From positions 72,011-136,010 of the forward strand of contig CAVZIN010000003.1 of the NCBI GenBank assembly GCA_963775315.1: DNA of 64,000 nucleotides. Reading direction: 5' to 3'. How positions within the stretch are numbered: position 1 is the first letter of the stretch; each line of letters begins with the position of its first letter. A model generated the notes under the pieces. That model was not told the origin of the DNA, ran no database searches, and saw only the letters and a list, made by a program, of their open reading frames with translations. Made by a program: the position numbers and the translations under genes. Source of the DNA: an uncultured Alphaproteobacteria bacterium. GTDB lineage: Bacteria > Pseudomonadota > Alphaproteobacteria > MPNO01 > DASWLB01. Shown in pieces: positions 1 through 64,000 of this stretch.

Positions 1-197
1 CGTTCGCGCGCTCGAGCATGACGGGCCTTGCGCGACGGCCGAGCATGGCCCCCGGGCCGGACGTACGGACCGAGTCTCCGCCGGCCGAATGAGGGGCGCG
101 CCTGCGTTTCGGCGCGTTCGGCGCCGGCAGTCGTGCGGCGATCAGATGATTGCGGCGCCAGCGATGAAGCGTCTCGGTTGTCCTGCGGCACCAACCG

Positions 198-1121
198 CTA
201 TTCCAAGGCGCTCACCATCAGCGGTGAACTGCGCCCGGTACGAATCATGTCGAGGAAGGCGCGCAGTGCCGCCGGAGGTTGCCGACGTCCCGAATGGTAA
301 AGAAACAGACCTTCGAACGTGGGCGACCAGTCCTCGAGCACCTGGACCAGTTGACCCGAGCGAAGGAAAGGTTCGGCCAACGCCTCAATCGTATAGGCGA
401 TCCCGAGGCCGTCGACGGCGGCGCGCACGCCCAAGTCAGGATTGTTGACGGTGATCCGCCCATCGACCAGGGTTTGTCGCGACACGCCGTCCCGTTGGAG
501 CGGCCATTCGGCAATTTGACCGTCAGCATCCCGCCGGTAGCGTACACAATTGTGCTTGGAAAGGTCATCGGGGCTGCGCGGCGGTCGCCGGCGTGCGAAG
601 TACGACGGCGATCCGACCACCGCGATCCTCACCGGACCCATGACGCGCACTGCGATCATATCGGCATCGACCCGGTTCTGCGGTCCCACCCCGGCATCGA
701 AACCTTTTGCCACGATGTCGATCGGCGCTTCACCGATTTGGACCTCGAGGTGCACATCGGGATAGCTTGAGAGAAATTTATCCCAAATCGGCGCGATCAC
801 GGCCGATGCGGCCACGTGAGTGGCGTAAAGCCGCAAACGCCCGAACGGACGCTCGCGCTCCTGGTTCAGCCCCTCCAGCGCATCAGTGATCTCCGCCAAC
901 GCTGGCCGCAGGCGCTCTACAAGGCGCAGCCCTGCAACGGTAAGGGCGACGCTGCGCGTCGTACGGTGCAGCAGCCGCATCCCGAGACGCTCTTCGATCT
1001 GCCGCATCGCGTGGCTGATCGCGGAGGGGGTAACGCCCAGCCGCGCCGCCGCCGCGCGGAAGCTCAGGTGGTCCGCGACCACCACGAATGTTGCGAGATC
1101 GGCCAGTTCCCCACGCGACAT
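198..1121 (-). CDS. LysR-family transcriptional regulator
   Basis: N-terminal HTH 'MSRGELADLATFVVVADHLSFRAAAARLGVTPSAISHAMRQIEERLG' followed by a LysR substrate-binding domain. The ATG at 1121 (revcomp of cat 1119-1121) fits a LysR N-terminus. The track ORF runs to 1412, but that upstream part is Arg/Pro-rich junk. Confidence 0.85.
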   Translation of the reverse strand: MSRGELADLATFVVVADHLSFRAAAARLGVTPSAISHAMRQIEERLGMRLLHRTTRSVALTVAGLRLVERLRPALAEITDALEGLNQERERPFGRLRLYATHVAASAVIAPIWDKFLSSYPDVHLEVQIGEAPIDIVAKGFDAGVGPQNRVDADMIAVRVMGPVRIAVVGSPSYFARRRPPRSPDDLSKHNCVRYRRDADGQIAEWPLQRDGVSRQTLVDGRITVNNPDLGVRAAVDGLGIAYTIEALAEPFLRSGQLVQVLEDWSPTFEGLFLYHSGRRQPPAALRAFLDMIRTGRSSPLMVSALE

Positions 1122-1123
1122 TG

Positions 1124-1137
1124 ATGAATGTCCTTCA
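1124..1137. promoter_or_regulatory. Candidate LysR T-N11-A box (TGAATGTCCTTCA, TGAA-N5-TTCA dyad) abutting the LysR start codon, in the LysR/efflux divergent region
   Basis: Dyad read directly in the sequence. LysR regulators classically autoregulate through T-N11-A sites in the divergent promoter. Confidence 0.3.
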
Positions 1138-1585
1138 TCATCGTGAGCAACAGATAATGGATTTTCGTTGATTGTACCAAGCGCTATTTTGCCACAGAGA
1201 GAATCAGCCATGGCCTCCCATGTTGGCGGACGAGGAAAGGGTTGGATCGACTTCCATTCCGGCCGAGGCCGTCGGGCGTGAATCCGCCGGTCAGGTTTGA
1301 TGTCCGGCGGCCAAGGCCTTTGGGGGTCGGTCCCCGTTGGCGCCTGACAGCGGCCAGAGGGCGCAATGGCGACGCGCGCGAATGAACTCGGTCGCAGACG
1401 CGGCGGCCTCACCTAGGCGATGACGGTGCGTAACAAGGCACCCACGCCGGAATTTCGAGATCGGCCGCGAGCGACGCGTTCTGTCGGGCGGCATGGGTTA
1501 CTCCTTGTCATCTGTCGCGGAGGGCTCGTACCTGAGTGACAATGTGAACGTTGGTGGTTTTCACCTTCCCGGCATCGGCCCGCTG

Positions 1586-2719
1586 ATGACCTTGGCCTTC
1601 GCGGCGGCGCTCGTTGCAGGCGGTCCCCGGTTGGCCGAGGCCGCGGATGCTCCTCCGCCCGGCGTCGTGGTGGCGCCCGTCGTGGTGAAGGACGTCGCAC
1701 CGGCCACGCACTATATCGGCCATGTGCTCGCGATTCAGTCGGTGAAGCTCGTGCCACGGGTCACCGCGTATATCGACGAGGTCGCCGTGAAGCAGGGCAG
1801 CGCGGTGAAAGCCGGTCAGGTTCTGTTCCGGCTGCAGAGTACCTCCTACGAGGCAGCGCTCCAGAGCGCACAGGCCAGCTTGCAATCCGCTCGGGCGGCC
1901 TACCAGAACGCGCAGCTGGCCTACCAGCGGGCTCTGCGGCTCGGTAAAACCGGGGCGGCCGCGCAAGCGACCGTCGATCAAGCCCTGGCGACGCGAAATC
2001 AGGACCAGGCCGCGATCCTGTCGGCCCAGGCCGATGTCACCCAGGCCCAGCTGAACCTCAGCTACTGCACCATCACCGCGCCCATTGCCGGCCGTATCGG
2101 AACCGCGACCCTCACCAGGGGCAATCTCGTCACGCCGAACACCGCGGCGCTGACAACCATCAACCAGCTCGATCCGATCCGCGTGGTATTCTCGGTCAGC
2201 GACGCCGATATCGTGGATGCCGAGCAGAAGAGCGTAGAAGCGCAGAATGGCGATCTGCAAGGGTTGAAGGCGAGCCTCACGCTGCCGAACGGCAAACCCT
2301 ACGACCAAGCCGGCAGCATCGCCTTCTTCGACAACCAGGTCGATACCCAGACCGGCACGGTGAGCGTCTACGCCGACTTTGCCAATCCGCACCATCTTCT
2401 GCTGCCGGGCTCGTACGTATCGGTGCAATTGCGCAGGGCCAAGCCCCAACTGGTGCCGCTTGTCCCGGTGGCTGCGGTGCAGACGGACCAGCACGGTTCG
2501 TTCGTTCTGACGGTGGGTCGCGACAACAAGGTCAAGCAGCAGCCGGTGAAGCTCGGTCACCAGATCGCCCAGAACGACGTCGTGGAGAGCGGCCTGCGCG
2601 ACGGCGACCGCGTCATCGTCGACGGGCTTCAGAAGGTCAAGCCAGGCGAGGTGGTCAAGCCGACGACCGCGCCCTCCACGGCGGCCGCTGCCGGCCCACC
2701 GCCCGTCCAGGTCGACTGA
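1586..2719 (+). CDS. RND efflux membrane fusion protein (periplasmic adaptor, AcrA/MexA/MdtA family)
   Basis: Signal-peptide-like start 'MTLAFAAALVAGGPRLAEA', coiled-coil Q/A-rich hairpin segment, then lipoyl/beta-barrel motifs ('YCTITAPIAGRIG', 'GSYVSVQL'). The track ORF starts at an upstream ATG at 1493, which is an alternative start. Confidence 0.85.
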   Translation: MTLAFAAALVAGGPRLAEAADAPPPGVVVAPVVVKDVAPATHYIGHVLAIQSVKLVPRVTAYIDEVAVKQGSAVKAGQVLFRLQSTSYEAALQSAQASLQSARAAYQNAQLAYQRALRLGKTGAAAQATVDQALATRNQDQAAILSAQADVTQAQLNLSYCTITAPIAGRIGTATLTRGNLVTPNTAALTTINQLDPIRVVFSVSDADIVDAEQKSVEAQNGDLQGLKASLTLPNGKPYDQAGSIAFFDNQVDTQTGTVSVYADFANPHHLLLPGSYVSVQLRRAKPQLVPLVPVAAVQTDQHGSFVLTVGRDNKVKQQPVKLGHQIAQNDVVESGLRDGDRVIVDGLQKVKPGEVVKPTTAPSTAAAAGPPPVQVD

Positions 2720-2781
2720 GGCCTTTTCGTCTTGCTCTCCAGCTTTTCATCAATCGGCCCAAGTTCGCCATCGTCATCGCG

Positions 2782-5700
2782 GTGGTGATCACGCTGGCCG
2801 GGCTGCTCGCGCTCAATTCCATCCCGATTTCGCAATATCCGAACGTCACGCCGCCGAAGGTGACGATCCTGGTCAACTATCCGGGCGCCAGCGCCCAGAC
2901 GATGATCAACGAGATCGCCGAGCCCATCGAGGAGCAGGTCAACGGCGTCCCCAACATGCTGTACATGCAGAGCACCAGCTCGGGGACGGGGCATTATAAT
3001 CTGTCGGTGACTTTCGCCCTGGGCTCCGATCCCAATATCGACCAGGTCAACGTTCAGAACCGGGTTCAGGAGGCCGTAGCGCAGCTTCCGTCCGAAGTGC
3101 AGCAGGAGGGCATCGCGGTTCGCGCCGCGGCGGATACCTTCGTGCTGGCGGTGAACCTCTATTCGCCTGACAAGAAATACGACCAGCTCTTCATCTCGAA
3201 CTATGCCTACATGCATCTGCAGCAGCAGATCGCCCGCGTGGCGGGTGTCGGCGACACGCATATTTTCGGCGCGCGCGAGTACGCCATGCGGGTCTGGCTC
3301 AACCCCGCCAAGATGACTGCCCTCGGCGTGACCGTCGGCGACGTGACTTCGGCCATCCAGGCGCAGAACATCCAGGTGGCGTCCGGTCAGATCGGCGAGC
3401 CGCCGGTCAGCGGGAACCAGGCCCAGCAGCTCTCCGTGCTCGCCCCTGGAGAGTTGAGCGACCCCAAGCAGTTCAGTGACATCATTATCCGCACCAACAC
3501 CAATGGCGGGGTTCTTCGGCTCGGCGACGTCGCCAAGGTCGAGCTCGCGGCCCAGCAATACGCCAACTCTTCGGCACTGGACGGCCTGCCCTCGTCGACG
3601 GTGGTCATCTATCAGGCGCCGGGCGCCAACGCTCTTGCGGTTTCCGATAGCGTTGCGCGGCAGATGAAGGTGCTGTCGGCGCACTTCCCGCCCGGCTTGA
3701 AGTACCAGATCGTGTACAACGCCACGAACTTCGTGCGCGCCGACATCGCCGAGATCATGCGCACGCTCGTCATCACGCTTTTGCTGGTGGTCGCCGTCGT
3801 CTACGTCTTCCTGCAGGACTGGCGCGCGACGCTGATTCCGACCATCGCCATCCCCGTTTCGCTGATCGGCGTGTTCGCGGCCCTCTACGTGCTCGGCTAC
3901 TCTGCGAATACGATCGATCTTTTCGCCGTCGTCCTCGCTATCACGCTGGTCGTCGACGATGCCATCGTAGTGGTCGAGAACGTCTCCCGGCATCTGGAGG
4001 AAAACCCGGATGTGGACAGGCGGGAGGCTACCGGCGCGGCGATGCGCGAGATCACCGGCCCGGTTGTAGCGACCACCCTGATCCTCGTGGCGGTGTTCGC
4101 GCCGGTCGGTTTCATCGCCGGCATAACGGGCTCGCTATACCGGCAGTTCGCCGTCACCATCTCGGTGTCGGTGGTGATCTCCGCGATCAACGCACTGACT
4201 CTGAGCCCGGCGCTATGCGCCCTGATGCTGCGGCCGCCCTCGGGCCGCCGGATGCGCCTGTTCCGCTGGTTCAACGGGGGCTTCGAATTCACGCGTAACC
4301 GCTACACGAAAGTCGTCGGGGTCCTGTCACGAAGGCTTATCGTCACCACGATCGGCATGATGGCGGTGTTCGGCGCCACCTACTTCGTTTTCGAAGGGAC
4401 GCCAACGGCCTTCCTGCCGGCAGAGGACCAAGGATTCTTCATGCTCAACGTCCAGCTTCCCGACGGTGCGTCGCTGGGGCGGACGAGCAGCGTGGTGGAC
4501 CGGGTCGCCTCCATGCTGCGCAAGCAGCCGAGCATCGCGCACACCCTGGAAATCACGGGCTTCAGCGTTGTCTCCGGATCCCAGGAGTCGAATGGCGCCC
4601 TCGTCATCGCCATCATGAAGCCGTGGGACGAGCGGGGCGCCGACGAGTCCGTGCCCGCCGTGATACGCGCAATGAAACCGAAGCTGGACGCCATCCCCTC
4701 CGCCGATATCGTGGGGTTCAATCCGCCGGCCATTCCTGGCATCAGCACGACCGGCGGGATCAATTTCGTGTTGGAGGCGCAAAGCGGTCAGGCCTACAGC
4801 AAGCTTGCCTCGGTGGCGCGCAGCCTGATCTTTGCGGCGAACCAGAACGACGATTTGTCCTCCGTGTTCACCGCCTTTTCGGCCAACCAGCCGCAAGTGA
4901 TGGTCCACGTCAACAAGCTGAAGGCAGAGATGCTGGGCGTCAGCCCGCAGACGATCTACGAGACGCTGCAAGCCAACCTCGGCGACCAGTTCGTTAACAA
5001 TTTCAACTATCAGAATTTCGTGTTCCAGGTTCTCGTGCAGGCACAGTCGCAGTTCAGGTCCAAGGTGAGCGACATCGAAAGGCTCTATGTGCGCAGCTCC
5101 AACGGATCGATGGTGCCGCTGAAAGGGCTGATCAATGTCAGCATGATCCAGGGTGCCAACGCCCTGACGCTTTACAACTTGTTCCCGGCCGTGCTGATCA
5201 ACGGCGCCGCCGCCCAGGGCCGCAGCGACGGCCAGGCCATCAACGCGATGGAGCAGGTGGCGGCGAAACACCTGCCGCAAGGCTATGGCTACGAGTGGAC
5301 CGGCATGACCTATCAGCAAATCCAGGCCACAGGCCAGGAAGGGGCTGCCTTCCTCGCCGCAGTGGTATTTTCGTATCTCTTCCTCGCCGCCCTCTACGAA
5401 AGCTGGACCCTGCCGCTGTCGGTCATCCTGCCTGTGGCGTTCGCGATGTTCGGCGGCCTGGTGGCCCTGTACCTGCGTGGGATGGCGCTCGACATCTATG
5501 GACAGGTCGGCCTGGTCCTGCTGATCGGCCTTGCCGCGAAAAATGCCATCCTGATCGTCGAGTTCGCCAAGGACCGCCTCGAGCGGGGCGGCGTGGACGC
5601 CGTCGAGGCCGCCGAGGACGGCGCCCACACCCGTTATCGCCCCGTAATGATGACGGCGCTGGCCTTCATCATTGGCGTTGTGCCTCTCGTCATCGCCACA

Positions 5701-5886
5701 GGGGCGGGTGCCGGCGCGCGACAGTCGATCGGCACCACGGTGTTCGGCGGCATGATCATCGCAAGCTTCATCGGCGTGCTGTTCATCCCGGCGCTGTTCG
5801 TCGGGTTTCGGCACCTGTCAGAGGCCTCCTCGCGCCTGCTGGGCCGCCTTGGGGGACATCGCCACGGGCCGGATGCCGCCGAATAG
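2782..5886 (+). CDS. RND multidrug efflux permease (HAE1 family, AcrB/MexB/MdtC-like)
   Basis: 1034-aa 12-TM RND protein. The conserved N-terminal motif continues in frame upstream of the first canonical start ('...QLFINRPKFAIVIAVVITLAGLLALNSIPISQYPNV' is encoded from ~2740). The coordinates here use the first GTG, so the true start is probably upstream and non-canonical, or the sequence has an error (see findings). Confidence 0.9.
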   Translation: MVITLAGLLALNSIPISQYPNVTPPKVTILVNYPGASAQTMINEIAEPIEEQVNGVPNMLYMQSTSSGTGHYNLSVTFALGSDPNIDQVNVQNRVQEAVAQLPSEVQQEGIAVRAAADTFVLAVNLYSPDKKYDQLFISNYAYMHLQQQIARVAGVGDTHIFGAREYAMRVWLNPAKMTALGVTVGDVTSAIQAQNIQVASGQIGEPPVSGNQAQQLSVLAPGELSDPKQFSDIIIRTNTNGGVLRLGDVAKVELAAQQYANSSALDGLPSSTVVIYQAPGANALAVSDSVARQMKVLSAHFPPGLKYQIVYNATNFVRADIAEIMRTLVITLLLVVAVVYVFLQDWRATLIPTIAIPVSLIGVFAALYVLGYSANTIDLFAVVLAITLVVDDAIVVVENVSRHLEENPDVDRREATGAAMREITGPVVATTLILVAVFAPVGFIAGITGSLYRQFAVTISVSVVISAINALTLSPALCALMLRPPSGRRMRLFRWFNGGFEFTRNRYTKVVGVLSRRLIVTTIGMMAVFGATYFVFEGTPTAFLPAEDQGFFMLNVQLPDGASLGRTSSVVDRVASMLRKQPSIAHTLEITGFSVVSGSQESNGALVIAIMKPWDERGADESVPAVIRAMKPKLDAIPSADIVGFNPPAIPGISTTGGINFVLEAQSGQAYSKLASVARSLIFAANQNDDLSSVFTAFSANQPQVMVHVNKLKAEMLGVSPQTIYETLQANLGDQFVNNFNYQNFVFQVLVQAQSQFRSKVSDIERLYVRSSNGSMVPLKGLINVSMIQGANALTLYNLFPAVLINGAAAQGRSDGQAINAMEQVAAKHLPQGYGYEWTGMTYQQIQATGQEGAAFLAAVVFSYLFLAALYESWTLPLSVILPVAFAMFGGLVALYLRGMALDIYGQVGLVLLIGLAAKNAILIVEFAKDRLERGGVDAVEAAEDGAHTRYRPVMMTALAFIIGVVPLVIATGAGAGARQSIGTTVFGGMIIASFIGVLFIPALFVGFRHLSEASSRLLGRLGGHRHGPDAAE

Positions 5887-6361
5887 TCCGCGTTGAGCGC
5901 TGGGGGGCCGACGGACACCGGAACTGCCGTCGTTGAGCCATAGTTAGCGAAATGCGGGGGCATGATCGCGGGAGAGGGTGCGTGGCGTTCGGGTCGGGGC
6001 GCGCCCCGAAGCGGAAGTGCCCATGCGCGTCGGTCTCGCCGCTGAAGCCGTCACCGGGACCAAGGCATGAACGCCACGGCGGTGTTCTTCCGCGCGCTGG
6101 CCCGGTCGGAGGAAGCGAGCCAGCCGGCCGCGCTTGCCGCCACGTGGCGGAACTCGGGCGAAGTGGCGACGCCAGCGGCGCTTGTCTGCATCGAGCAGAT
6201 CGAACACGCACTCGATCGTCTAAGCGCGGAACCGTGAGGCGCCGCTTTCGTCGCCGGACCGGTGACGATCACCTTGACCATGGCAACCCGACCATTCTTC
6301 CAGGGGGTCAGTGGCCCGCCGTGCCGGCGCCACGCCCCTTGGCCGCCTTCCTGCCCGATCT

Positions 6362-6399
6362 CGATTAAAGAAATGGTGCGGCTGTGCGCTTGCGCACAG
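6362..6399 (-). terminator. Candidate rho-independent terminator on the minus strand (8-bp GC stem CTGTGCGC/GCGCACAG followed by AUUUCUUUAAU) downstream of the ATP-grasp gene
   Basis: Perfect palindrome at 6382-6399 with a U-rich tract at 6362-6372 on the minus strand. On the plus strand it is not followed by a T-tract. Confidence 0.35.
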
Positions 6400-6452
6400 A
6401 GGGCGGCGCGTCTTCGCGCCATGATCGGGTGTTTCCTCCCTTAAGCGAACTC

Positions 6453-6527
6453 GCGGTGCGGACTCCTTGGGGCCGCACCGCTTCTTTTTGCCGCGATGGC
6501 GCCCGGTCGATGTCACCCGATGTGGCT
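6453..6527 (-). repeat. Conserved intergenic element, copy 1 (hairpin CGGTGCGG-loop-CCGCACCG, then ...GCCGCGATGGCGCCCGGTCGATGTCACCCGATG)
   Basis: About 85% identical over ~70 nt to 9588..9657, in the same orientation. It contains an 8-bp stem whose loop carries AAGGAG. Confidence 0.6.
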
Positions 6528-6634
6528 TCTCGCGCAACGGGCAATCGAGTTCCGCCTATCCACTCGGCGGCGAAGCCATCCTCAAAGCTGTCCGAAAAAT
6601 ACCTTTTTCGGCAGTCTGGAGCTTCTCGCGCTCC

Positions 6635-7897
6635 TCAGTTGGTCGCTCGGCCGACAACCCGGTGTTGAACATGGCGTTGCAGCATGTTCCCGAACGCGCG
6701 AAAGATCGTGTCCATGTGTTGCCGCTTGTAAGGGAAGATCTCCGGCGGATCCAGATCGTGGACAACCATGGCGTTTCCGGCCTCGAAGACGAGAAGCCGG
6801 CCGTCTGGCATTTCGGCGCAGTCGACCGCGAAGTAGTCCAGGCGAACGCGTTCGGCAATGGCGTCGATGGCGGCTTTGTGCCGGACGGCGAAGCCGAGAT
6901 CGAACTCGGCCATGAACTTCGCCTCTTCCGCCCGTCGCTCGGCGCGAGTGAGCATCCCGGCATTGACGTAGTGGATCATCCAATCTGACGAAATCGCCAT
7001 GTGACACGGATAGGCTTGTCCATCGATAAACACGATCCGGAATTTCCGGAACAACCCATCTCGGCTTCGGTAATCGATGAACGGCGATATATAAAATTCG
7101 TCTTCAGACCTTTGCGTCAGGAAGGCAGCCACTTCCGCCGCGTCTTCGATTTTCGAGAGGCCTTCCCCGGCGTGCGAATCTCTGGGGCGCCCAATGAGGG
7201 GAAATGCGGCCCCGTCGAGGATCGAGCCAGGCAAGATTTCCCCGCGAGCGATCCGTGACAGCGTCGCGCGTCCGATACTCGCCGTCGGCGGGATCGTTAC
7301 GCCGGGCGCCTTTGCGAGCAGTACGGACACGGCGTCCCGGGTCAATCCGACGATGCGGTTTGGTGCATTGAGGACCGGGCGCTCCCAGCCCGCCAGTCTC
7401 GGCGTCAGCGCCCGCAGGACCCGTTCGTTGTTCTTGGATTCGGCGATCGTGACGAAGGCGAGGTCATGGTCCGGAAGGCGCGGCGGAAGCGGCGCGTCCT
7501 CCGTCACGTAGGCGATATGGAGCGACACGTCGAGATCGTCGAGCAGGAGCTCCAAGGGCGTGTTCGCCATGAAACTGCCAGGTACCATGAATGCCAGGAG
7601 TCGGAGGCCTTGGCGCTCGGCAGTCCGTGAGGGATGGCGGTATACGCGGCTGAGCTTCAGTGCCTCCCGCTGCAAATCGGCGCGGAGCGAGCCCTTGTCG
7701 CAAATCTGTGCGATCGTCGAGAGATCGATAAGGCAAGCCCCATCGGCCGGGTTCCGATCCCGCTGCTCGGCCAGCGACTTCCATACCGGCACCAGATCGG
7801 CTCCCGCATATGCCATTCCGAGGAGGGCCGAAAATCCGTAGGACAGCGCCGGAAAGGCGTCGGTGGACCGGTTCGGGAAAACGCTCCGCTTACTCAT
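6635..7897 (-). CDS. ATP-grasp domain protein (RimK / glutathione-synthetase-like ligase)
   Basis: C-terminal ATP-grasp signature 'FIDYRSRDGLFRKFRIVFIDGQAYPCHMAISSDWMIHYVNAG...LLVFEAGNAMVVHD'. It sits 12 nt downstream of the decarboxylase stop with an AAGG SD, so the two are co-transcribed. Confidence 0.75.
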   Translation of the reverse strand: MSKRSVFPNRSTDAFPALSYGFSALLGMAYAGADLVPVWKSLAEQRDRNPADGACLIDLSTIAQICDKGSLRADLQREALKLSRVYRHPSRTAERQGLRLLAFMVPGSFMANTPLELLLDDLDVSLHIAYVTEDAPLPPRLPDHDLAFVTIAESKNNERVLRALTPRLAGWERPVLNAPNRIVGLTRDAVSVLLAKAPGVTIPPTASIGRATLSRIARGEILPGSILDGAAFPLIGRPRDSHAGEGLSKIEDAAEVAAFLTQRSEDEFYISPFIDYRSRDGLFRKFRIVFIDGQAYPCHMAISSDWMIHYVNAGMLTRAERRAEEAKFMAEFDLGFAVRHKAAIDAIAERVRLDYFAVDCAEMPDGRLLVFEAGNAMVVHDLDPPEIFPYKRQHMDTIFRAFGNMLQRHVQHRVVGRATN

Positions 7898-7909
7898 GCT
7901 TCTGCCTTG

Positions 7910-9373
7910 CTACGCTACTTTTCTGGGCGCCCGCGCCCGGCCGAGCGCCACCACGCGATCGACCAGCATGTCGACGTCGCGCTGGTCGGTGCGATGGTTG
8001 ACGATCGCCGCGCGGATTGCGAGGGATGCGCCGATCCGCGTCGTCGACGGGGCACAAAGTCCCAATTCCTGGAGTTCAACTACGATTTCCGAATTGACCC
8101 GGTCGGGATCGAGTGCGCGGTATCGGAAGCACACGATGTTGAGCTGGACGGGAGCAAGCAGCTCGAGCTCGGGGGTGGCAACGATCCGGCTTTCGAGATG
8201 GCGCGCCAGGGCGCACGTCCGCGACATCGCGGCGCCCAGCGCTTCGGTCCCGTAGACCTTGAGCGTGAACCATGTCTTCAGCGCGCGGAAGCCGCGGGAA
8301 AGGTCGGGTCCCAGGTCGCACGGCCAGGGCGATCCGGCAGCGAGCCCTCGGCACTCGCGTTGCAAATAGCTGGCCGGTGAAGCGAAGGCTTTTTGGTGCA
8401 GCTCGCCGTCGCGCACCAATATGAAGCCCGCGTCGTATGGCACCTGTGCCCATTTGTGGAAATCGAGCGCGATCGAGTCGGCACGCTGGATGCCGTCGAG
8501 CCTCGGCGCAAGGTCAGGGGCCATTATCGCGACGGCGCCAATCGCACCGTCGACGTGGAACCACAGCTTGTTGCGTTCGGCAATCGTCGCCAATGCCGAG
8601 AGATCGTCGAACGCACCGATATCGACGGTTCCTGCCGTCCCGACGATCAGGAAGGGAGTGAAGCCTTCCTTGCGGTCGCGATCGATTGCAGCCGACAGCG
8701 CGTCGATGTCGATCTGGTGATGATCATTGATCGGAATGACGCGAAGGGCGGCCGTGCCGAAGCCGGAAGCGTCCATGGCCTGCGCGATGCATCCATGCGC
8801 CGCAGCGGAAGTGTAAGCGACCAGCCGCGTGGCGCGGGAGGCGAGCCCGTCCTGCCGCACTTCCGCTCCCAACTCCCTGGTGCGGGCGATCAAGACGCCG
8901 ATCAGGTTCGCCATCGACGAGCCGGTGACGAATATGCCGCTTGCTGCGCTCGGGAACGCAAAGAGCTGGCTCAGCCAGCGGACCACCGAACGCTCCACCT
9001 CGATCGGGATGTGGTCGCGCCCTCCGAGATTCGCGTTGAGGCCGGCGGCCAGCATTTCGGCCAGCATGCCAACGACGTTGCCGCCGCCATGCACCCAGCC
9101 CATGAACCCCGGATGGGAATTGCCCGTGGCGTAGGGAAGGACATAGCGCATGAACTCGTGATGCACCTCCGCCAGGTCGGTCGGATGAACCGGCACCGGC
9201 TCATGGAAGTGCGCGCGAACGTTCTCCGGGATCGGCTGCCAGACGGGACGGTCCCGGAGATGCTCGACGTAATCGAGGATGTCGTCGAGCATGCGATGCC
9301 CCTGTGACCGGAGCTGCGCCCAATCGGACGGATCGAGGCCGACGGCGGGGTGGGGCGGCGAGTGATTTTTCAT
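7910..9373 (-). CDS. Pyridoxal-phosphate-dependent group II amino-acid decarboxylase (DDC/GAD/CSAD family)
   Basis: 'SIALDFHKWAQVPYDAGF' PLP-lysine motif (xHKW) and overall group-II decarboxylase layout. ATG at 9373 ('MKNHSPP'). The track uses a TTG at 9394 ('MADTGYGM'), an alternative start. Confidence 0.85.
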   Translation of the reverse strand: MKNHSPPHPAVGLDPSDWAQLRSQGHRMLDDILDYVEHLRDRPVWQPIPENVRAHFHEPVPVHPTDLAEVHHEFMRYVLPYATGNSHPGFMGWVHGGGNVVGMLAEMLAAGLNANLGGRDHIPIEVERSVVRWLSQLFAFPSAASGIFVTGSSMANLIGVLIARTRELGAEVRQDGLASRATRLVAYTSAAAHGCIAQAMDASGFGTAALRVIPINDHHQIDIDALSAAIDRDRKEGFTPFLIVGTAGTVDIGAFDDLSALATIAERNKLWFHVDGAIGAVAIMAPDLAPRLDGIQRADSIALDFHKWAQVPYDAGFILVRDGELHQKAFASPASYLQRECRGLAAGSPWPCDLGPDLSRGFRALKTWFTLKVYGTEALGAAMSRTCALARHLESRIVATPELELLAPVQLNIVCFRYRALDPDRVNSEIVVELQELGLCAPSTTRIGASLAIRAAIVNHRTDQRDVDMLVDRVVALGRARAPRKVA

Positions 9374-9400
9374 TCCGTACCCGGTATCGGCCAAATTCGT

Positions 9401-9416
9401 TAACGGTCCTTAACCA
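9401..9416. promoter_or_regulatory. Near-palindrome GTTAAGGACCGTTAAC (as read on the minus strand), 28-43 nt upstream of the decarboxylase ATG; candidate operator
   Basis: Inverted repeat TTAAGG-ACC-GTTAA read directly; it contains a GTTAAC core. Confidence 0.25.
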
Positions 9417-9587
9417 GAAGGGCAGGGAGCGAAGAAATTTTTGCGGAGAATTTTGGAGCTCGGACAGGCGGTTTGGCCGGTGGACGCCCAGATTCGTGGC
9501 TAAATGACCTTCGGCCAATTGACCGGTGTGGCGCCCTTGAAGCGATCCATCCGGTAGGTGGACTGCTGGCCTGTAAGGGGGATGGGG

Positions 9588-9657
9588 CGGTCGGTGCGGA
9601 CCTTGGGGCCACACGCTTCTTCTTGCCGCGATGGCGCCCGCTCGACGTCACCCGATG
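9588..9657 (-). repeat. Conserved intergenic element, copy 2 (5' leader of the decarboxylase/ATP-grasp operon, overlapping the SDR 3' end)
   Basis: 'CGGTCGGTGCGGACCTTGGGGCCACACGCTTCTTCTTGCCGCGATGGCGCCCGCTCGACGTCACCCGATG'. The hairpin survives between copies through a compensating change (G-U wobble). Confidence 0.6.
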
Positions 9658-10301
9658 CTGACGTACCAGGCGCCGTTCATGTGGATGGTCTCGCCGGTGA
9701 TGTAGCGCCCGTTCGGCCCGACCAGGAAGCGCACCATCGCCGCCACCTCCTCCGCCGTGCCGGCGCGCCCCACCGGGATCGGCTTCTCGCGGAAATGCGC
9801 CGACATGCCGCCGGGCTCGGAGGGCCGCTCGAGATGGCCGGGCGCGATACAGTTGACGGTGACGCCCTGGGGCGCGAGCTCGACCGCGAGGGCGCCGGTG
9901 AAGCCGGCGAGCCCCGCTTTCGCCGCGGCGACCGCCGTGCGGTTCTTCACGCCGGCGTGACCCGAGACGCCGCCGATATTGACGATGGCGCCCGTGCCGT
10001 GGGCGAGGAGGTGGGGCAGCGCCGCGCGGGTGCAGAGGAAGGCCGCGTCGACGGTGGAAGCCTGCACCTCGCGCCACTCGGCGAACGAGGTCTCGCCGAT
10101 CGGCTTCGCGACGCGGTTGGAGATGTTGTTGACCAGCACGTCGAGCCGACCGAACGCCTCGGCCGCGGCGGCGACGAGCCCCTCCGCCGCCTCCGGCACG
10201 GTGAGGTCGGCGAGGTGCACGATGGCCTTGCCGCCCCTGGCCCGCACCTCGTCCGCCACCGCCTCGGCCGCTTCGCGCGACGTGCGCGCGTTGATCGCCA
10301 C
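9648..10301 (-). CDS. Short-chain dehydrogenase/reductase (SDR) family oxidoreductase
   Basis: SDR catalytic region (NNISN..., 'SGHAGVKNRTAVAAAKAGLAGF' with YxxxK-like S-K, 'PGHLERP'). Coordinates follow the track's GTG start. The Rossmann motif 'LTRELEGRAAIVTGSAQNLGRT' is encoded in frame upstream (to 10400) with no ATG/GTG/TTG, so the real N-terminus probably starts at a CTG at 10400 overlapping the upstream TGA, or the gene is damaged. Confidence 0.7.
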   Translation of the reverse strand: MAINARTSREAAEAVADEVRARGGKAIVHLADLTVPEAAEGLVAAAAEAFGRLDVLVNNISNRVAKPIGETSFAEWREVQASTVDAAFLCTRAALPHLLAHGTGAIVNIGGVSGHAGVKNRTAVAAAKAGLAGFTGALAVELAPQGVTVNCIAPGHLERPSEPGGMSAHFREKPIPVGRAGTAEEVAAMVRFLVGPNGRYITGETIHMNGAWYVSIG

Positions 10302-10396
10302 CGAGGCGCCCGCGTCGGCCAGAGCCAGCGCGATCGTCCGGCCGAGATTCTGCGCGCTGCCGGTGACGATGGCGGCGCGGCCCTCGAGCTCGCGCG

Positions 10397-10903
10397 TCAG
10401 GCCGCCACCTCGTACTTGTCGCGCCGCATCCCCGCCAGGTTGATTCCCTCGATGCGGATCAGCCGGGTGGTGGATTCGCGCCGCGGCGAATGCAGGTCAC
10501 CCTCGTTGTAGACATGTGCGACTCCGGGGGTGAGGTCGTAGGTCCGCACCTTCGCGACCTTGCCTGGCCCGCCGCTCGCCGGCTTGGCGACGCAGCGCCA
10601 GTCGGTCATCTCGGTCACGCCTGCGGCCTGGCCGTAGATCGCCCAGCTCGGCCCGTGGTCGTGCGGGTTCGACCCGCGCGCGCCCTTGAACACGTGCGCC
10701 AGGATGCAGAAATGCAGGTCCGGATCCTCGTACAGGATCTTCCGCTCGTCCTCATTGTCGGGGCCGAGATAGGCGGCGACGAACTCGGGGTCGGCGCAGG
10801 CCTTCTCGACGTACCTGCGCACCTCCTCGCGTCCGGCCGGGCCGGGATCCTTCAAGAGCGCCTTGCGGCAATCTTGCGAGAACTGTTCCAGCGTGTAGCT
10901 CAT
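10397..10903 (-). CDS. Cupin thiol dioxygenase, cysteine-dioxygenase type I family (CDO/MDO-like)
   Basis: 'YEDPDLHFCILAHVFKGARGSNPHDHGPSWAIYGQAAG...PGVAHVYNEGDLHSP' matches the CDO 3-His cupin pattern (HDH...H). ATG at 10903 ('MSYTLEQ') has a GGAGGA SD 7 nt upstream. The track ORF's longer N-terminus is unlikely to be real. Confidence 0.8.
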   Translation of the reverse strand: MSYTLEQFSQDCRKALLKDPGPAGREEVRRYVEKACADPEFVAAYLGPDNEDERKILYEDPDLHFCILAHVFKGARGSNPHDHGPSWAIYGQAAGVTEMTDWRCVAKPASGGPGKVAKVRTYDLTPGVAHVYNEGDLHSPRRESTTRLIRIEGINLAGMRRDKYEVAA

Positions 10904-11058
10904 CGCGCTCCTCCGTCGCTTCGCATGGGCGGCAACGGCCGGAAGTCTAGCACCATCGGGCGCCTCGAACACAAGCGTGGATCGGCCGGAGCCTGGTCAC
11001 GGAACCCGCCGCCCGACAGCTCCGTTCGCCCATCGTATCGATGGCGAGGGAGAGGATC

Positions 11059-11349
11059 ATGGCCAGCCACGAGGCGCAGACGACGACCGACCACCAGACG
11101 ATCCGGCGCTGGGCCGAGGCGCGCGGCGGCAAGCCGGCGGCGGTTTCCGCGACGCACAAGGGCGACGACGCGGGCATCCTGCGGATCGATTTCGACGCGC
11201 CGGAGGAAGGGCTCGAGCCCATTTCCTGGGATGCGTTCTTCGAGAAGTTCGAGGAGAGCCGGCTCGCCCTCCTCTATCAGGACAAGACCCAGTCGGGCGA
11301 GACCAGCCGCTTCTTCAAGCTCGTCCGCCGCGACGACGCCAGCCATTAG
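11059..11349 (+). CDS. Small conserved hypothetical protein (~96 aa)
   Basis: ATG at 11059 is preceded by GGGAGAGGA. The composition is not Arg/Ala-biased: 'MASHEAQTTTDHQTIRRWAEARGGKPAAVSATHKGDDAGILRIDFDAPEEGLEPISWDAFFEKFEESRLALLYQDK...'. It converges on the MTase gene, and their stop codons overlap (TTAG). Confidence 0.55.
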   Translation: MASHEAQTTTDHQTIRRWAEARGGKPAAVSATHKGDDAGILRIDFDAPEEGLEPISWDAFFEKFEESRLALLYQDKTQSGETSRFFKLVRRDDASH

Positions 11350-12158
11350 GCCGGCGTTCGCCGCGTCCCGCCCGACCAGGCGCGGCCGGTGGCGGCGGAC
11401 CATTCCTCGACGCGGCCGAACGGGCGCGCGTCAGGATCGGAGGCACAGACATAGATCTCGTGGCCGGGCCGGGCCAGGATGCGAAAGCCGGCGGCGCGCA
11501 GCATCGCCTCGACGGCCGCCTCGTTGGCCGCCCACCACACCGTGGGGTCGCCCGCGAAGTCGCCCTCGACGAAGCTGAGCCGGGGCCAGCCGGGCGCCGC
11601 CATCGCCTGCCGGGTCTGGAACTCCAGCCGGTCAGGCGCCGGCGCGGAAGTTGGTTCGCCCGGCACCGTCAGGGTTTGGAACACCATCAGCCGCGGCGCG
11701 AGGCGCGCCATTGTGTCGAGCGCCAGCATCGGGTACCGCAGATGGTAGGCGACGCCCATGAAGAACACGAGGTCGTAGCGCGTCCGGCTGCGCGCCAGCG
11801 CGTGGATCTGGCGGCGCTGGAACCGAACCCGGCCGGCGAGCCCCATCCGCCGCGCCGCCCAGCGCGCCTGCTTCAGATAGTGGTCGTCGCAGTCGATGCC
11901 GGTGACGCGCGCGCCGCGCCTGGCCAACTCGAAGGCATAGAACCCGGCGTTGCAACCGATCTCCAGCGCGCGCCAGCCGTCGAGGTCGCCGGGCAGGTGC
12001 GGTGCGATCTCGCGCCATTTCCAGGCGGGGAAGTCGCCGAACGGGTGGTCGGGCCGCGTCTCGCGCCCGTCCGGCAAATGCAGGTTCTGGAACCACGGCC
12101 CCAGCGCGGCGATGGCGTCGCGCTCGACGGGATCGGCCCGGCGCTCGGCCACGGTCAC
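11346..12158 (-). CDS. Class I SAM-dependent methyltransferase (last gene of the glycosylation operon)
   Basis: Motif I 'LEIGCNAGFYAFELARRGARVTGIDCD' with downstream MTase fold motifs. GTG start at 12158 overlaps the upstream TGA (GTGA), and a GGAGG SD sits upstream. The track ORF's long N-terminal extension is Arg/Ala junk. Confidence 0.85.
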   Translation of the reverse strand: MTVAERRADPVERDAIAALGPWFQNLHLPDGRETRPDHPFGDFPAWKWREIAPHLPGDLDGWRALEIGCNAGFYAFELARRGARVTGIDCDDHYLKQARWAARRMGLAGRVRFQRRQIHALARSRTRYDLVFFMGVAYHLRYPMLALDTMARLAPRLMVFQTLTVPGEPTSAPAPDRLEFQTRQAMAAPGWPRLSFVEGDFAGDPTVWWAANEAAVEAMLRAAGFRILARPGHEIYVCASDPDARPFGRVEEWSAATGRAWSGGTRRTPA

Positions 12159-13240
12159 GCCTCCGCGGGGCTCGCGGCCCGGCAGGAAAGCAGCAGCGTC
12201 TCGAGCTCCGCGGCGCGGCAGGCGGCGGTGTGCTCGGCCATTACGCGCCGCCGCGCCGAGTTCGCGATGGCGTTGCGCGTCGTGTCGGGCGTGTCGCGCA
12301 GGATCGCCACCGCCTCGTCGGTGTCGCGCGCGATCAAAATGTCGCGCCCGGGCGTGAAGAACTGATCGATCCCGTCCCACCGGTCGCTGACGATCGGCAC
12401 GCCGCACGCGGCCGCCTCGAACAGCCGCACGCTCGGCGACCAGCCGGCTTCGGTCATCGCTTTCCGCGTGATGTTCAGGGTGAAGCGCTGGGCCGAGTAG
12501 AAGGCGCGGTGCGCGCCGGGCGCGACGTGCTCGATCCGCTCGACGTTCGCCGGCCACTGGATGTCGGCCGGGTATTGCGGGCCGCCGACGACGAAGCGCG
12601 CGTCGGCCATCTCGCCCGCCGGGCCGAGCAGCAGCGCGTCGAGACCCGGCTGGCGGTCGTCGCTGTAGGTACCGAGATAGCCGAGCAGCCAGCGGCGATC
12701 GACGCGCTCCGGGTAATGCAGCTCGGGATCGACGGCGCAGTAGAGCGCCGCAGCGCGCCTGGCGCCGAACCTTCGCTCGATGCGGGCGAGCATCGGACCG
12801 CCGGTGAAGGAGAGGTAGAGATCGAAGCGCGGCACCAGCGCGCGAGAGAGATAGGCGCAGTCGCCGGTCTCCAGCGCCGCCACCGTGATCGGCGTGTCGA
12901 TATCGTAGAATGCGGTTGCCCCGCGCGTCGTATCGCACACCCAGCCCGCCACTGCGATCCCGTCCGGCACGTAGGAGCCGACGATCACCGCGGCCGCCTC
13001 GCGCACCAAGGCCGAGAATCGGTCGCGAAGCTCCTCGGTCGAGCCGTAGAGGTGCGTTCGCCCATAGGGCGGGTCGGGCAGGTCGCGGTTCGCTGCGTAC
13101 CATTCGACATCGCGCTCGAGGAACGTCACCTCGTGGCCGCGCCGGACAAGCTCGCGCACCAGCCCGCGATAGGTGGTCGCGTGCCCGTTGCCCCAGGACG
13201 AGGTGATCGAGAGCCCGCAGATGACGATGCCGAGACTCAT
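12155..13240 (-). CDS. CgeB-like glycosyltransferase (DUF3880 / Glyco_trans_1_2 type), paralog C
   Basis: 'MSLGIVICGLSITSSWGNGHATTYRGLVREL...' N-terminal motif and a C-terminal GT-B half ('FEAAACGVPIVSD'). 361 aa. Its ATG overlaps the upstream stop (ATGA). Confidence 0.85.
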   Translation of the reverse strand: MSLGIVICGLSITSSWGNGHATTYRGLVRELVRRGHEVTFLERDVEWYAANRDLPDPPYGRTHLYGSTEELRDRFSALVREAAAVIVGSYVPDGIAVAGWVCDTTRGATAFYDIDTPITVAALETGDCAYLSRALVPRFDLYLSFTGGPMLARIERRFGARRAAALYCAVDPELHYPERVDRRWLLGYLGTYSDDRQPGLDALLLGPAGEMADARFVVGGPQYPADIQWPANVERIEHVAPGAHRAFYSAQRFTLNITRKAMTEAGWSPSVRLFEAAACGVPIVSDRWDGIDQFFTPGRDILIARDTDEAVAILRDTPDTTRNAIANSARRRVMAEHTAACRAAELETLLLSCRAASPAEA

Positions 13241-14322
13241 TCGGCCGCCGATATTTCGGCCTGGCCGTAGAGCAGCGCCTCGACCAGCGCCGCGCGCTGC
13301 GCATAGGTGTGGTGGGCGAGGACGCGGGCGCGGGCCGCGCGGCCGATCTCGGCGGCGGCCTGCATGGTGGTGCGGCCCAGATGCGCGGCGACGTCGGCGC
13401 CGTGGGCGGCGACCAAAATCTCGCGTCCCGGCTCGAGGAACGTCTCGATCCCCTCCCACGCGTCGGAGATCAGGCAGGCGCCGGCGCCCGCCGCCTCGAA
13501 CACGCGCGTCGCGGGCGAGAAGCCGAACCGGGCCATCAACTCGCGGCTGATGTTGAGGACGCAGCGCGCCGAGCAGTTGATGACGTTGTGGTCGCGGGTG
13601 AAGACGTGGCCGATGGCGCGTACGTTGGGTGGCACCTCGGCGCCCGGCCAGCCGTTCCCGCCCAGAAGAATGCGGTCCTCCGGTCGGCGGCGCGCCGCTT
13701 CGAACAGGAACGCGTCGACCCTCGCCTCGCGATCGGGCAGCCTGTTGCCGACGAAGGCGAGGTCGGCGGCGAAGCTTACCGACGGCGGAACCGGATGGTG
13801 CGTTTCTGGATCGACGGCGTTGTAGATCGGCGTGCAGGCGCGCGCGCCGAGCGCCCGATAGGCGCGGCATACCGGCTCGCCGCCGCCATAGGTCAGCACC
13901 CGGTCGAAGCGCGGGATCAACGAGCGCAGCCGGTCGTTCGGATCCGCCGCGATGGATTCCAGCGTCGCCGGCGCATCGACGTCCCAGAAGATGGCGGCCC
14001 GGTGCGGGACGCGTAGCGCGACCACCGCTGCCTCCAGCTCGGCGTCGAGCACGCCGACACCCGATGCCTTCACCACCACGTCCGCCGATGTCGCCTCGTC
14101 GAGCGCGCGTTCCATCCCGTCCGCGGTCGGCGCGTAGACCACGACGCGCGCCCAATCCGGGTCGGGCATGTCGCGATGGGCCTGACGTTCGAACGCGTCG
14201 GGCTCGTAGAACGCGATCTCGTGTCCGCGCGTGGCCAGCGCCTTCAGAAGGCCGCGATAGTAGGTGGCGGCGCCGTTCCAGTAAGCGGAGACGAGGCTCG
14301 ATCCGAAGAACGCAATCCGCAT
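13237..14322 (-). CDS. CgeB-like glycosyltransferase, paralog B
   Basis: 'MRIAFFGSSLVSAYWNGAATYYRGLLKAL...FEAAGAGACLISD'. 361 aa, with an ATGA overlap to the upstream gene. Confidence 0.85.
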   Translation of the reverse strand: MRIAFFGSSLVSAYWNGAATYYRGLLKALATRGHEIAFYEPDAFERQAHRDMPDPDWARVVVYAPTADGMERALDEATSADVVVKASGVGVLDAELEAAVVALRVPHRAAIFWDVDAPATLESIAADPNDRLRSLIPRFDRVLTYGGGEPVCRAYRALGARACTPIYNAVDPETHHPVPPSVSFAADLAFVGNRLPDREARVDAFLFEAARRRPEDRILLGGNGWPGAEVPPNVRAIGHVFTRDHNVINCSARCVLNISRELMARFGFSPATRVFEAAGAGACLISDAWEGIETFLEPGREILVAAHGADVAAHLGRTTMQAAAEIGRAARARVLAHHTYAQRAALVEALLYGQAEISAAE

Positions 14323-15461
14323 CAGACGAGGCTCCCGGCAAGTACGGGCCGTGGTTCCGGCGCGCGCCCCAGCGCATTGAGAATGTCCATCAGCTCGTCC
14401 ACCCGGTGCGCGCACGTATGGCGCGCGCGGATGGTGCGAAGGCCGTTGGCGGCGAGCTGCGCCGCGAGCGCGTCGTCGGACGCGACGGCCTTGAGGTGCG
14501 CGGTCATTTCCGCGCCGTCGCGCGCGCGGAGATAGTCTTCGTGACCGAACAGCCCCTCGGCGTCGTCCCACGGCGCGGACACCAGCGGAATGCCGCAGGC
14601 CAGCGCCTCGAACATGCGGATGGTGGGGATGCCGGGCAGGGCGCGGGCGTAGGGCCGGCGCGGCACGTGCACCGTTACCCGGTGCGCGGCGAAGGCGTCG
14701 GGCACGCGATGGTTGGCGATCCAGCCTTCGTAGCCGATGCCGTGGTGGCGCAGCAGCTCGCGCGCGTGGCGCGGGTACCGCACGCCATGCACGCGTGCGG
14801 GCAGGCCCAGCGCATGCGCCGGCTCGACCAGGAAGGTGCGCAGCTCGCGGCTCCGCTCGCCGTCGCCCCAATTGCCGATCCAAATCAGACCGGCGCGCGC
14901 TTCCGGCTTCGGCGCGCCGGCGGGATCGGGGCGGAACACCGCCGTGTCGGCGGCCTCGTGCCAGGTCCAGGCGCGGCGGCCCCAGCCGCGAGCGCGGTAG
15001 GCCTCCGCCAGCACCGCGCCGAAGGCGAGCACGCCGTCGTAATCCTCGATGCCCATGGCGTCGAGCTCGTCCGGCGCCGTGAGGGCACGGTGGTGGGTGT
15101 CGTGGAACAGCAGGCGGAAGCGGCCGCCCGCGGCGCGTCGCCGCCCGATCGCCCGTGCCAGCGCGGGGTCGGTCCATTCGTGCACGATCACAAGCTCGGC
15201 GCCGTCGAGCGCGGCGTCGAGTTCGAGCGTCTCCGAGTCGTAGAGCCACGGGCGGAGATGGGGAAAGCGCAGCTCGACATCGGCAAGCGCCGCCGGACCC
15301 TGTTCCGCCAGCAGGTGCGTCCGGCTCCACCCGTCCTCCGGCTCGAACACCGCGAGATCGTGGCCGCGCCGCATCAGCTCGCCCGCGATGCCGCGCATGA
15401 AGTGGGCGTTGCCGTGGTTCCAGTCCGAGAGGATGGAATGGCAGAAGAGCGCGATCTTCAC
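14322..15461 (-). CDS. CgeB-like glycosyltransferase, paralog A
   Basis: '(V)KIALFCHSILSDWNHGNAHFMRGIAGEL...FEALACGIPLVSA'. 379 aa, GTG start with a GTGA overlap to the upstream gene. Confidence 0.85.
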   Translation of the reverse strand: MKIALFCHSILSDWNHGNAHFMRGIAGELMRRGHDLAVFEPEDGWSRTHLLAEQGPAALADVELRFPHLRPWLYDSETLELDAALDGAELVIVHEWTDPALARAIGRRRAAGGRFRLLFHDTHHRALTAPDELDAMGIEDYDGVLAFGAVLAEAYRARGWGRRAWTWHEAADTAVFRPDPAGAPKPEARAGLIWIGNWGDGERSRELRTFLVEPAHALGLPARVHGVRYPRHARELLRHHGIGYEGWIANHRVPDAFAAHRVTVHVPRRPYARALPGIPTIRMFEALACGIPLVSAPWDDAEGLFGHEDYLRARDGAEMTAHLKAVASDDALAAQLAANGLRTIRARHTCAHRVDELMDILNALGRAPEPRPVLAGSLV

Positions 15462-16591
15462 AGCGCGGGCTCCAGCCGCCGGGTACGGGCGCGCCCGCCG
15501 GTCAACGCCGCGTACGCGTCGCAATAGAGATCGACCATGCGTGGCGCCGAGAAGCGCCGCGCATGCAGCCGGGCGGCCTCGCCCAGCGCGCGGCAGCCAT
15601 CCTCGTCCGCCATCAGCCCGGAGAGGGCGCGGGCCAGGAGATCGGGCCGGGCTGGATCGACGAACATGGCCGCGCCGTCCCACAGCTCGCGGAGCGTTGG
15701 GATGTCGCCGAGCACCAGCGCCGCGCCCGCCATGGCCGCTTCGAGCACCGCCAGCCCGAACGGCTCGTAGCGCGCGGGGTGTGCGAAGATCGCCGCCTCG
15801 CCGAGCCAGCGCGCAAGTTCAGGCTCCGCGAGCCTCCCGAGCCAGGTGACGCTGTCCGGCGGCACGTCCCCTCCGCCGCCGTCGGGCGCGGCGACGTCGC
15901 CCGCCACCAGCACCGGCCAGGGCAGGTCGCATCCGGCCTCGGCCATTGCGCGGACGTTCTTCGCCTCGTCCCACAGGCGTCCGCAGCCGAACACGCAGCG
16001 CCGCTTCGGCAAGGGCGGGAAGCGCCGCCCGTCGCGCCCGTTCGGGATGACGGCACACCGTCCCGGTGCGCCGTAGATCGCCGCGATCTCGGCGAGGAAC
16101 GCGCGCGTCGGCGCGACCAGCAGCCCGGCGGCGGCAATTCCCTCGGCAACGCGGCTCCGGTAGATGTCCCATTCCGCTGGCGCGTCGCACCCGCGGCAGG
16201 CACGCCACCACGAGGCGACGCAGGAATGGGCCACCGCGACGGTCGGCGCGCGCCAGCCCAGCGCCGCATGAGCGTACCCGTTGAGATGCACCAGGTCGGG
16301 CCGCACGCGCCGCTCGAGCGCGAGCAGCCATTCGCCCTGGCGGAGCACGTCGCATTCGGCGCCCGGCATCCATTCGAGCCGCCCGCCCAGTGTCTCGACC
16401 ACGAGGCGCGGGATCGACTGCGCCTCGGCGCGCTGCGCCGCGCTGGGTGCCGGGCCGAGCGCGCAGAGCGTCACCTCGGTGCCTCGGGCGGCGAGGCCCC
16501 GCGCCAGCTCGATCGCGTAGGTCCAGACGCCGCCGACCGCGTCGGTGGTCATCAGCACGCGCCGCGGCGCATCGGCGACGGACGGCCTCAT
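15458..16591 (-). CDS. Family 4 (GT-B, RfaB-like) glycosyltransferase
   Basis: GT4-type C-terminal domain ('EPFGLAVLEAAMAGAALVLGDIP'). 377 aa, with an ATGA overlap to the upstream gene. Confidence 0.85.
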   Translation of the reverse strand: MRPSVADAPRRVLMTTDAVGGVWTYAIELARGLAARGTEVTLCALGPAPSAAQRAEAQSIPRLVVETLGGRLEWMPGAECDVLRQGEWLLALERRVRPDLVHLNGYAHAALGWRAPTVAVAHSCVASWWRACRGCDAPAEWDIYRSRVAEGIAAAGLLVAPTRAFLAEIAAIYGAPGRCAVIPNGRDGRRFPPLPKRRCVFGCGRLWDEAKNVRAMAEAGCDLPWPVLVAGDVAAPDGGGGDVPPDSVTWLGRLAEPELARWLGEAAIFAHPARYEPFGLAVLEAAMAGAALVLGDIPTLRELWDGAAMFVDPARPDLLARALSGLMADEDGCRALGEAARLHARRFSAPRMVDLYCDAYAALTGGRARTRRLEPAL

Positions 16592-17703
16592 GGCGCAGCG
16601 CGCTCCAAATCGGCGAGCGGCGCCGGCGCCTCGTCCTGAATGTCGCTAAAGGCGCCGAACCGGTCGCGATAGTAGTCGACCGCCCGCTCCCAGGCCCGCG
16701 CGTCGGGCTCGCCCCAGAGCCGCCGGTAGTCGGGCGTGCCGGGATAGGGGAACAGCGGCACCGGGTCGTTGGCCCAGATGCCATGGGCCCGCACCCGCTC
16801 GCGCCAAGCGGCGACCTCGCGCGAATCGTCCTCCGGCGTCAGGATCAGGTTCGCCTGCACGAAGGGCACGTGGCGCTTCGCCTCGATCAGCAGGCCGGTC
16901 AGCGCCTCGGTGTCCACGCGGCAGTCCTTGGACAGCCAGTCACGGCCGGCTTCGGTCAGGCTCTCGACGCCGGCCTCGATCGAGACGCACCCGGCGCGGC
17001 CGAGCAGCGCGATCGTGTCCGGCTTCCAGAGATCGAGCCGCGTCTGCACGCCGAACTTCAGCCCGCGCCCGACCAGCGCCTCCAGCAGCGGCCGGTTCGG
17101 CAAAAAGATTTCGTCGACGAAATAGACGTACTCGACGCCCTGGTTCTGCAGGCGCGCGATCTCGGCGTCGGTCCAGGCGAGCGGCGGCAAATCGACGAAT
17201 TTCGTCGCGCGCGGCCCGCCGCGCCGCCGGATCCGCCCGTCGCGCTTGAAGCAGATGCCTTGCACCTCGGCGTCGCCGCGGGCCAGCTCGGCCAGCGTCT
17301 CCTCGCACTCGCCCATCACCACGATGTCGGCGCCGAGCTTCGCGAGGGCCGGTTCGGGCGTGGTCGAGCCGTGCGGCCCGACGGCGACGGTGAGGCCGGC
17401 GACGTCGCGCACCGCCGCCAGCGTCGCCTGCGGCACGCGCAGCTCGGGCGGTGGGCAGCGCCAGAACAGATAGGTCGGTGCAGTGGTGACGACGGTCATT
17501 TCCGGCCGGAAGGTGGCGAGGCGGCGGGCGAGGGCGGCACCGTCGAGCCCTTCGGCATGGGCGTCGATCAGGGCGACCTCGTGGCCGTCGCGCTGCAGCA
17601 AGGCGCGGGCGCAGCCGAGCTCGAGCGGCAGATGGCGCTCGCGGCAGCCGAAATAGATGCTGCGCGCGAAGGTCCAGTCGGGATTGACCAGCGCGATCCT
17701 CAT
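16588..17703 (-). CDS. B12-binding-like / radical-SAM-like TIM-barrel protein lacking the CxxxCxxC motif
   Basis: N-terminal Rossmann-like B12-binding-type domain ('MRIALVNPDW...IVVMGECEE'), followed by radical-SAM-fold motifs ('YFVDEIF', 'GCVSIEAGVESL', 'LILTPEDD...LFPYPGTPDY'). No Cys triad is present. 371 aa, with an ATGA overlap to the upstream gene. Confidence 0.75.
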   Translation of the reverse strand: MRIALVNPDWTFARSIYFGCRERHLPLELGCARALLQRDGHEVALIDAHAEGLDGAALARRLATFRPEMTVVTTAPTYLFWRCPPPELRVPQATLAAVRDVAGLTVAVGPHGSTTPEPALAKLGADIVVMGECEETLAELARGDAEVQGICFKRDGRIRRRGGPRATKFVDLPPLAWTDAEIARLQNQGVEYVYFVDEIFLPNRPLLEALVGRGLKFGVQTRLDLWKPDTIALLGRAGCVSIEAGVESLTEAGRDWLSKDCRVDTEALTGLLIEAKRHVPFVQANLILTPEDDSREVAAWRERVRAHGIWANDPVPLFPYPGTPDYRRLWGEPDARAWERAVDYYRDRFGAFSDIQDEAPAPLADLERAAP

Positions 17704-19766
17704 GCGACCCGCCCCGTCGGCTCGGGCAGCGCCTCCGGCGTCGGTGCGCCGAGGGGCCCGGGCGCCGTCAGCGGCGCGGTGGCCAGAGGGAAGGCCGGCG
17801 CGCCGGTCAGCCAGGCGTGCAGCTTGGCGACGCCTTCGTGCGCCTTGACGTGCGGCCGCCAGCCCGTGGCCGCGCGGAACCGGCGGGTGTCCGAGGCGTA
17901 CCAGACCTGGTCGCCGGGCCGCCACGCGGCGTAGTCGATGTCCGGCGTGCGGCCGGTCAGCTCGCCGATCCAGCCGACGAGGTCGCGCAGGCTGATCGCG
18001 TTCTCCGGCCCGCCGCCGAGGTTGAATGCGCGTCCGGCGACTGCCTGCGTGTTCTTCAGCGCCAGCAAATAGGCCGCGACCACGTCGTCCGCGTACAGCA
18101 CGTCGCGCACCTGGCAGCCGTCGCCGTAGATGGTGATCGGCCGGCCGGCGAGCGCCGAAATCAGGAAATGCGCGACCCAGCCCTGGTCCTCCGTGCCGAA
18201 CTGGCGCGGGCCGTAGAGGCAGCTCATGCGGAACACGGTGGCGGGCACGCCGAACGTGCGCGCGTAATCCAGGATGTACTGGTCGGCGATGCCCTTGGAG
18301 CAGCCATAGGGCGTGCGCAGATCGAGCGCACGGCCCTCGCCGACGCCGTGGCGGGCGAGGTCCGGGTCGGTCGGCAGGTACCTGTCGCCGCGACGCGCGC
18401 TGGTTTCCGCGTCGAGCAGCGCGCCGTAGACCTTGTTGGTCGAGGCGAACAGGACGGGCGGCGGGCTCGGCCGGTGGCGCAGCGCCTCCAGAAGGTTGAG
18501 CGAGCCGCGCGCGTTCACCTCGAAATCGTCGATCGGCGCGGCGAGGCTCGTCGTCACCGCCACCTGGGCGGCGAGATGGACCACGGCCTTGGCGTCGCGC
18601 GCCGCCGCGCGGAGCGCGTAATAGTCGCGCACGTCGCCGACCTCGACCGCGATCCGCGAGGGGTAGCGCGCGCGCAGCCATTGCAGGTTCTCCTCGACCC
18701 GTGCGCGGGCGAGGCTGTCGAACACCACGACCTGCTCGCCCGTCTCGGCGAGGCGCGCGGCGATGTTGCTGCCGAGGAAACCGGCGCCGCCGGTCACCAG
18801 CACGGCGGGGCGGGCGCGGCGGACGTTCGCCGCCTTCACCTCGCGCGCGAGGCGCTTCGCGCCCGCGAGCCCGCCGGAGGCGAGGGCGCGGTGCACGAGC
18901 TTCGGCTGGCCGTCGGCACGCACGATCCCGGTGTGGTAGTGGCGCTCGTCGAAATGAAAGCCTTCCTGGCTTTCCAGCTCGGGATCGAGGTCCTGGTAGG
19001 AATACCAGTAGACGCGCTCGGCCGGGGCAGCGAGGGCGTCGAGGAACAAGGCGAGCTGGCGCCCTTCCTGGTGGCGCCAGGTGGAGTGGCCCGCCTCTGT
19101 GATCCACACCTCGGGCGTGCAGCCGTGCCGCGCCAGCACCTCGCGCACACTCTCGATCTCGGGCTCCCACCCCTGCCACTGGGCGTTCCAGGTTTCGGGG
19201 AAGCCGTGCACCCCGACCGCGTCGATATGGGCCATGACGCCGCGCCGGCACATCAGCGCCAGCCAGTTCGAATCGGTCGGGCACATGCCGCCCAGCACGG
19301 TGCGCTTGCCCCGCTCCTTCATCCAGTAGGCCGCGCTGCCGACCATCTCGGAGAAGGCACGCCACTCGGCGTCGAGGTGCCAGTTCCAGTCGTTGAGGTT
19401 GTTCGGTTCGTTCCAGAGCTCGACCCAGTCGAAATGACGGCCGTGGCGGCTGACGAACACGTCGAGGAAATCCGCGTAGGACTTCGGGTCGCGCGGCGGC
19501 GCGGTCGTGGTGCCGTCGAGGCTGAGAGACGGCGGGGTGTAGTGGAAGCAGGGCAGTACCTCGAGCGTGCGCGCCAGCTCGGGCAGCAGCCAGCCATACC
19601 ACGCTTCGCCGTCCGGCCGGTGCCAGTCGGCCCACGACACGCCGATGCGCACATGCCGCGCGCCGATGGCGGAAAGCCCGTCGATCATCCTTAAGGCGCG
19701 CTCTCTCTCGCCCGGCCGCAGCCATTCGACGACACCCCATGGGCGCTCGATGCGGGACCGCGCCAT
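17700..19766 (-). CDS. Fusion protein: clan GH-A glycoside-hydrolase TIM barrel (GH5/GH39-like) + NAD-dependent sugar epimerase/dehydratase
   Basis: N-terminal half carries 'VELWNEPNN' (acid/base NEP) and 'VWITEAGHS' (nucleophile TE). C-terminal half carries 'VLVTGGAGFLGSNIAARL', 'YGCSKGIADQY' (YxxxK) and 'YGDGCQVRDVLYADDV'. ATG at 19766 ('MARSRIERPW'). Confidence 0.85.
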   Translation of the reverse strand: MARSRIERPWGVVEWLRPGERERALRMIDGLSAIGARHVRIGVSWADWHRPDGEAWYGWLLPELARTLEVLPCFHYTPPSLSLDGTTTAPPRDPKSYADFLDVFVSRHGRHFDWVELWNEPNNLNDWNWHLDAEWRAFSEMVGSAAYWMKERGKRTVLGGMCPTDSNWLALMCRRGVMAHIDAVGVHGFPETWNAQWQGWEPEIESVREVLARHGCTPEVWITEAGHSTWRHQEGRQLALFLDALAAPAERVYWYSYQDLDPELESQEGFHFDERHYHTGIVRADGQPKLVHRALASGGLAGAKRLAREVKAANVRRARPAVLVTGGAGFLGSNIAARLAETGEQVVVFDSLARARVEENLQWLRARYPSRIAVEVGDVRDYYALRAAARDAKAVVHLAAQVAVTTSLAAPIDDFEVNARGSLNLLEALRHRPSPPPVLFASTNKVYGALLDAETSARRGDRYLPTDPDLARHGVGEGRALDLRTPYGCSKGIADQYILDYARTFGVPATVFRMSCLYGPRQFGTEDQGWVAHFLISALAGRPITIYGDGCQVRDVLYADDVVAAYLLALKNTQAVAGRAFNLGGGPENAISLRDLVGWIGELTGRTPDIDYAAWRPGDQVWYASDTRRFRAATGWRPHVKAHEGVAKLHAWLTGAPAFPLATAPLTAPGPLGAPTPEALPEPTGRVA

Positions 19767-20884
19767 CACGCGACCAGCCCCCGGCTGACCAGCTCCTCCG
19801 TCGCACTGTCGACGCGGTCGGTCGCGATCTGGTCGGCCAGCCATTCGACGAGGTCGGCGAGCCCGGCTTCGAGCGAGACGCGCGGGCGGTAGCCGAGCGC
19901 CTCGGCGGAAACGCTCACGTCGGCGAAGTTGTGGCGGATGTCGCCCGCGCGATAGCGCCCGGCGATCTCCGGCGCGATGTGCGGCTTGCCCATCAGCGCC
20001 GCCATCCGCCTGGCGATGGTGGCGATGGAATGGTCCTCGCCGCTACCGATGTTGAACGAGACGCCGCTCACCTCCGTCGCCTCCAGCGCCAGCCGGAAGG
20101 CGCGCCCCACGTCGCGCGCGTGGACGAAGTCGCGCCGCTGCTCGCCGTCCTCGAAGATCAGCGGCGCGCGCCCGTTCAGCAGGCGCGAGGCGAAGATGGC
20201 GAGCACGCCGGTATAGGGGTTGGAAAGTGCCTGGTTCCGCCCGTACACGTTGTAGAGGCGGAGCGCGACCGTGCCCATGCCGTAGGCTTGGCCGACCACG
20301 TGGCACATCTTCTCCTGCACGTACTTGCCGAGCGCGTAGACCGAGGCGAGGTCGGGCCGCTTGGTCTCCGGCGTCGGGATCGGAACGAGCGGCCGGCCTT
20401 GATCGTCGCGGAGCTCCCATTCGCCGCGATTGAGCTGTGCGGCACCGCGCGGGGCCGGCTCGTGGGGATTGCCGTCGGCGTCGCGGCAGAGCCCCTCGCC
20501 GTAGATGCTCATCGACGAGGCGATAACCATGCGCTCGACCGGCTGGCGCGCGATCTCCTGAAGAAGAATCGCAGTGCCGAGGTCGTTGACGGCGGTGTAG
20601 TCCGCAATCTGGTACATGCTCTGGCCGACGCCGACGCGCGCGGCAAGATGGATGACGGCGTCGGCGCGGGCGAGCGCGCGGGCGACGGCCTCGGCGTCGC
20701 GCACGTCGCCCGGGATCAGCTCCGCCTCGCGCGCCAGGTAGTCCGGCCGCGCCCGCGTCTCGCCGTGAATTTGTGGAAGAAGTGAGTCGAGTATGACGAC
20801 CTCGTGCCCGGCCGCCAGCCGCTCGTCAGTGATGTGTGTTCCGATGAAACCAGCGCCCCCCGTCACAAGCACTCGCTTCGGCAT
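19766..20884 (-). CDS. NAD-dependent epimerase/dehydratase (extended SDR), first gene of the operon
   Basis: 'MPKRVLVTGGAGFIGTHI', YxxxK 'YALGKY'. ATG at 20884 is preceded by GGGGAGAG. The track start (TTG at 20899) is less likely. Confidence 0.85.
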   Translation of the reverse strand: MPKRVLVTGGAGFIGTHITDERLAAGHEVVILDSLLPQIHGETRARPDYLAREAELIPGDVRDAEAVARALARADAVIHLAARVGVGQSMYQIADYTAVNDLGTAILLQEIARQPVERMVIASSMSIYGEGLCRDADGNPHEPAPRGAAQLNRGEWELRDDQGRPLVPIPTPETKRPDLASVYALGKYVQEKMCHVVGQAYGMGTVALRLYNVYGRNQALSNPYTGVLAIFASRLLNGRAPLIFEDGEQRRDFVHARDVGRAFRLALEATEVSGVSFNIGSGEDHSIATIARRMAALMGKPHIAPEIAGRYRAGDIRHNFADVSVSAEALGYRPRVSLEAGLADLVEWLADQIATDRVDSATEELVSRGLVA

Positions 20885-20977
20885 TCTCTCCCCTTCCAAA
20901 ACGCGTTGGGTACAAGTTCACGGTGAACGTAAGAATGTTGCATTCGTTCCGGCCGCGCGGAACGGGCGGAGCGGATG

Positions 20978-21913
20978 TCACGGACGCCCGCGCGGCGCAC
21001 CAATTCCACCGGCTTCGATAAAAATATGCCGCACGCTCGGATGCGATGTCCGGATGCGTTTTTCGATGCGCGCGACGGCGGCGACGACGGCCTCGCCGGT
21101 GAGGCCGGGACGGAAGCGCAGCTCCATGTTAAGCAGCACCTGGTCGGGACCGAGCTGCATGGTGAGCGGGGTTCGGGCGCTGGCCACCGCGGCATCCATG
21201 CGTGCGATACGGCAGGCGGCATGGACCAGCGCCGTGTCGGCGCGCTCGCCCATCAGGAGGGCGCGCGTCTCGATCACCAGGATCGTCGCGACGCCGATCA
21301 GGATCGCGCCGATCGCCAGCGAGGCGGCACCGTCGATCCACGGCGCGTCCAGCCGCTGCGACAGGTACACCCCGGCGAAGGCGGCGAAGATGCCGGCGAC
21401 CGCCGCCGTGTCCTCGGCGACCACGACGAAGACGGACGGGTCCTTGCTCGCGCGGAAGGTGCGGTAGAGCCCCTGGTCGCGGTCGCGCTTTTTCATCAGC
21501 TGTCGCAGCGCGATGGTGAGGGAGGTCGATTCCGCGCCCAGTGCGATGCCGAGCACCGCGTAATTCCACGACGGATCGGTCAGCGTCTCCGGTGTCATCA
21601 CGTGCCGGTAGCCCTCGAGCAGCGACAACCCTCCGCCGATGCCGAACAGCAGCATGGCGACCACCAGGCTCCAGAAATAGAGCTCCTTGCCGTAGCCGAA
21701 CGGGTGCACCGCGCTGGGCGGGCGGGCGCTCGCGCGCATGCCGACCAGCATCAGACATTCGTTCCCGGTATCGACAACCGAATGGAACGCCTCGGACAGC
21801 ATCGACGCGCTGCCGGTCATCCAGGCGGCGCCAAACTTCGCCAGCGCGATGATCATGTTCGCCCCGATCGCGGCGAATACCGCGACGCGGCCGCTCTGCG
21901 AACCGGAGGCCAT
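20978..21913 (-). CDS. Cation diffusion facilitator (CDF) family metal efflux transporter (CzcD/FieF-like)
   Basis: Six-TM CDF layout with the 'HSVVDTGNE' and 'DxxSS' region, and a C-terminal cytoplasmic domain. Confidence 0.85.
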   Translation of the reverse strand: MASGSQSGRVAVFAAIGANMIIALAKFGAAWMTGSASMLSEAFHSVVDTGNECLMLVGMRASARPPSAVHPFGYGKELYFWSLVVAMLLFGIGGGLSLLEGYRHVMTPETLTDPSWNYAVLGIALGAESTSLTIALRQLMKKRDRDQGLYRTFRASKDPSVFVVVAEDTAAVAGIFAAFAGVYLSQRLDAPWIDGAASLAIGAILIGVATILVIETRALLMGERADTALVHAACRIARMDAAVASARTPLTMQLGPDQVLLNMELRFRPGLTGEAVVAAVARIEKRIRTSHPSVRHIFIEAGGIGAPRGRP

Positions 21914-22062
21914 GACTAGCCTACGCCGGCAGGGCCGGCCGGTTCCGGTTTCCGCGACGCGCGCGTTCAGGCGGCCCGCGCCGCCGGCGATTCACCGCGA
22001 ACGCATTTCCGGCCGAACGATCCGGTGCCCGCCTCGTTGACCGAAGGTAACGAAACGAGCGC

Positions 22063-23290
22063 ATGTCCGAACTCAATCTCGTTCTCGCCGTGCTCGGCGG
22101 GGTGACGCTGGTCCTCAGCCTCAGCGTCGACTACGTGCGCGGCCGGCTGCTGCCGCTGTCGGAGCCGCTGCTCGCCACCCTGGCCGGCGTCGCCGCCGGG
22201 CCGGTCGGGCTCGGCTGGATCGCGCTCGACCACTGGGGTCGCCGCGCACGCTGCTCGAGGAGGTGGCGCGGGTCATCGTGGCGCTCGCCGTGATGGGCGC
22301 GGCGCTTCGCCTACCGCCCGCCTATTTCCGCCGCCAGTGGCGGGCGATGGCGGTCGCGCTCGGTCCGGTGATGATGGTCGGCGCCGTGGTGGCCGGCATC
22401 GCCGGCTGGAAGATCCTCGGCGTGCCGTTCTGGCAGGGGGCGCTGATCGGCGCGATCCTCACCCCGACCGACCCGGTGGTGGCTGGTGCGATCGTCGCCG
22501 GCCCGCTCGCCGGGGAAACGTTGCCGACGCGCCTCCGGCGCCTGATCTCGGGCGAGTCGGGCGCCAACGACGGCATCGCCTACCCCATCGTGTTCCTGCC
22601 CGTGCTCATGCTGGTGCATCCGGCGAACGAGGCGCTCGGGCTCTGGGTCGGCGACCGGGTGGTGTGGGCGACGCTTGGTGGGGCGGCGCTCGGCGCGGCG
22701 GCGGGCTACGTCGCGGGGCGGGCGCAGATCCTCGCCGAATCGCACGGCTTCGCCTCCGGCCACGCGCTGGTGACCGGCGTCACCGCGTTCGGGCTCGCGC
22801 TGCTCGGGCTGCTCGGGCTCGCCGGCGCCGACGGAGTGCTCGGCGTGTTCGTCGCGGGGCGCCTGTTCGGCCACGTGGTCGAGACCGAACGGGTGACAGA
22901 GCAGGGCGAGCTGCAGGAGATCATCCGCTGGCTGTTCACCATCCCGAATTTCGTGCTGTTCGGCGCCGCGCTGCCCTGGGCGGGCTGGCACGCGCTCGGT
23001 TGGCCTGGGGTTGGCCTCGCCGTCGCGGTGCTGCTGCTCCGCCGCGTCCCGGTGATCCTGGCTGCGCGGCGCAGCCTGCCGCTCGACCGACCGGCCGACC
23101 TCCTGTTCTACGCCTGGTTCGGTCCGCTCGGCGTCGCCTCGATCTTCTACGCGACGCTCGCGACACGGCTCACCGGGCTCGACGTGGTGTGGCAGGCGTC
23201 GAGCCTCGTCGTCGCGCTCTCGATCCTGGTGCATGGCGCGACGGCGACGCCGTTCCTCCAGCTCTACGCCCGCAAGGTTCCCCGCGAACT
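22063..23290 (+). pseudogene. CPA1 (NhaP-type) Na+/H+ antiporter, frameshifted
   Basis: The N-terminus ('MSELNLVLAVLGG...GWIALDHWG') lies in frame 1, and the remainder ('PRTLLEEVARVIVALAVMGAALRL...') lies in frame 3 from ~22239. This is an apparent 1-nt deletion in the GGGG run at 22235-22238. There is no stop codon before the topoisomerase ORF. Confidence 0.6.
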
Positions 23291-23363
23291 CCGGAACGGA
23301 GGAAGGCGCCGGCCGTTGAGAGCCTGCGGATCATCGAGTGTCTGGCGTGGTGCGAGTGGTGGC

Positions 23364-24695
23364 ATGACGGTGGCGCGGGCGAGAGGCGGATTGCGGCAGG
23401 TTGGGCCCGAGGCGCTTGTGTTGCGGCGCCGCCGCGCCGGGCGCGGGTTCGTCTATCTCGACGAGAAGGGCCGCCAGGTGCGCGACCGCGCGACCCTCGC
23501 CCGCATCCGGAGCCTCGCCGTGCCGCCCGCCTACGAGGACGTGCAGATCGCGCGCGACGCCGACGCCCACCTGCAGGCCGTCGGGCGCGACGCGGCGGGG
23601 CGCGTCCAGTACCGCTATCACCCCGCCTGGACCGAGGAGCGCGAGGCGCGCAAGGTCGAGCGGCTGGGCGCGCTTGCCGCTGCCCTGCCGCACCTCCGCC
23701 GCAGCGTCGCCCGCGACCTCGCACGGCCCGAGCTGTGCCGTCGCCGGGTCCTCGCCGCCGTGATCTCGCTGATCGACAAGACCCACGTCCGCATCGGGTG
23801 CGAGGACTACGTCCATACCGGGCGGAGCCGCGGCGCGGCGACGCTCCTCAAGCGCAACGTGCGGGTCGCTGGCGACCGGGTAGCACTCGACTTCCGCGGC
23901 AAGGGCGGGCGGGCGATCGAGTGCGCGGTGCGCGCGCCGGCGCTCGCCCGCACGGTCCGCGCGCTCAAGCGCCAGCCGGGACCGCGCCTGTTCCGCTTTC
24001 GCGGCGAGGACGGCAGGCTGCACAACCTGACCGCCGCCGACGCCAACGCCTATCTGCAAGAGGTGACGGGCGAGGGGGTGACGGCGAAGGACTTCCGCAC
24101 GCTCGCGGCGACCGCGACGGCGGCCGAGCGGCTCGGCGCGCTCGAGCCGGGCCCCAGCGCCACCGCGCGGCGGCGCCAGATCAACGGCGTGATGCGCGAG
24201 ATCGCCGAGATGCTGGCCAACACCCCCGCCGTCACGCGTAAGAGCTACGTCCACCGCCGGCTGGTCGACGCTTTCGAGCGGGGCACGCTTGCCTCGCTCG
24301 TTGCCGGCTGCGACCGGCCGCGCGGCCTCGCCTGTGGCGAGGCGGTGGTCGCCGCCCTGTTCTCGCCGACGGGCGGGACTGACCGCCCCGGAACCCGTTC
24401 CTGCCGCGCACGTTGGTGGGGCGATCCGGGTTGCTGGAAGGGAACGAGCCATGCCCGCGAAGTCGAAGAAGCAGCAGATGGCCGCGGGAGCGGCGCTCTC
24501 GGCCAAGCGCGGCGAGCGCAAGAAGTCGAGCCTCCGCGGCGCCTCCGAAGGGATGGTCGAATCGATGAGCGAGAAGGAGCTCGAGCGCATGGCGAGCACC
24601 AAGCGCAAGGGAAAGCCGACGACCGCGAACAAGACGTCGAGCGCGAAGTCGACGTCCTCGAAGAAGAAATAGCCGGCCTCAGATCTCCTTCATGA
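23364..24695 (+). CDS. DNA topoisomerase IB (poxvirus/eukaryote-like TopIB)
   Basis: 'GFVYLDEKGRQVRD...IRSLAVPPAY...LQAVGRDAAGRVQYRYH...TAKDFRTLAAT...NTPAVTRKSYVHRRL' includes the catalytic Tyr context SYVH. Its ATG is at 23364. The homologous part should end near ~24390, but the frame has no stop until 24695, so the 3' end is uncertain. Confidence 0.6.
   Translation: MTVARARGGLRQVGPEALVLRRRRAGRGFVYLDEKGRQVRDRATLARIRSLAVPPAYEDVQIARDADAHLQAVGRDAAGRVQYRYHPAWTEEREARKVERLGALAAALPHLRRSVARDLARPELCRRRVLAAVISLIDKTHVRIGCEDYVHTGRSRGAATLLKRNVRVAGDRVALDFRGKGGRAIECAVRAPALARTVRALKRQPGPRLFRFRGEDGRLHNLTAADANAYLQEVTGEGVTAKDFRTLAATATAAERLGALEPGPSATARRRQINGVMREIAEMLANTPAVTRKSYVHRRLVDAFERGTLASLVAGCDRPRGLACGEAVVAALFSPTGGTDRPGTRSCRARWWGDPGCWKGTSHAREVEEAADGRGSGALGQARRAQEVEPPRRLRRDGRIDEREGARAHGEHQAQGKADDREQDVEREVDVLEEEIAGLRSPS
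24451..24672 (+). CDS. DUF3008-family small basic protein
   Basis: 'MPAKSKKQQMAAGAALSAKRGE...SEKELERMASTKRKG' matches the characteristic DUF3008 start. GGAAGGGAA lies upstream. Confidence 0.8.
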   Translation: MPAKSKKQQMAAGAALSAKRGERKKSSLRGASEGMVESMSEKELERMASTKRKGKPTTANKTSSAKSTSSKKK

Positions 24696-25575
24696 TCTGG
24701 GCGTAGGAGAGGAGCGCGAACAGCGCGGTGCCGCCCACCACGTTGCCGGCGAGCACGGGGGCGGTGAAGGCCCACAGCATATGGCCGAGCGCGAGCTCGC
24801 CGTTCACCACCAGCAGAAACGCTTCCACGCTGCCGGCCACGATGTGGGCGAAGCCTGCCGCCGCGATCAGATAGGTGATCACGGTGACGACGTGGAACTG
24901 GGTCTCGCGCGCGCTCGGGATCAGCCACACCATGGTCGCGATCAGGAATCCGGCCGCGATGGCCCGGAAGAACATGCTTGGCCAGTCGTGCGCCATGCCG
25001 TGGCGGCTGATCTCCAGCATGCCGGCCTTGAGTTCGGGCGAGACGACCGGGGTGAAGGTAATGAAGCAGGCCGCGACCAGCGTGCCCGTCATGTTGGCGA
25101 GGAAAACGATGGTCCACATGCGGCCGAGCTTGCCGACGTTGGTCCAGGTGAAGTCGGCCATCACCGGCAGCACGACGGTCACCGTGTTCTCGGTGAAAAG
25201 CTGCTGGCGGCTCAGCACCACGATCAGGAAGCCGACCGAATAGCCGAGGCTCGATACGCCTCGTTCCCACGGCGCGTCGGGCAGGTAGCTCCGCAGCACC
25301 GCCTGGGCGAGCAGCGAGAAGCTGATGGACAGCCCGGCGGCGACGCCGGACCACCAGAGCGAGGTCGCGGGGCGCTGGATCTCCTCGTCGCCATGGCGGC
25401 GGACGATTTCGTAGATGACCGGCGTGCGCGGCGCCGAAAGCTCGTCGATCTCCTCGAGCTCCTGCTCGGTGATGGGCGAGCCCTCGACCGGCCGCTCCGC
25501 GCCGCGTTCCGCGTCGCCGTTCCCGGCACCGCGCTCCTTCGCCGGCCGCCGCGACAATTCGAAGCCTTCCGCCAA
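24679..25575 (-). CDS. Formate/nitrite transporter (FNT) family channel
   Basis: FNT fold with 'QQLFTENT' and multiple TM segments. It has an N-terminal cytoplasmic extension of about 70 aa. Confidence 0.8.
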   Translation of the reverse strand: MAEGFELSRRPAKERGAGNGDAERGAERPVEGSPITEQELEEIDELSAPRTPVIYEIVRRHGDEEIQRPATSLWWSGVAAGLSISFSLLAQAVLRSYLPDAPWERGVSSLGYSVGFLIVVLSRQQLFTENTVTVVLPVMADFTWTNVGKLGRMWTIVFLANMTGTLVAACFITFTPVVSPELKAGMLEISRHGMAHDWPSMFFRAIAAGFLIATMVWLIPSARETQFHVVTVITYLIAAAGFAHIVAGSVEAFLLVVNGELALGHMLWAFTAPVLAGNVVGGTALFALLSYAQIMKEI

Positions 25576-25587
25576 CTCAGTCGCGGC

Positions 25588-26067
25588 TCACGCCGGTTCG
25601 CGCTCGCGCACCGGCGGGGCGTGGAGGGCCGCCTTGCCGTCGGTCGCGACCAGCCGCCGCGCGAGCGCCTCGACCGCGCTCGTCACCGTCTCGACCCCGC
25701 GCCGCCCGTCGGCCGCGATCAGCAGCAGCCGCGGCGCGCCCCCGCCGAGCTCGTGGACCAGTTCCAGCATGGCGCGCGGATCGAGGCCGGGCGCGCGCGG
25801 CGCCGGCCGTCCGGGACGTGGCGGCAGCGCCGCCTCGGTGACCGCGAGGGGATCGGCCGGCGTGTCGCGGGTCGTGCCGTGGACCAGCACGACCGCGTCG
25901 TACCCGTCCGCGGCGGCATAGGCCAGGTCAACCTCGCGCACGCCGAAATCGACCACCTCCACGCCTTGCGGCTGGGGGCGGCGGGCAAGCCGGCGCGCGA
26001 CCGCGACGCCAAACGCCTCGTCGCCGCGCGGCGGCTCGGCAATACCGGTGATCAGGATGCGGCACAT
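25588..26067 (-). CDS. Hydrogenase maturation protease-like protein (HyaD/HybD/HycI superfamily)
   Basis: 'MCRILITGIAEPPRGDEAFGVAVARRL...GVEVVDFGV' resembles the HybD N-terminus (GxxxxxDE(A)xG), though the second metal ligand appears substituted. The ATG has a GAGGGA SD upstream. Confidence 0.55.
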   Translation of the reverse strand: MCRILITGIAEPPRGDEAFGVAVARRLARRPQPQGVEVVDFGVREVDLAYAAADGYDAVVLVHGTTRDTPADPLAVTEAALPPRPGRPAPRAPGLDPRAMLELVHELGGGAPRLLLIAADGRRGVETVTSAVEALARRLVATDGKAALHAPPVREREPA

Positions 26068-26173
26068 CGGGTCCCTCGCTGAGTACGGACCCTGCATGCT
26101 CCGCCGGCCGGCGGGAAGCGGCACTAACCTTGGCTAAGCGGGCGCCGCCGGCACGCGCCGGCGGCGCCGTCGC

Positions 26174-27052
26174 CTACGAAAACAGCTCGCTGTGGCCGGC
26201 GTGGTCGTGGTCGAGCGCGACGCGCAGCTTGTCGAGCGCCTTGCCTTCGATCTGGCGGATGCGCTCCTTGGTGACGCCGAAGCTCGCGCCGATCTCGGCG
26301 AGAGTCGTGCGACCGTCGCCCAGGAAGCGCGCCGCGATGATCTGGCGCTCGCGCGGGGTGAGCGAGTCGAGCGCCTCGTTGAGCCAGCGCGAGCGCACGC
26401 TGCGGTCGTGCCGGTCGGTCACGACCTCTTCCGGGCTCGGCCCGTCGTCGGCCAGGAAGTCCTGCAGCTCGTCCGTGTCCTCGTCGCCGATCGAGGCGTT
26501 GAGCGAGCGGTCGGGCCGCGACAGGTGTGCCTCCATCCGCTCGACCGCCGCGAGCGGCACGCCGAGCGCCTGGGCGATCGACTGGCGCTGCTCGTCCGTC
26601 ATCGAGGTGGCCGTGGCGCCGCCCAGCTTGGCGCGCAGCCGGCGCAGGTTGAAGAACAGGCTCTTCTGCGCGGGCGTCGTGCCGATGCGGACGATCGAGG
26701 CGTTGCGCACGATGTATTCCTGGATCGCCGCCATGATCCACCAGGTGGCGTAGGTCGAGAAGCGGACCTCGCGCTCCGGGTCGAACCGGTTGGCGGCTTC
26801 CATCAGCCCGACATTGCCTTCCTGGATCAGGTCGTTCAGCGGCAGGCCATAGCCGCGGAACCGGCCGGCGATCCGCACCACGAGGCGGATGTGGCTGGTG
26901 ATGATCTCGTGCAGGGCCTTCTGGTCGCGCTCGTCGCGCCACCGGCGGGCGAGATCGACCTCGTGCTCGCGCTCCAGGAGGGGCGCGTCCATCGCCTGCG
27001 AGATGTAGCGCCGATCGTTGCGGTCGGGTGTTCCGGGGTTCGCATATGCCAT
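26174..27052 (-). CDS. rpoH: RNA polymerase sigma-32 factor RpoH
   Basis: Sigma-70 regions 2-4 plus the RpoH box 'QKSLFFNLRRLRAK'. Confidence 0.9.
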   Translation of the reverse strand: MAYANPGTPDRNDRRYISQAMDAPLLEREHEVDLARRWRDERDQKALHEIITSHIRLVVRIAGRFRGYGLPLNDLIQEGNVGLMEAANRFDPEREVRFSTYATWWIMAAIQEYIVRNASIVRIGTTPAQKSLFFNLRRLRAKLGGATATSMTDEQRQSIAQALGVPLAAVERMEAHLSRPDRSLNASIGDEDTDELQDFLADDGPSPEEVVTDRHDRSVRSRWLNEALDSLTPRERQIIAARFLGDGRTTLAEIGASFGVTKERIRQIEGKALDKLRVALDHDHAGHSELFS

Positions 27053-27209
27053 TTGCAGTACTCCGTCCCGGGGCTGGCGTCCGGGGACCTGAGGCGGCGC
27101 GTGCGCCGCACCATTTGCTATCGAGTCGATAATATAATTTGACCCCGCCCCGTTTGCAACCAGTTACCCATGCGCTATATCGCTCCGATACCAAAGGAGG
27201 AAGCACCGC

Positions 27210-27788
27210 TTGGCCAACTCGCGACACGTGGCGGATATGCTCGACCGGCTGGCCCGGATCGCGCACGGCGCCCAGTTCTGCGCGGGGCTCAACCCGGCCC
27301 AGTGGGAGGCGCTGCGCTTCCTCGCACGCGCAAACCGCTATTCCCGCTCGCCCGGCGCCATCGCCGACTATCTCGGCGCCACGCGAGGCACCATCTCCCA
27401 GACGCTTATTGCCTTGGAATCGAAGGGTTATATCCGGCGCAGCCGGTGCTCGGCCGACAAGCGCGGGGTCGACGTGGCGCTGACCGAGGCGGGGCGCGCG
27501 GTGCTTTGCCAGGACCCGCTCACCGTGCTCGGTGCTTCGGTGGCGGCGCTCGGCGAGGAGGAACGCGGCGTGCTCTCGCGCGTGATCGACCGGGTGTTCG
27601 AGCAGGTCCAGCAGGCCAAGGGGATTTGCGCCTTCGGCCGCTGCCGCGACTGCTGCCACCTGAAGCCGGGCGAGGGCGAAACGGCCAAGATGGAAGCCAC
27701 CGCCCCCGGCGCCTGCCGCTGCGGCGTCACCGGCGATTCGCTGAAATCCGACGAACTCAACCAGATCTGCGTCGATTTCCGGCCCTGA
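27210..27788 (+). CDS. MarR-family transcriptional regulator with C-terminal cysteine-rich extension
   Basis: MarR winged helix ('LNPAQWEALRFL...GTISQTLIALESKGYIRRSRCSADKRGVDVALTEAG'). The tail 'CAFGRCRDCCHLKPG...ACRCGV' carries 7 Cys in about 35 aa. Confidence 0.85.
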   Translation: MANSRHVADMLDRLARIAHGAQFCAGLNPAQWEALRFLARANRYSRSPGAIADYLGATRGTISQTLIALESKGYIRRSRCSADKRGVDVALTEAGRAVLCQDPLTVLGASVAALGEEERGVLSRVIDRVFEQVQQAKGICAFGRCRDCCHLKPGEGETAKMEATAPGACRCGVTGDSLKSDELNQICVDFRP

Positions 27789-27917
27789 CGCCGGCCCGGC
27801 CGATCTTCGCGGTATCATAATACCGCGCCCTTAATCCCCTGCCGTACAATGCATTTTTACGGTTGACCTGCGCGTGCGGCGTGGCATATTCCGCCGTCGC
27901 CGAAAGGACCCTGAACG

Positions 27918-28382
27918 ATGAAAACCTATTCCGCCCGGGCACAGGACGTGACCCGCAAATGGGTGGTGATCGACGCCGACGGGCTGGTGCTCGGGCGTCT
28001 CGCCAGCCTGGTCGCCATGCGCCTCCGGGGCAAGCACAAGCCGATCTTCACGCCGCACGTCGATTGCGGCGACAACGTGATTATCGTCAACGCCGAGAAG
28101 GTGCGGCTGACCGGCCACAAGTACGAGGACAAGGTCTTCTACTGGCACACCGGCCATCCCGGCGGCATCAAGGGCCGCACCGCCCGCGCGACGCTGGAGG
28201 GGGCGCACCCCGACCGGCTGATCACCAAGGCGGTGGAGCGCATGGTGCCGCGCAACAATCTGGGCCGCGACGTGATGCGCAAGCTGCACGTCTATGCCGG
28301 TCCGAGCCATCCGCACGAGGCCCAGAAGCCCGAGCCTCTCGACATCGGCGCGATGAACCGCAAGAACAGAAGGAGCGCCTGA
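27918..28382 (+). CDS. rplM: 50S ribosomal protein L13
   Basis: '[30 protein letters not shown]...' is a canonical L13. Confidence 0.95.
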
Positions 28383-28384
28383 GC

Positions 28385-28828
28385 ATGGCCACCGAATTCG
28401 GCGCCGCCGCCGCGCCCCTGCACGAGCGGAAGGTCGACGGCCAGGGCCGCGCCTACGCGACCGGCCGCCGCAAGGACGCGGTCGCGCGCGTCTGGGTCAT
28501 GCCCGGCAAGGGCAAGATCACCGTCAACGGGCGCGAGAGCAACGTGTACTTCGCCCGCCCGACCCTGCGGATGCTGATCAACCAGCCGTTCCTGGTGGTC
28601 AACCGCGACAGCCAGTACGACGTGTACTGCACCGTCACCGGCGGCGGCCTCTCGGGCCAGGCCGGCGCGGTGCGCCACGGCATCTCGCGCGCGCTCACGC
28701 ACCACGATCCGGCGCTCCGGCCGATCCTCAAGAAGGCCGGATTCCTGACCCGCGACCCGCGCGTGGTCGAGCGCAAGAAGTACGGCAAGCCGAAGGCGCG
28801 ACGCAGCTTCCAGTTCTCCAAGCGCTGA
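28385..28828 (+). CDS. rpsI: 30S ribosomal protein S9
   Basis: '...[25 protein letters not shown]...[16 protein letters not shown]'. AGAAGGAG SD upstream, 2 nt after the rplM stop. Confidence 0.95.
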
Positions 28829-28908
28829 CGCGCGACGCCTTTCCGTGTTCGAACGGGCGTCCCGCTTCGGCGGGGCGCCCGTTTCATTTCCGGCCTCGAT
28901 TCCTTATT

Positions 28909-29973
28909 GTGGACGCCATCATGGCCACCAAGCCCAACACCATCCGGACCGCCATTCTCGGCGCCAGCGGCTATACCGGCGCCGAGCTGGTGCGCCTGCT
29001 GCTGCACCACCCGTCGGTCGAGCTCTCGGCGTTGACGGCGGACCGCCACGCCGGCAAGCCCTACGGCGCCGTCTTCCCGCACCTCGGCGACCGGGGATTG
29101 CCCGACCTCGTGAAGATCGACGCCGTCGACTATTCCGGCATCGACCTGGTGTTCTGCTGCCTCCCGCATGGCGAGACGCAGCGCGTGATCGCCGCGCTGC
29201 CGGGCCATCTCCGCGTCATCGACCTGTCGGCGGATTTCCGCCTGGCCGATCTGGCCGCCTACGCCGAATGGTACGGCCACGATCATCACGCGCCCGAGCT
29301 GCAGAAGACCGCCGTCTATGGCGTGACGGAGCTCGCGCGCGAGGCGGTGAAAAGCGCGCGGCTGGTCGCCAACCCTGGCTGCTACCCGACCTCGGCAATC
29401 CTGCCGCTCTTCCCGCTGATCGAGGCGGGCGCGGTCGAAACCGGCGAGATCATCGTCGATTCCAAGTCCGGCATGACCGGCGCCGGCCGCGCGGCCAAGG
29501 AGGAGATGCTGTTCTCCGAGGTGTCCGAGGGCATCAACGCCTACGGCATCGCGCGCCACCGCCACACGCCGGAGATCGAGCAGGAGCTGGGCCGTGCCGC
29601 GGGCGCGGCGGTGCGGGTCGCGTTCACCCCGCACCTCATGCCGATGAACCGCGGGATCCTCTCCACCATCTATGTGCGGCTCGCCAACGGCGCCGACGCC
29701 AGGGCGCTGCGCGTGACCCTCGCCAAGCGCTACGCGGGCGAGCCCTTCGTGCGGCTCGTGCCCGAGGGGATGGCGCCGGCGACGCGCCACGTGCGCGGCT
29801 CCAACCACTGCCTGATCGGGGTGTTCGCCGATCGGCTGCCCGGCCGCGCCATCCTGGTTTCGGTCATCGACAATCTGGTCAAGGGCGCGTCGGGCCAGGC
29901 GATCCAGAACATGAACGCGATGTACGCCCTGCCCGAGACCACCGCGCTGCAGCAGGAGCCTTTGTTCCCGTGA
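28909..29973 (+). CDS. argC: N-acetyl-gamma-glutamyl-phosphate reductase
   Basis: 'AILGASGYTGAELVRLL...NPGCYPTS...' is ArgC with the active-site Cys. Confidence 0.95.
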   Translation: MDAIMATKPNTIRTAILGASGYTGAELVRLLLHHPSVELSALTADRHAGKPYGAVFPHLGDRGLPDLVKIDAVDYSGIDLVFCCLPHGETQRVIAALPGHLRVIDLSADFRLADLAAYAEWYGHDHHAPELQKTAVYGVTELAREAVKSARLVANPGCYPTSAILPLFPLIEAGAVETGEIIVDSKSGMTGAGRAAKEEMLFSEVSEGINAYGIARHRHTPEIEQELGRAAGAAVRVAFTPHLMPMNRGILSTIYVRLANGADARALRVTLAKRYAGEPFVRLVPEGMAPATRHVRGSNHCLIGVFADRLPGRAILVSVIDNLVKGASGQAIQNMNAMYALPETTALQQEPLFP

Positions 29974-30509
29974 CCGGCTTGATCCTGCCCTATGGCAACC
30001 ACACGCCGCTGATCCACAAGACCGCTTTCGTCGCGCCGAACGCGACCGTCATCGGCGACGTCGAGATGGCCGAGGATGCGAGCCTCTGGTTCGGCTGCAT
30101 CGTGCGCGGCGACGACGAGCCGATCCGCATCGGCGCGCGCTCGAACATCCAGGACGGCTCGATCGTCCACGTCTCGTCGGGCGTCCAGGGCACCTATATC
30201 GGCGCCGACGTGACCGTGGGCCACATGGTGCTGCTGCACGCCTGCACCCTGCAGGACGGATCGTTCGTCGGGATGGGCGCGACGCTCCTCGACGAATGCG
30301 TGGTCGAAACCGGCGCGATGGTGGCGGCGGGCTCCCTCGTGACGCCCGGCAAGATCGTCAAGGCAGGCGAGATGTGGGCCGGGCGCCCGGCCCGCAAGAT
30401 GCGCGACATGGGCCCCGACGAGATCGCCTACGGGAGGGAGATCGTCGCCCACTACGTCAAGCGCGGGCGCGAATACACCGACATCCTGGCGCGGCGAGCC
30501 AAGGGCTGA
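29970..30509 (+). CDS. Gamma-class carbonic anhydrase family / hexapeptide-repeat protein (PaaY/YrdA-like)
   Basis: Left-handed beta-helix repeats ('IGDVEMAEDASLWFGCIVRGD...IGARSNIQDGSIVHV'). GTG start overlaps the argC stop (GTGA). Confidence 0.8.
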   Translation: MTGLILPYGNHTPLIHKTAFVAPNATVIGDVEMAEDASLWFGCIVRGDDEPIRIGARSNIQDGSIVHVSSGVQGTYIGADVTVGHMVLLHACTLQDGSFVGMGATLLDECVVETGAMVAAGSLVTPGKIVKAGEMWAGRPARKMRDMGPDEIAYGREIVAHYVKRGREYTDILARRAKG

Positions 30510-30515
30510 GCCAAA

Positions 30516-30577
30516 CTGTCATCCCGGGCGCTGCGCAGCGTGAAATGGTGCGCCGCAGACGCGGGACCCATCCGGCC
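30516..30577 (+). repeat. REP-like palindromic intergenic element (TGTCATCCCGGGCGC...GCGCCGCAGAC.CGGGA.CCATC family), copy A
   Basis: About 85% identical to 31702..31765. It has an internal stem GCGGCGCAG/CTGCGCCGC. Confidence 0.6.
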
Positions 30578-30665
30578 GTTCCCCCGCCCCTGGACTTTTG
30601 CCGCCCGAGGGGGCTAGCATTCGCGATCTTCCACCGTTGGGGCGCGGCCACGGCCGCGAGGCATC

Positions 30666-31685
30666 ATGACCATCGACATGCACCACCACTGGATTTCCAA
30701 GGGTTTGTCCGAGGTCCTTCGCAAGCGTACCGAGATGCCGCGCATCTACAAGATGGACGACGGGCGCGAGTACCTGGATTCGCCCATCGCCGGCTTCCCG
30801 CTGACCGAGGGGTTCGACTCGCCCGAGAAGCGCATCGAGGAGATGGACAAGGGCGGCATCAGCCGCGGCGTGCTGTCGATGATCGGGCTCGGCATCGAGA
30901 ACATGCCGCTGGAGATTTCGCTGCCGCTGCTCCGCGCCTATAACAACTCGGTGTCCGAGACCTGCCGGAAATATCCCGACCGGTTCTCGGCGCTCGCCGC
31001 GATCCCCTATACCGACATGACGGCTGCGGTCGCCGAGTTCGAGCGGGCGATGGACCTGCCCGGCTTCGTCGGCGCCCAGCTTCCTGGCGACGGGTTCCTG
31101 TCGAAGAGGCGCGCCGAGCGCTGGCGGCCCGTGTTCGAGGCTGCCAACCGCCGCCGCGCGCACTTCCTCGTGCATTACGGCAAGCAGGCGAACGATCCCG
31201 AGGCGCCGCGCCCGGACCTTTCGGACCTCGCCACGCCGCGCCGCGGCACGCTCGACATGCAGTCGCGCCTGTCGTCGGCCATGCTGACCTTCGTGATGAC
31301 CGACTTCCTCAAAGACTTCCCGAACGTGTCGGTCCAGACCCACAACCTCGGCGGCAACATCCCGCTGGAGGTCGAGCGGCTCGACCATCGCCACATGATC
31401 TCGCACCCGAACGAGGAGCTGCCCTCGGCCAAGTTCCGCAACATGAAGATGGTGGTCGACTGCAACTCCTACGGCGCGCGCGGCATCGAGCTCGCCGTCG
31501 CGGTCTATGGCGCGGACAAGATCGTCGCCGGCACCGACGGCACGCTGTTCGGCATGGAGTGGACCGAGAGGGCGCTGGGCGAGGCGAACATCTCCGAGGC
31601 CGAGAAGGAGATGATCCGGTCGGGCAACGCGCTGCGCGTCCTCGCGCCCAACCTGCCCGGGGCCACCCGCGCCGCCGCGGAGTAG
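30666..31685 (+). CDS. Amidohydrolase-2 family metal-dependent hydrolase/decarboxylase (ACMSD-like)
   Basis: 'MTIDMHHHWIS' HxH metal motif and the TIM-barrel amidohydrolase-2 layout. Confidence 0.85.
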   Translation: MTIDMHHHWISKGLSEVLRKRTEMPRIYKMDDGREYLDSPIAGFPLTEGFDSPEKRIEEMDKGGISRGVLSMIGLGIENMPLEISLPLLRAYNNSVSETCRKYPDRFSALAAIPYTDMTAAVAEFERAMDLPGFVGAQLPGDGFLSKRRAERWRPVFEAANRRRAHFLVHYGKQANDPEAPRPDLSDLATPRRGTLDMQSRLSSAMLTFVMTDFLKDFPNVSVQTHNLGGNIPLEVERLDHRHMISHPNEELPSAKFRNMKMVVDCNSYGARGIELAVAVYGADKIVAGTDGTLFGMEWTERALGEANISEAEKEMIRSGNALRVLAPNLPGATRAAAE

Positions 31686-31701
31686 GGGCGCCAATAAGGA
31701 C

Positions 31702-31818
31702 GTTGTCATCCCGGGCGCGGCGCAGCAGCGAATTCTGCGCCGCAGACCCGGGATCCATCTCGCCACCATCCCGGATCGGTAGCGCAGAATTCGCTGCTGC
31801 GCGGCATCCAGGATGACA
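31702..31818. repeat. REP-like element copy B (31702-31765, direct) plus inverted partial copy C (31775-31818), forming a large palindrome
   Basis: 'TTGTCATCCCGGGCGCGGCGCAGCAGCGAATTCTGCGCCGCAGACCCGGGATCCATC' followed by its reverse complement, '...GCGCAGAATTCGCTGCTGCGCGGCATCCAGGATGACA'. Confidence 0.6.
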
Positions 31819-31836
31819 TCTTGTGGGGATGACATC

Positions 31837-32799
31837 ATGGACGGCACCAACGCCCGGGCGACGCTGCTGGTCACCGTCCGCGATTCGGTCAGCCTCTGCG
31901 CCATCGACATCGAGACCGGGGAGACGGTCGGCGTCGCGCGGACGGGCGAGGAGGGCGTCGCCAAGCCGCACGAATTCGCGCTGACCCGCAACGGGCGGAC
32001 GGCGTTCACCTCGATCTACGGCAACCGCGGGTACGGCACCAACGACAAGCCGGGCAAGGCGCTCGGCATCGTCGATATCGAGACCATGACCACGGTGGGA
32101 CAGGTCGACCTCGACCTCTACCGCGCGCCGCACGGCATGGATACCGACCGCGACGGCATGATCTGGGTGACCGCCGAGGTGAACCGCTGCGCGCTGGTGA
32201 TCGACCCGGACGCGCGGCGCATCGCGCGCTCGGTGTGGATGGAGGCGCCGGTCCATTTCATCGCCCAATCGAAGGACCGGGCACGCATGTACTTCTCGCA
32301 CAAGGAGGTGCCGTTCGTGTCGGTGGTCGACGTGGGCGAGAAGTGCGTAACCGGCCGCATCCCGCTGCCCATCGGGTCGCAGTCGCTCTCGGTCTCGCCC
32401 GACGACCGGCGCGTCTATATCGGCGATTTCAACCGGCCGCTGCTGCACGTCGCCGACGCCGCGACCAACCAGGTCATCGAGACTGTCCCGCTCACCGCCG
32501 TGCCCGGCTGGCCCTACGCCACGCCGGACGGCAAGTACGTCATCGTCACCACCTATGACGAGCCGAACGACCGCGGCTATGTCGAGATCCTCGACGCGCG
32601 CGACCTCGCGAAGGCGCGTGTGATCGAGATGGGCGCCGAGCCGTTCCATGCCCTTGCCGCGGGGGATGGGCGCCACCTCTACGTCGCGCTCGGCGACGGG
32701 CGGATCCCGAAGATCGACCTCGACCGAGCCGTCATCGCCGAAGACCGCATGCGCGCCAATGGCACCGGCGCCGAAAAGCTGATGATCGTCGCGCGGTAG
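31837..32799 (+). CDS. Beta-propeller repeat protein (YVTN/lactonase-like fold)
   Basis: Repeated blade-like segments. I prefer the ATG at 31837 over 31813, which lies inside the REP element. Confidence 0.7.
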   Translation: MDGTNARATLLVTVRDSVSLCAIDIETGETVGVARTGEEGVAKPHEFALTRNGRTAFTSIYGNRGYGTNDKPGKALGIVDIETMTTVGQVDLDLYRAPHGMDTDRDGMIWVTAEVNRCALVIDPDARRIARSVWMEAPVHFIAQSKDRARMYFSHKEVPFVSVVDVGEKCVTGRIPLPIGSQSLSVSPDDRRVYIGDFNRPLLHVADAATNQVIETVPLTAVPGWPYATPDGKYVIVTTYDEPNDRGYVEILDARDLAKARVIEMGAEPFHALAAGDGRHLYVALGDGRIPKIDLDRAVIAEDRMRANGTGAEKLMIVAR

Positions 32800-32816
32800 G
32801 CGCGGCCGGAGCGGCG

Positions 32817-33008
32817 CTACCTCTTGAACAAGGCCTCGGCGCCCGAGCGGATGCGGTCCTTTTTCGCGATTTCCGCGCGCGCGCGGGCGATCTCGCCCTC
32901 CAGCTCGGCGATATAGGCGTTGAGCTCGGCCACCGACATGGGGTCGAGGTTCTTCGGCTGCGGCTTGGCCTTGAGCGGCCGGAGATCGTCCTCGTCCATG
33001 CCTGGCAT
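32817..33008 (-). CDS. DUF1192-family small coiled-coil protein
   Basis: 'MDEDDLRPLKAKPQPKNLDPMSVAELNAYIAELEGEIARARAEIAKK' is the DUF1192 signature common in Alphaproteobacteria. Confidence 0.75.
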   Translation of the reverse strand: MPGMDEDDLRPLKAKPQPKNLDPMSVAELNAYIAELEGEIARARAEIAKKDRIRSGAEALFKR

Positions 33009-33095
33009 TCTCCCGCGATCGGCGCTTGTCAGTCTGGGACCAACCGGTTATGCCTGCAAGTCGCTCCCGCAACCTTTCGCCCTGGCAAGGAACCC

Positions 33096-34097
33096 ATGGC
33101 CGTTCTGCCCGAAAGCATGACCGCGATCGAGATCGCCGCGCCCGGCGGCCCCGAGGCGCTGCGCCCGGCGCGGCGCCCGACGCCGCGTCCCGCTTCGGGT
33201 GAGGTGCTGATCAAGGTCGCGGCGGCGGGGGTGAACCGGCCCGACGTGCTGCAGCGCCAGGGCAACTACCCGCCGCCCAAGGGCACGACCGACATCCCCG
33301 GGCTCGAGATCGCCGGCACGGTCGCCGCGGTCGCGCCGGATGTGACCTGCCTCAAGGAGGGCGATCCGGTCTGCGCGCTGGTGGCCGGCGGCGGCTATGC
33401 CGAGTACTGCGTCGCACCCGTCCAGTGCAGCCTGCCGGTGCCCAAGGGGCTCTCGATGGTCGAGGCGGGGGCCCTGCCCGAGACGTTCTTCACCGTGTGG
33501 GACAATCTGTTCATCCGCGGCCGCCTTGCGGCGGGTGAATTCTGCCTGATCCACGGCGGGGCGTCCGGCATCGGCACCACCGCCATCCAGCTCGCCCACG
33601 CCCTCGGCGCCAGGGTGTTCGCCACGGCCGGCACGCCCGAGAAATGCTCCGCCTGCGTCGAACTCGGCGCCGAGCGCGCCATCAACTACCGCACCGAGGA
33701 CTTCCTCGAGGTGGTGCGCGAGGCGACCGGCAATCGCGGCGTCGACGTCATCCTCGACATGGTCGGCGGCTCCTATTTCGCCCGCAACCTCGACGCGCTG
33801 GCGGTCGAGGGGCGGCTCGTGTTCATCGCCACGCTCGGCGGCGCCACCGCCGAGCTTCCCATCTTCCGCCTGATGATGAAGCGCGCCACCGTCACCGGCT
33901 CGACGCTTCGCGCCCGCAGCGTGGCGCAGAAGGTGCCGATCGCCGAGGCGCTGCGCGCCCAGGCGTGGCCGCTGATCGAACAGGGCCAGGTGCGCCCGCG
34001 TATTCACGCCACCTTCCCCCTGGCCGAGGCTGGCGCCGCGCACGCGCTGATGGAGGCGGATACCCATATCGGCAAGATCGTGCTGACCAATGGCTGA
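33096..34097 (+). CDS. qor: NADPH:quinone oxidoreductase (zeta-crystallin/MDR family)
   Basis: 'GVNRPDVLQRQGNYPPP', a Rossmann 'GGASGIGT' motif, and the MDR layout. Confidence 0.9.
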   Translation: MAVLPESMTAIEIAAPGGPEALRPARRPTPRPASGEVLIKVAAAGVNRPDVLQRQGNYPPPKGTTDIPGLEIAGTVAAVAPDVTCLKEGDPVCALVAGGGYAEYCVAPVQCSLPVPKGLSMVEAGALPETFFTVWDNLFIRGRLAAGEFCLIHGGASGIGTTAIQLAHALGARVFATAGTPEKCSACVELGAERAINYRTEDFLEVVREATGNRGVDVILDMVGGSYFARNLDALAVEGRLVFIATLGGATAELPIFRLMMKRATVTGSTLRARSVAQKVPIAEALRAQAWPLIEQGQVRPRIHATFPLAEAGAAHALMEADTHIGKIVLTNG

Positions 34098-34172
34098 GGC
34101 GCGCCGGCCTTTCCCGGCGCCCTCCGTGCGCCTATGCTTGATGCTTGGCGCGGCCGCGGAAAAGGAGGGTTC

Positions 34173-34961
<789 letters not shown>

Positions 34962-34984
34962 GGCTCTGTCGTGCCCGTTCGAAT

Positions 34985-35025
34985 ATCCTCGTCCGTCGAC
35001 AGGCTCAGGATGAGGATATTGATTT
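34985..35025. terminator. Bidirectional hairpin (AATATCCTCGTCC...GGATGAGGATATT) between the convergent DUF1013 gene and pepN
   Basis: 13-bp imperfect inverted repeat with AT-rich flanks. Confidence 0.35.
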
Positions 35026-35091
35026 CGGCCTCACCCTGAATTTGTCGGAGGGCGAGGCCGCGGCACCGTGATCCAGCTTTGCTGGAGGCGT

Positions 35092-37746
35092 CTAACTGTC
35101 CCGGCCGAGCGACTTCGACGCGATCTCGTACACGTCGCGCGACAGGCTCGGCGCCGCAAGGATGCGGGATAGCTCTGCCTTCATCCGGTCCTGCCGGCCC
35201 GGATCGTAGCGCCGCCAGCGGCCGAGCGGGGCGAGAAGCCGCGCCGCCACCTGAGGGTTGATCGCGTCGAGCTCCAGCGTGCGGTCGGCGTGGAAGGCAT
35301 AGCCCGACCCAGCGGCCGCGTGATAGCGCAATGGATTGGCGGCGGTGAACGCGCCGATCAGCGCGCGCACCCGGTTCGGGTTGCGCATCGAGAAGGCGGG
35401 GTGGTCCATCAGCGCCTTCACCCGGTCCAGCGTGTCGGGCAGCGACGACACCGCCTGCAGGCTCAGCCACTTGTCCACGACCAGCCGGTCGTCCTTGAAG
35501 CGCTCGAAGAAATCGCCGAGCGCCTGCTCGCGCGCCGCTCCCGGAATGTCGACCAGAAGGCGCAGCGCCGCCATCCGGTCGGTCATGTTGTCGGCGGTGC
35601 GATAGCGCCGCGCGACTCGCTCCAGCATCGCGGGATCGCCTTCCGCCAGCGCGGCGAGATAGGCGAGCGCGGCATTGCGAAGCGCGCGCCGTCCCGCCTG
35701 CGCCGCGTCCGGGCTGTAGGGCTCGGCCGACGCGGGCGCGTCGGCGATGCGGGCGAGCTCGGCGGTCAGTCCCTCGGCGACGGCGCGGCGCAGCGTCTCG
35801 CGCGCCTGGTGGATGCCGGCGGGATCGACGACGGTCATGCGCTCGGCGAGATAGTCCTCGCTCGGCATGCCGATGGCGACGGCGACATAGGCGGGCTCCA
35901 GCGCCCCGTCGCGCAAGATGTCGGCGATCGCGGCGACGAAGGCGGGATCGGCCGCCGTCGTCCGGCCCGCGCGCAGCGCGTCGACGCCGCGAAGGATCAG
36001 GTCGGTCGCGAACTGCTGGCCCGCCTCCCACCGCGCGAACGGATCGGAATCGTGCGCCATCAGGAAGGCGGCTTCGGCCCCGTCGCGCGCCACCTCGACA
36101 TGGACCGGCGCCGAAAATCCCCGGTTGAGCGACAGCGCCTTCGGCTCGGGCGTGTTGACGAAGCGGAAGGTCTGGTGCAGCTCGGTGACGGCGAGGACGC
36201 GCCCCTTGGTCGCGGCGCCCTCCGGCTCGCCGTCGAGGCGCAGCGCGATGTCCTGCCCCTGAGCGTCGAGAAGCCCGACCGCGAACGGGATGTGCAGCGG
36301 CGCCTTGGTTTCCTGTCCCGGCGTCGGCGGGGTCGATTGCGCGACGGTCAGCTCGTAGGCCCCCGCCTTTGCATCGTAGCGCCCGGCGACATCGAGGCGT
36401 GGCGTGCCGGCCTGGGCGTACCAGCGCCTGAACTGGGCAAGGTCGGCGCCGTTCGCATCCGCCATGGCGGCGACGAAATCGTCGCAGGTCGCGGCGGTCC
36501 CGTCGTGGCGCTCCACATAGAGCTTCATGCCCTTCTGGAAGCCCGCCTCGCCGAGGATCGTGTGCATCATGCGGATCACCTCGGCGCCCTTCTGGTAGAC
36601 CGTCGCGGTGTAGAAATTGTTGATCTCGATGTAGGAATCCGGCCGCACCGGGTGGGCGAGGGGGCCGGCGTCCTCGGGGAACTGGCGGTCGCGCAGGCTC
36701 CGCACCTCCTCGATGCGCTTCACCGGGCGGGCGCGCATGTCGGACGAGAACTCCTGGTCGCGGAAGACGGTCAGCCCCTCCTTCAGCGACAGCTGGAACC
36801 AGTCACGACAGGTGATGCGGTCGCCCGTCCAGTTGTGGAAGTACTCGTGCCCGACCACGGTCTCGATGCCGGCGAAATCGGCGTCGGTCGAGCTTTCCGG
36901 GTCCGCCAGGATGTAGCGGTCGTTGAACACGTTGAGGCTTTTGTTCTCCATCGCCCCCATGTTGAAGTCGCTGACCGCGACGATGTTGAACCGGTCGAGG
37001 TCGTACTCCAGCCCGAACCTTTCCTCGTCCCAGCGCATGGCGCGCTTCAGCGCATCCATCGCGTAGCCGGTGCGGTCCTCCTTGCCGTGCTCGACATAGA
37101 TGCGGAGGTCGATTTTGCGGCCCGAGCGCGTCGTGAAGCTGTCGGCGCGGTGGGCGAGATCGCCCGCGACCAGCGCGAACAGATAGCTCGGCTTGGGGAA
37201 CGGGTCGTGCCACACCGCGAAGTGCTGTCCGCCCTCCAGCGCGCCTTCGGCCACCAGATTGCCGTTCGACAGCAGAACCGGGCATGACGCCTCGTCGGCG
37301 CGGATCGTGGTGCGGAAGGTCGCCATCACGTCCGGCCGGTCGAGGAAATAGGTGATGCGGCGGAATCCTTCCGCCTCGCACTGGGTGCAGTAGACGCCGG
37401 ACGAGACGTAAAGGCCGGTGAGCTTGGTGTTGGCCGCGGGCGCGGTCAGCGTCTCGATCTCCAGGATGAACCGCTCCGGCGGGTGCGGGATGGTGAGGGT
37501 CGTGGCATCGAGCGCGTATTCGCCGAGCGCGAGTTCGCGCCCGTCGACCGCGACGCGCACCAGCTCGAGCGCCTCGCCGTCCAGCACCAGGTCGGGCCCG
37601 GCCTCGCCGTCGGCGGCCGCGACCGCGAGGCGCGAGGTGACGCGGGTCCGCTCCGGCGCCAGGTCGAACACGAGGTCGACGGTCTCGATCCGCCAGGCGG
37701 GCGGGGTGTAGTCGCTGCGATGGATGACACGTTGCGCTTGGCTCAT
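35092..37746 (-). CDS. pepN: Aminopeptidase N (M1 family)
   Basis: 'HEYFHNWTGD' zincin motif with 'GAMEN'. ATG at 37746 ('MSQAQRVIHRSDYTPPAWRIETVDLVFDL') matches the PepN N-terminus. Confidence 0.95.
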   Translation of the reverse strand: MSQAQRVIHRSDYTPPAWRIETVDLVFDLAPERTRVTSRLAVAAADGEAGPDLVLDGEALELVRVAVDGRELALGEYALDATTLTIPHPPERFILEIETLTAPAANTKLTGLYVSSGVYCTQCEAEGFRRITYFLDRPDVMATFRTTIRADEASCPVLLSNGNLVAEGALEGGQHFAVWHDPFPKPSYLFALVAGDLAHRADSFTTRSGRKIDLRIYVEHGKEDRTGYAMDALKRAMRWDEERFGLEYDLDRFNIVAVSDFNMGAMENKSLNVFNDRYILADPESSTDADFAGIETVVGHEYFHNWTGDRITCRDWFQLSLKEGLTVFRDQEFSSDMRARPVKRIEEVRSLRDRQFPEDAGPLAHPVRPDSYIEINNFYTATVYQKGAEVIRMMHTILGEAGFQKGMKLYVERHDGTAATCDDFVAAMADANGADLAQFRRWYAQAGTPRLDVAGRYDAKAGAYELTVAQSTPPTPGQETKAPLHIPFAVGLLDAQGQDIALRLDGEPEGAATKGRVLAVTELHQTFRFVNTPEPKALSLNRGFSAPVHVEVARDGAEAAFLMAHDSDPFARWEAGQQFATDLILRGVDALRAGRTTAADPAFVAAIADILRDGALEPAYVAVAIGMPSEDYLAERMTVVDPAGIHQARETLRRAVAEGLTAELARIADAPASAEPYSPDAAQAGRRALRNAALAYLAALAEGDPAMLERVARRYRTADNMTDRMAALRLLVDIPGAAREQALGDFFERFKDDRLVVDKWLSLQAVSSLPDTLDRVKALMDHPAFSMRNPNRVRALIGAFTAANPLRYHAAAGSGYAFHADRTLELDAINPQVAARLLAPLGRWRRYDPGRQDRMKAELSRILAAPSLSRDVYEIASKSLGRDS

Positions 37747-37912
37747 GACCTCACCGTGCGATGGGAACGGGTTCTCTGCACGATATGGCACGAGCGGGGC
37801 CGGATCGGGAGTCCGTATCTCGCGGCGCGACGGCGTGCCGCCACATTCCGGAACCTCCGCGCGATCTCGCCCGTTTCATCTTTGTCCATTGGGACAAAGG
37901 GACGCAAAGCGA

Positions 37913-38382
37913 TGGCAGAGCAGGACCAAGCCGCGCAAGGCGGCAACGGCCACCACAGCCCGGGGGAGGCGGCGCGAAGCGCGGCCCGCCGGCTGCGCGC
38001 CGACGGCGTCGACCTCTACGAATCGGCGAAATCGGCGGTCGTCGATTCCGCCGAGGAGCGCAAGGCGGAGGCTGGAACCTATTTCCGCGACGTCGCCGGC
38101 GCGCTGGAGGCGGGCGCCGAGACGCTCGACGGGCGCGGGCGCGAACGCACCGCGTCGTGGGCCAACTGGCTCGCCGACGAGGTTTCGCACCTCGGCGAGA
38201 GCATGTCCGGGCGCGGCATCGACGAGTTGTGGGACGAGGCCGAAGCGTTCGCGCGGCGCCGCCCGGCGGTGGTCGCGGGCGCGGCGCTGCTCGTCGGCTT
38301 CGGGCTCGTTCGCTTTCTGATGTCGACCGCGGAGCCGGACGAGCCGAGGCCGGGCAACGGCAACGGCGGCACGACGGAGTGA
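37913..38382 (+). CDS. DUF883/ElaB-like membrane-anchored protein
   Basis: C-terminal 'RRRPAVVAGAALLVGFGLVRFL' anchor. AAAGGGA lies upstream of the ATG. Confidence 0.65.
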
Positions 38383-38388
38383 GATGAC

Positions 38389-38775
38389 ATGGCTGTTGAA
38401 GACAAATCCTTCGGCGGACTGATCCGCGAGCTCCTGACCGAACTCCGCGCCCTGATGCGGGCGGAGCTCAACCTCGCCCAGGCCGAGACGCAGGAGAAGT
38501 TCGAGCAGGTGCAGTCCGGCGCGATCCTTCTCGCGGTCGGGCTGCTGGGCGGATTCTGCGGCTTGCTGCTGATGCTGGCGGCCTGCGCCATCGCGCTTGC
38601 CCGCATCATTCCGCCGGCCGCCTCGTTCGGAGCGATCGGCGCGTTCGTCGCGCTGTGCGCCCTCGGCTTCGTCCTCAGGGGGCGCGCCAACCTGAGAGCC
38701 CGCAACCTTCGTCCGGACCGCACCCTGCGCTCGCTGCAGGATGTCGGCCGCACAGCCCGTGAGAGAACCACATGA
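38389..38775 (+). CDS. Holin-X-like (Phage_holin_3_6 family) small membrane protein
   Basis: Two-TM small protein 'LRALMRAELNLAQAE...ILLAVGLLGG'. This is the typical partner of DUF883 and DUF3618. Confidence 0.65.
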   Translation: MAVEDKSFGGLIRELLTELRALMRAELNLAQAETQEKFEQVQSGAILLAVGLLGGFCGLLLMLAACAIALARIIPPAASFGAIGAFVALCALGFVLRGRANLRARNLRPDRTLRSLQDVGRTARERTT

Positions 38776-39659
38776 CCAAGCATTCCCCTTCCCCCGACCA
38801 GCTCGAACACGAGGCGCGCGCCCATCTCGACCGGGCCGTCGCCGCAGCCGAGGCCATCCGCGACCGGGTGACCGGCCTCAACATCGCCGGCAACGCGCTC
38901 GACGTCACCAAGGAGGCGGGCGGCGCGTTCGCCGTCAATTTCGGCCGCGCCGTGCGCGACAACCCGGTGCCGGCCGCGCTGCTCGGCATCGGGCTCGTAT
39001 GGCTCGCTGCCGCCGGGCGCAACGGAAACGGCGTCGAGGACGACGAGTCCGAGGGCCCGATCTACGAGGCGACGCCGGTCGGCTATGAAGCCCATCCGGG
39101 CGGGATCTACGATGCGACCGAGATCCCGGAAGAGCCCGTCGCGCGCTCGCTCGGCGCCGCCGCGGTGAACGAGCAGGCGGCACGCTTCGCCGACGCCGCG
39201 GCCGAGCGCGCCCACCGCGCCCGCGAGGCGGCCGAGGATTTCGCCGACGACGCCGGCGGTCGCGTCCGCCGCAGCGCGCGCCGCGTCGCCTCGGTCGCGG
39301 GCCGCGCGGCCGAGGATGCCGTCGAGTACGGCAAGGCGCACCCGGTCTGGGTGGCGGTCGGAGCGCTCGCGGTTGGCGCCGCCGTCGCCGCCCTGCTCCC
39401 GCGCACGAGGCGCGAGAACCGCACGATGGGCGAGGCGGCCGACGACACCCGCCGCTACGTCCGCGAGCAGGCGGAAGAGGCGGCGGCACGCGCCAAGGAC
39501 GCCGCCCGGCGCGCCGCGGGCGCCGCGCGCGAGACCGTCGAGACCGAGGCGGCGCACGTCGCCGACGTCACCGCCGACGCCGGCCACCGCGCCGCCGAGA
39601 CGGTGCGAGAGGAAATCAAGGACACGACCGGCCACGGCCACGACGACGAGCACTCGTAG
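38772..39659 (+). CDS. DUF3618-family protein
   Basis: Ala/Glu-rich segments around a central TM region ('VPAALLGIGLVWLAAAG'). It overlaps the previous stop. Confidence 0.65.
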   Translation: MTKHSPSPDQLEHEARAHLDRAVAAAEAIRDRVTGLNIAGNALDVTKEAGGAFAVNFGRAVRDNPVPAALLGIGLVWLAAAGRNGNGVEDDESEGPIYEATPVGYEAHPGGIYDATEIPEEPVARSLGAAAVNEQAARFADAAAERAHRAREAAEDFADDAGGRVRRSARRVASVAGRAAEDAVEYGKAHPVWVAVGALAVGAAVAALLPRTRRENRTMGEAADDTRRYVREQAEEAAARAKDAARRAAGAARETVETEAAHVADVTADAGHRAAETVREEIKDTTGHGHDDEHS

Positions 39660-39688
39660 CGCGCGACCTTCATCGGCGCAAAGACGCG

Positions 39689-39720
39689 ATGCCCGGCCAG
39701 GCGCCGGGCATTTCGTTTGC
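39689..39720 (+). terminator. Rho-independent terminator (GCCCGGCCAGGCGCCGGGC + UUUCGUUUGCGCUAUUUCUUCUUUU)
   Basis: 7-bp GC stem followed by a T-rich tract, directly after the DUF3618 gene. Confidence 0.5.
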
Positions 39721-39721
39721 G

Positions 39722-40642
39722 CTATTTCTTCTTTTCCGGCGGCGGCGGGCGGGTGTGGTCGGCGACGTAGGCCTCGCGCATCCCCTCGGGCCGGGCGGGG
39801 CCGACCGTCGAATCGATGTGGGTCTGCATCTCGAGCTCCGAATTGATCTCGGCGCCCATGATGACCACGAACGCGCTGATATAGAGCCACATCAGCAGCA
39901 CCACGACCGCCGCGACGGGGCCGAACGTGCGGTCGTAGCTGCCGAAATTCTGCACGTAGAAAGCGAAGGCGAGCGAGGCGAGCAGCCAGAGCGCGCAGGC
40001 GGTCGCCGCGCCCACCGATACCCAGCGGAGCTTCGCCCGGCGCCGGCACGGCGCGAAGCCGTAGAGCGTGGCGAGGGCGATCATCACCAGCACGGCGAGG
40101 ACCAGCCAGCGGCCCGCCATCAGCACCGAAGCGATCAAGGGCGGCACGGGGAGCACGCCGATCGCGGCGGGGATCGCCGCGATCAGGGCGAGCGAGAGGA
40201 TGACGAACACCACCGCCCCGACGGTCAGCGCCAGCGCCCAGAGGTTGCGCTCGATGAAGCCGCGCCGTTCGGCCTCCTCGTAGGCAACGTTCATCGCCGT
40301 CATCAGCGCGGTCACGCCCTTGGTCGCGCTCCACACCGCGATGAGGATCGAGACGATCAGCCCGATGCTGAGGCTCGAGTTGCTCTTTTTCGCAACCGAG
40401 GTGAGCTGGTCGGTGACGAGCTGGTACACCGACTGCGGCACCAGCCAGGAATACTGGTCGAGCTGGGCGTGCACGTCGAACGGGCTGAACATCAGCCCGT
40501 AGACCAGCACCAGCGCGATCAGCGCGGGGAAGATCGCGAGGAAGCCGTAGAACGCGACGCCTGCCGCGATGATCGAGGCACGGTCGCGCGACACCTCGTC
40601 CTTGACGCGCACCAGCACCTCGCGCCAGGCGCGCCACGGCAT
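39722..40642 (-). CDS. YihY/BrkB-family inner-membrane protein
   Basis: 'AAGVAFYGFLAIFPALIALV' and multiple TMs. Start chosen at ATG 40642 ('MPWRAW') to avoid overlap with the upstream gene. In-frame ATGs at 40756 and 40801 are alternatives. Confidence 0.7.
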   Translation of the reverse strand: MPWRAWREVLVRVKDEVSRDRASIIAAGVAFYGFLAIFPALIALVLVYGLMFSPFDVHAQLDQYSWLVPQSVYQLVTDQLTSVAKKSNSSLSIGLIVSILIAVWSATKGVTALMTAMNVAYEEAERRGFIERNLWALALTVGAVVFVILSLALIAAIPAAIGVLPVPPLIASVLMAGRWLVLAVLVMIALATLYGFAPCRRRAKLRWVSVGAATACALWLLASLAFAFYVQNFGSYDRTFGPVAAVVVLLMWLYISAFVVIMGAEINSELEMQTHIDSTVGPARPEGMREAYVADHTRPPPPEKKK

Positions 40643-40700
40643 GGCGAAGGGCGAGGGCGCGTACTCGCCGCGCGCGCCGACGACCGGCCGCTCGATGCGG

Positions 40701-41423
40701 TCAACCGTGGGTGCCGTACCCGTCGTCGTGCCCGCGCGCACCGTGGTCGCTTTCATGTTCGTGGTCGTGCCGCTGTTCGAACGCGCCCTGGTCGTGCTCA
40801 TGGTCGTGCCTGCGATCGCGCGCCCCCGGTGTCACCCTGAGCTGGGAGAGGAGACGCGGCGTGATCTCGGGACCGGGCGGCAGGTGCGCGTCGCGCCGGT
40901 AGCGGACGATGGCGCGGCGCGTCGCGGGGCCGAGCACGCCGTCCGGCGGCCCCGCCCGATAGCCGCGCCGGTCGAGCGCCTCCTGCACCGCGCGCACCCG
41001 GTCGCGCGCGACGATCCCGCCGGGGGCGCGCCGCTCCGCCCGTCGGTTCTGGTGGCGCAGGTCGCGCCGCTCCTCACGCCGCTCGTCCTGCCGCGCCGCG
41101 GGGCCATTGCCTTCGATCCGCGCCAGCAGCTCGCGAGTCGGCCGGCCGGTGACGCGAAGCCCGTGCGACCTCTGGTAAGCCTCGATCGCGCGGCGGGTGT
41201 GGAATCCCATCACCCCGTCGGCCGGGCCGGCGTTGAACCCTTGCCGGTCGAGCGCGGCCTGCAGGCGAGCGACCAGCCCGCCATGCGAGCCGGCCTCGCC
41301 GGCGCGCCCGACTGGGGCGGGGGCGAATTCTGGCGACGCGGGAAAGGCGTGCGCGGCCGGGGCGGCGGCCGCGAGGGCCAGCGCGGCGGACGCACAGAGG
41401 ATCGGCAGTCGAGCGCGGGACAT
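40701..41423 (-). CDS. Secreted protein with two peptidoglycan-binding (PG_binding_1) domains and His-rich C-terminus
   Basis: Signal peptide 'MSRARLPILCASAALALAAAAPAAHA'. Two 'LQ.ALDRQGFNAGPADGVMG'-type repeats. The tail is 'DRRHDHEHDQ...HDHEHESDHG'. Confidence 0.7.
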   Translation of the reverse strand: MSRARLPILCASAALALAAAAPAAHAFPASPEFAPAPVGRAGEAGSHGGLVARLQAALDRQGFNAGPADGVMGFHTRRAIEAYQRSHGLRVTGRPTRELLARIEGNGPAARQDERREERRDLRHQNRRAERRAPGGIVARDRVRAVQEALDRRGYRAGPPDGVLGPATRRAIVRYRRDAHLPPGPEITPRLLSQLRVTPGARDRRHDHEHDQGAFEQRHDHEHESDHGARGHDDGYGTHG

Positions 41424-41610
41424 GGCGTTCTCCAGTCGATTCGGTGACGGGGTGTGACCCGCCAACGTCCCGCCGGCCGGTCGGGTTCCCCGAATGGCGG
41501 GCAGGGATCGCCGACCGTCAGCCGCCCGAGGGCCGGCCAGCCGCCGCTATCGATCGTCGAAACGCCGGGAAAGCGGGCGGAAGCGCGGCGTTCGACGCCG
41601 CGCGCGCCCT

Positions 41611-42795
41611 CTAGCCGAACAGCTTGGTCTGCGCGGCGGCCACGGCGCCGCCGGTCTTGATGCCCTTCGCGCCCTTCAGCAGATGCTCGAACGCGGCGAG
41701 GAACAGCGTCACGTGGATAGGCGACGCCGACTGCCCCAGGAGCCCGACGCGCCACACCTTGCCGGCCAACGCGCCCAGCCCGGCGCCCACCTCGATGTCG
41801 TAGTCGTTGAGCAGGGCGTTCCGCACCTTCGCCTCGTCCACCCCCTCGGGCACCACCACCGTGTTGAGTTGCGGCAGGCGGTAGGGCTCGTCGACCAGAA
41901 GCTTCACGCCCATCGCGTCGAGCCCGGCCTTCAGCGCCTCGTGGCACTTCTTGTGGCGCGCCCAGGCGTTCTCGATCCCCTCCTCCATCACCATCACCAG
42001 CGCCTCGTGCAGCGCGTAGAGCGGGTTGATCGGGGCGGTGTGGTGGTAGACGCGCGCGCCGGCGCCGGTCCAGTAGCTCATCACCAGGCCGAGGTCCATG
42101 AACCAGCTCTGGACCTTGCGGTTGCGCTTCTTCACCACGTCGGCGGCACGCGGGCTGAAGGTCAGCGGCGCGAGGCCGGGCATGCAGGACAGGCATTTCT
42201 GCGAGCCGGAATAGACCGCGTCGGCGCCCCATTCGTCGACCTTCACCGGGATGCCGCCGAGCGAGGTGACGCAGTCGACGATCGAGAGCGCGCCGTTCTT
42301 CTGCGCCATCGCGCACAGCGCGGCGGCGTCGGACTCGACACCGGTCGAGGTCTCGGCATGGACGAAGGCCAGCGCCTTCACACCAGGGTTCTTCTTGAAC
42401 GCGTCCTCGACCTTGCCGAGGTCGGTGGGCTTGCCCCAGTCGTCCACCACCATGATCGCCTCGGCGCCGCAGCGCTCGACGTTCTCCTTCATGCGGCCGC
42501 CGAACGCGCCGTTCTGGCAGACGATCACCCGGTCGCCCGGCTCGACGAGGTTGACGAAGCACGCCTCCATCCCGACCGAGCCCGGTCCCGACATCGGGAT
42601 GGTCAGGTCGTTCTTGGTCTGGAAGGCGTAGCGCAGCATCTCCTTCAGCTCTTCCATCATCGCGGAGAAGGTGGGATCGAGATGGCCCACCGTCGGCCGG
42701 CCGAGTGCGGCCAGCACGCGCGGATGCAGATCGGACGGGCCCGGCCCCAGCAAAAAGCGGCGCGGCGGGTTGAACGAGCGTGGCGCGGTGGGCAT
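41611..42795 (-). CDS. Serine--glyoxylate / alanine--glyoxylate aminotransferase (class V PLP aminotransferase)
   Basis: 'SGSQKCLSCMPGLAP' PLP-lysine region and the class V fold. Confidence 0.9.
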   Translation of the reverse strand: MPTAPRSFNPPRRFLLGPGPSDLHPRVLAALGRPTVGHLDPTFSAMMEELKEMLRYAFQTKNDLTIPMSGPGSVGMEACFVNLVEPGDRVIVCQNGAFGGRMKENVERCGAEAIMVVDDWGKPTDLGKVEDAFKKNPGVKALAFVHAETSTGVESDAAALCAMAQKNGALSIVDCVTSLGGIPVKVDEWGADAVYSGSQKCLSCMPGLAPLTFSPRAADVVKKRNRKVQSWFMDLGLVMSYWTGAGARVYHHTAPINPLYALHEALVMVMEEGIENAWARHKKCHEALKAGLDAMGVKLLVDEPYRLPQLNTVVVPEGVDEAKVRNALLNDYDIEVGAGLGALAGKVWRVGLLGQSASPIHVTLFLAAFEHLLKGAKGIKTGGAVAAAQTKLFG

Positions 42796-42899
42796 GGCGG
42801 CTCCCTATCTCTGACGCGATTTGGCGCGGCTGGCGGCGCGTTTCGGGCCTTTTCCTACACGGATTCCCGGCACGGCGTAAGGGGGCCGGGACGCTCCGG

Positions 42900-43826
42900 T
42901 CAGCGGGTCGCGGCGCGGCGCAGCCGGTCGTTGATCGCGCGGCCGAGTCCGGTGTCCGGCACCGGCATCACGGCGATCCCCGCGAGCCCGGCCCTGTCGA
43001 GCGCGCGCATCATGGCGAACAGGTTGGCCGCCGCCTCGCGCAGATCGCCGGTCGGGCTGAGGTTGCGCGTCTCGGCCGCGCCCTCGGGCACGGCGGGACC
43101 GAAGGCGAGCAGCGCCTCGTCCCCGCGCGGGTCGGCGACGTCGAGGCGGAGCGGCAGGCGTGTGGCATAGTGCCGCGCGAGCTGGCCGGGGCTCCGCACC
43201 CCCGCGCCCGGCGGGGCCAGCGGGCCGGCGATCTCCGCGATCTCCTCCTCGGTCACCGCGCCGGGGCGCAATATCGTCGGCCGCGCGCCGGTGAGGTCGA
43301 GCACGGTGGATTCGAGCCCGAGCGCGCATGGACCGCCGTCCAGCACCAGGTCGCAGGGCGCGTCGACATGGTCCGCCGTGGTCGGGCTCACCGCGCCCGA
43401 CCGGTTGGCGGACGGCGCGGCGATCGGCCGGCCCGCCGCCGCGATCAGCGCGTGCGCCACCTCGTGCGACGGCGCGCGCACGGCGAGCGTTTCGAGCCCC
43501 GCCGCGGCCAGAAGCGAGACCGGCCCGTCCGGCCGGCGCGGCAGCACCAGCGTCAGGGGGCCGGGCCAGAACTTCGCGGCAAGCGCGTCGGCGCGCGCAT
43601 CGAACCGGACGAGGTTCGCCGCCGCGTCGCGCCCGCCGACATGGACGATCAGCGGGTTGAAGCTGGGCCGGCCCTTCAACTCGAAGACGGCGGCGACGGC
43701 CCGGTCGATGGTGGCATCGCAGCCGAGCCCGTAGACCGTCTCGGTCGGGAAGGCGACCAGCCGCCCGGCGCGGATCAGCCGCGCTCCTTCGGCAATGCTC
43801 TCCGGCGTGGCGGGGACGATGTTCAT
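42900..43826 (-). CDS. L-threonylcarbamoyladenylate synthase (Sua5/YrdC/TsaC family)
   Basis: 'LVAFPTETVYGLGCDA', 'SANRSG' motifs. Confidence 0.85.
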   Translation of the reverse strand: MNIVPATPESIAEGARLIRAGRLVAFPTETVYGLGCDATIDRAVAAVFELKGRPSFNPLIVHVGGRDAAANLVRFDARADALAAKFWPGPLTLVLPRRPDGPVSLLAAAGLETLAVRAPSHEVAHALIAAAGRPIAAPSANRSGAVSPTTADHVDAPCDLVLDGGPCALGLESTVLDLTGARPTILRPGAVTEEEIAEIAGPLAPPGAGVRSPGQLARHYATRLPLRLDVADPRGDEALLAFGPAVPEGAAETRNLSPTGDLREAAANLFAMMRALDRAGLAGIAVMPVPDTGLGRAINDRLRRAATR

Positions 43827-43837
43827 GGCGATGCCCC

Positions 43838-43990
43838 GGGTCTCCGCCCCTCACCCTGTCCCTCGAGGAGAGGGGACCTTGAAAAGGCAGCTTCTTTGTT
43901 TTCCGAACATCGGGTCGTGCCCGGAGAGGCGGAACAGAAGTCGAGGCGTTCCCTCTCCCTGCGGGAGAGGGACAGGGTGAGGGGACGGCA
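43838..43990. repeat. Large palindromic intergenic element: perfect 18-bp inverted arms (CCCCTCACCCTGTCCCTC / GAGGGACAGGGTGAGGGG) separated by ~102 bp, each flanked by a secondary local palindrome
   Basis: Arms at 43847-43864 and 43967-43984, read directly. Confidence 0.7.
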
Positions 43991-43998
43991 CGGCCGCG

Positions 43999-44778
43999 TC
44001 ACCGCTCGCGCCCGCGGGCGATGAACTCGGGGTTGAGGAAGCCGGGCTTGCCGTAGGCGAGCTCCGCCCCGTCGAGCGTGCGCACGCTGCCGCCGGCGGC
44101 GGCGAGGACGGCGTGGCCGGCGGCCGTGTCCCACTCCATCGTGGCGCCGAAGCGCGGGTAGAGGTCCGCCGCGCCCTCGGCCACCAGGCAGAACTTCAAC
44201 GAAGACCCGGCGGTCGCGAAATCTGCGACCTTGATCTCGCCCAGCATCGCATCGAGTCTCGCCTGGTCGCCGTGGCGCCGGCTCGCCACCACCACGACGC
44301 CCGCCTCGGGCGCCGCGCGACAGGCAATCGGCTCGGAGGCGCCCGATGCACGCTGGCGCGTGGCGGTGCCGGGTCCCGCGGCGGCGTAGGTATCGCCCCG
44401 CGCCGGCACGTGGACGACGCCCAGCACCGGCTGGCCGGATGCGATCAGGGCGATGTTCACGGTGAACTCGTCGCTCCGGTCCAGGAACTCGCGCGTGCCG
44501 TCCAGCGGATCGACCAGCCAGAACGGCCCGCCCGCCACGTCGACCTCGGCGCCCGCCGACATCATCTCCTCCGCCACGGCGGGAACGCCGGGCAGCAGCG
44601 CGGCGAGCGCCGGCAGGATGACGGCCTCGGCCGCCTCGTCCGCCTCGGTGACGGGCGAGGAATCCGCCTTGTGCCGCACCGCGTAGTCGCCGCGGTAGAG
44701 CTTCATGATCTCCGCCCCCGCCGCCCACGCGGCTTCGCGCACGCGGTCGAGCAGGTCGGCCGGGGGCGGCAGGGTCAC
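43999..44778 (-). CDS. cysQ: 3'(2'),5'-bisphosphate nucleotidase / inositol monophosphatase family
   Basis: 'WLVDPLDGTREFL' IMPase motif. GTG at 44778 ('MTLPPPADLLDRVREAAWAAG'). The track ORF's longer N-terminus is Arg-rich junk. Confidence 0.85.
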   Translation of the reverse strand: MTLPPPADLLDRVREAAWAAGAEIMKLYRGDYAVRHKADSSPVTEADEAAEAVILPALAALLPGVPAVAEEMMSAGAEVDVAGGPFWLVDPLDGTREFLDRSDEFTVNIALIASGQPVLGVVHVPARGDTYAAAGPGTATRQRASGASEPIACRAAPEAGVVVVASRRHGDQARLDAMLGEIKVADFATAGSSLKFCLVAEGAADLYPRFGATMEWDTAAGHAVLAAAGGSVRTLDGAELAYGKPGFLNPEFIARGRER

Positions 44779-44786
44779 GGTCAGCC

Positions 44787-45959
44787 CTACCCCCACAGGC
44801 GCTTGGAGGCGATGCGGGCCCCCTCGACCAGCGCCTCGAACTTCGCCCAGACGATGGTGGGGTGGATTTCGGGATGCGCGCTCGCCTGGGTGCCGAAGCC
44901 GCAATCGGCGCCGGCGATGACGTTCTCGCGCCCGACGAGCCCGGCGTAGCGCTCGATCCGGTCGGCGACGAGCTCCGGATGCTCGACGAGCGGCGAGGCG
45001 TGGGTGATGCAGCCGGGAATCAGGATCTTCCCCTCGGGCAGCTTCGTCTCCTCCCACAGCCGCCACTCGTGGTCGTGGCGCTGGTTCGCCGCCTCGAACG
45101 AATAGCTGCCCGCATTGATCTTCAGGATGATGTCGAGCACGTGCTTGAGCTCGAGGTCGTGCACGCGGGGGCCGATATTGATGCCGTAGCAGGTGTGGTA
45201 GCGCACCTTCTCCGCCGGGATGTCGCGGAGCGCGTAGTTGAGCGCCTCGATGCGGCTCTCCGCCCACTTGCGCACTTCCGGGATGGTGATGCCCGGGTTC
45301 GACACGTAGTGGCTGGCGAGGCGCGGGTCGTCGATCTGGACTAGGAAGCCCGCGTCGACGATCGCCTTGTATTCCTCGCGCAGCGCGTCGGCGATGGCGT
45401 AGAGGAACTCCTCCTCGGTCTTGTAGTACTCGTTCTTCTGCGCGTTCGCGACGTCGATGGGCGAGATCGAGGGCATGAACGCCTCGGTCGCGCCGGCGGC
45501 GTCCACCGCCTCGCGCAGGTTCTTGATGTCGCGGTCGAGCGCGGCGCGGCCGCTGTAGGTGACGGGCGCGGTGCAGATCATCTGCAGCGTCGCCGCCGAG
45601 CCGACGCGCCCGGCGAAGGTCGCCGATTCCTCGCCGTAGAACTCGGGGAAGGCCAGCGCCTCGCGCGAGCCCGCCCAGGGCGAGTTGCGCGGCACCGACT
45701 TCGCGGTGTAGCCGCCGAGCCGCTGGTTCGCATAGACCGAGAAGCCGGGCTTGGAGAACTCGCCGTCGTCCACCACGTCGATGCCGAGGGCGACCTGGTG
45801 CTTCACGACCCTGGCCACCTCGCGCTTCAGCATCGCCTCGTAGCCGGCGCGGTCGGTGGACGAGCCGTCGTCGAGGGCGCGCATCGCGGCGAACAGCTCC
45901 GGCGGTCGCGCCAGGCTTCCGACATGGGTGGTGAGGATGCGGTCGGTCGAGCGTCTCAT
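44787..45959 (-). CDS. Cobalamin-independent methionine synthase (MetE) C-terminal-domain-like, UroD/MetE family short form
   Basis: Zn-ligand contexts 'RYHTCYGIN', 'GADCGFG'. ATG at 45959 with an AAGGGAG SD. Confidence 0.85.
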   Translation of the reverse strand: MRRSTDRILTTHVGSLARPPELFAAMRALDDGSSTDRAGYEAMLKREVARVVKHQVALGIDVVDDGEFSKPGFSVYANQRLGGYTAKSVPRNSPWAGSREALAFPEFYGEESATFAGRVGSAATLQMICTAPVTYSGRAALDRDIKNLREAVDAAGATEAFMPSISPIDVANAQKNEYYKTEEEFLYAIADALREEYKAIVDAGFLVQIDDPRLASHYVSNPGITIPEVRKWAESRIEALNYALRDIPAEKVRYHTCYGINIGPRVHDLELKHVLDIILKINAGSYSFEAANQRHDHEWRLWEETKLPEGKILIPGCITHASPLVEHPELVADRIERYAGLVGRENVIAGADCGFGTQASAHPEIHPTIVWAKFEALVEGARIASKRLWG

Positions 45960-46050
45960 GTGATCATCTCCCTTTACGCCGGCGGGGCAGCATAGCGGGT
46001 TCGCGCGCCGCCGTGCTAGCATTCGCCGAACGCGAATTCGGGAGGCGACG

Positions 46051-46974
46051 ATGGCGGATACGGGCGTGGCCGGGGACAAGGCAGCGGAAGTCGCGGGGCG
46101 CATCCGCGCGCTCGGGCGGCGCTTCGACCCCGAGGTTCTGCAGGCGAGCTATGCGATCTTCAAGCCGCTGCAGGAGAAGGCGCCCAAGTCCGGCGTCCGC
46201 GTGCTGAAGGACAACGCCTACGGCGACCATCCGCGCCAGCGCGTCGATCTGTTCGTGCCCGAGACGCGTCCGGCGAAGCCCGCGCCGGTCGTGGTCTATT
46301 TCCACGGCGGCGGCTACGTGCAGGGAGAGCGGAGCCCGCTGCCCGGCCTGATCTACGACAACGTCGCGACGTTTTTCGCGCGCCACGGCGCGATCGGCGC
46401 CAACGCGACCTACCCGCTGGCGCCCGAGACGAAGTGGCCCGAGGGCGGGCGCAACATCGGCCGCGTCGTCGCCTGGCTGAAGGCGAACGTCGCCGCGCAT
46501 GGCGGCGATCCCGACCGCATCTTCGTCATGGGCCAGTCGGCGGGCGCGAGCCACGTCGCCGCCTGGACGTTCGATCCCCGCGTGCATGGGGCCGCCGGGC
46601 CCGGCATCGCCGGCGCCATCCTGCTGTCGGGCGTGTATGCGACGCGCGACGACACGTTCAGCCCGGAGCGGCGGGCGGTTCCCAACTACATCCAGTATTT
46701 CGGCGAGGACCAGGCGAGCTGGGACGACAAGGCGACGCTGGCCCAGGTGAAGGCCGGCCACCCGCCGGTCTTCCTCTGCGTCACCGAGTTCGACCCCTAT
46801 CCGCTCTCCTGGCCGACCATCGCCCTCGCCGCCAAGCTCACCCAGGTCGACGGCCAGATCCCGGTGTGGTTCCGGCTGATGCGCGACAACAACCATGTCT
46901 CGTCCGCGCTGCAGATCAACTCGGAGGTCGATGCGCTCGGGCCCGACCTCCTCGAGTTCGTCGCGCGCGTGTGA
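46051..46974 (+). CDS. Alpha/beta-hydrolase fold-3 esterase/lipase
   Basis: 'VVYFHGGGY' oxyanion motif and 'GQSAG' nucleophile elbow. Confidence 0.85.
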   Translation: MADTGVAGDKAAEVAGRIRALGRRFDPEVLQASYAIFKPLQEKAPKSGVRVLKDNAYGDHPRQRVDLFVPETRPAKPAPVVVYFHGGGYVQGERSPLPGLIYDNVATFFARHGAIGANATYPLAPETKWPEGGRNIGRVVAWLKANVAAHGGDPDRIFVMGQSAGASHVAAWTFDPRVHGAAGPGIAGAILLSGVYATRDDTFSPERRAVPNYIQYFGEDQASWDDKATLAQVKAGHPPVFLCVTEFDPYPLSWPTIALAAKLTQVDGQIPVWFRLMRDNNHVSSALQINSEVDALGPDLLEFVARV

Positions 46975-46981
46975 GGTCGGC

Positions 46982-47794
46982 ATGATCACGCTCTACCAGT
47001 TCGGCAACTCGGTCTGCTGCCAGAAGGTCCGCATCACCATGGCGGAGAAGGGGCTCGACTGGGAGACGGTCGAGATCGACCTCTTCAAGTCCGAGCAGTA
47101 CGACCCGAAATACCTCGCCCTCAACCCGAAGGGCGTGGTGCCGACCATCGTCCACGAAGGCAAGCCGGTCATCGAATCCACCCTGATCTGCGAGTATCTG
47201 GACGAGACCTTTCCCGACCCGCCCTTGATGCCGCCCGATCCGTGGGGCCGGACCAAGATGCGGCTCTGGTCCAAGATGGTGGACGAGGGGCTGCACGAGG
47301 GCGTCACCGAGATCAGCTTCTCCGCCATGTTCCGCGAGCGGATGAAGGCGATGCCCGAGCCGATCCGTGAGGCGCGGTTCCGCAATGTCGGCGATCCGCG
47401 CCGGCGCGACCGGTTCCGCTCGACCTACGAGCTGGGCGCGGACTCGCCCTTCGTCGTCCACGCCGTGTTCGCCTACGAGAAGGCGTTCAAGACGCTCGAG
47501 GCGGCGCTCGGCGAGGGCGGGCCGTGGATCCTGGGCGCGAAGCCGACCCTCGCCGACATCAACCTCATGCCCTACGCGGCGCGGCTCGCCTATCTCGGCC
47601 TTCTCGACGTCTGGACCGCGGACCGGCCGCGGAGCCGCGCGTGGTGGCAGCGCGTGCAGGATTGGCCGTCCTTCCGGAAGGGCCTGTCCGATCCGCTGAC
47701 AAAATCCGAGCGCGACGAGATGGCGACGCACGGGCCCACGATCCGCGACACGCTCGCCCGCCACCGCGCCGCCCTTCCCAAGATGCCGGTGTAG
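46982..47794 (+). CDS. Glutathione S-transferase
   Basis: N-terminal thioredoxin-like 'MITLYQFGNSVCCQKVR...VPTIVHEGKPVIES' and a C-terminal helical domain. Confidence 0.85.
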   Translation: MITLYQFGNSVCCQKVRITMAEKGLDWETVEIDLFKSEQYDPKYLALNPKGVVPTIVHEGKPVIESTLICEYLDETFPDPPLMPPDPWGRTKMRLWSKMVDEGLHEGVTEISFSAMFRERMKAMPEPIREARFRNVGDPRRRDRFRSTYELGADSPFVVHAVFAYEKAFKTLEAALGEGGPWILGAKPTLADINLMPYAARLAYLGLLDVWTADRPRSRAWWQRVQDWPSFRKGLSDPLTKSERDEMATHGPTIRDTLARHRAALPKMPV

Positions 47795-47908
47795 GTCTTC
47801 GCAAGGATTTGCCGTCGCGGGGACCGGCCACCGATCCTCCCGTGCGGCATTTTGGCGGGGGGAGCTTTCGCGCTACACTCCCCGGGCGGCCAAGGGAGGA
47901 CTCTGACG

Positions 47909-48949
47909 ATGCAGGCGCTTCGGAACCAATGGTATTGCGCGGCCTTCGGCCATGAGCTCGGCACCGCGCCGATGGGCCGGACCTTCCTCGACCAGGCGGT
48001 GGCGCTCTACCGCAAGGCGGACGGCACCCCGGTCGCGTTCGAGGATCGCTGCTGCCATCGCCGCGCGCCCTTGTCGAAGGGCGCGGTCGAGGGCGACAAC
48101 CTCCGCTGCGGCTATCACGGGTTTCTCTACGACCCCACCGGCGCGGTCGTCTGGGCGCCGGGCACCGAGCGGCTGCCGCCCGGCGCGCATGTGCAGACCT
48201 ACCCGGTGGTGGAGAAGCACGGCTGGGTCTGGATCTGGATGGGCGATCCGGCGCTCGCCGATCCCGCCAAGGCGCCCGACTACGTCTATTACGACCATCC
48301 CGACTGGGCGTCCTACGACCAGCTCATCCCGGTCAAGGGCAACTACCTCCTGATCGTCGACAATCTGCTCGACCTTTCGCATCTGCCGTTCCTGCACGCC
48401 AACACGATCGGCAGCCCCGAGGACGTCAACCCCGACCTGACGTGGGAGCGGGGCGACGATTGGGTGAAGGGGGTGCGCCAGGCGCGCGGCCTCTCGCCCT
48501 CGCCGTCGAACAAGAGCCAGGGGCTCGACTTCAAGTTCGACCGCAAGCAGATCATGCTGTTCGAGCCGCCGTCGCAGGTGACGATCGACATCTATCAGAA
48601 CGAGTACGGCAAGGAGTTCGGCGCGCCCGACGACCGCATGCGCCGGCGCATCGTCATCTACGACACGGTGACGCCCGAGACCGATACGAGCTGCTTCTAC
48701 TTCTGGGCCATCGCGCGCGACTACCGGGTGGATGACAAGGAGCTTTCCCAGGTGCTGCGCGCCTCCACGGCCGCGGCGTTCGACGAGGACACGCAGATGA
48801 TCGGCGCGCAGCAGCGCACGATCGACTTCGACCCGCACACGCCGCAGGTGGACGTGATCGGCGACCACGGCTCGCTCCAGGCGCGCCGCATCATGGAGCG
48901 GCTGCTCGCCGCCGAGCGCGCCTCCGCCCCGCGCCAGGCAGCGGAGTAG
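47909..48949 (+). CDS. Rieske [2Fe-2S] non-heme-iron oxygenase, alpha subunit (VanA/phthalate-dioxygenase-like)
   Basis: Rieske motif 'CCHRRAPLS...CGYHGF' and a mononuclear-iron domain. AAGGGAGGA SD upstream. Confidence 0.85.
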   Translation: MQALRNQWYCAAFGHELGTAPMGRTFLDQAVALYRKADGTPVAFEDRCCHRRAPLSKGAVEGDNLRCGYHGFLYDPTGAVVWAPGTERLPPGAHVQTYPVVEKHGWVWIWMGDPALADPAKAPDYVYYDHPDWASYDQLIPVKGNYLLIVDNLLDLSHLPFLHANTIGSPEDVNPDLTWERGDDWVKGVRQARGLSPSPSNKSQGLDFKFDRKQIMLFEPPSQVTIDIYQNEYGKEFGAPDDRMRRRIVIYDTVTPETDTSCFYFWAIARDYRVDDKELSQVLRASTAAAFDEDTQMIGAQQRTIDFDPHTPQVDVIGDHGSLQARRIMERLLAAERASAPRQAAE

Positions 48950-48991
48950 GGACGGGGAAGGGCGTCGTCCCGCCCTCCCTGCCGGACCATC

Positions 48992-49849
48992 ATGGAGCGG
49001 CCGGTCGAATTCCCGTCCGATGGGCTCGCGCTTCGCGGCGTTCTGCACGTGCCGAACGGCGCGGCGGGACCGCGCCCGGCCCTCGTCCTCTGCCACGGCT
49101 TCGGCGGAAGCTGCCGCGGCGCCGGCCATCCGCAGCTCGCGGCCGCGCTCGCCGGCGCGGGCTATGTCGTGCTGCGGTTCGACTTCCGCGGCTGCGGCGA
49201 AAGCGACGGCGAGACGGGCAGCGTCATCTGCGAGGAGGAGGTGGCCGACCTTCGCCACGCGGTCGATTTCCTGGCCGCGCGTCCCGAGGCGGCACCCGAC
49301 CGCATCGGCGCGATCGGGGCGAGCCTGGGGGGCTCGGTCGCCGTCGCCGCCACCGCCGCCGACCCGCGCCTCAAGCTCTGCGCCGCCAACGGTGCGATCG
49401 GCGACGGCGAGCGCCGCTTCCGCTTCCAATACCCCGCCCAGGACGCGTGGCGCGCCTTCCTCGACCGGCTCGACGCGGCGAGGCGGCAGCGCGCGGCAAC
49501 CGGCGAGGCGACGATGATCGGCCGGTTCGACATCGTGCAGATTCTGGAGTCGAACCGCGCGGGCCTGCCGCCGGGCGCGGTGATGGAGTTCACCGCCGAG
49601 ACGGCGGAAAGCATGCGGAATTTCCGCCCCGAGCGCGTCGCCGGCCGCATCGCGCCGCGTCCGCTGCTTCTCATCCATCCGCGCGAGGACCAGGTCGTGC
49701 CGTGCGCGGAGTCCGAGGCGCTCGCCGCCGCCGCGGGGCCGAACGCCGAGCTCCACATCATCGAGAGCCGCGACCATTTCGGCTCCGGCGGCGCGATGCT
49801 CACCGGCATCACCCTCGACTGGCTCGCCCGCCACCTGCCGGCGCGCTGA
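48992..49849 (+). CDS. Alpha/beta hydrolase (dienelactone-hydrolase-like)
   Basis: 'LCHGFGG', 'GASLGG' nucleophile elbow, and a C-terminal His. Confidence 0.85.
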   Translation: MERPVEFPSDGLALRGVLHVPNGAAGPRPALVLCHGFGGSCRGAGHPQLAAALAGAGYVVLRFDFRGCGESDGETGSVICEEEVADLRHAVDFLAARPEAAPDRIGAIGASLGGSVAVAATAADPRLKLCAANGAIGDGERRFRFQYPAQDAWRAFLDRLDAARRQRAATGEATMIGRFDIVQILESNRAGLPPGAVMEFTAETAESMRNFRPERVAGRIAPRPLLLIHPREDQVVPCAESEALAAAAGPNAELHIIESRDHFGSGGAMLTGITLDWLARHLPAR

Positions 49850-50006
49850 ACTGGCGTATACGCCACCGGCACCGCCGCGCCCCATCCGTGATACTGTTGC
49901 CGAATTCGAAACAATTCCCATTGGCCCCGCTTCGGCGGAGGCGTAGGATCGGGCGAGGCCCAGCCATAAGGGCCAGGAGGTCGAGGCGTTCAGGGAGGCC
50001 GGCCGG

Positions 50007-50519
50007 ATGGGCCGCGTCGCAGCCGCTTATCTGCACCTCATCAACCTGCTGAAGACGCTGTCCGGCGTCATCATCTTCTGCGTCTTCCTGCTTATCGTAT
50101 CGGACGTGCTGATCCGGCTCGTGGGCCTCAACCCCTGGATCTATTCGACCGTGCTGGTCGAGTACGGGCTCCTCTGGTTCACCATGCTGGCCGCGCCCTG
50201 GCTCGCGCGTACCAAGGGCCATGTTTTCATCGACGCGATCACCCAACTCCTGCCGCCCGGCGTGCAGCGCGTGATCGCCAAGTTCGCCTATCTCGTCTGC
50301 ACGGCGACGTCGCTGTGCTTCGCCTACTACTCGGGACGACTGCTGATCAGCGCGATTGTCGGGCACGAGTTCGACACGCGCGCCGTCGACATGCCGATGT
50401 GGACGCTGCTCGCACCGCTGCCGCCCTGCTTCCTGATGGTGGCGATCGAGTACCTGCGATTCCTGGTCGGCATCGACTCGATGTACTCGTCCCGCACCGA
50501 GGTGAGGGACAGCGTGTAG
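50007..50519 (+). CDS. dctQ: TRAP transporter small permease
   Basis: Four-TM DctQ-like protein directly upstream of the large permease. Confidence 0.85.
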   Translation: MGRVAAAYLHLINLLKTLSGVIIFCVFLLIVSDVLIRLVGLNPWIYSTVLVEYGLLWFTMLAAPWLARTKGHVFIDAITQLLPPGVQRVIAKFAYLVCTATSLCFAYYSGRLLISAIVGHEFDTRAVDMPMWTLLAPLPPCFLMVAIEYLRFLVGIDSMYSSRTEVRDSV

Positions 50520-50521
50520 CG

Positions 50522-51838
50522 ATGGAATGGTACTGGGCCTTCGCGCTGCTGCTCGGGATGATCGTCGCGCTGCTCGGGCTCGGCCTGCCGGTCGCGCTCG
50601 CCTTCCTCGCCACCAACATCCTCGGCTGGCTCTACTTCAACGGCTGGAACCCGGAGGCGGTGATCCAGGTGGCCGACAACTCGACCATCCTGATCTCGCG
50701 CTTCACGCTCGGCCCGGTGCCGATGTTCATCATGATGGGCTCGCTGTTCTTCCACACCGGGCTGGCGGTGAGGGTGTTCGACGGGCTCGAGGTGCTGTTC
50801 GGCCGGCTGCCGGGGCGGCTCTGCTACCTGACCGTCGCGGGCGGCGCGCTGTTCGCGACGCTGACCGGCTCGTCGATGGCGAACACGGCGATGCTCGGCT
50901 CGCTGATGGTGCCGGAGATGCAGCGCCGCGGCTACAACTGGCGCATGTCGATGGGGCCGGTGCTGGGCTCGGGCGGGCTCGCCATGATCATCCCGCCGTC
51001 GGCGCTCGGCGTGCTGCTCGCCGCGGTTGCCGGCATCGACGTCGGCCAGCTTCTGGTGGCCGGCTTCGTGCCGGGCTTCGTGCTGGCCGGCCTGTTCGCG
51101 CTGCTGATCCGGCTACAGCTCTGGCTCGATCCGTCGGGCGCGCCGGAATACGACGTCGAGCGGACGACGCTCGCCACCAAGGCGCGGCTCTTCGCGGTGA
51201 ACATCCTGCCCATGGGCGTGGTGGTGTTCATGGTGGTCGGCTTCATCGTGCTCGGCTGGTCGACGCCGACCGAGGCCGCCGCGCTCGGCGTGCTCGGCGT
51301 GATGATTCTCGCCGCGCTGTTCCGCAAGCTCACCTTCAAGGCGATCGGCGTCTCGGTCGAGGGGACGGTGCGCGTCGCCGCGATGGTGTTCTTCATCCTG
51401 ATGAACTCGACCGTGTTCTCGCAGCTCCTCGCCTTCTCGGGCGCGTCGTCGGGCATGCTGGAATGGGTCGGCGGGTTCGACGTGTCGCGCTACTGGGTGC
51501 TCGCCGCGATGTTCGGCGTGCTGATCCTCCTCGGCATGTTCATGGACGGCGTGTCGATGATGCTGATCGCCGTGCCGATCTTCTTCCCGCTGGCCAAGCA
51601 TCTCGGCTTCGACCTGATCTGGTTCGGGCTGTTCGTGCTGCTGACGATCGAGATGGGCGGGACGACGCCGCCCTTCGGCCTGCTGCTCTACGTCATGCTG
51701 GGGATCGCGCCGCCGGGAACGACGCTGTTCCGCGTCGCGGGGGCGGCGCTGCCGTTCCTCGCCTGCGATGTGGTGCTGATCCTGCTGCTGGTCGCCTTCC
51801 CGGGGCTCGCGCTTTACCTGCCGCGCCTGATGTTGTGA
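50522..51838 (+). CDS. dctM: TRAP transporter large permease
   Basis: 'MEWYWAFALLLGMIVALLGLGLP...' DctM 12-TM layout. ATG lies 2 nt after the dctQ stop. The track ORF's upstream extension is out-of-frame junk. Confidence 0.9.
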   Translation: MEWYWAFALLLGMIVALLGLGLPVALAFLATNILGWLYFNGWNPEAVIQVADNSTILISRFTLGPVPMFIMMGSLFFHTGLAVRVFDGLEVLFGRLPGRLCYLTVAGGALFATLTGSSMANTAMLGSLMVPEMQRRGYNWRMSMGPVLGSGGLAMIIPPSALGVLLAAVAGIDVGQLLVAGFVPGFVLAGLFALLIRLQLWLDPSGAPEYDVERTTLATKARLFAVNILPMGVVVFMVVGFIVLGWSTPTEAAALGVLGVMILAALFRKLTFKAIGVSVEGTVRVAAMVFFILMNSTVFSQLLAFSGASSGMLEWVGGFDVSRYWVLAAMFGVLILLGMFMDGVSMMLIAVPIFFPLAKHLGFDLIWFGLFVLLTIEMGGTTPPFGLLLYVMLGIAPPGTTLFRVAGAALPFLACDVVLILLLVAFPGLALYLPRLML

Positions 51839-51847
51839 GGCGCGGGC

Positions 51848-53029
51848 CTAGCCGGCTGTCTCCGCCGTTTCGGCCCAGTCGCCCAGCCGGGCGAGGAAGG
51901 CGCTGCAGCGCTCGATCTGCGCGATTTCGACATACTCGTCCGGCTTGTGCGCCTGGGCGATGTGGCCCGGACCGCAGACGACTGCCGGCATGCCCGCCTC
52001 GGTGTAGAGCCCGGCCTCGCACATGAACGACGCGGTGTGCGATTCGGTGACGCCGGCGAGCCGGCAGGCGAGACGCTCGGCCGGCGAGTCCGCGACCCGG
52101 GCGAGCGGCGGCGAGGCGACCTCGAGCCGGGTGACCACCGACGCGGCGGGGTCGACCGCGCGCATGCGCGGCAGGATGTCGGTGGCGACGAACTCCGCGA
52201 GCCGGCGGACGATGCCGTCGGCGTCGGCGCCCGGCACGGGGCGGAACTCCCAATGGATGTCGCAGCGCCGCGCGACGATGTTGACCGCCGTGCCGCCCTG
52301 GATCGTGCCGACGTTCAGGGTGGTGCCCGGCGGGTCGAACGGGTCGTCCGGCGCCGCCTCGGCGGCGAGCGCGTCGGCAAGGCGGCCGAGGAAGCCCACG
52401 ATCTCGGCCGCGAAGGCGATGGCGTTGACCCCCGCGGCGGGGCGCGACGAATGGCCCTCGCGCCCGGTGACGGTGGTGGTGAGCACGCGGATGCCCTTGT
52501 GCGCGCCGACGACGCGCATGCCGGTCGGCTCGCCCACCAGCACGAGGCGCGGGCGGGGCAGCGCGCGCCCGATCTCGCCCAGCATGCGCCGCACGCCGAG
52601 GCAGCCGACCTCCTCGTCATAGGTGAGGGCGTAGTGGACCGGTGTCCGCAGCGGCCGCGACGCGAAGTCGGGGGCGAGCGCGAGGGCGCAGGCGATGAAC
52701 CCCTTCATGTCGGCCGCGCCGCGCCCGTAGAGCCTGGCGTCGCGCTCGGCGAGGGCGAACGGGTCGGTCGACCAGTCCTGCCCCGCGACCGGCACCACGT
52801 CGGTATGGCCGGAGAGCGCCACCCCGCCCGCCGAGTTGGCCGGCCCGAGCGTCGCGAACAAATTGGCCTTGGTGCGCGCCTCGTCATGCACCAGCTTCAC
52901 GCGCGCGCCGTGACTTTCGAGGTATTCGGCCGCGAATGCGACCAGCGCTAGGTTCGACTTGGCGGAGACGGTGTCGAACCCCACCAGCCGCTCCAGCATC
53001 GCGCGCGCGCCGATCCGCCGTCCCGCCAT
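51848..53029 (-). CDS. M20-family peptidase (acetylornithine deacetylase ArgE / DapE-like)
   Basis: 'LSGHTDVVP', 'GAADMKG', 'GEPTGM' metal-binding motifs. ATG at 53029 with a GGGAGA SD. Confidence 0.85.
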   Translation of the reverse strand: MAGRRIGARAMLERLVGFDTVSAKSNLALVAFAAEYLESHGARVKLVHDEARTKANLFATLGPANSAGGVALSGHTDVVPVAGQDWSTDPFALAERDARLYGRGAADMKGFIACALALAPDFASRPLRTPVHYALTYDEEVGCLGVRRMLGEIGRALPRPRLVLVGEPTGMRVVGAHKGIRVLTTTVTGREGHSSRPAAGVNAIAFAAEIVGFLGRLADALAAEAAPDDPFDPPGTTLNVGTIQGGTAVNIVARRCDIHWEFRPVPGADADGIVRRLAEFVATDILPRMRAVDPAASVVTRLEVASPPLARVADSPAERLACRLAGVTESHTASFMCEAGLYTEAGMPAVVCGPGHIAQAHKPDEYVEIAQIERCSAFLARLGDWAETAETAG

Positions 53030-53274
53030 CGAATCTCCCGCCTTCCGCCCGATGGTCGGGCAAATCGGCCCGCCTGTCCATCGCGGGCGTCCGCTCGCGC
53101 GGCTTCGGGCGGCTGGGGACACGGCTCATCGCACCCCGCGGTCAGCGCGTCGCGGGGGACCGGATCGCAGCATAGGAACGCAATAGGAACATCTACTGTG
53201 AACGTCGCGTGAAATTTGGCTTGGCCCAGCGCGCCATGCCGCTATGTTGGCGCGAAGTCCGAGGGGAGCGCACC

Positions 53275-53619
53275 ATGGCGGCCAAGACCAGCTTCGAGGG
53301 GTTTTCCCGCACCAAGTACGAGTACGAGCTTGCCGACCCGGCAAGCCTCGCCAGCCTGCCGGCGCAGGCGGGGAACTTCATCTTCGCCCGGCGCGTGGCG
53401 GGCGCGCCCGACATCGTGCTGGCGGGCGAGACCGAATCGCTGCGCGGCGGGCTGGCCAACCACCCGCGCTGGCGCGAGGCGCAGAACCGCCACCAGGCGC
53501 AGTTCATCTTCTACCATCTGAACCCGGTGGCCGGGCGCCGCCGGCTCGAGCTGCACGACCTGGTGCGCCGCCACGCCCCGCCGATGAACCCGCCGCCCCG
53601 CGTCGAGGAGGAGGACTGA
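53275..53619 (+). CDS. Hypothetical protein (114 aa)
   Basis: ATG at 53275 is preceded by GAGGGGAG. No family recognised. Confidence 0.5.
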   Translation: MAAKTSFEGFSRTKYEYELADPASLASLPAQAGNFIFARRVAGAPDIVLAGETESLRGGLANHPRWREAQNRHQAQFIFYHLNPVAGRRRLELHDLVRRHAPPMNPPPRVEEED

Positions 53620-53630
53620 CCGGCCGGGCC

Positions 53631-53903
53631 ATGGCCGATCTGCCGCCGCTTCGGTTTACCGTGCATGCGCGCACGGCGTTGGGCGAGCGCCGTATTCCGG
53701 AGGAGTGGGTTCGGCGCGTGCTCGACCGGCCGGAGTGGGCCGAGCCGGACCCGAGCTGGGCTGGCAACACGCTCGCCTTCGGGCGAGTTCCGGAATTCGG
53801 AAACCGGCTTCTTCGTGTAGTATATCGGGATGCTGCGGGTGAGCGCCGCGTGATCACGGCCTTTTTCGACCGCACCCGCGCAAGGCAGGGACGCGCGCCA
53901 TGA
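53631..53903 (+). CDS. DUF4258-family putative toxin
   Basis: 'FTVHARTALGERRIPEEWVRRVL...LRVVYRDAAGERRVITAFF' is the DUF4258 pattern. Confidence 0.65.
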   Translation: MADLPPLRFTVHARTALGERRIPEEWVRRVLDRPEWAEPDPSWAGNTLAFGRVPEFGNRLLRVVYRDAAGERRVITAFFDRTRARQGRAP

Positions 53904-54100
53904 GAGTCCGCTTCGATCGCGAGGAAGACGCGCTATACATCCGCCTCGACGATTCGCCCGTCGTCGAGTCCGAGGAGGTGCGCCCTGGTGTGGTCTTCGA
54001 CTATGACGCCCAGAACCGGGTCGTCGGCATCGAGGTGCTCAACGCCCAGGAGCGCCTCCCGACCGCGAAACTCGGCCAGGTCGATTTCGAAGTGGCATAG
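53900..54100 (+). CDS. DUF2283-family putative antitoxin
   Basis: 'MRVRFDREEDALYIRLDDSPVVESEEVRPGVVFDYDAQNRVVGIEVL'. ATGA overlap with the preceding gene. Confidence 0.75.
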   Translation: MRVRFDREEDALYIRLDDSPVVESEEVRPGVVFDYDAQNRVVGIEVLNAQERLPTAKLGQVDFEVA

Positions 54101-54195
54101 CCCGCGCCCGGCCGGGCCGCCTGCCCCGGCTTGAGGCGGCGCGGCCTCCGGGCGCATCATCGCGGCGGCACGGGGCGGACCGGGCGGAGGGGGCG

Positions 54196-54534
54196 ATGAC
54201 CCACAAGGAGCTGCTGCATTACGAGACGGGCCTTCTGGTCACCTCGGTCGCGCTGGTCGCGGCGGGGTTCTCGGCCCTGCCGGACGCGTGGGAGCTCGCC
54301 GACTGGAAGGGGCCGCTGCTCTCCTTCGTCGCCTGGATGGCGGTGACCGTGATCCTGGCGACGCTCGCCGCCTTCGTCCTCCAGCTCCGCAAGACGGACG
54401 GCGCGGGCACCGCGCGGACCGCCGCCAAAAGCTGGGAGGCGGTGATCGCCTTCGTGCCGGTCCTGCCCGGCCTCGCCGCCGCGTGGCAGCTCATCCGCCT
54501 CGCCTGGTTCACCGCCGGCGTGCCGCTGTTCTGA
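54196..54534 (+). CDS. Hypothetical membrane protein (3 TM)
   Basis: GGAGGGGG SD upstream, with hydrophobic TM segments. Confidence 0.5.
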   Translation: MTHKELLHYETGLLVTSVALVAAGFSALPDAWELADWKGPLLSFVAWMAVTVILATLAAFVLQLRKTDGAGTARTAAKSWEAVIAFVPVLPGLAAAWQLIRLAWFTAGVPLF

Positions 54535-54643
54535 GGGGCGTGCGGCGCTTTCATTAGCCTTCCACGTCCTGAGTTTGTCGAAGGATGAGGCTGGCGAAGG
54601 ATGAGGCCATTCCGGCGGCATAGCCGCTCGTGCCGCCGCCGCC

Positions 54644-54700
54644 TCCCGATTGTCATCCCGGCCAAGCCGCAAAGCGGCGCGAGCCGGGAGCTATCCATCC
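54644..54700 (+). repeat. REP-like element copy D (TTGTCATCCCGGCCAAGCCGCAAAGCGGCGCGAGCCGGGAGCTATCCATCC)
   Basis: Shares the TGTCATCCCGG...CCGGGA.C.ATCCATC termini with copies A and B. Confidence 0.5.
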
Positions 54701-55110
54701 ACGCCTCGGACGCCGCGACATGGGCCCCGGCTCGGCGCGCTCCGCTCGCCGTCCGGGGTGACAAGCGGACATTGGGCGCCAGCCGACCCACGCACTGCTT
54801 TGGCCTGCATCCATCGAGAGTGCAGCCGCCGCAAGACGCGCGGGACCATGCTTACGATGCACTAAAAACAGCGACGCGTTAAATGTTGAGATGATGGAGA
54901 ACGCTCTTTTCCAAATCAGAGATATCTGATTTCGTCTTTTGAATTATCGAATTTATGCAAGACCCGCAGTATAGGGGTCGAGCGGTAAACCCGCTTTTCA
55001 TTCTCGGAATCTGAAAACACCGTTCACCCGTAATTATCTTCTTATCACAACGGTCGCACGTTGTGGCTCGTCCGCAAGTATGAGGAGCAGGAAAACCGGC
55101 AATTATCCGG

Positions 55111-55139
55111 TTGACGTACCAAGCCCCATCCCCTATATT
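55111..55139 (+). promoter_or_regulatory. Near-consensus sigma-70 promoter (TTGACG-17 nt-TATATT) preceded by dyad AACCGGcaattatCCGGTT
   Basis: Read directly; it lies inside a low-GC (~45-50%) segment. Confidence 0.4.
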
Positions 55140-55165
55140 CCCTTCAAGACGAAGGGAACACGGTT

Positions 55166-55411
55166 ATGGCCAAGCTTGATCTGACAAACCCGATCTTCCA
55201 CGACGACGCCAATGGGCCGCCTATCGTTGCCTCTTCCGACAAGACGCCCCGCTTTCTCCAAAAGCACTTTTGTCAATTCGTCACATCAAGAGACTCGAAT
55301 AGGCCTTCCTTAATAGTAAGATTTGGGGCGACAATGAGCACACGACCGTGCGCTATTCCAAATGGCGCGATGGCTGCGAGACCAGATTTTCCGCATCCCA
55401 CAGGGATCTGA
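55166..55411 (+). CDS. Small ORF of unknown function (81 aa) driven by the consensus promoter, antisense to the helicase fragment
   Basis: GAAGGGAA lies 7 nt upstream of the ATG. No homology recognised, so this could be non-coding. Confidence 0.25.
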   Translation: MAKLDLTNPIFHDDANGPPIVASSDKTPRFLQKHFCQFVTSRDSNRPSLIVRFGATMSTRPCAIPNGAMAARPDFPHPTGI

Positions 55412-55704
55412 ACGATGGCAGCATGATTTCCCTTCTTAAAGAACTCGTATAATGCTTGATATGCCTCAATCTGCGGCTCCCGCAATTGGAGGTTTTCCTC
55501 GATGTGCGCAGGTGTCTTTATAAAAAAATTTTCGATAGGAATATTGGAACGGACCCATGCATCAAGGTCCTTCTTGCTGAACAGCCATTTGCTGCCGACC
55601 TTGTTGGAGGGGATGCTGCCGTCCCGCGCCAAATCGTACAGGGCGGTTTTGCCCATCTGGAGGTATTTCGCCGTCTCTTCGATCGACATCCACTCTTCGG
55701 ACAT
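55273..55704 (-). pseudogene. Truncated remnant: excisionase-type HTH fused to the N-terminal fragment of a ResIII/DEAD-like helicase (Walker A 'PVGCGKSG'), in a low-GC island
   Basis: 'MSIEETAKYLQMGKTALYDLARDGSIPSNKVGSKWLF' (excisionase/MerR-like HTH), then 'QIEAYQALYEFFKKGNHAAIVQIPVGCGKSGLAAIAPF'. The ORF stops after ~100 helicase residues and has no continuation in any frame. Confidence 0.6.
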
Positions 55705-55869
55705 GGCCCGCTCTCCCGTTTATCAAATTCTATCATCTGACATCATATGATGCAAGCAGCCGTCCGCCCAGTTGGCCTCGACCCGAAGAACCTGTCGTCT
55801 CGAGTTGGCCACCGGCACCCCCCACCCCGCATTGACGCCCCCGCCTTATGCCCCTAACATCCCCTGGCG

Positions 55870-56005
55870 TTCCTTGGGGTGCCCCGGCAGGGGGCTGAGA
55901 GTCCACCGGGTTCGCTCGCGCGGCGGCCGTTGGCGGCCAAGCGCGGGTCGGGCGGCGTGGAGACCCTTCGAACCTGATCCGGGTCGTACCGGCGTAGGGA
56001 CAGGA
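55870..56005 (+). promoter_or_regulatory. TPP (THI-box) riboswitch in the thiC 5' leader
   Basis: 'GGGGUGCCC...GCUGAGA...ACCCUUCGAACCUGAUCCGGGUCGUACCGGCGUAGGGA' contains the conserved THI-element blocks. Confidence 0.85.
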
Positions 56006-56143
56006 ACATCGGGGGCTTTCCCCCTCGCGTTCCGCAATCTCTCCCCTTCCGCCGGCCCGTCCGGGTCGCACCGCTCCGCGCGGGTCGCGGCGCCGCCCCC
56101 TGGCGCCGCCTGCGTCCCGCCTCCGCCGTATCCGCGTCCCTAA

Positions 56144-58006
<1,863 letters not shown>

Positions 58007-58010
58007 CCAG

Positions 58011-58592
58011 GTGGCCGCGCGGGCGAAAGCGGCCAAGCCGAAGGGGAGGGCGCGGCGCAGCCTGCCGCGCCTCACCCATCTCGGCATCAACGTCACCGAC
58101 CTCGACAAGGAGGTCGCGTTCTACACCAGGCTGCTCGGGCTCAGGGTGTCGGACACCGGCTTCTCGAAGCGGCTCGGCTACCGCCTCACCTTCCTGACGG
58201 GCAGCGAATTGAACCACCACCAGCTCGTCATGGCCGAATGCCGGGCCAAGGGCGCGCCGTCGACGGTGAACCAGATCTCGTTCACCCTGGGCTCGCTCGA
58301 CGAGCTCCGCGCGCTCGACAAGAAGCTGCGCCGGCGCGGCGTCGAGACCACGCCGGTCGACCACGGCAACGCCTGGTCGATCTACTTCCCCGACCCCGAG
58401 GGCAACGTGATCGAGTGCTATCTCGACGCGCCGTGGCAGGTGCACCAGCCGCACGGCGAGAGGCTCGACCTCACGCTCTCCGACGCCGAGATCCGCAAGC
58501 GCACGCGGGCGCGCATCAAGGACGAGCCCAGCTTCCTGCCGGCCGGCCGGTGGAAGGCCGAGATGAAGCGGAAGCTCGCCGCCGCGCGCTGA
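58011..58592 (+). CDS. VOC (glyoxalase/bleomycin-resistance/extradiol-dioxygenase) family protein
   Basis: 'LTHLGINVTDLDKEVAFYTRLLGL' βαβββ module repeated twice. Confidence 0.8.
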   Translation: MAARAKAAKPKGRARRSLPRLTHLGINVTDLDKEVAFYTRLLGLRVSDTGFSKRLGYRLTFLTGSELNHHQLVMAECRAKGAPSTVNQISFTLGSLDELRALDKKLRRRGVETTPVDHGNAWSIYFPDPEGNVIECYLDAPWQVHQPHGERLDLTLSDAEIRKRTRARIKDEPSFLPAGRWKAEMKRKLAAAR

Positions 58593-58598
58593 GGGCGC

Positions 58599-59720
58599 TT
58601 ACGCCGGGGTGTAGTGGGCGAGCGACTCGTCGATTTTGCGCGTGTCGGCCGCGTCGGTGTCGCCGAAATCGATCGTGTCGCAGCGGAACGGCTCGTTGTC
58701 GGGATCGAGCGGGCGGAGCTTCGGCGCCACCTCCTCCATGAACAGGCTCATCGACCGGTCGCGCTTCTCAGGCGTGGCGTAGTCGCGCCCGGCGTGGAAC
58801 ATCAACAGGCCGAACCCGCCGGTGACGTCGTAGAACTCGCGGATGCGCTGGTACACCGTGTCGGGCGAGCCGATGAACAGGTTCTTCGTCTCGATCAGAT
58901 AGTCGTAGGTGATGTCTTCCAGCGTGCCGCCCGGCGGGATGCGCTCGACCTGGTGGTGGGGGGTGTTCTTGATCTCCCACTTGATGGTCTGGGTGTAGGA
59001 TTCGCGCATGTCCTCGACCGCCTGCTTGTCGGTCTCGGCGACGTAGATCACCCGGGTCGTGCTCATCGGGTTGCGCGACGGCGTCTTGCCGGCGGCGCGC
59101 TGCGCCTCGACCAGCGCGTTGCCGAATTTCTGCAGCCGCGGGATCGGGATGAAATCGCCGGTCAGCACCTGGTAGCCGCGCTGCGCGGCGAGCTCGATGG
59201 TCGACACCGAGTTGGCCGCCGCCACCGCGACCGGCGGGTGCGGCTTCTGCACGCAATCGGGCTTCACGAACATCTGCTTGCCCTTCCAGAAGGGCCCGTC
59301 ATAGTCGATCGGCTCGTCCGCGGCCCAGAGCCGCTCGATCAAATCGATCGAGGCGTGCATCATCTGGCGGGTCTTGGAGAAATCGAGCCCGCGCCGCTCC
59401 ATGTGCGCGGCGTAGAACCCGAACCCGATGCCGAGCCGGTAGCGCCCGCCGGTGAGCTGGTCGCAGGCGTTCGCCTCGATCGCCACCTGCATCGGGTGGT
59501 GATAGGCGAGCGGGCGCACGGCCGAGCCCAGCGTGATGTTCCTGGTGACCGCCGCGGCCTTGCAGATGATGAGCTCGGCCGGCGAGTCGTGCTCGCTGAT
59601 CCAGGCCTCGTCCATGCCCAGCCGGTCGGCCGTCTCGATCTCGTGGATGTCGAGGTCCCACTGCACGCCGGTCGACGGCTGGTTGGGACGGCGGCTGTTG
59701 GAAAAGAGGCCGAATCTCAT
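58599..59720 (-). CDS. LLM-class (luciferase-like) flavin-dependent oxidoreductase
   Basis: 'MRFGLFSN...', TIM-barrel LLM motifs. ATG at 59720 with a GGAGGA SD. The track extension upstream is unlikely to be real. Confidence 0.85.
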   Translation of the reverse strand: MRFGLFSNSRRPNQPSTGVQWDLDIHEIETADRLGMDEAWISEHDSPAELIICKAAAVTRNITLGSAVRPLAYHHPMQVAIEANACDQLTGGRYRLGIGFGFYAAHMERRGLDFSKTRQMMHASIDLIERLWAADEPIDYDGPFWKGKQMFVKPDCVQKPHPPVAVAAANSVSTIELAAQRGYQVLTGDFIPIPRLQKFGNALVEAQRAAGKTPSRNPMSTTRVIYVAETDKQAVEDMRESYTQTIKWEIKNTPHHQVERIPPGGTLEDITYDYLIETKNLFIGSPDTVYQRIREFYDVTGGFGLLMFHAGRDYATPEKRDRSMSLFMEEVAPKLRPLDPDNEPFRCDTIDFGDTDAADTRKIDESLAHYTPA

Positions 59721-60199
59721 GCGCGTTCCTCCGCACTTGGCCGCCGTACCGGCGGCCCTGCCACATCGTTGGTCGGTCGAGGATACAACCATCGCGTGGG
59801 GGACGAAAGGCTGGCGGCCGCGCCGGCCGGGCCGATGGGCGACCGTCGCGCCCGCGTCGCCCGAACGCCGCCTCGATCAGGCCCCATGTCGCCGCCATGT
59901 CTCCTCGAAGTCTCCTCGATGTCGCCTATGTCTCCCCGCAAACGCTTGACCGGAAACGAACGTCGCCTCGGGCGGGCCGAAAATCCGATCTGCGACATCC
60001 CGACCGACCGCGCCGCGTCCGTTTCCATGGTCGCGGCCCTCGGGGGCCGACCGCGACGACGCGATCCGCTGCCGCCAACGCCGCGCGTCTTCTATAGGAT
60101 TTTCCTCCTCGTGTCAAGCGAGCTTTCGGCGCATCAAGCGCGGAAAAGGGTTGCCCCGATTCAGTCGCCAGGGGAACTTGGGGCCCAAAAGGGGATCGA

Positions 60200-62863
60200 G
60201 TGTTGGCTGCAACGGTGACCCTGCCCGAGATCGTTTCCCGATTCGGCGCATCGGCGAAAGCCAAATTGTCGAACAAGGCGGTCAGCGGGGCTCCCGAGGA
60301 TCAGCTTCGGGCCCCGATGGAGGAACTCATCGCCGGCTTCGCCGTGCTCGCCGGCCAGCCGGCGGGCGCCGTCGTGGCGGTGGGAGAATCCTCCTTGTCC
60401 GATATCAAGACGCGCCCCGACTACGCCATCACCCTGCACAACGCCTTGATCGGATTCATCGAGCTCAAGGCGCCAGGGAAAGGCGCGGACCCGCGGAAAT
60501 TTCATGACCCGCACGACCGGGAGCAATGGGACAAGCTCAAGTCGCTGCCGAACCTGATCTACACGGACGGGAACGCCTTCAGCCTCTGGCGAGACGGCAA
60601 GCTGGAAGGATCGATCCTACGATTCGAGGGCGATATCGAAACAGCCGGAGCCTCGCTCGCGGCAACATCGGCGTTGACCGCGCTATTCGGAACGTTCTTC
60701 CAATGGCAACCCATCCCTCCCCGAAACGCCCCGCAATTGGCGGAGGTCAGCGCGCGCCTCTGCCGATTGTTGCGGGACGAGGTATCGGAGCAACTGGCGC
60801 TTGGAAGCAAATCCCTCACCAGCCTGGCGCAAGACTGGCGAAAACTCCTGTTTCCGCAGGCTTCCGATGCGGTGTTCGCCGATGGCTACGCGCAGGCGGT
60901 AACGTTCGGCTTGCTGATGGCACGAGCGCAGGGAATTTCGCTCGCCGAGGGGCTGGACCATGTCGCGCGCGACCTGCAAAAGACGAACTCGCTCATCGGC
61001 ACCGCCCTCAAAGTTCTCACCGATCAAGCGGAGAACCAGGCGACGTTGAAGACCTCGCTGGCCACGCTTACGCGTGTCTTGGATGTGGTGGATTGGGCGA
61101 AGGTGAGCAAGGGCGACCCGGAGGCTTGGCTCTATTTTTACGAGCGCTTCCTGAGCGTCTATGACAACGACCTCCGCAAGAAGACGGGCTCGTACTACAC
61201 GCCACCCGAAATCGTCAACGCCATGGTCCGTATGGTGGACGACCTGCTTCGCGACCCCAACCGCTTCGGGCTGACGGGCGGACTGGCTTCTCCTGACGTT
61301 ACGCTCGCCGATCCCGCGATGGGGACAAGGGTCTTTCAAGGGGTGCAGCAGCCGGTTTGCATCGTGATCGCGTCTCGCATGGCCGACACGGACCCTGAAA
61401 CTCCGGCGCGGGTTCGGTTTCACTCGCTTCCGAACGGTCGGCGCGAGGAAAAGTTCGAGGCGATTTCCAAGCTGTCGGTGGGCGGTGCGGCCTGGACGGA
61501 CTGCCCCGCCGAATGGCGCGCTCCCTTCCTGCCGGCGCCGGTAGGTGCGTGGGCGTCCTTCCCCAGCCTGGAGGATTTGTTCGTCTATGACGGGTCGGGC
61601 GTCATGCCGGGCCGGACCTGGGTGATCGCACCTGACGCAGCGTCCCTGCGCGACCGATGGGATCGATTGGTGCACGAGAGGGATCCCGAGGTGAAGGAGA
61701 ACTTGTTCCATCCACACATTGTTGGCGGGCAACCGGCGGATAAGCATTCACGGAAGGCTGCTAAATCCGGCCTGTCCGGACACGAATACCGGGCACCTTC
61801 CGTTGCGAACGATCGAGGCCCAATCGTAAATCCCACGAGGTATGGCTTCCGTTCGTTTGACCGACAATGGGTAATTCCAGACAATAGGCTGCTTAACCGA
61901 TCTAATCCAACACTGTGGAAAGAATACTCAGGTTCGCAGATTTATCTGACCGCGCCGCATGACAGGTCAGCGACAGCTGGTGCAGCATTGACATTCACCG
62001 AGCTCATTCCAGATTTGCACCATTACAACGGGAGGGGCGGCCGCGTGTTCCCTCTGTGGTTCGATGGCAAGGCCACGGTTTCCAATATCAAACCGGCGCT
62101 GCGGCAGGTCCTATCGGATCGATTGGCGAATCCCGTTTCCGGCGAGGATGTCTTCGCGTACGTCGCCGCAATTGCGGCCCATCCCGGTTATGTGGCGCGG
62201 TTCAAATCCGATCTGGTTCAGCCGGGCCTTCGGATTCCGATCACTTCGGACCCGAAGCTGTTCCACGAAGCGGTCCGGCTTGGGCGACAAATCGTATGGC
62301 TTCACACGTTCGGCGAGCGGTTCGTCTCCGCCGAAGAAGGTCGGCCGCCGGGCCCGCCTCGCCTGCCGGAAGGCAAAGCTCCGCGAATACCCGCAGCAGG
62401 CGCGATTCCATCGGCACCGGACAAGATGCCGAACTCGATTTCCTATGACGAGAACAAGCGGCGTCTGTTCGTCGGCGACGGCTACATCGACAATGTGGCG
62501 CCGGGCGAATGGACCTATGAGGTCTCCGGAAAGCAGGTGCTGGTACAATGGTTCAGCTACCGCCGCCGCGACCGCGAGCGGCCGATCATCGGTGATCGGC
62601 GACAGCCGTCGCCCTTGAACGACATTCAGCCGGACCACTGGGTCGCGGAATACACCACCGAGTTGATGAACGTCCTGAACGTGCTCGGTCGATTGGTGGA
62701 GCTCGAGCCGGCGCTGGCGGACCTGCTCGACCGGATTTGCAAAGGGCCGCTCCTGTCCGCCGACAGCCTTCGGGCCGAAGGCGCCTTCGACGTTCCGGCG
62801 GATTTCGGAAGCCAACTTTTGTCCAAATCGACGGACGAGCGTCAAGGCGAGCTTCTGGAATAG
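60200..62863 (+). CDS. MmeI/type-ISP-like restriction-modification family protein: PD-(D/E)xK nuclease-like N-terminus, N6-MTase motifs X/I (GSYYTPPEIV, DPAMGT) but no NPPY motif, type-ISP-like C-terminal specificity domain
   Basis: 'RPDYAITLHNALIGFIELKAP' (D...ExK), 'YERFLSVYDNDLRKKTGSYYTPPEIVNAMV', 'LADPAMGT', and a C-terminal 'NPTRYGFRSFDRQWVIPDN...'. The GC content is visibly lower than the surrounding sequence. Confidence 0.65.
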   Translation: MLAATVTLPEIVSRFGASAKAKLSNKAVSGAPEDQLRAPMEELIAGFAVLAGQPAGAVVAVGESSLSDIKTRPDYAITLHNALIGFIELKAPGKGADPRKFHDPHDREQWDKLKSLPNLIYTDGNAFSLWRDGKLEGSILRFEGDIETAGASLAATSALTALFGTFFQWQPIPPRNAPQLAEVSARLCRLLRDEVSEQLALGSKSLTSLAQDWRKLLFPQASDAVFADGYAQAVTFGLLMARAQGISLAEGLDHVARDLQKTNSLIGTALKVLTDQAENQATLKTSLATLTRVLDVVDWAKVSKGDPEAWLYFYERFLSVYDNDLRKKTGSYYTPPEIVNAMVRMVDDLLRDPNRFGLTGGLASPDVTLADPAMGTRVFQGVQQPVCIVIASRMADTDPETPARVRFHSLPNGRREEKFEAISKLSVGGAAWTDCPAEWRAPFLPAPVGAWASFPSLEDLFVYDGSGVMPGRTWVIAPDAASLRDRWDRLVHERDPEVKENLFHPHIVGGQPADKHSRKAAKSGLSGHEYRAPSVANDRGPIVNPTRYGFRSFDRQWVIPDNRLLNRSNPTLWKEYSGSQIYLTAPHDRSATAGAALTFTELIPDLHHYNGRGGRVFPLWFDGKATVSNIKPALRQVLSDRLANPVSGEDVFAYVAAIAAHPGYVARFKSDLVQPGLRIPITSDPKLFHEAVRLGRQIVWLHTFGERFVSAEEGRPPGPPRLPEGKAPRIPAAGAIPSAPDKMPNSISYDENKRRLFVGDGYIDNVAPGEWTYEVSGKQVLVQWFSYRRRDRERPIIGDRRQPSPLNDIQPDHWVAEYTTELMNVLNVLGRLVELEPALADLLDRICKGPLLSADSLRAEGAFDVPADFGSQLLSKSTDERQGELLE

Positions 62864-62985
62864 CCGCTCGCCGGCCTGCCGGTGGCCGCTGTCCTCGCGC
62901 CGGTGACCCCGGGCGGCCCCATCTTGGCCACTGGCCGGGGCGGCGCGCGGGGGGCACAGTCCCGGTCCGGGAGCGGGGGCTGGCC

Positions 62986-63489
62986 ATGCCGCAATTCCGC
63001 GAACTCCACGAACTCCACGATTTCCTGCGAAGGGCGCTCGCCGGCCGGCGGCGAAGGCAGCGCCTCGCCGCGGTTGCCGTGTGCGCGGTGGCGCTCGGCG
63101 GGGTCGCGATCGCGGCGACCCCCGCGCCCGACCGGCGCCCGTTCGACTGGCTCAGGATCGCCGGAAAGTGCATGGAGCGCCCGGACGGGAGCTGGGCCGG
63201 CTATCGCGGCGAGGTGGTCGCGCGCAACGCCGCGCACGGCACCGGCGTGCGCATCTACGGCAAGGTGCTGCAGAACGACCTGCCCGAGATCACGCGCGGC
63301 GCGGTCGTGACGGGCGGGACGGGCCCCTTCGCCGTGGTCTTCCCCAGTCTGCGCCCCGCCCAGGTGGCCGGCACGCGCCTCCGTCTCGAAGGGGTGAGCG
63401 AACATCTCGGGCTCGACAAGGCGGCCCAGCCGATCCGCGGCCAGGCCGTCTGCGACCTCACCGTCGTCCAGCGCCGGCCGGTGGAGTAG
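62986..63489 (+). CDS. Hypothetical secreted/membrane-anchored protein
   Basis: ATG at 62986 is preceded by GGGAGCGGGGG. It has a hydrophobic 'LAAVAVCAVALGGVAIAATPA' segment. Confidence 0.45.
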   Translation: MPQFRELHELHDFLRRALAGRRRRQRLAAVAVCAVALGGVAIAATPAPDRRPFDWLRIAGKCMERPDGSWAGYRGEVVARNAAHGTGVRIYGKVLQNDLPEITRGAVVTGGTGPFAVVFPSLRPAQVAGTRLRLEGVSEHLGLDKAAQPIRGQAVCDLTVVQRRPVE

Positions 63490-63498
63490 GGGCGGCCC

Positions 63499-64000
63499 CT
63501 ACGCCGCCGCCATCGCCCGGTCGAGATCGGCGATGATGTCGTCGATATGCTCGATCCCGACGGCGAGGCGGACATAGCCCGGGGTCACGCCGGTCTGGGC
63601 CTGCTCCGACACGGAAAGCTGCGAATGGGTGGTCGAGGCCGGGTGGATGGCGAGCGAGCGCACGTCGCCGATGTTCGCCACGTGGTAGAACATCTTGAGC
63701 GCGTCGATGAAGCGGCGCCCCGAATCGCTCCCGCCCGCCAGCTCGAACCCGACCAGCGCGCCGTACCCGCCCTTGAGGTAGGCGTCGGCGCGCCGGCGCG
63801 TCTCGCCCGATTGCTGGCCCGGGAAGATGACCCTGGTCACCTTCTTCTGCTGGGCGAGCCAGTCGGCGACCTTCGCCGCGTTCTCGCAATGCTGGCGCAT
63901 GCGGAGCGCCAGCGTCTCGAGCCCCTGGATGAACATGAAGGCGTTGAACGGCGACATCGCCGCGCCCAGATCGCGCAGCAGCGTGACGCGCGCCTTGATG
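63499..64000 (-). CDS. metY: O-acetylhomoserine / O-succinylhomoserine sulfhydrylase (Cys/Met-metabolism PLP enzyme), C-terminal part; the gene continues beyond the window
   Basis: '...AIHPASTTHSQLS...GVTPGYVRLAVGIEHIDDIIADLDRAMAA' is the C-terminus of the MetY/MetZ/MetB family. Confidence 0.8.
   Translation of the reverse strand, partial: IKARVTLLRDLGAAMSPFNAFMFIQGLETLALRMRQHCENAAKVADWLAQQKKVTRVIFPGQQSGETRRRADAYLKGGYGALVGFELAGGSDSGRRFIDALKMFYHVANIGDVRSLAIHPASTTHSQLSVSEQAQTGVTPGYVRLAVGIEHIDDIIADLDRAMAAA

Follow-up and report, generated by a model that had tools for sequence, protein, structure and literature searches.

Direct repeats around a decarboxylase/ATP-grasp operon are probably junctions of an insertion at the tail of an SDR gene

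In the 64-kb stretch of alphaproteobacterial DNA analysed here (the window), two direct repeats of ~70 nt bracket an operon encoding a PLP-dependent decarboxylase and an ATP-grasp ligase. Our analysis suggests that they are probably att-like junctions, one at either end of a 3.07-kb operon insertion at the tail of an SDR gene. A first-pass annotation had described a free-standing, hairpin-containing intergenic element, and had proposed for it the roles of a cis-regulatory leader RNA, a REP-type element or the boundary repeats of a mobilised two-gene cassette. The evidence favours the last of these proposals: the operon lies elsewhere, without repeats, in a close relative, the end of the SDR gene is duplicated, and the synteny shared with that relative stops within copy 2. 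The repeats are most likely insertion scars and not a new regulatory RNA. The finding is mainly corrective: what seemed to be a new structured RNA is more readily understood as the scar of an insertion, with a gene tail and a terminator in duplicate, a combination easily mistaken for a regulatory motif when raw sequence is read.

Results

The two copies are present on the minus strand in direct orientation, as first described, with the extents given in Table 1. In their alignment 62 positions are identical, 4 are mismatched and 3 are gaps. The resulting identity of ~90% over alignment columns agrees with the high similarity reported earlier, although the earlier figure of ~85% was slightly low. 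The local alignment score is 100, compared with 18.2±2.3 (maximum 29) in shuffles, and the 7 differences are scattered along the length of the repeat. Scans of the 64-kb window, including nhmmer --max, returned these two copies, which bracket the operon exactly. The further copies that the first-pass annotation had suggested looking for did not appear, either elsewhere in the window or among 21 fetched loci (~330 kb of sequence in all), of which two (L001 and L004) amount to 39 kb of the closest relative. A 22-nt core of the repeat, searched against representative genomes from 185,579 species, gave 2 matches, both within coding regions and judged to be chance. A 27-nt core had no match in the JGI metagenomes, and viral contigs matched only an 18-21-nt core, again judged to be chance. 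A MITE-like palindromic repeat also occurs in the window, at 30517-30577 and 31704-31818, and looks quite unlike the ~70-nt repeat.

Table 1. Features of the repeat pair, the putative insertion and its surroundings (window coordinates)
Feature	Position	Strand	Description
Repeat copy 1	6522..6454	minus	69 nt; probable attR-like junction; displaced duplicate of the SDR end, CATCGGGTGAC, with spacer and strong hairpin
Repeat copy 2	9657..9592	minus	66 nt; probable attL-like junction; SDR end, then post-stop spacer with weakened hairpin
Putative inserted segment	6523..9591	minus	3.07 kb between the repeats; flank A, shared block and flank B
Flank A	9591 to ~9521	minus	Part of the inserted segment
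Block common to window and L001	~9520 to ~6615	minus	91% nucleotide identity
Flank B	~6614 to 6523	minus	Part of the inserted segment
Group II PLP-dependent decarboxylase, operon gene 1	7910..9373	minus	PF00282, E = 7.8e-69
ATP-grasp ligase (LysX/ArgX/RimK/Ddl-like fold), operon gene 2	6635..7897	minus	Predicted structure
SDR (FabG-like) gene	9648-10400	minus	Pfam and NCBIfam matches, frame analysis; 3' end duplicated
Intrinsic terminator in copy 1	6453..6490	plus	Stem GCGGTGCGG/CCGCACCGC (6453-6481), then TTCTTTTT (6482-6489)
Terminator-like hairpin of the operon	6588..6614	minus	In flank B; CTGCCGAAAAAGGTATTTTTCGGACAG, then CTTTG; fold of 6528-6640
Candidate sRNA	6411..6496	plus	Copy 1 hairpin as terminator; contains GUUUCCUCCCU (6431-6441)

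The content of the repeat ties it to the SDR gene. Its first 10-11 nt, CATCGGGTGA (9657-9648 in copy 2), are the last codons and the stop codon of this gene (…SIG*), so that the repeat starts inside coding sequence, 9 nt before the TGA. This overlap with the stop codon had been overlooked in the description of a free-standing intergenic element. The SDR gene probably starts at CTG 10400, which overlaps the TGA of the upstream gene. Its C-terminus, …WYVSIG/A*, is conserved among the 120 homologues compared, and the orthologues in L004, L020 and L021 end in ATCGGGTGA, followed by unrelated sequence. Copy 1 carries the same 11 nt of the SDR end without any SDR sequence upstream. Since the SDR end is conserved in orthologues that do not have the element, copy 1 must be a copy of the SDR tail and not an independent element.

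The segment between the repeats differs in composition from its surroundings. Its GC content is 0.63, compared with ~0.70-0.72 in the core, and its GC3 is 0.74-0.79, compared with 0.85-0.95 for core genes. Low GC3 is also seen in the left flanking DNA (RND efflux genes, LysR), and the true island could therefore be larger. The decarboxylase, whose NCBIfam matches are all below their cut-offs, likely starts at ATG 9373, while the listed open reading frame starts at TTG 9394. The ATP-grasp ligase has no sequence match in Pfam, NCBIfam or the PDB, and its assignment comes from an AlphaFold model (pLDDT 86.6) with Foldseek matches to LysX/ArgX, RimK and Ddl at E ~1e-11. The insert contains these two genes only; no integrase, transposase or other recombinase was found in it or among 20 further window ORFs scanned, and the segment has no terminal inverted repeats. 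A nearby 123-aa ORF, which had been called probably non-coding, has no family match and an atypical GC-frame pattern, in agreement with that call.

Comparison with the closest relative, ENA sample ERZ25039495, the sole related genome in the collections, places the two components at separate loci. One locus (L004) carries the SDR gene at 84% nucleotide identity, without the element or the operon. The SDR gene and the gene upstream of it are core genes in synteny with the window there, and this synteny ends at 9635, inside copy 2. At the only informative left-arm site, copy 2 has the GAGCGG of the relative and copy 1 differs. The operon is found on another contig (L001), among PepSY and two-component genes, with no flanking repeat. 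About 130 nt upstream of it are kept, to about window position 9520, and the element is absent. More generally, the decarboxylase/ATP-grasp pair is a conserved operon in unrelated neighbourhoods. The first-pass annotation had asked whether other copies of the element flank gene cassettes; among the operon neighbourhoods compared, flanking repeats occur in the window only, and neither the repeat nor a similar upstream element is present at the four more distant homologous operons. An empty site carrying a single repeat was not seen in the one related genome.

The hairpin is strong in copy 1 only. On the plus strand, a perfect 9-bp stem with a 3-bp extension is directly followed by TTCTTTTT; the fold of 6445-6530 has an MFE of -36 kcal/mol, and the T-run was flagged by a terminator scan. 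A T-tract follows the copy 1 hairpin on this strand only (TTCTTTTTG; the counterpart in copy 2 is TTCTTCTTG), so the hairpin reads as a plus-strand terminator, a feature missed when it was interpreted on the minus strand. In copy 2, the stem is reduced from 9 to 6-7 pairs by one C-G to U-G change, one lost pair and one deleted G. The MFE fold of this copy leaves the hairpin unused (minus strand, z = -0.9; plus strand, z = +0.3). The C-G/U-G substitution recorded earlier is real, and the hairpin is weakened in the copy that carries it. The structural covariation that had been suggested as a test is not seen at any pair: 0 of the 9 pairs are changed on both sides, 1 is changed on one side, 1 is lost and 1 is gapped, a count with minimal power because it comes from two sequences. 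The palindromic part is limited to the central 29 of 69 nt; the other 40 nt are non-palindromic, and the ends of the element are not complementary to each other.

Two other hairpins lie near copy 1. The operon has a terminator-like hairpin of its own in flank B, so its transcripts probably stop before copy 1. A perfect 8-bp hairpin with a U-tract had also been proposed as a likely terminator at 6362-6399; a stem does exist there, but it has 7 bp (6382-6399), the T-run lies 9 nt beyond it, and the terminator scan made no call. An Rfam search of the window at gathering thresholds returned a TPP riboswitch only, away from the repeats.

Discussion

Because no integrase is visible, we infer the mechanism of the insertion. 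To judge from the sequence, the duplicated unit would be native chromosome, made up of the three final SDR codons with the stop and ~57 nt of convergent intergenic spacer, which bears a Rho-independent terminator on its plus strand. The decarboxylase/ATP-grasp operon, with its own promoter region and terminator, would have entered this SDR tail. The most likely route would be Campbell-type recombination between the chromosomal site and a look-alike of it on a putative circular islet, with a recombinase that would act in trans. The 18-nt identical core, CGGGCGCCATCGCGGCAA, is a candidate for the region of the crossover. Copy 2 would then abut the SDR body and leave its reading frame and stop intact, and copy 1 would be the displaced original gene end, still joined to the good terminator and to any plus-strand transcript that it serves. 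The perfect terminator in copy 1 versus the degraded one in copy 2, together with the GAGCGG site, fits an arrangement of attL = B-core-P and attR = P-core-B. Divergence after duplication, however, explains the 7 scattered differences as well as an attB/attP mosaic does, and an attP-like site that resembles a poorly conserved spacer over 66 nt presupposes earlier events at this position. The direct repeats could recombine again and excise the islet, and the pair of junctions provides a concrete handle for seeking such excision.

Direct attL/attR repeats flank elements that integrate at gene 3' ends, including genomic islands, ICEs and the integrase-less CIME-type elements at the Streptococcus thermophilus fda locus. 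The islet shares several features with them. A discrete segment of distinct composition lies between direct repeats; the gene-side repeat holds and rebuilds the 3' end of the target gene, which is intact, and the distal repeat is a displaced duplicate; and in a close relative the segment is located elsewhere, with the SDR site free of the operon. Unlike these elements, the islet has no recombinase gene inside or beside it, as far as the insert and the 20 further ORFs are concerned. It is also very small, with two metabolic genes in 3.07 kb, and its target is the tail of a protein gene plus a non-conserved spacer, instead of a tRNA or other conserved gene end. The repeats are long, at 66-69 nt, and imperfect throughout, in place of an exact core with unrelated arms.

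The same arrangement could have arisen without site specificity, through an insertion that left a long target duplication. Breaks staggered by ~69 nt across the SDR tail and the terminator hairpin would have been repaired by fill-in as end-joining or replication-based repair captured the operon, or else the insertion would have divided an existing small tandem duplication. In either case the repeats would be passive scars without recombination function. The lack of a recombinase in or beside the insert and of terminal inverted repeats speaks for such an event, as do the scattered differences, which neutral divergence predicts, and flanks A and B, which have no counterpart in the closest relative. 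However, the duplication starts 9 nt before the stop and leaves the SDR C-terminus intact, which is typical of site-specific 3'-end integration, and the asymmetry of a good and a degraded terminator is compatible with non-site-specific insertion but not predicted by it. Target duplications of ~70 nt are, to our knowledge, unusual for any known insertion route, which also counts against it, and we regard it as possible but unlikely. Membership of a dispersed intergenic family (REP/BIME-like, or a repeated terminator module) that flanks the operon by chance is improbable. Like REP/BIME and MITE-type repeats, the element is short, GC-rich, hairpin-bearing and located between genes, the MITE-like repeat indicates that such families exist in this organism, and any copies in the rest of the source genome would fall beyond the window and fetched loci that our search spans. 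Unlike those repeats, it is mostly non-palindromic, and 10-11 nt of it are conserved codons of the SDR gene next to it. Its two copies in 64 kb sit precisely at the ends of the operon, at the insertion junctions, with none in the 21 fetched loci, and the core searches in genomes, metagenomes and viral contigs gave only short matches attributed to chance. These properties also speak against the REP role first proposed.

We see only a slight chance that the element is a minus-strand cis-acting RNA, with copy 2 as an operon leader or riboswitch-like RNA and copy 1 as a 3'-UTR element, or with both as a processing or stability signal after genes. Both copies are sense-oriented to their flanking genes, the sole substitution in the stem leaves a U-G pair when read on the minus strand but a C·A mismatch when read on the plus strand, and there is no terminator between the SDR and decarboxylase genes, so copy 2 may well be transcribed. 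What speaks against a leader role is the 91%-identical operon of the relative, which keeps its upstream region to about window 9520 but lacks the element; the element is likewise absent from the other homologous operons. The unit begins within coding sequence, copy 1 is reached only beyond the terminator-like hairpin of the operon itself, and the degraded stem of copy 2 combines a lost pair and a deletion with no compensatory change. Fold z-scores of -1.6 and -0.9 are unremarkable. Rfam has no match to the element at gathering or relaxed thresholds, and the first-pass annotation had likewise been unable to assign it to a riboswitch family; in the relaxed search the copy 2 region stayed without a hit, and the hits at copy 1 were confined to sub-threshold plus-strand sRNA models that use the hairpin as terminator.

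An integron attC, or another single-stranded hairpin recombination site marking gene cassettes in an array, would also place a direct hairpin repeat after each unit (SDR, then copy 2; decarboxylase and ATP-grasp, then copy 1), and attC sites often overlap the end of an ORF, as one repeat here overlaps a stop codon. Yet a regular-expression search of each copy with 15 nt on either side detected neither RYYYAAC nor GTTRRRY core sites on either strand, and pairing is limited to the central 29 nt, so there are no inverted core sites and no dyad across the element. Neither an IntI gene nor attI turned up in the window, the operon brings a conserved promoter region of its own, and the upstream "cassette" consists of the SDR and the gene upstream of it, both of them core genes syntenic with the relative. 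With the defining core sites and whole-site dyad symmetry absent, we rejected the attC reading, to which we assign next to no probability.

Insertion at the SDR tail with att-like junctions remains our preferred reading. The analysis also documents that the location of a conserved decarboxylase/ATP-grasp operon differs between the genomes of two close alpha-proteobacterial relatives. A stronger form of it, which we consider rather doubtful, is that the repeat is a working recombination site for a family of tiny recombinase-less metabolic islets moved in trans. If true, such islets would target the tail and terminator of a housekeeping gene and rebuild both on entry, the hairpin could form part of the site recognised by the cognate recombinase, and the relocation of the operon between close relatives would be explained.

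A side product of the analysis is a possible MmgR-like sRNA with a terminator that would have been duplicated by the insertion event. As read from the sequence, the copy 1 terminator may belong to a sub-threshold candidate (Table 1) resembling MmgR/SuhB (alpha-r8, RF00519) of the alpha-proteobacteria, a family described as sRNAs that depend on Hfq and base-pair with Shine-Dalgarno regions (PMC7143759; bioRxiv 10.64898/2025.12.09.693200). The candidate differs from the family in its RF00519 score, which at 21.8 bits falls short of the gathering score of 41 (E = 0.022 when 351 nt are searched, 0.3 when 4.7 kb are), and in the poor match to the first stem of the model. It is absent from the whole-window Rfam search at gathering thresholds and has no homologue in the loci of the closest relative. 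Its fold z-score is about -2.1. As in MmgR/suhB, an unpaired anti-Shine-Dalgarno motif precedes a GC-rich terminator hairpin and U-tract, and this motif, GUUUCCUCCCU, is identical to the anti-Shine-Dalgarno stretch of the MmgR/suhB consensus.

The repeats duplicate the end of an SDR gene

The two elements bracketing the decarboxylase/ATP-grasp operon form a real repeat pair, as the first-pass annotation had claimed, although their coordinates and content needed correction. Their local alignment scores 100, compared with 18.2±2.3 (maximum 29) in shuffles, and contains 62 identical positions, 4 mismatches and 3 gap positions. Copy 2 starts within coding DNA and not in an intergenic region; its ten leading bases, CATCGGGTGA, correspond to the final three codons and stop of a FabG-like short-chain dehydrogenase (SDR) gene. 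This C-terminus is conserved in the family, and WYVSIG or WYVSIA endings predominate in the closest homologues of the SDR. Orthologues on three other contigs have the gene end ATCGGGTGA, followed by unrelated sequence in each. CATCGGGTGAC is also present in copy 1, and no SDR-like sequence lies upstream of it. It follows that copy 1 duplicates, in a displaced position, the SDR tail together with the ~57 nt behind it.

The SDR frame has no ATG, GTG or TTG ahead of residue ~34. Its start is likely a CTG at 10398-10400 (-) that shares bases with the stop codon, TGA, of the gene upstream (CCTGA). In public gene calls the protein is truncated, to 217 aa in this genome and 203 aa in the close relative described below.

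Features of the repeat locus and of other parts of the window
Feature	Position	Strand	Remarks
Copy 1	6522..6454	minus	69 nt
Copy 2	9657..9592	minus	66 nt
SDR (short-chain dehydrogenase)	9648-10400	minus	protein end …NGAWYVSIG*
A/U-rich hairpin	6614-6588		between ATP-grasp stop codon (6635) and copy 1; separate from repeat
MmgR/suhB-like sRNA candidate	6411-6496	plus	RF00519, sub-threshold, 21.8 bits (gathering score 41)
LysR regulator and RND efflux pair	1-5886		MFP 1493-2719, pump 2782-5886; GC3 0.77-0.82 (core 0.85-0.95)
MITE-like palindromic repeat	31704-31818		115-nt unit, 51-nt inverted arms TGTCATCCCGGGCGC…
TPP riboswitch	55865-56018	plus	RF00059, 57.1 bits, above gathering score; directly upstream of thiC (56144-58006)

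The operon occupies another place in a relative

One close relative was available for comparison, in the ENA metagenome assembly ERZ25039495. At its SDR locus (L004), the protein is 83% identical to ours and the DNA 84%. Synteny with the window runs from 10953 down to 9635 and then ends, and the genes downstream are entirely different. The break thus lies inside copy 2, 13 nt past the stop codon. The relative's operon is found on a separate contig (L001), with PepSY genes on one side and two-component-system genes on the other. Its DNA is 91% identical to the window from ~9520 to ~6615, and it has neither a flanking repeat nor a copy of the element. This identity is about equal to that of the core syntenic blocks (84-90%), so the operon probably belongs to both lineages and was relocated, rather than having been acquired recently from a distant source. 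Less similar homologues of the gene pair (~50% identity) are always adjacent and sit in unrelated neighbourhoods, for instance a flagellar cluster; none of them has flanking repeats.

The 3.07-kb insert between the repeats (6523..9591) has a G+C content of 0.63 and a GC3 of 0.74-0.79, compared with 0.70-0.72 and 0.85-0.95 in the core. The stretches just inside the repeats (flank A, 9591 to ~9521; flank B, ~6614 to 6523) and the 5887-6453 gap show no similarity to the relative's flanks. Sequence-family searches gave no support for the ATP-grasp label, which is confirmed by a confident structure model (pLDDT 86.6) matching LysX/ArgX, RimK and D-Ala-D-Ala ligases. No link between the operon and defence systems or phages was found. 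The leader region common to both operons contains a conserved dyad, GGTTAAGGACCGTTAAC, at 9399-9415 (-), with the likely start of the decarboxylase gene, ATG 9373, ~25 nt further downstream. Its counterpart in L001 is GGTTAATAATCGTTAAC, and the dyad could be an operator.

Hairpins and a possible small RNA

The stem of the copy 1 hairpin is GC-rich, with 9 bp and no mismatches; TTCTTTTTG comes directly after it on the plus strand, so that the hairpin makes a canonical Rho-independent terminator there. The copy 2 hairpin is shorter, having one G deleted, the closing pair lost and a C-to-U change; TTCTTCTTG follows the weakened stem on the plus strand, and the predicted minimum-energy fold leaves the hairpin unused on both strands. 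On the minus strand, neither copy has a U-run after the hairpin. The A/U-rich hairpin behind the ATP-grasp gene looks like the operon's own terminator.

The RF00519 match on the plus strand has an E value of 0.022 when 351 nt are searched and 0.3 when 4.7 kb are. Within it, an 11-nt anti-Shine-Dalgarno motif, GUUUCCUCCCU (6431-6441, +), matches the family exactly and is followed by the copy 1 hairpin, as terminator, and a U-tract. The 'GGGAGGA Shine-Dalgarno' previously read at this place is the complement of that motif. The sRNAs of the MmgR/suhB family depend on Hfq and base-pair with Shine-Dalgarno regions (PMC7143759; PMC8401924; bioRxiv 10.64898/2025.12.09.693200). The Pxr and tfoR models also match at this site. 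Because the score is far under the threshold and sRNA models are readily drawn to terminators, we treat the MmgR/suhB-like sRNA as a lead and not as a membership call. Upstream of the motif lie two GC-rich structures (hairpins or dyads), at 6382-6399 and 6405-6420.

Origin of the repeats

Three roles had been put forward for the element: a leader RNA, a REP-type repeat and the boundary repeats of a cassette. Only the last fits all the evidence from the repeats, their anatomy and the comparison with the relative. A leader or regulatory RNA is not supported: the L001 operon, whose upstream region is conserved for ~130 nt (to ~9520 of the window), lacks the element. Rfam at gathering thresholds returned just the unrelated TPP riboswitch; relaxed searches gave no match for copy 2 and, for copy 1, just the sub-threshold sRNA matches on the opposite strand. 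The hairpin shows zero compensatory changes, and fold z-scores are unremarkable. A dispersed repeat family is unlikely as well. The unit contains coding sequence, its palindrome covers just 29 of the 69 nt, and copies are seen only at the two junctions. No third copy was detected in the 64-kb window, either by patterns with up to 3 mismatches or by an nhmmer profile without filters. An exact-pattern scan with a 22-mer core, run on representative genomes from 185,579 species, found only two matches, both within coding regions and judged to be chance. A 27-mer core and an SDR-end pattern had zero matches in JGI metagenomes; for an 18-mer and a 3'-half pattern in viral contigs, an nhmmer check showed that just the 18-21-nt core matched, again judged to be chance. 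Plasmid BLAST with copy 1 and with the entire 5887-6634 gap gave nothing.

The feature is a new instance of an ordinary kind, the junction repeats of an inserted islet. Its unusual points are a very small insert without a recombinase and a long, imperfect repeat. Insertion of the operon very probably caused the duplication of the SDR tail. When a circular element integrates into a gene tail by a Campbell-type crossover, the standard outcome is a discrete segment bracketed by direct repeats, of which the proximal one rebuilds the 3' end of the target gene and the distal one holds the displaced original. Here, a circular islet would have integrated in this manner into the SDR tail, with the 18-nt identical stretch CGGGCGCCATCGCGGCAA as the candidate crossover region. 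The left part of copy 2 would then be derived from the chromosome and its right part from the element, and the reverse would hold for copy 1. In weak agreement with this model, GAGCGG is common to copy 2 and the relative and not to copy 1, at the single informative left-arm position, and the intact terminator belongs to copy 1, where it adjoins the DNA that continues downstream. We moderately favor such a site-specific, att-like event. No recombinase is encoded in the insert or among the other scanned ORFs of the window, terminal inverted repeats of the transposon type are absent at the insert's ends, and a search for integron attC core sites found none. A serious rival to the site-specific form is therefore that the operon inserted non-specifically and generated an exceptionally long target duplication, or that a small pre-existing duplication was subsequently split by the insertion.

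Other features of the region

This genome does not generally form long duplications at insertion junctions: two other insertions relative to L004 have no flanking repeats. One, 10953-21009 (~10 kb; only 1.6 kb in L004), carries glycosyltransferase-like, methyltransferase-like and NAD-epimerase genes. The other, 21947-24401 (2.45 kb; 19 nt in L004), carries a Na+/H+ exchanger and a bacterial type IB topoisomerase.

The best non-self relative of the RND pump is just 73% identical, and the neighbourhoods are unrelated. The 1-5886 block may itself be acquired DNA, in which case a larger island could have its edge at the SDR tail. Five ORFs of the 560-nt gap have no Pfam or NCBIfam matches. A 56-aa ORF at 6067-6237 (+), a gene in the source record, shows coding-like GC phasing and has no homologue in 1.84 billion representative proteins.

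A half copy of the MITE-like repeat (30517-30577; 56-61 nt) lies 1.2 kb from the full unit. It falls in an alignment gap versus L004 and so may be an insertion relative to that locus.

Follow-up and report, generated by a model that had tools for sequence, protein, structure and literature searches.

In this study, we show that a 64,000-nucleotide stretch of DNA from an uncultured Alphaproteobacteria bacterium (contig CAVZIN010000003.1; hereafter the window) carries on its minus strand, at 11346-20884, a chain of eight genes (g1 to g8) whose reading frames are all open. They encode, in the order given by a preliminary description of this DNA, an epimerase, a glycosidase-epimerase fusion, a B12-binding/radical-SAM protein, four glycosyltransferases and a methyltransferase. 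The overlaps claimed there are present at all seven junctions, and five are 4-nt ATGA or GTGA overlaps (12155-12158, 13237-13240, 15458-15461, 16588-16591 and 17700-17703); however, the junction at 14320-14324, which had been counted among these, is a 1-nt TGATG overlap, as is that at 19764-19768. Because both of these junctions read TGATG, g6 actually starts at 14322 and g2 at 19766. In a public collection, five of the six proteins checked have been called independently with exactly the same boundaries, g8 being the only one with a different start. No terminator-like site was found within the chain, and the upstream CDF gene lies, as described, 93 nt away (gap 20885-20977). Although genuine, the tight packing is not peculiar to this window, since the cassettes of Azospirillum Az39 and Gellertiella have the identical 4-nt overlap type; overlapping junctions are a family-wide trait. 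We infer that the eight genes are translationally coupled and transcribed together as a single unit. Membrane segments and signal peptides are absent from all of their products, and the operon is still under selection, with dN/dS values of 0.16-0.31 across all eight genes (0.23 for g3) against the nearest relative, locus L001.

The operon is a compact variant of a catalogued, uncharacterised cassette that is widespread in soil bacteria, with at least 530 carrier species that are mainly Alphaproteobacteria. Two curated HMMs mark this cassette: TIGR04295 ('B12_rSAM_oligo', for which the JGI name is 'rhizo-twelve system') and TIGR04290 (meth_Rta_06860). The view of the locus as an oddity has to be rejected, given so widespread a cassette with two models of its own. 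Many syntenic matches exist, but all are to this one uncharacterised locus rather than to a characterised one; our literature search found no paper characterising the cassette, and both models are hypothetical-equivalog models. We compared 81 related loci, 63 of which had enough flanking sequence for gene-presence counts. The core formed by g1, the C-terminal domain of g2 and g3 to g7 is collinear in nearly all of the 63, and L001 has the identical eight-gene order between other flanks. The compact fused form is also present in Caenispirillum, in one Stellaceae genome and in two cyanobacteria.

The domain calls of the preliminary description were right, and Pfam, NCBIfam and PDB searches now sharpen them. 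The first gene, g1 (19766-20884, 372 aa), follows a strong Shine-Dalgarno sequence, GGAAGGGGAGAG, and encodes an NAD-dependent SDR protein (PF01370, 166 bits) that resembles UDP-hexose 4-epimerases and has an insert of some 40 aa. Its top PDB matches, aligned in two stretches, are the UDP-glucose 4-epimerases 4zrm, WbpP and WbgU, and it was found in all 63 loci with room for it. The g2 protein combines a PslG/GH39-like TIM barrel with a CDP-tyvelose-2-epimerase-like SDR in a single fusion. The N-terminal domain (18867-19766, about residues 1-300), a predicted cytoplasmic glycosidase of clan GH-A with a (beta/alpha)8 fold, matches no Pfam GH model; nevertheless, it aligns in sequence with PslG (5bx9, E 2.9e-4) at both catalytic motifs, and Foldseek with its AlphaFold model (pLDDT 93.5) returned PslG first (E 1.1e-16, TM 0.76), followed by GH39 5jvk. 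The predicted acid/base E120 (NEP motif) and nucleophile E224 (ITEAG motif) are conserved in 33 and 36 of 37 homologues, respectively. The C-terminal domain (17700-18809, about residues 320-688) aligns end to end with the CDP-tyvelose 2-epimerase structures 9rl0 (TaTyvE, E 1.8e-77) and 1orr (E 5.2e-72), including the STNKVYG and YGCSK motifs, and is predicted to be an NDP-hexose C2 epimerase. The Thermodesulfatator enzyme 9RL0 interconverts CDP-glucose and CDP-mannose (PMC13098431). Tyvelose itself is an unlikely product, because no CDP-glucose 4,6-dehydratase or 3,6-dideoxyhexose genes lie near the operon. PslG and TyvE, the nearest relatives of the two g2 domains, both serve envelope polysaccharide pathways, an observation contrary to a soluble product.

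Four glycosyltransferases follow g3. The g4 protein (15458-16591, 377 aa; PF13439, 76 bits; PF00534, 51 bits), present in 63 of 63 loci, is a GT4 enzyme of the retaining type with the EX7E motif EPFGLAVLE, and in the PDB it matches MshA best (3c4q, E 8.6e-9), over the C-terminal half only. The proteins g5 (14322-15461, 379 aa), g6 (13237-14322, 361 aa) and g7 (12155-13240, 361 aa) are three paralogous CgeB-family GT-B glycosyltransferases (PF13524 at 117, 127 and 133 bits, respectively), g6 being 31% identical to g5 and 37% to g7. One-to-one orthologues of g5 occur in 62 of 63 loci; g7 occurs in 48 and is missing from 15, among them nine Acetobacteraceae loci in which an MFS transporter takes its place directly after g6. 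Orthologues of g6 are 65-71% identical over several phyla. The top fold matches of the g6 model (pLDDT 92.9) are soluble retaining GT4 enzymes, namely MshA, GlgM, the ManT of methylmannose polysaccharide (MMP) synthesis (7qsg) and BshA, as well as SPS; all of these glycosylate small or soluble acceptors, though many GT4 matches are nearly tied in score, and the folds consequently do not identify the acceptor of g6.

Since databases name the three PF13524 proteins 'spore maturation protein CgeB', it is conceivable that they glycosylate a protein or surface structure, as CgeB does on the Bacillus spore crust, and in one Bradyrhizobium locus a flagellin gene adjoins the cluster. However, flagellin and OmpR-type neighbours appear in just that one of the 81 loci, no candidate target recurs, and the sugar-phosphate, inositol and phosphatase genes linked to the cassette better suit small-molecule chemistry, so we regard this explanation as highly improbable. 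The sole recurrent small protein, of 96 aa, has no known role and no family above threshold in Pfam or NCBIfam. It is encoded on the plus strand at 11059-11349, converging on g8 with overlapping stop codons (TTAG), and its homologues lie close to the cassette in approximately 22 loci. The gene g8 itself (11346-12158) encodes a class I SAM methyltransferase of 270 aa of the TIGR04290 family (302.2 bits, cut-off 300), related to CmoB/DUF1698 (PF08003, 55 bits; top PDB match CmoB, E 1.5e-12).

The g3 protein (16588-17703) departs from its family. It had been described as a radical-SAM-like protein without a Cys triad, but it is no novel type: it is a TIGR04295 member (551 bits, cut-off 400, with the match split into two stretches) that lacks the triad because of a 165-bp in-frame deletion, with its junction at 17151/17152. 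The deletion takes out the HHHHHRFD...CPYxCSFC segment and with it the [4Fe-4S] ligands, all three cluster-binding cysteines; g3 has 371 aa, its listed homologues have at least 424 and mostly 425-430, and the alignment shows a clean gap of 55 aa. In L001, a 9-nt direct repeat, GAGATCGCG, flanks the DNA that is deleted here. The nearest other curated families are BchE, ladderane rSAM, HpnR and BzaD, all far under their cut-offs. The loss from this copy of a CxxxCxxC motif kept in 81 of 81 related loci, together with the lack of accessory genes in the window (inositol module, nucleotidyltransferase), might indicate that the pathway has been inactivated and that the operon is a decaying remnant whose other genes are becoming pseudogenes. 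We hold this to be very unlikely, given that the eight frames and the seven overlaps that join them are intact, as are the Shine-Dalgarno sequence and the promoter motif described below, that the dN/dS ratio of every gene, g3 included, is low, and that natural cassettes free of the radical-SAM gene exist. In these (Gellertiella L083, and L084, L085 and L088), a Zn-alcohol dehydrogenase, alone or together with a Gfo/Idh/MocA oxidoreductase, occupies the slot, and we therefore judge the radical-SAM tailoring step to be optional.

It seems that the cassette is under stress control. A perfect match to the sigma-EcfG consensus GGAAC-N16-CGTT (PMC3892343, PMC7083833), which the preliminary description did not mention, lies on the minus strand in the 93-nt gap, 41 nt 5' of the g1 ATG (GGAACGAATGCAACATTCTTACGTT, 20926-20950), and transcription probably starts from this predicted general-stress promoter. 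The 96-aa gene has its own perfect motif (11001-11026), 32 nt 5' of its ATG, and the window as a whole holds seven, against about 0.95 expected. Upstream of g1 orthologues, a perfect motif occurs in 20 of 79 loci (25%) compared with 0.32% of control windows, and a motif with at most one mismatch in 34 of 79 compared with 3.1%; the spacers of these conserved motifs vary among loci. In Bradyrhizobium, the cluster region has a single perfect plus-strand motif, which lies ahead of the first gene of the extended cluster. In M. extorquens AM1, the genes META1_0137-0148 show a modest, approximately 2-3-fold drop in the ecfG double and sextuple mutants, 10 of the 12 being at or near a change of at least 2-fold and the neighbour 0135 being unaffected, although several fall short of that paper's significance threshold (PMC4814048, S2 Table). 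This is probably the orthologous Methylobacterium extorquens cluster, as indicated by annotation, order and gene lengths rather than by sequence; the main text of two general stress response papers (PMC8092242 and PMC4814048) makes no mention of the cassette. Given the predicted EcfG promoter, expression of the operon would rise as part of the alphaproteobacterial general stress response.

The best reading of these data, to which we assign a probability of roughly 55%, is a stress-induced cytoplasmic pathway to a putative methylated glycoside or oligosaccharide that may have a protective role. The cytoplasmic methylated oligosaccharide proposed earlier thus survives as the best guess, consistent with the lack of membrane segments, signal peptides and export genes. 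In such a pathway, g1 and the C2 epimerase of g2 would convert common NDP-glucose into rarer NDP-hexose epimers, and g4 would start the chain by linking a sugar to a soluble acceptor. For many relatives, inositol phosphate is the probable acceptor, made by the linked inositol-3-phosphate synthase (32 of 81 loci) and later dephosphorylated by the linked histidine phosphatase (30 of 81); the 64-kb window contains neither inositol genes nor a nucleotidyltransferase. The anciently diverged g5, g6 and g7 may add one further sugar each and g8 may methylate the product, while the PslG-like domain may trim, recycle or prime the chain, as MmpH does in the mycobacterial MMP system. In intact relatives the B12/radical-SAM protein would contribute one extra tailoring step, lost here through the deletion.

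It is also possible, though rather unlikely, that the operon builds part of an envelope polysaccharide, such as a side chain or repeat unit of an O-antigen, EPS or capsule, with the priming enzyme, flippase and exporter encoded elsewhere. Envelope polysaccharides are desiccation protectants, and such a function would suit stress control. The PslG likeness also fits, PslG belonging to the Psl exopolysaccharide operon, as do the TyvE-type and GalE-type epimerases, which are classic O-antigen enzymes; and at an unrelated distant locus (L087) a homologue of the glycosidase-epimerase fusion adjoins a Glycos_transf_4 (WecA-like)-glycosyltransferase fusion and a GH113 gene. However, genes for a priming transferase, Wzx/Wzy or an ABC exporter, whose absence from the operon the preliminary description had noted, are found neither in it nor among the recurrent neighbours at the 81 loci, and the same holds for synthase and OPX genes; the transporters that are linked are carriers of the MFS or AI-2E type and in no case components for exporting polysaccharide. 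Together with the linked inositol-3-phosphate synthase, histidine phosphatase and phosphopentomutase, these carriers indicate a small soluble product. The best folds for g6 are those of soluble GT4 enzymes with small acceptors; moreover, membrane segments are missing from all eight proteins, and the glycosidase lacks a signal peptide here as well as in its stand-alone form in Bradyrhizobium and Azospirillum.

The linked inositol-3-phosphate synthase would also fit a specialised metabolite with a cyclitol moiety, namely a neutral pseudo-oligosaccharide assembled in the manner of aminoglycosides or kasugamycin, which would act extracellularly and not protect the cell from within against stress. 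Among solved structures, that of AprD4 (6fd2, E 3e-6), an aminoglycoside diol-dehydratase, comes closest to the full-length radical-SAM relatives, g4 shares with aminoglycoside GT4 enzymes its nearest PDB match, MshA, and the MFS carrier of the nine Acetobacteraceae loci is of the efflux type. In 2-deoxystreptamine synthesis, BtrN and NeoA are radical-SAM and Zn-alcohol dehydrogenase alternatives, which parallels the exchange in the g3 slot. This we nevertheless consider quite improbable: no aminotransferase, resistance gene or antibiotic-cluster regulator was seen, the window is without inositol genes, the cassette is apparently co-regulated with the general stress response, and its highly conserved synteny across at least 530 species and the conservation of g6 across phyla are more typical of core physiology.

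Of the known systems closest to it, the operon shares with rhizo-twelve both hallmark HMMs above cut-off, the collinear core of epimerase, 2-epimerase, B12-rSAM, GT4 and three CgeB-family enzymes, and a methyltransferase and glycosidase of the same families. It differs in gene number (eight against twelve or more), in its methyltransferase being the last gene and in the deleted iron-sulfur motif. Moreover, the window lacks the inositol-3-phosphate synthase, histidine phosphatase, third SDR, fourth CgeB paralogue, nucleotidyltransferase and phosphopentomutase that the extended forms have, and the glycosidase, stand-alone and circularly permuted in those forms, is here joined to the 2-epimerase and has its strands in canonical order. 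Class B (cobalamin-dependent) radical SAM enzymes share with full-length g3 relatives an N-terminal B12-binding domain and an rSAM core, but TIGR04295 is a family of its own, distinct from AprD4, and the window copy is without CxxxCxxC. The glycosidase domain has the NEP acid/base and TE(x)G nucleophile motifs of Pseudomonas aeruginosa PslG (GH39); unlike PslG, it is the catalytic barrel alone (about 300 aa versus 414 in the solved chain), has neither signal peptide nor anchor, is fused to a cytoplasmic NAD enzyme, and belongs to an operon without Psl-type export or polymerisation genes. Its partner aligns fully, catalytic motifs included, with the Salmonella (1ORR) and TaTyvE 2-epimerases, which lack such a glycosidase fusion.

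The mycobacterial MMP (MeT1, MmpH, pMeT3, ManT) and MGLP (GpgS, GpgP and others) systems likewise encode soluble GT-B enzymes, a SAM methyltransferase and a cytoplasmic glycosidase together. The MMP hydrolase is required for biogenesis because primers come from it (PMC9883506), and in the MGLP pathway the primed acceptor has its phosphate removed by an enzyme of the histidine phosphatase family (PMC3240985). There is, however, no orthology: g6 and ManT, despite the fold match, are only 14% identical, MmpH is an (alpha/alpha)6 rather than a (beta/alpha)8 barrel, and this cassette, unlike the mycobacterial clusters, has NDP-sugar epimerases, four glycosyltransferases and normally a B12-rSAM protein. 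Finally, although the cassette is far more complex than the two-enzyme OtsA/OtsB pathway of Bradyrhizobium diazoefficiens, and evidence for its EcfG dependence is confined to supplementary array data on the likely M. extorquens orthologue, both combine the same consensus with the building of sugars under stress control, which for the cassette is predicted, and in B. diazoefficiens the EcfG-dependent trehalose pathway serves as a chemical chaperone (PMC8092242).

We show here that the minus-strand operon at 11346-20884 belongs, by its hallmark HMMs and by synteny, to the cassette family marked by TIGR04295 (B12_rSAM_oligo) and TIGR04290 (a methyltransferase), a system whose TIGR04295 members carry the JGI product name 'B12-binding domain/radical SAM domain protein of rhizo-twelve system'. 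As the preliminary description had stated, eight open ORFs form one chain: in order of transcription, and all on the minus strand, the SDR g1 (19766-20884), the glycoside hydrolase::2-epimerase fusion g2 (17700-19766), the B12/radical SAM (rSAM) protein g3 (16588-17703), the GT4 glycosyltransferase g4 (15458-16591), the CgeB-family glycosyltransferases g5 (14322-15461), g6 (13237-14322) and g7 (12155-13240), and the methyltransferase g8 (11346-12158). Start and stop codons overlap at every junction, five times as ATGA or GTGA (4 nt) and twice as TGATG (1 nt). Such tight overlaps are general to the gene family, the annotated relatives in Azospirillum Az39 and Gellertiella sharing the 4-nt overlaps. 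Independent gene calls in a public collection give identical boundaries for five of the six operon products checked, g8 alone having another start. An exact look-up of the g3 product among contig records gave no match. Neither membrane segments nor signal-peptide-like N-termini are present in any of the eight products.

The CDF transporter gene upstream (20978-21991, minus strand) does lie 93 nt from g1, the spacing claimed for it. No terminator-like site was found within the eight-gene chain, the only such hairpins sitting within the CDF gene. A scan for sigma-70 promoters found none, and an Rfam scan of the whole window matched only a TPP riboswitch at 55865-56018, with no cobalamin or other riboswitch near the operon. 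The flanking genes (an SDR, a hypothetical protein, the CDF transporter and a Na+/H+ exchanger) are unrelated to the cassette. We rejected the CDF transporter as a cassette partner, as it is not conserved; a CDF gene near one rSAM-less relative (L084) was unmatched to that of the window at the tblastn thresholds used. The G+C content is 0.63-0.655 in window 1-10000, the part with the RND efflux and PLP-dependent decarboxylase genes, and 0.68-0.74 across most of the window from 10001, operon included. The source is probably an alphaproteobacterium, judging by the relatives, a TrcR family hit and the EcfG motifs described below.

It had been suggested that the gene layout is unusual and uncharacterized. 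No publication on it was found and it is not that of LPS, EPS or capsule, but the cassette is already catalogued and, in a scan of one genome per species, at least 530 species encode a relative. Most are Alphaproteobacteria, with a few cyanobacteria; the carriers include Bradyrhizobium, Methylobacterium/Methylorubrum, Azospirillum, Mesorhizobium, Rhodoplanes, Acetobacteraceae, Stellaceae, Geminicoccaceae and lichen-associated taxa, and plasmid-borne copies occur in Azospirillum, Tistrella and Bradyrhizobium sp. 195. No papers turned up under 'rhizo-twelve', TIGR04295, TIGR04290 or Rta_06860, and searches combining CgeB, radical SAM, inositol, phosphopentomutase and histidine phosphatase, including in Bradyrhizobium, found nothing relevant. 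The cluster is not mentioned in the paper on trehalose and the general stress response of Bradyrhizobium (PMC8092242), in the root-exudate transcriptome or in the supplements of the TSS map. When the eight-gene synteny was checked, the nearest relative, L001, showed the same order (71-88% protein identity) between unrelated flanks. The collinear core of SDR epimerase, 2-epimerase, rSAM protein, GT4 and three CgeB glycosyltransferases has the same order in the window as in the 81 rSAM-bearing loci compared (L001-L081). Among the 63 loci with enough flanking sequence, g1 and g4 are present in all 63, g5 in 62, g6 in 61, g2C (the 2-epimerase half of g2) in 58 and g7 in 48.

The cassette takes three forms. 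In the extended form A of Bradyrhizobium, the genes for inositol-3-phosphate synthase, histidine phosphatase, a fourth CgeB paralogue, a nucleotidyltransferase, the methyltransferase, a stand-alone glycoside hydrolase (GH) and phosphopentomutase are followed by the core and a UXS/ArnA-like SDR, and Methylorubrum and Azospirillum have the same accessory genes in another arrangement. The compact form B, that of the window, has the GH fused to the 2-epimerase and the methyltransferase last; the fused GH is also found in Caenispirillum, a Stellaceae genome and two cyanobacteria. The compact form C (L083 of Gellertiella and the metagenomic L084, L085 and L088) has no rSAM gene and carries instead a Zn-alcohol dehydrogenase (Zn-ADH), with or without a Gfo/Idh/MocA oxidoreductase, between g2 and GT4 or divergently upstream. 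The window copy departs from the full system in two respects, since the window does not contain all twelve genes and g3 has lost the rSAM motif. In tblastn searches of the 64-kb window with the Bradyrhizobium accessory proteins, we found no inositol-3-phosphate synthase, histidine phosphatase, nucleotidyltransferase, phosphopentomutase or third SDR; because 64 kb were covered, these genes may sit elsewhere in the genome. We read 'twelve' as the set META1_0137-0148 of Methylobacterium extorquens AM1 (which adds the third SDR, inositol-3-phosphate synthase, histidine phosphatase and a separate GH), a reading that is our own guess at how the model's authors counted.

The first two genes of the operon appear to supply sugar nucleotides. 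The g1 product is an NAD-dependent SDR, nearest to UDP-hexose 4-epimerases, with an insert of ~40 residues. The C-terminal part of g2 (g2C, from residue ~320) is related end to end to CDP-tyvelose 2-epimerases (9RL0, E 1.8e-77; 1ORR, E 5.2e-72), GalE/RmlB being next best but 40 orders of magnitude weaker, and it has STNKVYG and YxxxK motifs. A 4,6-dehydratase was ruled out for g2C because the motif reads STNKVYG, and a C2 epimerase of an NDP-hexose is predicted. The enzyme 9RL0 (TaTyvE) interconverts CDP-glucose and CDP-mannose; the paper describing it does not give its genomic context (PMC13098431). The N-terminal part (g2N, residues 1 to ~300) matches PslG (E 2.9e-4), and the catalytic motifs line up, NEP holding the acid/base residue and TE(x)G the nucleophile, so that ELWNEP (E120) and WITEAG (E224) align with PslG; E120 is kept in 33 of 37 homologues and E224 in 36 of 37. 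Its predicted structure, modeled with 36 homologues (pLDDT 93.5), is a (beta/alpha)8 barrel of eight strand-helix units, for which a fold search returned PslG first (E 1.1e-16, TM 0.76), with a GH39 enzyme also among the best solved neighbors. It agrees with the clan GH-A/GH39-like pattern of a barrel that carries its acid/base Glu (NEP) at strand 4 and its nucleophile at strand 7. Residues 1-315 match no Pfam or NCBIfam family at E <= 0.01, and the stand-alone homologue matches only PF11790, at 17 bits and under the cut-off, so that g2N is probably a distinct, unclassified GH-A family. The GH::2-epimerase fusion has 705 database relatives across many phyla. The stand-alone GH of extended cassettes, compared at L074:5452-6405 (Bradyrhizobium) and L082:6095-7021 (Azospirillum), is a circular permutant of the g2N of the window (18867-19766): its residues 6-184 match g2N 116-289 (E 5e-30) and 198-293 match g2N 11-108 (E 5e-12). 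It begins directly at the NEP strand (MIEAAKIWNEPNN), while the strand order of g2N in the window is canonical, as in PslG.

The homology of g2 to PslG and to TyvE would suit an envelope polysaccharide module whose export genes lie elsewhere, as would one of the additional loci, L087. Yet all enzymes of the operon are soluble, and export and priming genes are absent across 81 loci. The claim that LPS, EPS and capsule machinery is missing stood up to a wider search, with no priming phosphoglycosyltransferase, flippase/polymerase, ABC, synthase or export component found in the operon, its flanks or the recurrent neighbors of related loci; none of the defining features tested places the operon among LPS, EPS or capsule loci. 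We therefore consider an envelope module rather unlikely. All transporters linked to the cassette are carriers of small solutes, and none belongs to a polysaccharide export system: nine Acetobacteraceae loci without g7 (L022-L024, L027, L030, L034, L057, L062 and L069) have an MFS gene directly after g6, and a gene of the AI-2E transporter family lies within L086, between GT4 and a CgeB gene. Accessory genes were counted within 10 kb on each side of the rSAM gene. A naive clustering of all flanking ORFs was polluted by antisense 'shadow' ORFs of high-GC DNA and was kept only for recurrent real families. Flagellin and OmpR-type genes beside one Bradyrhizobium cluster were dismissed as incidental because they were seen in only one of 81 loci.

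With regard to assembly, g4 is a GT4 enzyme with an EX7E motif, and its nearest solved relative is MshA, matched over the donor-binding half only. MshA is an inositol-phosphate glycosyltransferase. The g5, g6 and g7 products match PF13524 at 117-133 bits and share 31-37% identity with one another; the triplication is ancient, because each has one-to-one orthologues (53-67% identity) across related loci. The g6 model (pLDDT 92.9) has a GT-B fold, and its best fold matches are soluble retaining GT4 enzymes with small or soluble acceptors, namely MshA, GlgM, ManT, BshA and sucrose-phosphate synthase, a resemblance seen in the predicted structure. CgeB proteins of the g6 type (P0248-P0364) are 65-71% identical among Alphaproteobacteria, Gammaproteobacteria, Acidobacteria (Thermoanaerobaculia) and Myxococcota, much more conserved than the adjacent GT4, which is only ~40-50% identical even inside Alphaproteobacteria. 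The methyltransferase g8 passes TIGR04290 marginally (302.2 bits, cut-off 300), and its nearest solved relatives are CmoB and UbiG. The same set of transferases could be imagined to decorate a protein, but protein glycosylation is to our mind an outside chance.

The preliminary description called g3 a B12-binding/radical-SAM-like protein with no Cys triad. The CxxxCxxC motif is indeed absent, but g3 is a TIGR04295 member that has suffered a 165-bp deletion. It matches TIGR04295 at 551.2 bits (cut-off 400), in two stretches owing to the deletion, whereas the nearest intact relative scores 693 bits; the N-terminal PF02310 domain, with 34.8 bits against a cut-off of 32.1, predicts cobalamin binding, and PF04055 (radical SAM) reaches 18 bits, under its cut-off of 29.5. 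The motif is kept in all 81 related loci. At 371 aa, g3 is shorter than the listed homologues (at least 424 aa, mostly 425-430), and the alignment shows a single clean gap of 55 residues that takes out the invariant segment HHHHHRFD...EASRGCPYxCSFCAKE. In the DNA, exactly 165 bp are missing at the junction 17151/17152; the nearest intact relative has the 9-nt direct repeat GAGATCGCG on both sides of this segment, which is what a slipped-strand or microhomology-mediated deletion would leave. In the alignment A1 of TIGR04295-family proteins (columns ~188-225), an invariant His run (H-x-HHHH-RFD) directly precedes CxxxCxxC in every intact member; this run is atypical of radical SAM enzymes and was lost from g3 with the deletion. 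In a ranking of the full-length rSAM protein against NCBIfam, BchE, ladderane rSAM, HpnR, BzaD and AprD4 were all well under their cut-offs.

The lesion in g3 raises the possibility that the operon is decaying in this genome. We regard decay as very unlikely, since frames, junctions and promoter are all intact and dN/dS stays below 0.31; relative to L001, g3 has a value of 0.23 and the other operon genes have values of 0.16-0.31. These ratios fit a recent deletion as well as a truncated protein that remains under constraint. Because form C cassettes carry no rSAM gene, the rSAM step appears to be an optional tailoring step and the rest of the pathway workable without it. BtrN, a radical SAM enzyme, and NeoA, a Zn-ADH, are alternatives for cyclitol oxidation. 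By analogy, and speculatively, the replacement of the rSAM protein by Zn-ADH/Gfo enzymes may hint at a redox or epimerization step rather than methylation. A specialized metabolite of the cyclitol type could also be envisaged as the product of the cassette, but we hold this to be distinctly unlikely. The deletion allele of the window, together with the natural rSAM-less variants, provides a natural experiment on the contribution of the radical enzyme.

It seems that the cassette answers to the general stress response of Alphaproteobacteria. The 93-nt gap upstream of g1 contains GGAAC-N16-CGTT at 20926-20950 (minus strand), 41 nt before the ATG of g1, with a strong Shine-Dalgarno sequence downstream of the motif and ahead of g1. 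This corresponds to the GGAAC-N16/17-CGTT consensus of EcfG, the general-stress sigma factor of Alphaproteobacteria, whose -10 box is flexible (PMC3892343, PMC7083833). In the window, perfect motifs number seven against ~0.95 expected from shuffles (four N16 vs 0.45 and three N17 vs 0.50), at 11001, 20950, 23293, 24390, 37850, 41489 and 62051, and six of the seven sit 32-46 nt before plausible start codons. Within 200 nt upstream of g1 orthologues, a perfect motif occurs in 20 of 79 loci against 0.32% of 4000 control windows, and one with at most one mismatch in 34 of 79 against 3.1% of 4000; these are raw locus counts that ignore kinship, although the motif-bearing loci span many genera and their spacers differ. 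Because the spacer sequences differ, conservation falls on the two boxes. In five Bradyrhizobium loci, the sole perfect plus-strand motif of the cluster region lies 55-75 nt before the inositol-3-phosphate synthase gene, which opens the extended cluster there, and four Methylobacterium/Methylorubrum loci have a common AGGAACAAAGATCCT element (-35) and a -10 box that departs from the consensus. A perfect 6-1-6 palindrome, GTTCAC-C-GTGAAC (20916-20928, minus strand), overlaps the CGTT -10 box and the expected start of the operon, and could be the operator for a further regulator.

Expression data from M. extorquens AM1 point the same way. After ethanol, both the ecfG1 ecfG2 double mutant and the sextuple ecfG mutant showed 1.8-3.1-fold lower levels for 10 of the 12 genes META1_0137-0148, and the neighbor META1_0135 was unchanged (PMC4814048, S2 Table); the main text of that paper does not discuss the cluster. 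By annotation, order and length these genes encode a GH, a methyltransferase, a phosphatase, inositol-1-phosphate synthase, an SDR, three 'glycosyltransferase/hypothetical' proteins, a glycosyl transferase, a radical SAM protein, a 'dTDP-glucose dehydratase' and a 'UDP-glucose 4-epimerase'. We infer that they are orthologous to the cassette because the Methylorubrum loci L073 and L075 show the identical order. For the genome of the window, co-transcription of the operon and its dependence on EcfG are predicted from the sequence.

The window also appears rich in general-stress genes, with an RpoH-like sigma gene at 26174-27163. Starts preceded by the motif belong to the operon, a 96-aa protein, a topoisomerase IB, a DUF3008 protein, a 156-aa protein whose ORF precedes a Phage_holin_3_6 family gene, and an exported peptidoglycan-binding protein. 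Within 11001-11349 (plus strand), the gene for the 96-aa protein begins 32 nt after a perfect EcfG motif of its own and converges on g8, their stop codons overlapping (TTAG). The protein (motifs TTDH..IRxWAExRGGxPA...GILRIDF...SWDxFFxKFE...LAFLYQD...SRFxKxVxR) matched no curated family above threshold, and homologues lie near the cassette in ~22 loci, in variable position. A type IB topoisomerase gene recurs as a neighbor, no more than 10 kb away, in seven cassette loci from different genera (the window, L002, L005, L007, L018, L026 and L071); that of the window (23364-24695, plus strand) has its own EcfG motif. At 22263-24695 (plus strand), the Na+/H+ exchanger and topoisomerase IB ORFs are in one frame with no intervening stop, and a 73-aa DUF3008 ORF (24451-24672, 95 bits) is nested in another frame in the 3' end of this long ORF.

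We propose that, after stress, EcfG-RNA polymerase would transcribe the eight genes as a single mRNA. The g1 product and g2C would convert a common NDP-glucose to its C4 and C2 epimers, and g4 would begin a glycoside on a soluble acceptor. In cassettes with inositol-3-phosphate synthase and histidine phosphatase, inositol phosphate is the obvious candidate for this acceptor and would be dephosphorylated afterwards. MshA/MshA2 follow such a logic of glycosylation and then dephosphorylation. It is shared by OtsA/OtsB (PMC8092242) and GpgS/GpgP (PMC3240985). Each of the CgeB-family enzymes g5-g7 would add one sugar or linkage, g8 would methylate the product, and the PslG-like domain g2N may serve in trimming, recycling or priming. 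In the mycobacterial MMP system, the hydrolase encoded in the cluster, MmpH, is required because it makes primers (PMC9883506).

It is possible, with a probability of roughly 0.3, that the cassette makes an unseen class of stress-induced, intracellular, short methylated hetero-oligosaccharide, primed by inositol in many lineages and tailored by the B12-rSAM enzyme. Hundreds of soil-, plant- and lichen-associated Alphaproteobacteria would then use it as a general stress response effector, and it would be otherwise regulated in cyanobacteria, Acidobacteria and Myxococcota and be the proteobacterial counterpart of the mycobacterial polymethylated polysaccharides, with rSAM and Zn-ADH/Gfo steps interchangeable for the same tailoring reaction. 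The genes that confer resistance under the alphaproteobacterial general stress response are mostly not known; in Bradyrhizobium, the regulon exceeds 100 genes, yet trehalose synthesis alone was found to account for its symbiotic role (PMC8092242). The cassette is a tightly conserved sugar pathway of 8-15 genes, apparently under EcfG control, and should its product prove to be an intracellular glycoside or oligosaccharide with a protective role, this would be a new chemical class of stress protectant. In that case, functions would also follow for the CgeB-family transferases of organisms that form no spores, for an unclassified GH-A glycosidase of the cytoplasm and for an orphan B12/radical SAM family. 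The interest lies more in the family than in the copy of the window: a large, conserved, apparently stress-controlled glycan pathway of agriculturally and ecologically important bacteria, some of which can be manipulated genetically, M. extorquens AM1 (META1_0137-0148) being one.

Among known systems, those of the mycobacterial polymethylated polysaccharides offer the comparison, although the operon of the window is not a member. It contains no orthologues of ManT, MeT1/MeT3 or MmpH. The MMP hydrolase MmpH is an (alpha/alpha)6 barrel, whereas g2N is a TIM barrel; ManT matches g6 at the level of fold only (14% identity); and the best solved relatives of g8 are CmoB and UbiG instead of MeT1/MeT3. 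What the operon shares with the mycobacterial systems is its layout and functional logic.

What the first reader, a model, noticed from the sequence alone, without database searches (positions are those of the whole stretch)
16588..17703. Radical-SAM-fold protein with a B12-binding-like domain but no CxxxCxxC cluster motif
The protein has the N-terminal Rossmann-like (B12-binding-type) domain and the downstream TIM-barrel landmarks of class B radical SAM enzymes ('YFVDEIF', 'SIEAGVESL', 'LFPYPGTPDY'). Its seven cysteines (YFGC, ELGC, WRCPP, GECEE, ICFKR, AGCVS, DCRV) never form a CxxxCxxC triad. This could be a degenerate, non-radical paralog acting as a scaffold or substrate-binding partner of the adjacent GTs, or an enzyme with a non-canonical cluster site.
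Basis: seen in the sequence. Interest (0 to 1): 0.6.

Follow-up and report, generated by a model that had tools for sequence, protein, structure and literature searches.

The report
Radical SAM gene with deleted cluster site
This gene is an ordinary member of a known but uncharacterised radical SAM enzyme family. A private 165-base in-frame deletion between two short direct repeats has removed its iron-sulfur cluster site, so it is most likely a recently inactivated allele and not a new kind of protein.

Summary
Window 16588-17703 (- strand) encodes a 371-aa protein with a B12-binding-type N-terminal domain, radical SAM barrel remnants, seven cysteines and no CxxxCxxC.

The cause is simple. 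The protein is a clear member of NCBIfam TIGR04295 ('rhizo-twelve system' B12-binding/radical SAM protein), scoring 551 bits against a cut-off of 400. It lacks exactly 55 residues that the other members keep. The missing piece holds the His-rich RHxHHHHRFD stretch, strand beta-1, the CP[YF]xC[ST]FC cluster loop and most of helix alpha-1.

- All 119 other top database hits are 424-473 aa and carry the triad; so do 160 of the 161 related loci fetched.
- In the nearest relative (83% identical) the missing 165 bp is bounded by two in-frame GAGATCGCG copies exactly 165 nt apart. This is the signature of a slippage or microhomology deletion.
- Outside the gap the protein shows no decay: 1 deviation at 137 highly conserved columns, and dN/dS 0.29, like its neighbours.
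- The surrounding glycan-synthesis cassette is intact.

It is therefore a recent loss-of-function allele, or less likely a sequencing or assembly artefact. It is not an evolved non-radical paralog and has no alternative cluster site. A few rare, diverged triad-less relatives exist elsewhere, so a residual non-catalytic role cannot be excluded. Interest is low.

The parts
16588..17703 (-). TIGR04295-family B12-binding-domain/radical SAM gene carrying a 165-bp (55-codon) in-frame deletion; 371 aa against 424-434 aa in nearly all relatives
17152..17163 (-). Deletion junction: the single remaining copy of the direct repeat GAGATCGCG(CGC), encoding E181-I182-A183-R184. By alignment the break lies between 17152 and 17151, but it could be anywhere within the repeat.
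   Evidence: in L001 the two GAGATCGCG copies start at 10541 and 10706, exactly 165 nt apart, and both read E-I-A in frame
17281..17628 (-). Rossmann-like B12-binding-type domain (residues 26-141), intact
   Evidence: PF02310, 34.8 bits; AF2 model pLDDT about 90 over most of this region
16834..17166 (-). Remnant of the radical SAM partial TIM barrel (residues 180-290; Pfam profile positions 35-152 only). Strand beta-1, the cluster loop and helix alpha-1 are missing.
19766..20899 (-). Cassette gene: NAD-dependent sugar epimerase/dehydratase (377 aa)
17700..19844 (-). Cassette gene: 714-aa ORF, an unassigned N-terminal ~345 aa plus an NAD-dependent epimerase/dehydratase (residues 348-680). Its stop overlaps the radical SAM start (ATGA).
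15458..16591 (-). Cassette gene: GT4-family glycosyltransferase (377 aa). Its ATG overlaps the radical SAM stop (ATGA).
14322..15461 (-). Cassette gene: Glyco_trans_1_2 (CgeB-like) glycosyltransferase. The GTG start at 15461 is inferred from alignment of the N-terminus VKIALFCHS with relatives.
13237..14322 (-). Cassette gene: second Glyco_trans_1_2 glycosyltransferase (ATG at 14322 overlaps the upstream TGA)
11346..13304 (-). Cassette gene: a third, CgeB-like N-terminal part fused to a TIGR04290-type SAM methyltransferase (residues 396-620)
   Evidence: (299.2 bits against cut-off 300)

Best explanation
The gene is the normal, syntenic ortholog of the TIGR04295 class-B-type radical SAM enzyme. 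That enzyme sits in a conserved glycan-biosynthesis cassette: two sugar epimerase/dehydratases, the radical SAM gene, a GT4 and two CgeB-like glycosyltransferases, plus a SAM methyltransferase.

In this genome a single recent deletion of 165 bp occurred between two short direct repeats. These are GAGATCGCG in the nearest relative, probably GAGATCGCGCGC in the ancestor, and they lie 165 nt apart. The likely route is replication slippage or another microhomology-mediated, RecA-independent event. Both repeat copies encode Glu-Ile-Ala in the same frame, so the deletion is automatically in frame and no selection is needed to explain the open frame.

The lost 55 residues comprise the His-rich stretch, strand beta-1, the CP[YF]xC[ST]FC loop that ligates the [4Fe-4S] cluster, and most of helix alpha-1. 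The product therefore cannot bind the cluster, cannot cleave SAM reductively, and is inactive as a radical enzyme. It is a young loss-of-function allele.

Shown: the deletion, its boundaries and repeats, its uniqueness, the lack of other decay, and the intact neighbours. Inferred: the slippage mechanism, loss of activity, and that the event happened in the cell and not during library preparation or assembly.
For: - Family membership: TIGR04295 551 bits against cut-off 400, matched in two stretches.
- The gap: alignment with nine relatives shows one clean 55-column gap between R184 and L185 covering HxHHHHRFD...SRGCPYxCxFCAKENFRDxYRRR...EI.
- Uniqueness: 119 of 119 other top hits are 424-473 aa and contain CP[YF]xC[ST]FC. 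Of the 161 related loci fetched (L001, 80 from GTDB species representatives, 80 from metagenome contigs), 160 keep the triad.
- Repeats: DNA alignment with the closest relative (83% aa identity) shows exactly 165 bp missing. The two GAGATCGCG copies in the relative are exactly 165 nt apart and both in frame.
- No relocation: the missing segment and any second gene copy are absent from the rest of the window.
- No decay: 1 deviation at 137 columns that are >=95% conserved, shared with P0002, against a family mean of 0.9. dN/dS against L001 is 0.29, against 0.20-0.38 for the six neighbouring cassette genes.
- Structure: the AF2 model of the full-length relative (pLDDT 89, pTM 0.91) places the deleted residues 185-239 on the His loop, beta-1 (200-203), the cluster loop and helix 230-242. 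The window protein's model drops to pLDDT 60-68 around the junction.
- Cassette: the neighbouring genes in the window are single intact ORFs, each colinear with L001 apart from frame shifts on the L001 side.
Against: - The allele is seen once only: a 1-member cluster on 1 contig. The junction was not found in the metagenome contig collection. Its reality in the organism is therefore unconfirmed.
- The repeat in the relative is 9 nt exact. The 12-nt version is inferred from the window's CGC codon, not observed.
- The complete lack of decay is equally compatible with an artefact, or with continued selection on the shortened protein.
- Loss of activity is inferred from the general requirement of radical SAM enzymes for the three-Cys cluster site. 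It was not measured.
Confidence: 0.72

Rival explanations
1. The deletion is not in the organism. It arose during library preparation (amplification chimera or template switching at the repeat), or it is a minority structural variant or assembly error fixed in the consensus of a metagenome-assembled contig. The real gene would then be a normal full-length TIGR04295 enzyme.
For: The allele occurs in one contig only, with no second occurrence of the junction. The rest of the protein shows zero extra divergence. The nearest relative L001 comes from an uncultured MAG whose cassette genes are split across frames, which shows that error-prone assemblies exist in this lineage.
Against: A 9-12-nt repeat is far below assembler k-mer or overlap sizes, so an algorithmic mis-join at this point is not expected. 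That is an argument from general knowledge of assemblers, not a test. All other cassette genes in the window are intact single ORFs without large indels relative to L001. Microhomology-bounded deletions of this size are a well-known class of spontaneous mutation.
Confidence: 0.15
2. The shortened protein is retained because the family has a second, cluster-independent role, for example as a structural or substrate-binding partner of the adjacent glycosyltransferases. On this view loss of the radical site is tolerated or even advantageous.
For: - The frame is open, the conserved residues are intact and dN/dS is unremarkable.
- The gene's start and stop overlap its neighbours (ATGA), so translational coupling is possible.
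- A second, independent in-frame deletion removing Cys2 and Cys3 of the triad exists in metagenome contig L114.
- Rare, diverged triad-less relatives of 343-378 aa exist (P0125, P0144, P0168, P0170). One of them, P0144, overlaps a CgeB-like glycosyltransferase gene by 4 nt in a Planctomycetota MAG, and three assemblies give the identical sequence.
Against: - The in-frame outcome follows automatically from the in-frame repeats, so it says nothing about selection.
- The window deletion also removes a core barrel strand and helix, unlike the 5-16-aa loop excisions in the diverged relatives.
- All triad-less forms are 1-member clusters with no populated lineage. The three P0144 contigs are 100% identical in DNA and probably come from one sample.
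- In ~70-75% GC DNA an ORF can stay open for a long time without selection.
- The loci screens list only the 80 best-scoring matches per scan, and the 120 proteins listed are likewise the best-scoring hits. This disfavours frameshifted or truncated copies, so in-frame deletions are not demonstrably over-represented.
Confidence: 0.1
3. The protein is still a radical enzyme and assembles its cluster from other cysteines at a non-canonical site.
For: Five Cys are invariant across the family outside the triad and are retained here (positions 20, 83, 133, 239, 261).
Against: These Cys coexist with the canonical triad in every intact member, so they are not a substitute for it. The whole beta1-loop-alpha1 unit that positions the cluster over the barrel is missing. 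No relative shows such an arrangement.
Confidence: 0.02

Closest known systems
NCBIfam TIGR04295 (B12_rSAM_oligo; 'B12-binding domain/radical SAM domain protein of rhizo-twelve system')
   Same: Full-length sequence similarity (551 bits; 63-83% identity to the nine relatives aligned). Same domain order, same invariant residues outside the gap, and the same conserved neighbourhood: epimerase - epimerase - radical SAM - GT4 - two Glyco_trans_1_2 genes on one strand in 45 of 45 genome loci with full flanks.
   Different: It lacks the 55 residues that carry the His-rich stretch, beta-1, the Cys triad and alpha-1, which every other member examined retains, except L114, which has lost 11 residues. 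The family itself has no experimentally known function, and no paper in the searchable library mentions TIGR04295 or TIGR04290.
Class B (cobalamin-type) radical SAM enzymes with solved structures: TsrM (6wte), AprD4 (6fd2), OxsB (5ul4), MgmA (9ccb), TokK (7kdx)
   Same: The AF2 model of the full-length relative P0002 superposes on these with Foldseek E 1e-13 to 3e-21 and query-normalised TM 0.63-0.73: an N-terminal Rossmann-like domain followed by a radical SAM partial barrel. By sequence, AprD4 is the best solved hit (E 3e-06).
   Different: Only 15-19% identity. Substrate, reaction and actual cobalamin use are unknown for TIGR04295. AprD4, to my knowledge, does not use cobalamin, so the domain alone does not prove B12 dependence. 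The window protein additionally lacks the cluster site that all of these possess.
Spontaneous deletions between short direct repeats (replication slippage / microhomology-mediated deletion)
   Same: One repeat copy plus the intervening sequence is lost, and the deletion length equals the repeat spacing in the undeleted relative (165 nt).
   Different: Nothing unusual. The only particular point is that both repeats encode the same tripeptide in the same frame, so the product stays in frame.

Membership tests
NCBIfam TIGR04295 | Whole-protein HMM score at or above the curated cut-off (400 bits) | tested here: met
   551.2 bits, E 1.3e-165, matched in two stretches; the gap between them is shown by the alignment
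NCBIfam TIGR04295 | N-terminal B12-binding-type Rossmann domain | tested here: met
   PF02310 34.8 bits against cut-off 32.1, residues 26-141
NCBIfam TIGR04295 | Radical SAM core with the CP[YF]xC[ST]FC triad, preceded by RHxHHHHRFD | tested here: not met
   Both lie in the 55-residue gap. PF04055 scores only 18 bits (cut-off 29.5), covering profile positions 35-152.
NCBIfam TIGR04295 | Location in the conserved glycan cassette (epimerases, GT4, Glyco_trans_1_2 genes, TIGR04290 methyltransferase) | tested here: met
   Same gene order and strand as in 45 of 45 genome loci. The TIGR04290 match scores 299.2 bits, marginally below its cut-off of 300, and is fused to a GT-like N-terminal part.
Radical SAM superfamily (as an active enzyme) | Three-Cys site ligating the [4Fe-4S] cluster that binds and cleaves SAM | tested here: not met
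   No CxxxCxxC anywhere in the protein. The loop and its supporting beta-1 and alpha-1 are deleted.
Radical SAM superfamily (as an active enzyme) | Partial (beta/alpha)6 TIM barrel | tested here: inconclusive
   Five of the six beta/alpha units are present by alignment and in the AF2 model. Whether the barrel folds without beta-1 and alpha-1 cannot be judged from a model driven by the alignment.
Class B cobalamin-dependent radical SAM enzymes | Binding and use of cobalamin | not testable with these tools
   Only the domain fold is shown.
Evolved non-radical (cluster-less) paralog lineage | Loss of the triad shared by a populated clade of relatives, with signs of long-term maintenance | tested here: not met
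   The window allele is a singleton whose closest relatives all keep the triad. The diverged triad-less proteins found elsewhere are unrelated to this deletion, and each is a 1-member cluster.

The most novel reading that the evidence does not exclude
TIGR04295 proteins may have a second, cluster-independent job as a partner of the cassette's CgeB-like glycosyltransferases. Loss of the oxygen-sensitive radical site with retention of the protein would then be a recurrent, tolerated or adaptive event. The window allele, the independent 33-bp deletion in L114, and the rare diverged triad-less forms would be three snapshots of it; one of the last (P0144) overlaps a glycosyltransferase gene by 4 nt in a Planctomycetota MAG.
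Probability: 0.1. Interest if true: 0.5.

Novelty: new member of a known kind. Interest (0 to 1): 0.15.

Why it matters
The finding matters mainly for annotation. A homology-based pipeline would name this gene a TIGR04295 radical SAM protein, because it passes the family cut-off, although it cannot be an active radical enzyme. The glycan product of this cassette in this organism is therefore probably unmodified at the radical SAM step, or not made at all. The finding does not reveal a new class of cluster-less radical SAM-fold proteins.

Two things are of wider interest. The first is the family itself: a widespread glycan cassette, conserved in Alphaproteobacteria and also present in loci labelled Sorangium, Acidobacteriota and Gemmatimonas, with a class-B-type radical SAM enzyme of unknown reaction. 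The second is the handful of diverged triad-less relatives noticed in passing.

Tried and rejected
- **Second copy or relocated segment.** I looked for a second intact copy, or the missing segment moved elsewhere in the window, with tblastn and blastn. Only chance GC-rich matches appeared.
- **Junction in other assemblies.** An exact search for the 30-nt junction in metagenome contigs gave 0 hits. An exact look-up of the protein found no encoding contig on record, and its cluster has one member without an accession. The source organism and independent occurrences therefore could not be established. The window's genome is not among the GTDB species representatives.
- **Closer relatives.** I looked for relatives closer than 83% in the genome and metagenome collections and found none. 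The next best, Benzoatithermus flavus, is 67% identical in the alignment.
- **Relaxed selection.** Counts at conserved columns and pairwise dN/dS showed no signal. The pairwise test has little power for a recent event. A first dN/dS run was contaminated by paralogous HSPs and was redone with orthologous HSPs only.
- **Is L114 decaying?** Its 10 deviations at conserved columns are shared with its intact relatives L142 and L071, so it is not.
- **Populated triad-less lineage.** I searched with a profile of the four diverged triad-less proteins. Only three of the four query proteins themselves were recovered, followed by canonical 407-447-aa members.
- **Literature.** Searches for TIGR04295, rhizo-twelve, TIGR04290 and B12_rSAM_oligo found nothing relevant. 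TIGR04348, which I wrongly recalled as part of this cassette, is the selenoneine glycosyltransferase SenB.
- **Alternative Fe-S site.** This could not be examined geometrically, because model coordinates are not exposed by the tools.
- **Promoter and terminator scan** of the cassette: uninformative.
Full report
**Observation**

The finding's coordinates are correct. Window 16588-17703 on the minus strand is an ORF of 371 codons beginning MRIALVNPDWTF.
It has no CxxxCxxC.
- Pfam finds a B12-binding domain above threshold (34.8 bits against 32.1, residues 26-141).
- Pfam finds only a sub-threshold Radical_SAM match (18 bits against 29.5). That match starts at profile position 35, so the part of the profile that holds the Cys triad has no counterpart.
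- NCBIfam places the protein firmly in TIGR04295, the 'B12-binding domain/radical SAM protein of the rhizo-twelve system'. The score is 551 bits against a cut-off of 400, in two stretches, one of them residues 181-367 against profile positions 236-422.

**What is missing**

A search of 5.8 billion proteins returned 6172 relatives. Of the 120 best, all are 424-473 aa except the window's own protein, which is a one-member cluster on one contig of 188,523 bp.

Alignment with nine relatives shows one clean gap of 55 columns between R184 and L185 of the window protein. The gap spans the consensus HxHHHHRFDAEPxGPGAEVEASRGCPYxCTFCAKENFRDxYRRRxxxxVLAEIxx.
- All 119 other listed proteins contain CP[YF]xC[ST]FC and a run of at least three His.
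- I fetched 161 related loci: L001, 80 from GTDB species representatives and 80 from metagenome contigs. Of these, 160 keep the triad, and their matches span about 1230-1290 nt against 1113 nt here.
- The full-length closest relative P0002 (83% identical) matches Pfam Radical_SAM over profile positions 2-158 at 47 bits.

**How it was lost**

DNA alignment with the P0002 locus (L001, an uncultured alphaproteobacterial MAG) shows exactly 165 bp absent from the window.

In L001 the absent segment is bounded by two copies of GAGATCGCG, starting at 10541 and 10706. They are exactly 165 nt apart, and both are read as Glu-Ile-Ala in the gene's frame. The window retains one copy, GAGATCGCGCGC, at 17163-17152 on the minus strand, followed directly by CTGCAG. 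The CGC after the repeat suggests that in the window's ancestor the downstream copy read EIAR like the upstream one, which would give a 12-nt repeat. That step is inference.

Loss of one repeat copy plus the intervening DNA is the classical footprint of replication slippage or microhomology-mediated deletion. Because the repeats are in the same frame, the product is necessarily in frame. The open reading frame is therefore not evidence for selection. The missing segment is not found elsewhere in the window, and there is no second gene copy.

**What the loss means structurally**

An AlphaFold2 model of full-length P0002 is confident (pLDDT 89, pTM 0.91). It shows a Rossmann-like domain followed by a partial beta/alpha barrel. 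The deleted residues 185-239 cover the His-rich loop, strand 200-203 (beta-1), the cluster loop and most of helix 230-242.

The model resembles solved class B radical SAM enzymes with query-normalised TM 0.63-0.73: TsrM, AprD4, OxsB, MgmA and TokK. AprD4 is the best solved match by sequence.

The model of the window protein has pLDDT 83 overall but only 60-68 around the junction. Without the three cysteines the [4Fe-4S] cluster that binds and cleaves SAM cannot be held. This follows from established knowledge of the superfamily and was not measured here. However, the five family-invariant cysteines that remain also occur in every cluster-bearing member, so they are not a replacement for the triad.

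**Age of the event**

Outside the gap the protein is as conserved as any member. It deviates at 1 of 137 columns that are at least 95% conserved, a change it shares with P0002. The family mean is 0.9 and the maximum 4.

Pairwise dN/dS against L001 is 0.29, within the 0.20-0.38 range of the six neighbouring cassette genes.

The deletion is therefore very recent, or it is not present in the organism at all. I could not find the junction in the metagenome contig collection, nor any other contig encoding this protein. An artefact of library preparation or of consensus-calling in a mixed population thus remains possible. Against an algorithmic assembly error: the repeat is far shorter than assembler word sizes, and all neighbouring genes are intact and colinear with the relative.

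**Context**

The gene sits in an intact cassette on the minus strand:
- epimerase/dehydratase, 19766-20899;
- a 714-aa ORF with an unassigned N-terminal part and a second epimerase/dehydratase, 17700-19844;
- the radical SAM gene;
- a GT4 glycosyltransferase, 15458-16591;
- two Glyco_trans_1_2 (CgeB-like) glycosyltransferases, 14322-15461 and 13237-14322;
- a third CgeB-like part fused to a TIGR04290-type methyltransferase, 11346-13304.

The start and stop of the radical SAM gene overlap its neighbours by ATGA. The core order epimerase-epimerase-radical SAM-GT4-GT-GT is found on one strand in 45 of 45 genome loci with full flanks.

The cassette's product is unknown, and no paper in the searchable library mentions the family. 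From its composition I infer a modified oligosaccharide or glycoconjugate. The radical SAM enzyme probably performs a methylation, deoxygenation or similar radical step on a sugar. That is inference by analogy with TokK, TsrM and AprD4.

**A side observation that tempers the verdict**

Scanning 1.84 billion representatives at 50% identity produced many aberrant singletons of this family. Most are obviously frameshifted translations. Four proteins of 343-378 aa (P0125, P0144, P0168, P0170) share a different pattern:
- The Cys loop is gone. In P0144, P0168 and P0170 a 14-16-aa gap leaves SRG followed almost directly by the RxRP of the RRRP stretch. In P0125 a 5-aa gap plus substitutions removes the cysteines.
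- There is a second gap of 7-17 aa further along the barrel.
- The C-terminal region is degenerate or missing.

They are 41-50% identical to each other and to canonical members, and each is a one-member cluster. P0144 comes from a Planctomycetota MAG, and three assemblies give the identical sequence. There it overlaps by 4 nt a CgeB-like glycosyltransferase homologous to the window's, with no other cassette genes nearby.

In addition, metagenome contig L114 carries an independent 33-bp in-frame deletion of PYHCTFCAKDNF, with no extra decay relative to its intact relatives.

These cases show that cluster-less derivatives of this family arise repeatedly. They do not show that such derivatives are maintained. 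High-GC DNA keeps ORFs open by chance. The screens also favoured high-scoring copies, which disfavours frameshifted or truncated ones. I therefore give the 'retained non-catalytic partner' reading about 10%.

**Verdict**

- The protein is indeed unable to act as a radical SAM enzyme.
- It is not an evolved paralog and not a non-canonical cluster enzyme.
- It is a canonical TIGR04295 ortholog with a private, repeat-mediated, in-frame 165-bp deletion. Most likely it is a young loss-of-function allele (about 0.7), with an artefact as the main alternative (about 0.15).

This is a new, damaged member of a known and functionally uncharacterised family. Interest is low.

Noticed in passing
P0125, P0144, P0168, P0170 (library proteins); loci L162-L164 (gene at L162:751-1782, glycosyltransferase at L162:1779-2819): These are rare, diverged TIGR04295-like proteins of 343-378 aa that lack the Cys triad. 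Three have a 14-16-aa gap over the cluster loop, and P0125 has a 5-aa gap plus substitutions. All have a second barrel gap and a degenerate or missing C-terminus. Each is a singleton cluster. P0144 (Planctomycetota MAG GCA_035263005.1) overlaps a CgeB-like glycosyltransferase gene by 4 nt, with no other cassette genes nearby. They could be cassette relics or a rare non-radical lineage.
   Followed up: partly
L114:1089-2327 (metagenome contig Ga0075421_100047412), deletion near L114:1725: An independent 33-bp in-frame deletion removes PYHCTFCAKDNF, which includes Cys2 and Cys3 of the triad, in an otherwise normal family member. Its closest relatives L142 and L071 are intact. Only about 2 nt of microhomology lies at the boundaries.
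   Followed up: partly
Family-wide; window protein positions 20, 83, 133, 239, 261, and the deleted region (P0002 residues 184-192): The TIGR04295 family has an invariant His-rich motif RHxHHHHRFD about 15 residues before the Cys triad. It also has five invariant Cys outside the triad, three of them at strand ends of the Rossmann-like domain. This may indicate an extra metal or auxiliary-cluster site, as in MiaB/RimO, instead of or in addition to cobalamin.
   Followed up: no
window 17700-19844 (-): A single 714-aa ORF joins an unassigned ~345-aa N-terminal region, which has no Pfam or NCBIfam hit, to an NAD-dependent epimerase/dehydratase. In the closest relative L001 the two parts are called as separate genes overlapping in different frames.
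   Followed up: partly
window 11346-13304 (-): The TIGR04290-type methyltransferase is fused to a CgeB-like N-terminal part. In L001 this part carries a Glyco_trans_1_2 Pfam hit. The fusion is seen only in the window and its closest relative (L001 and L002, which are the same contig). In the 14 other loci where the methyltransferase was found, it lies about 5.4 kb away on the opposite side of the radical SAM gene. The ORF's start overlaps the upstream gene by 68 nt, so the true start may be further downstream.
   Followed up: partly
L001:11278-14630: In the closest relative (MAG MFD01721.bin.2.6) the GT4 and both Glyco_trans_1_2 genes are split across two or three frames. This is probably indel error in a long-read assembly, and it shows that the window's assembly is cleaner than that of its nearest neighbour.
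   Followed up: no
window 55865-56018 (+): A TPP riboswitch (Rfam RF00059, 57.1 bits against gathering score 54.3) lies just upstream of an ORF starting near 56144.
   Followed up: no
window 50001-52000 and 22001-24000: Both 2-kb windows show strongly negative AT skew (-0.31 and -0.20) compared with the rest of the sequence. The cause was not examined.
   Followed up: no
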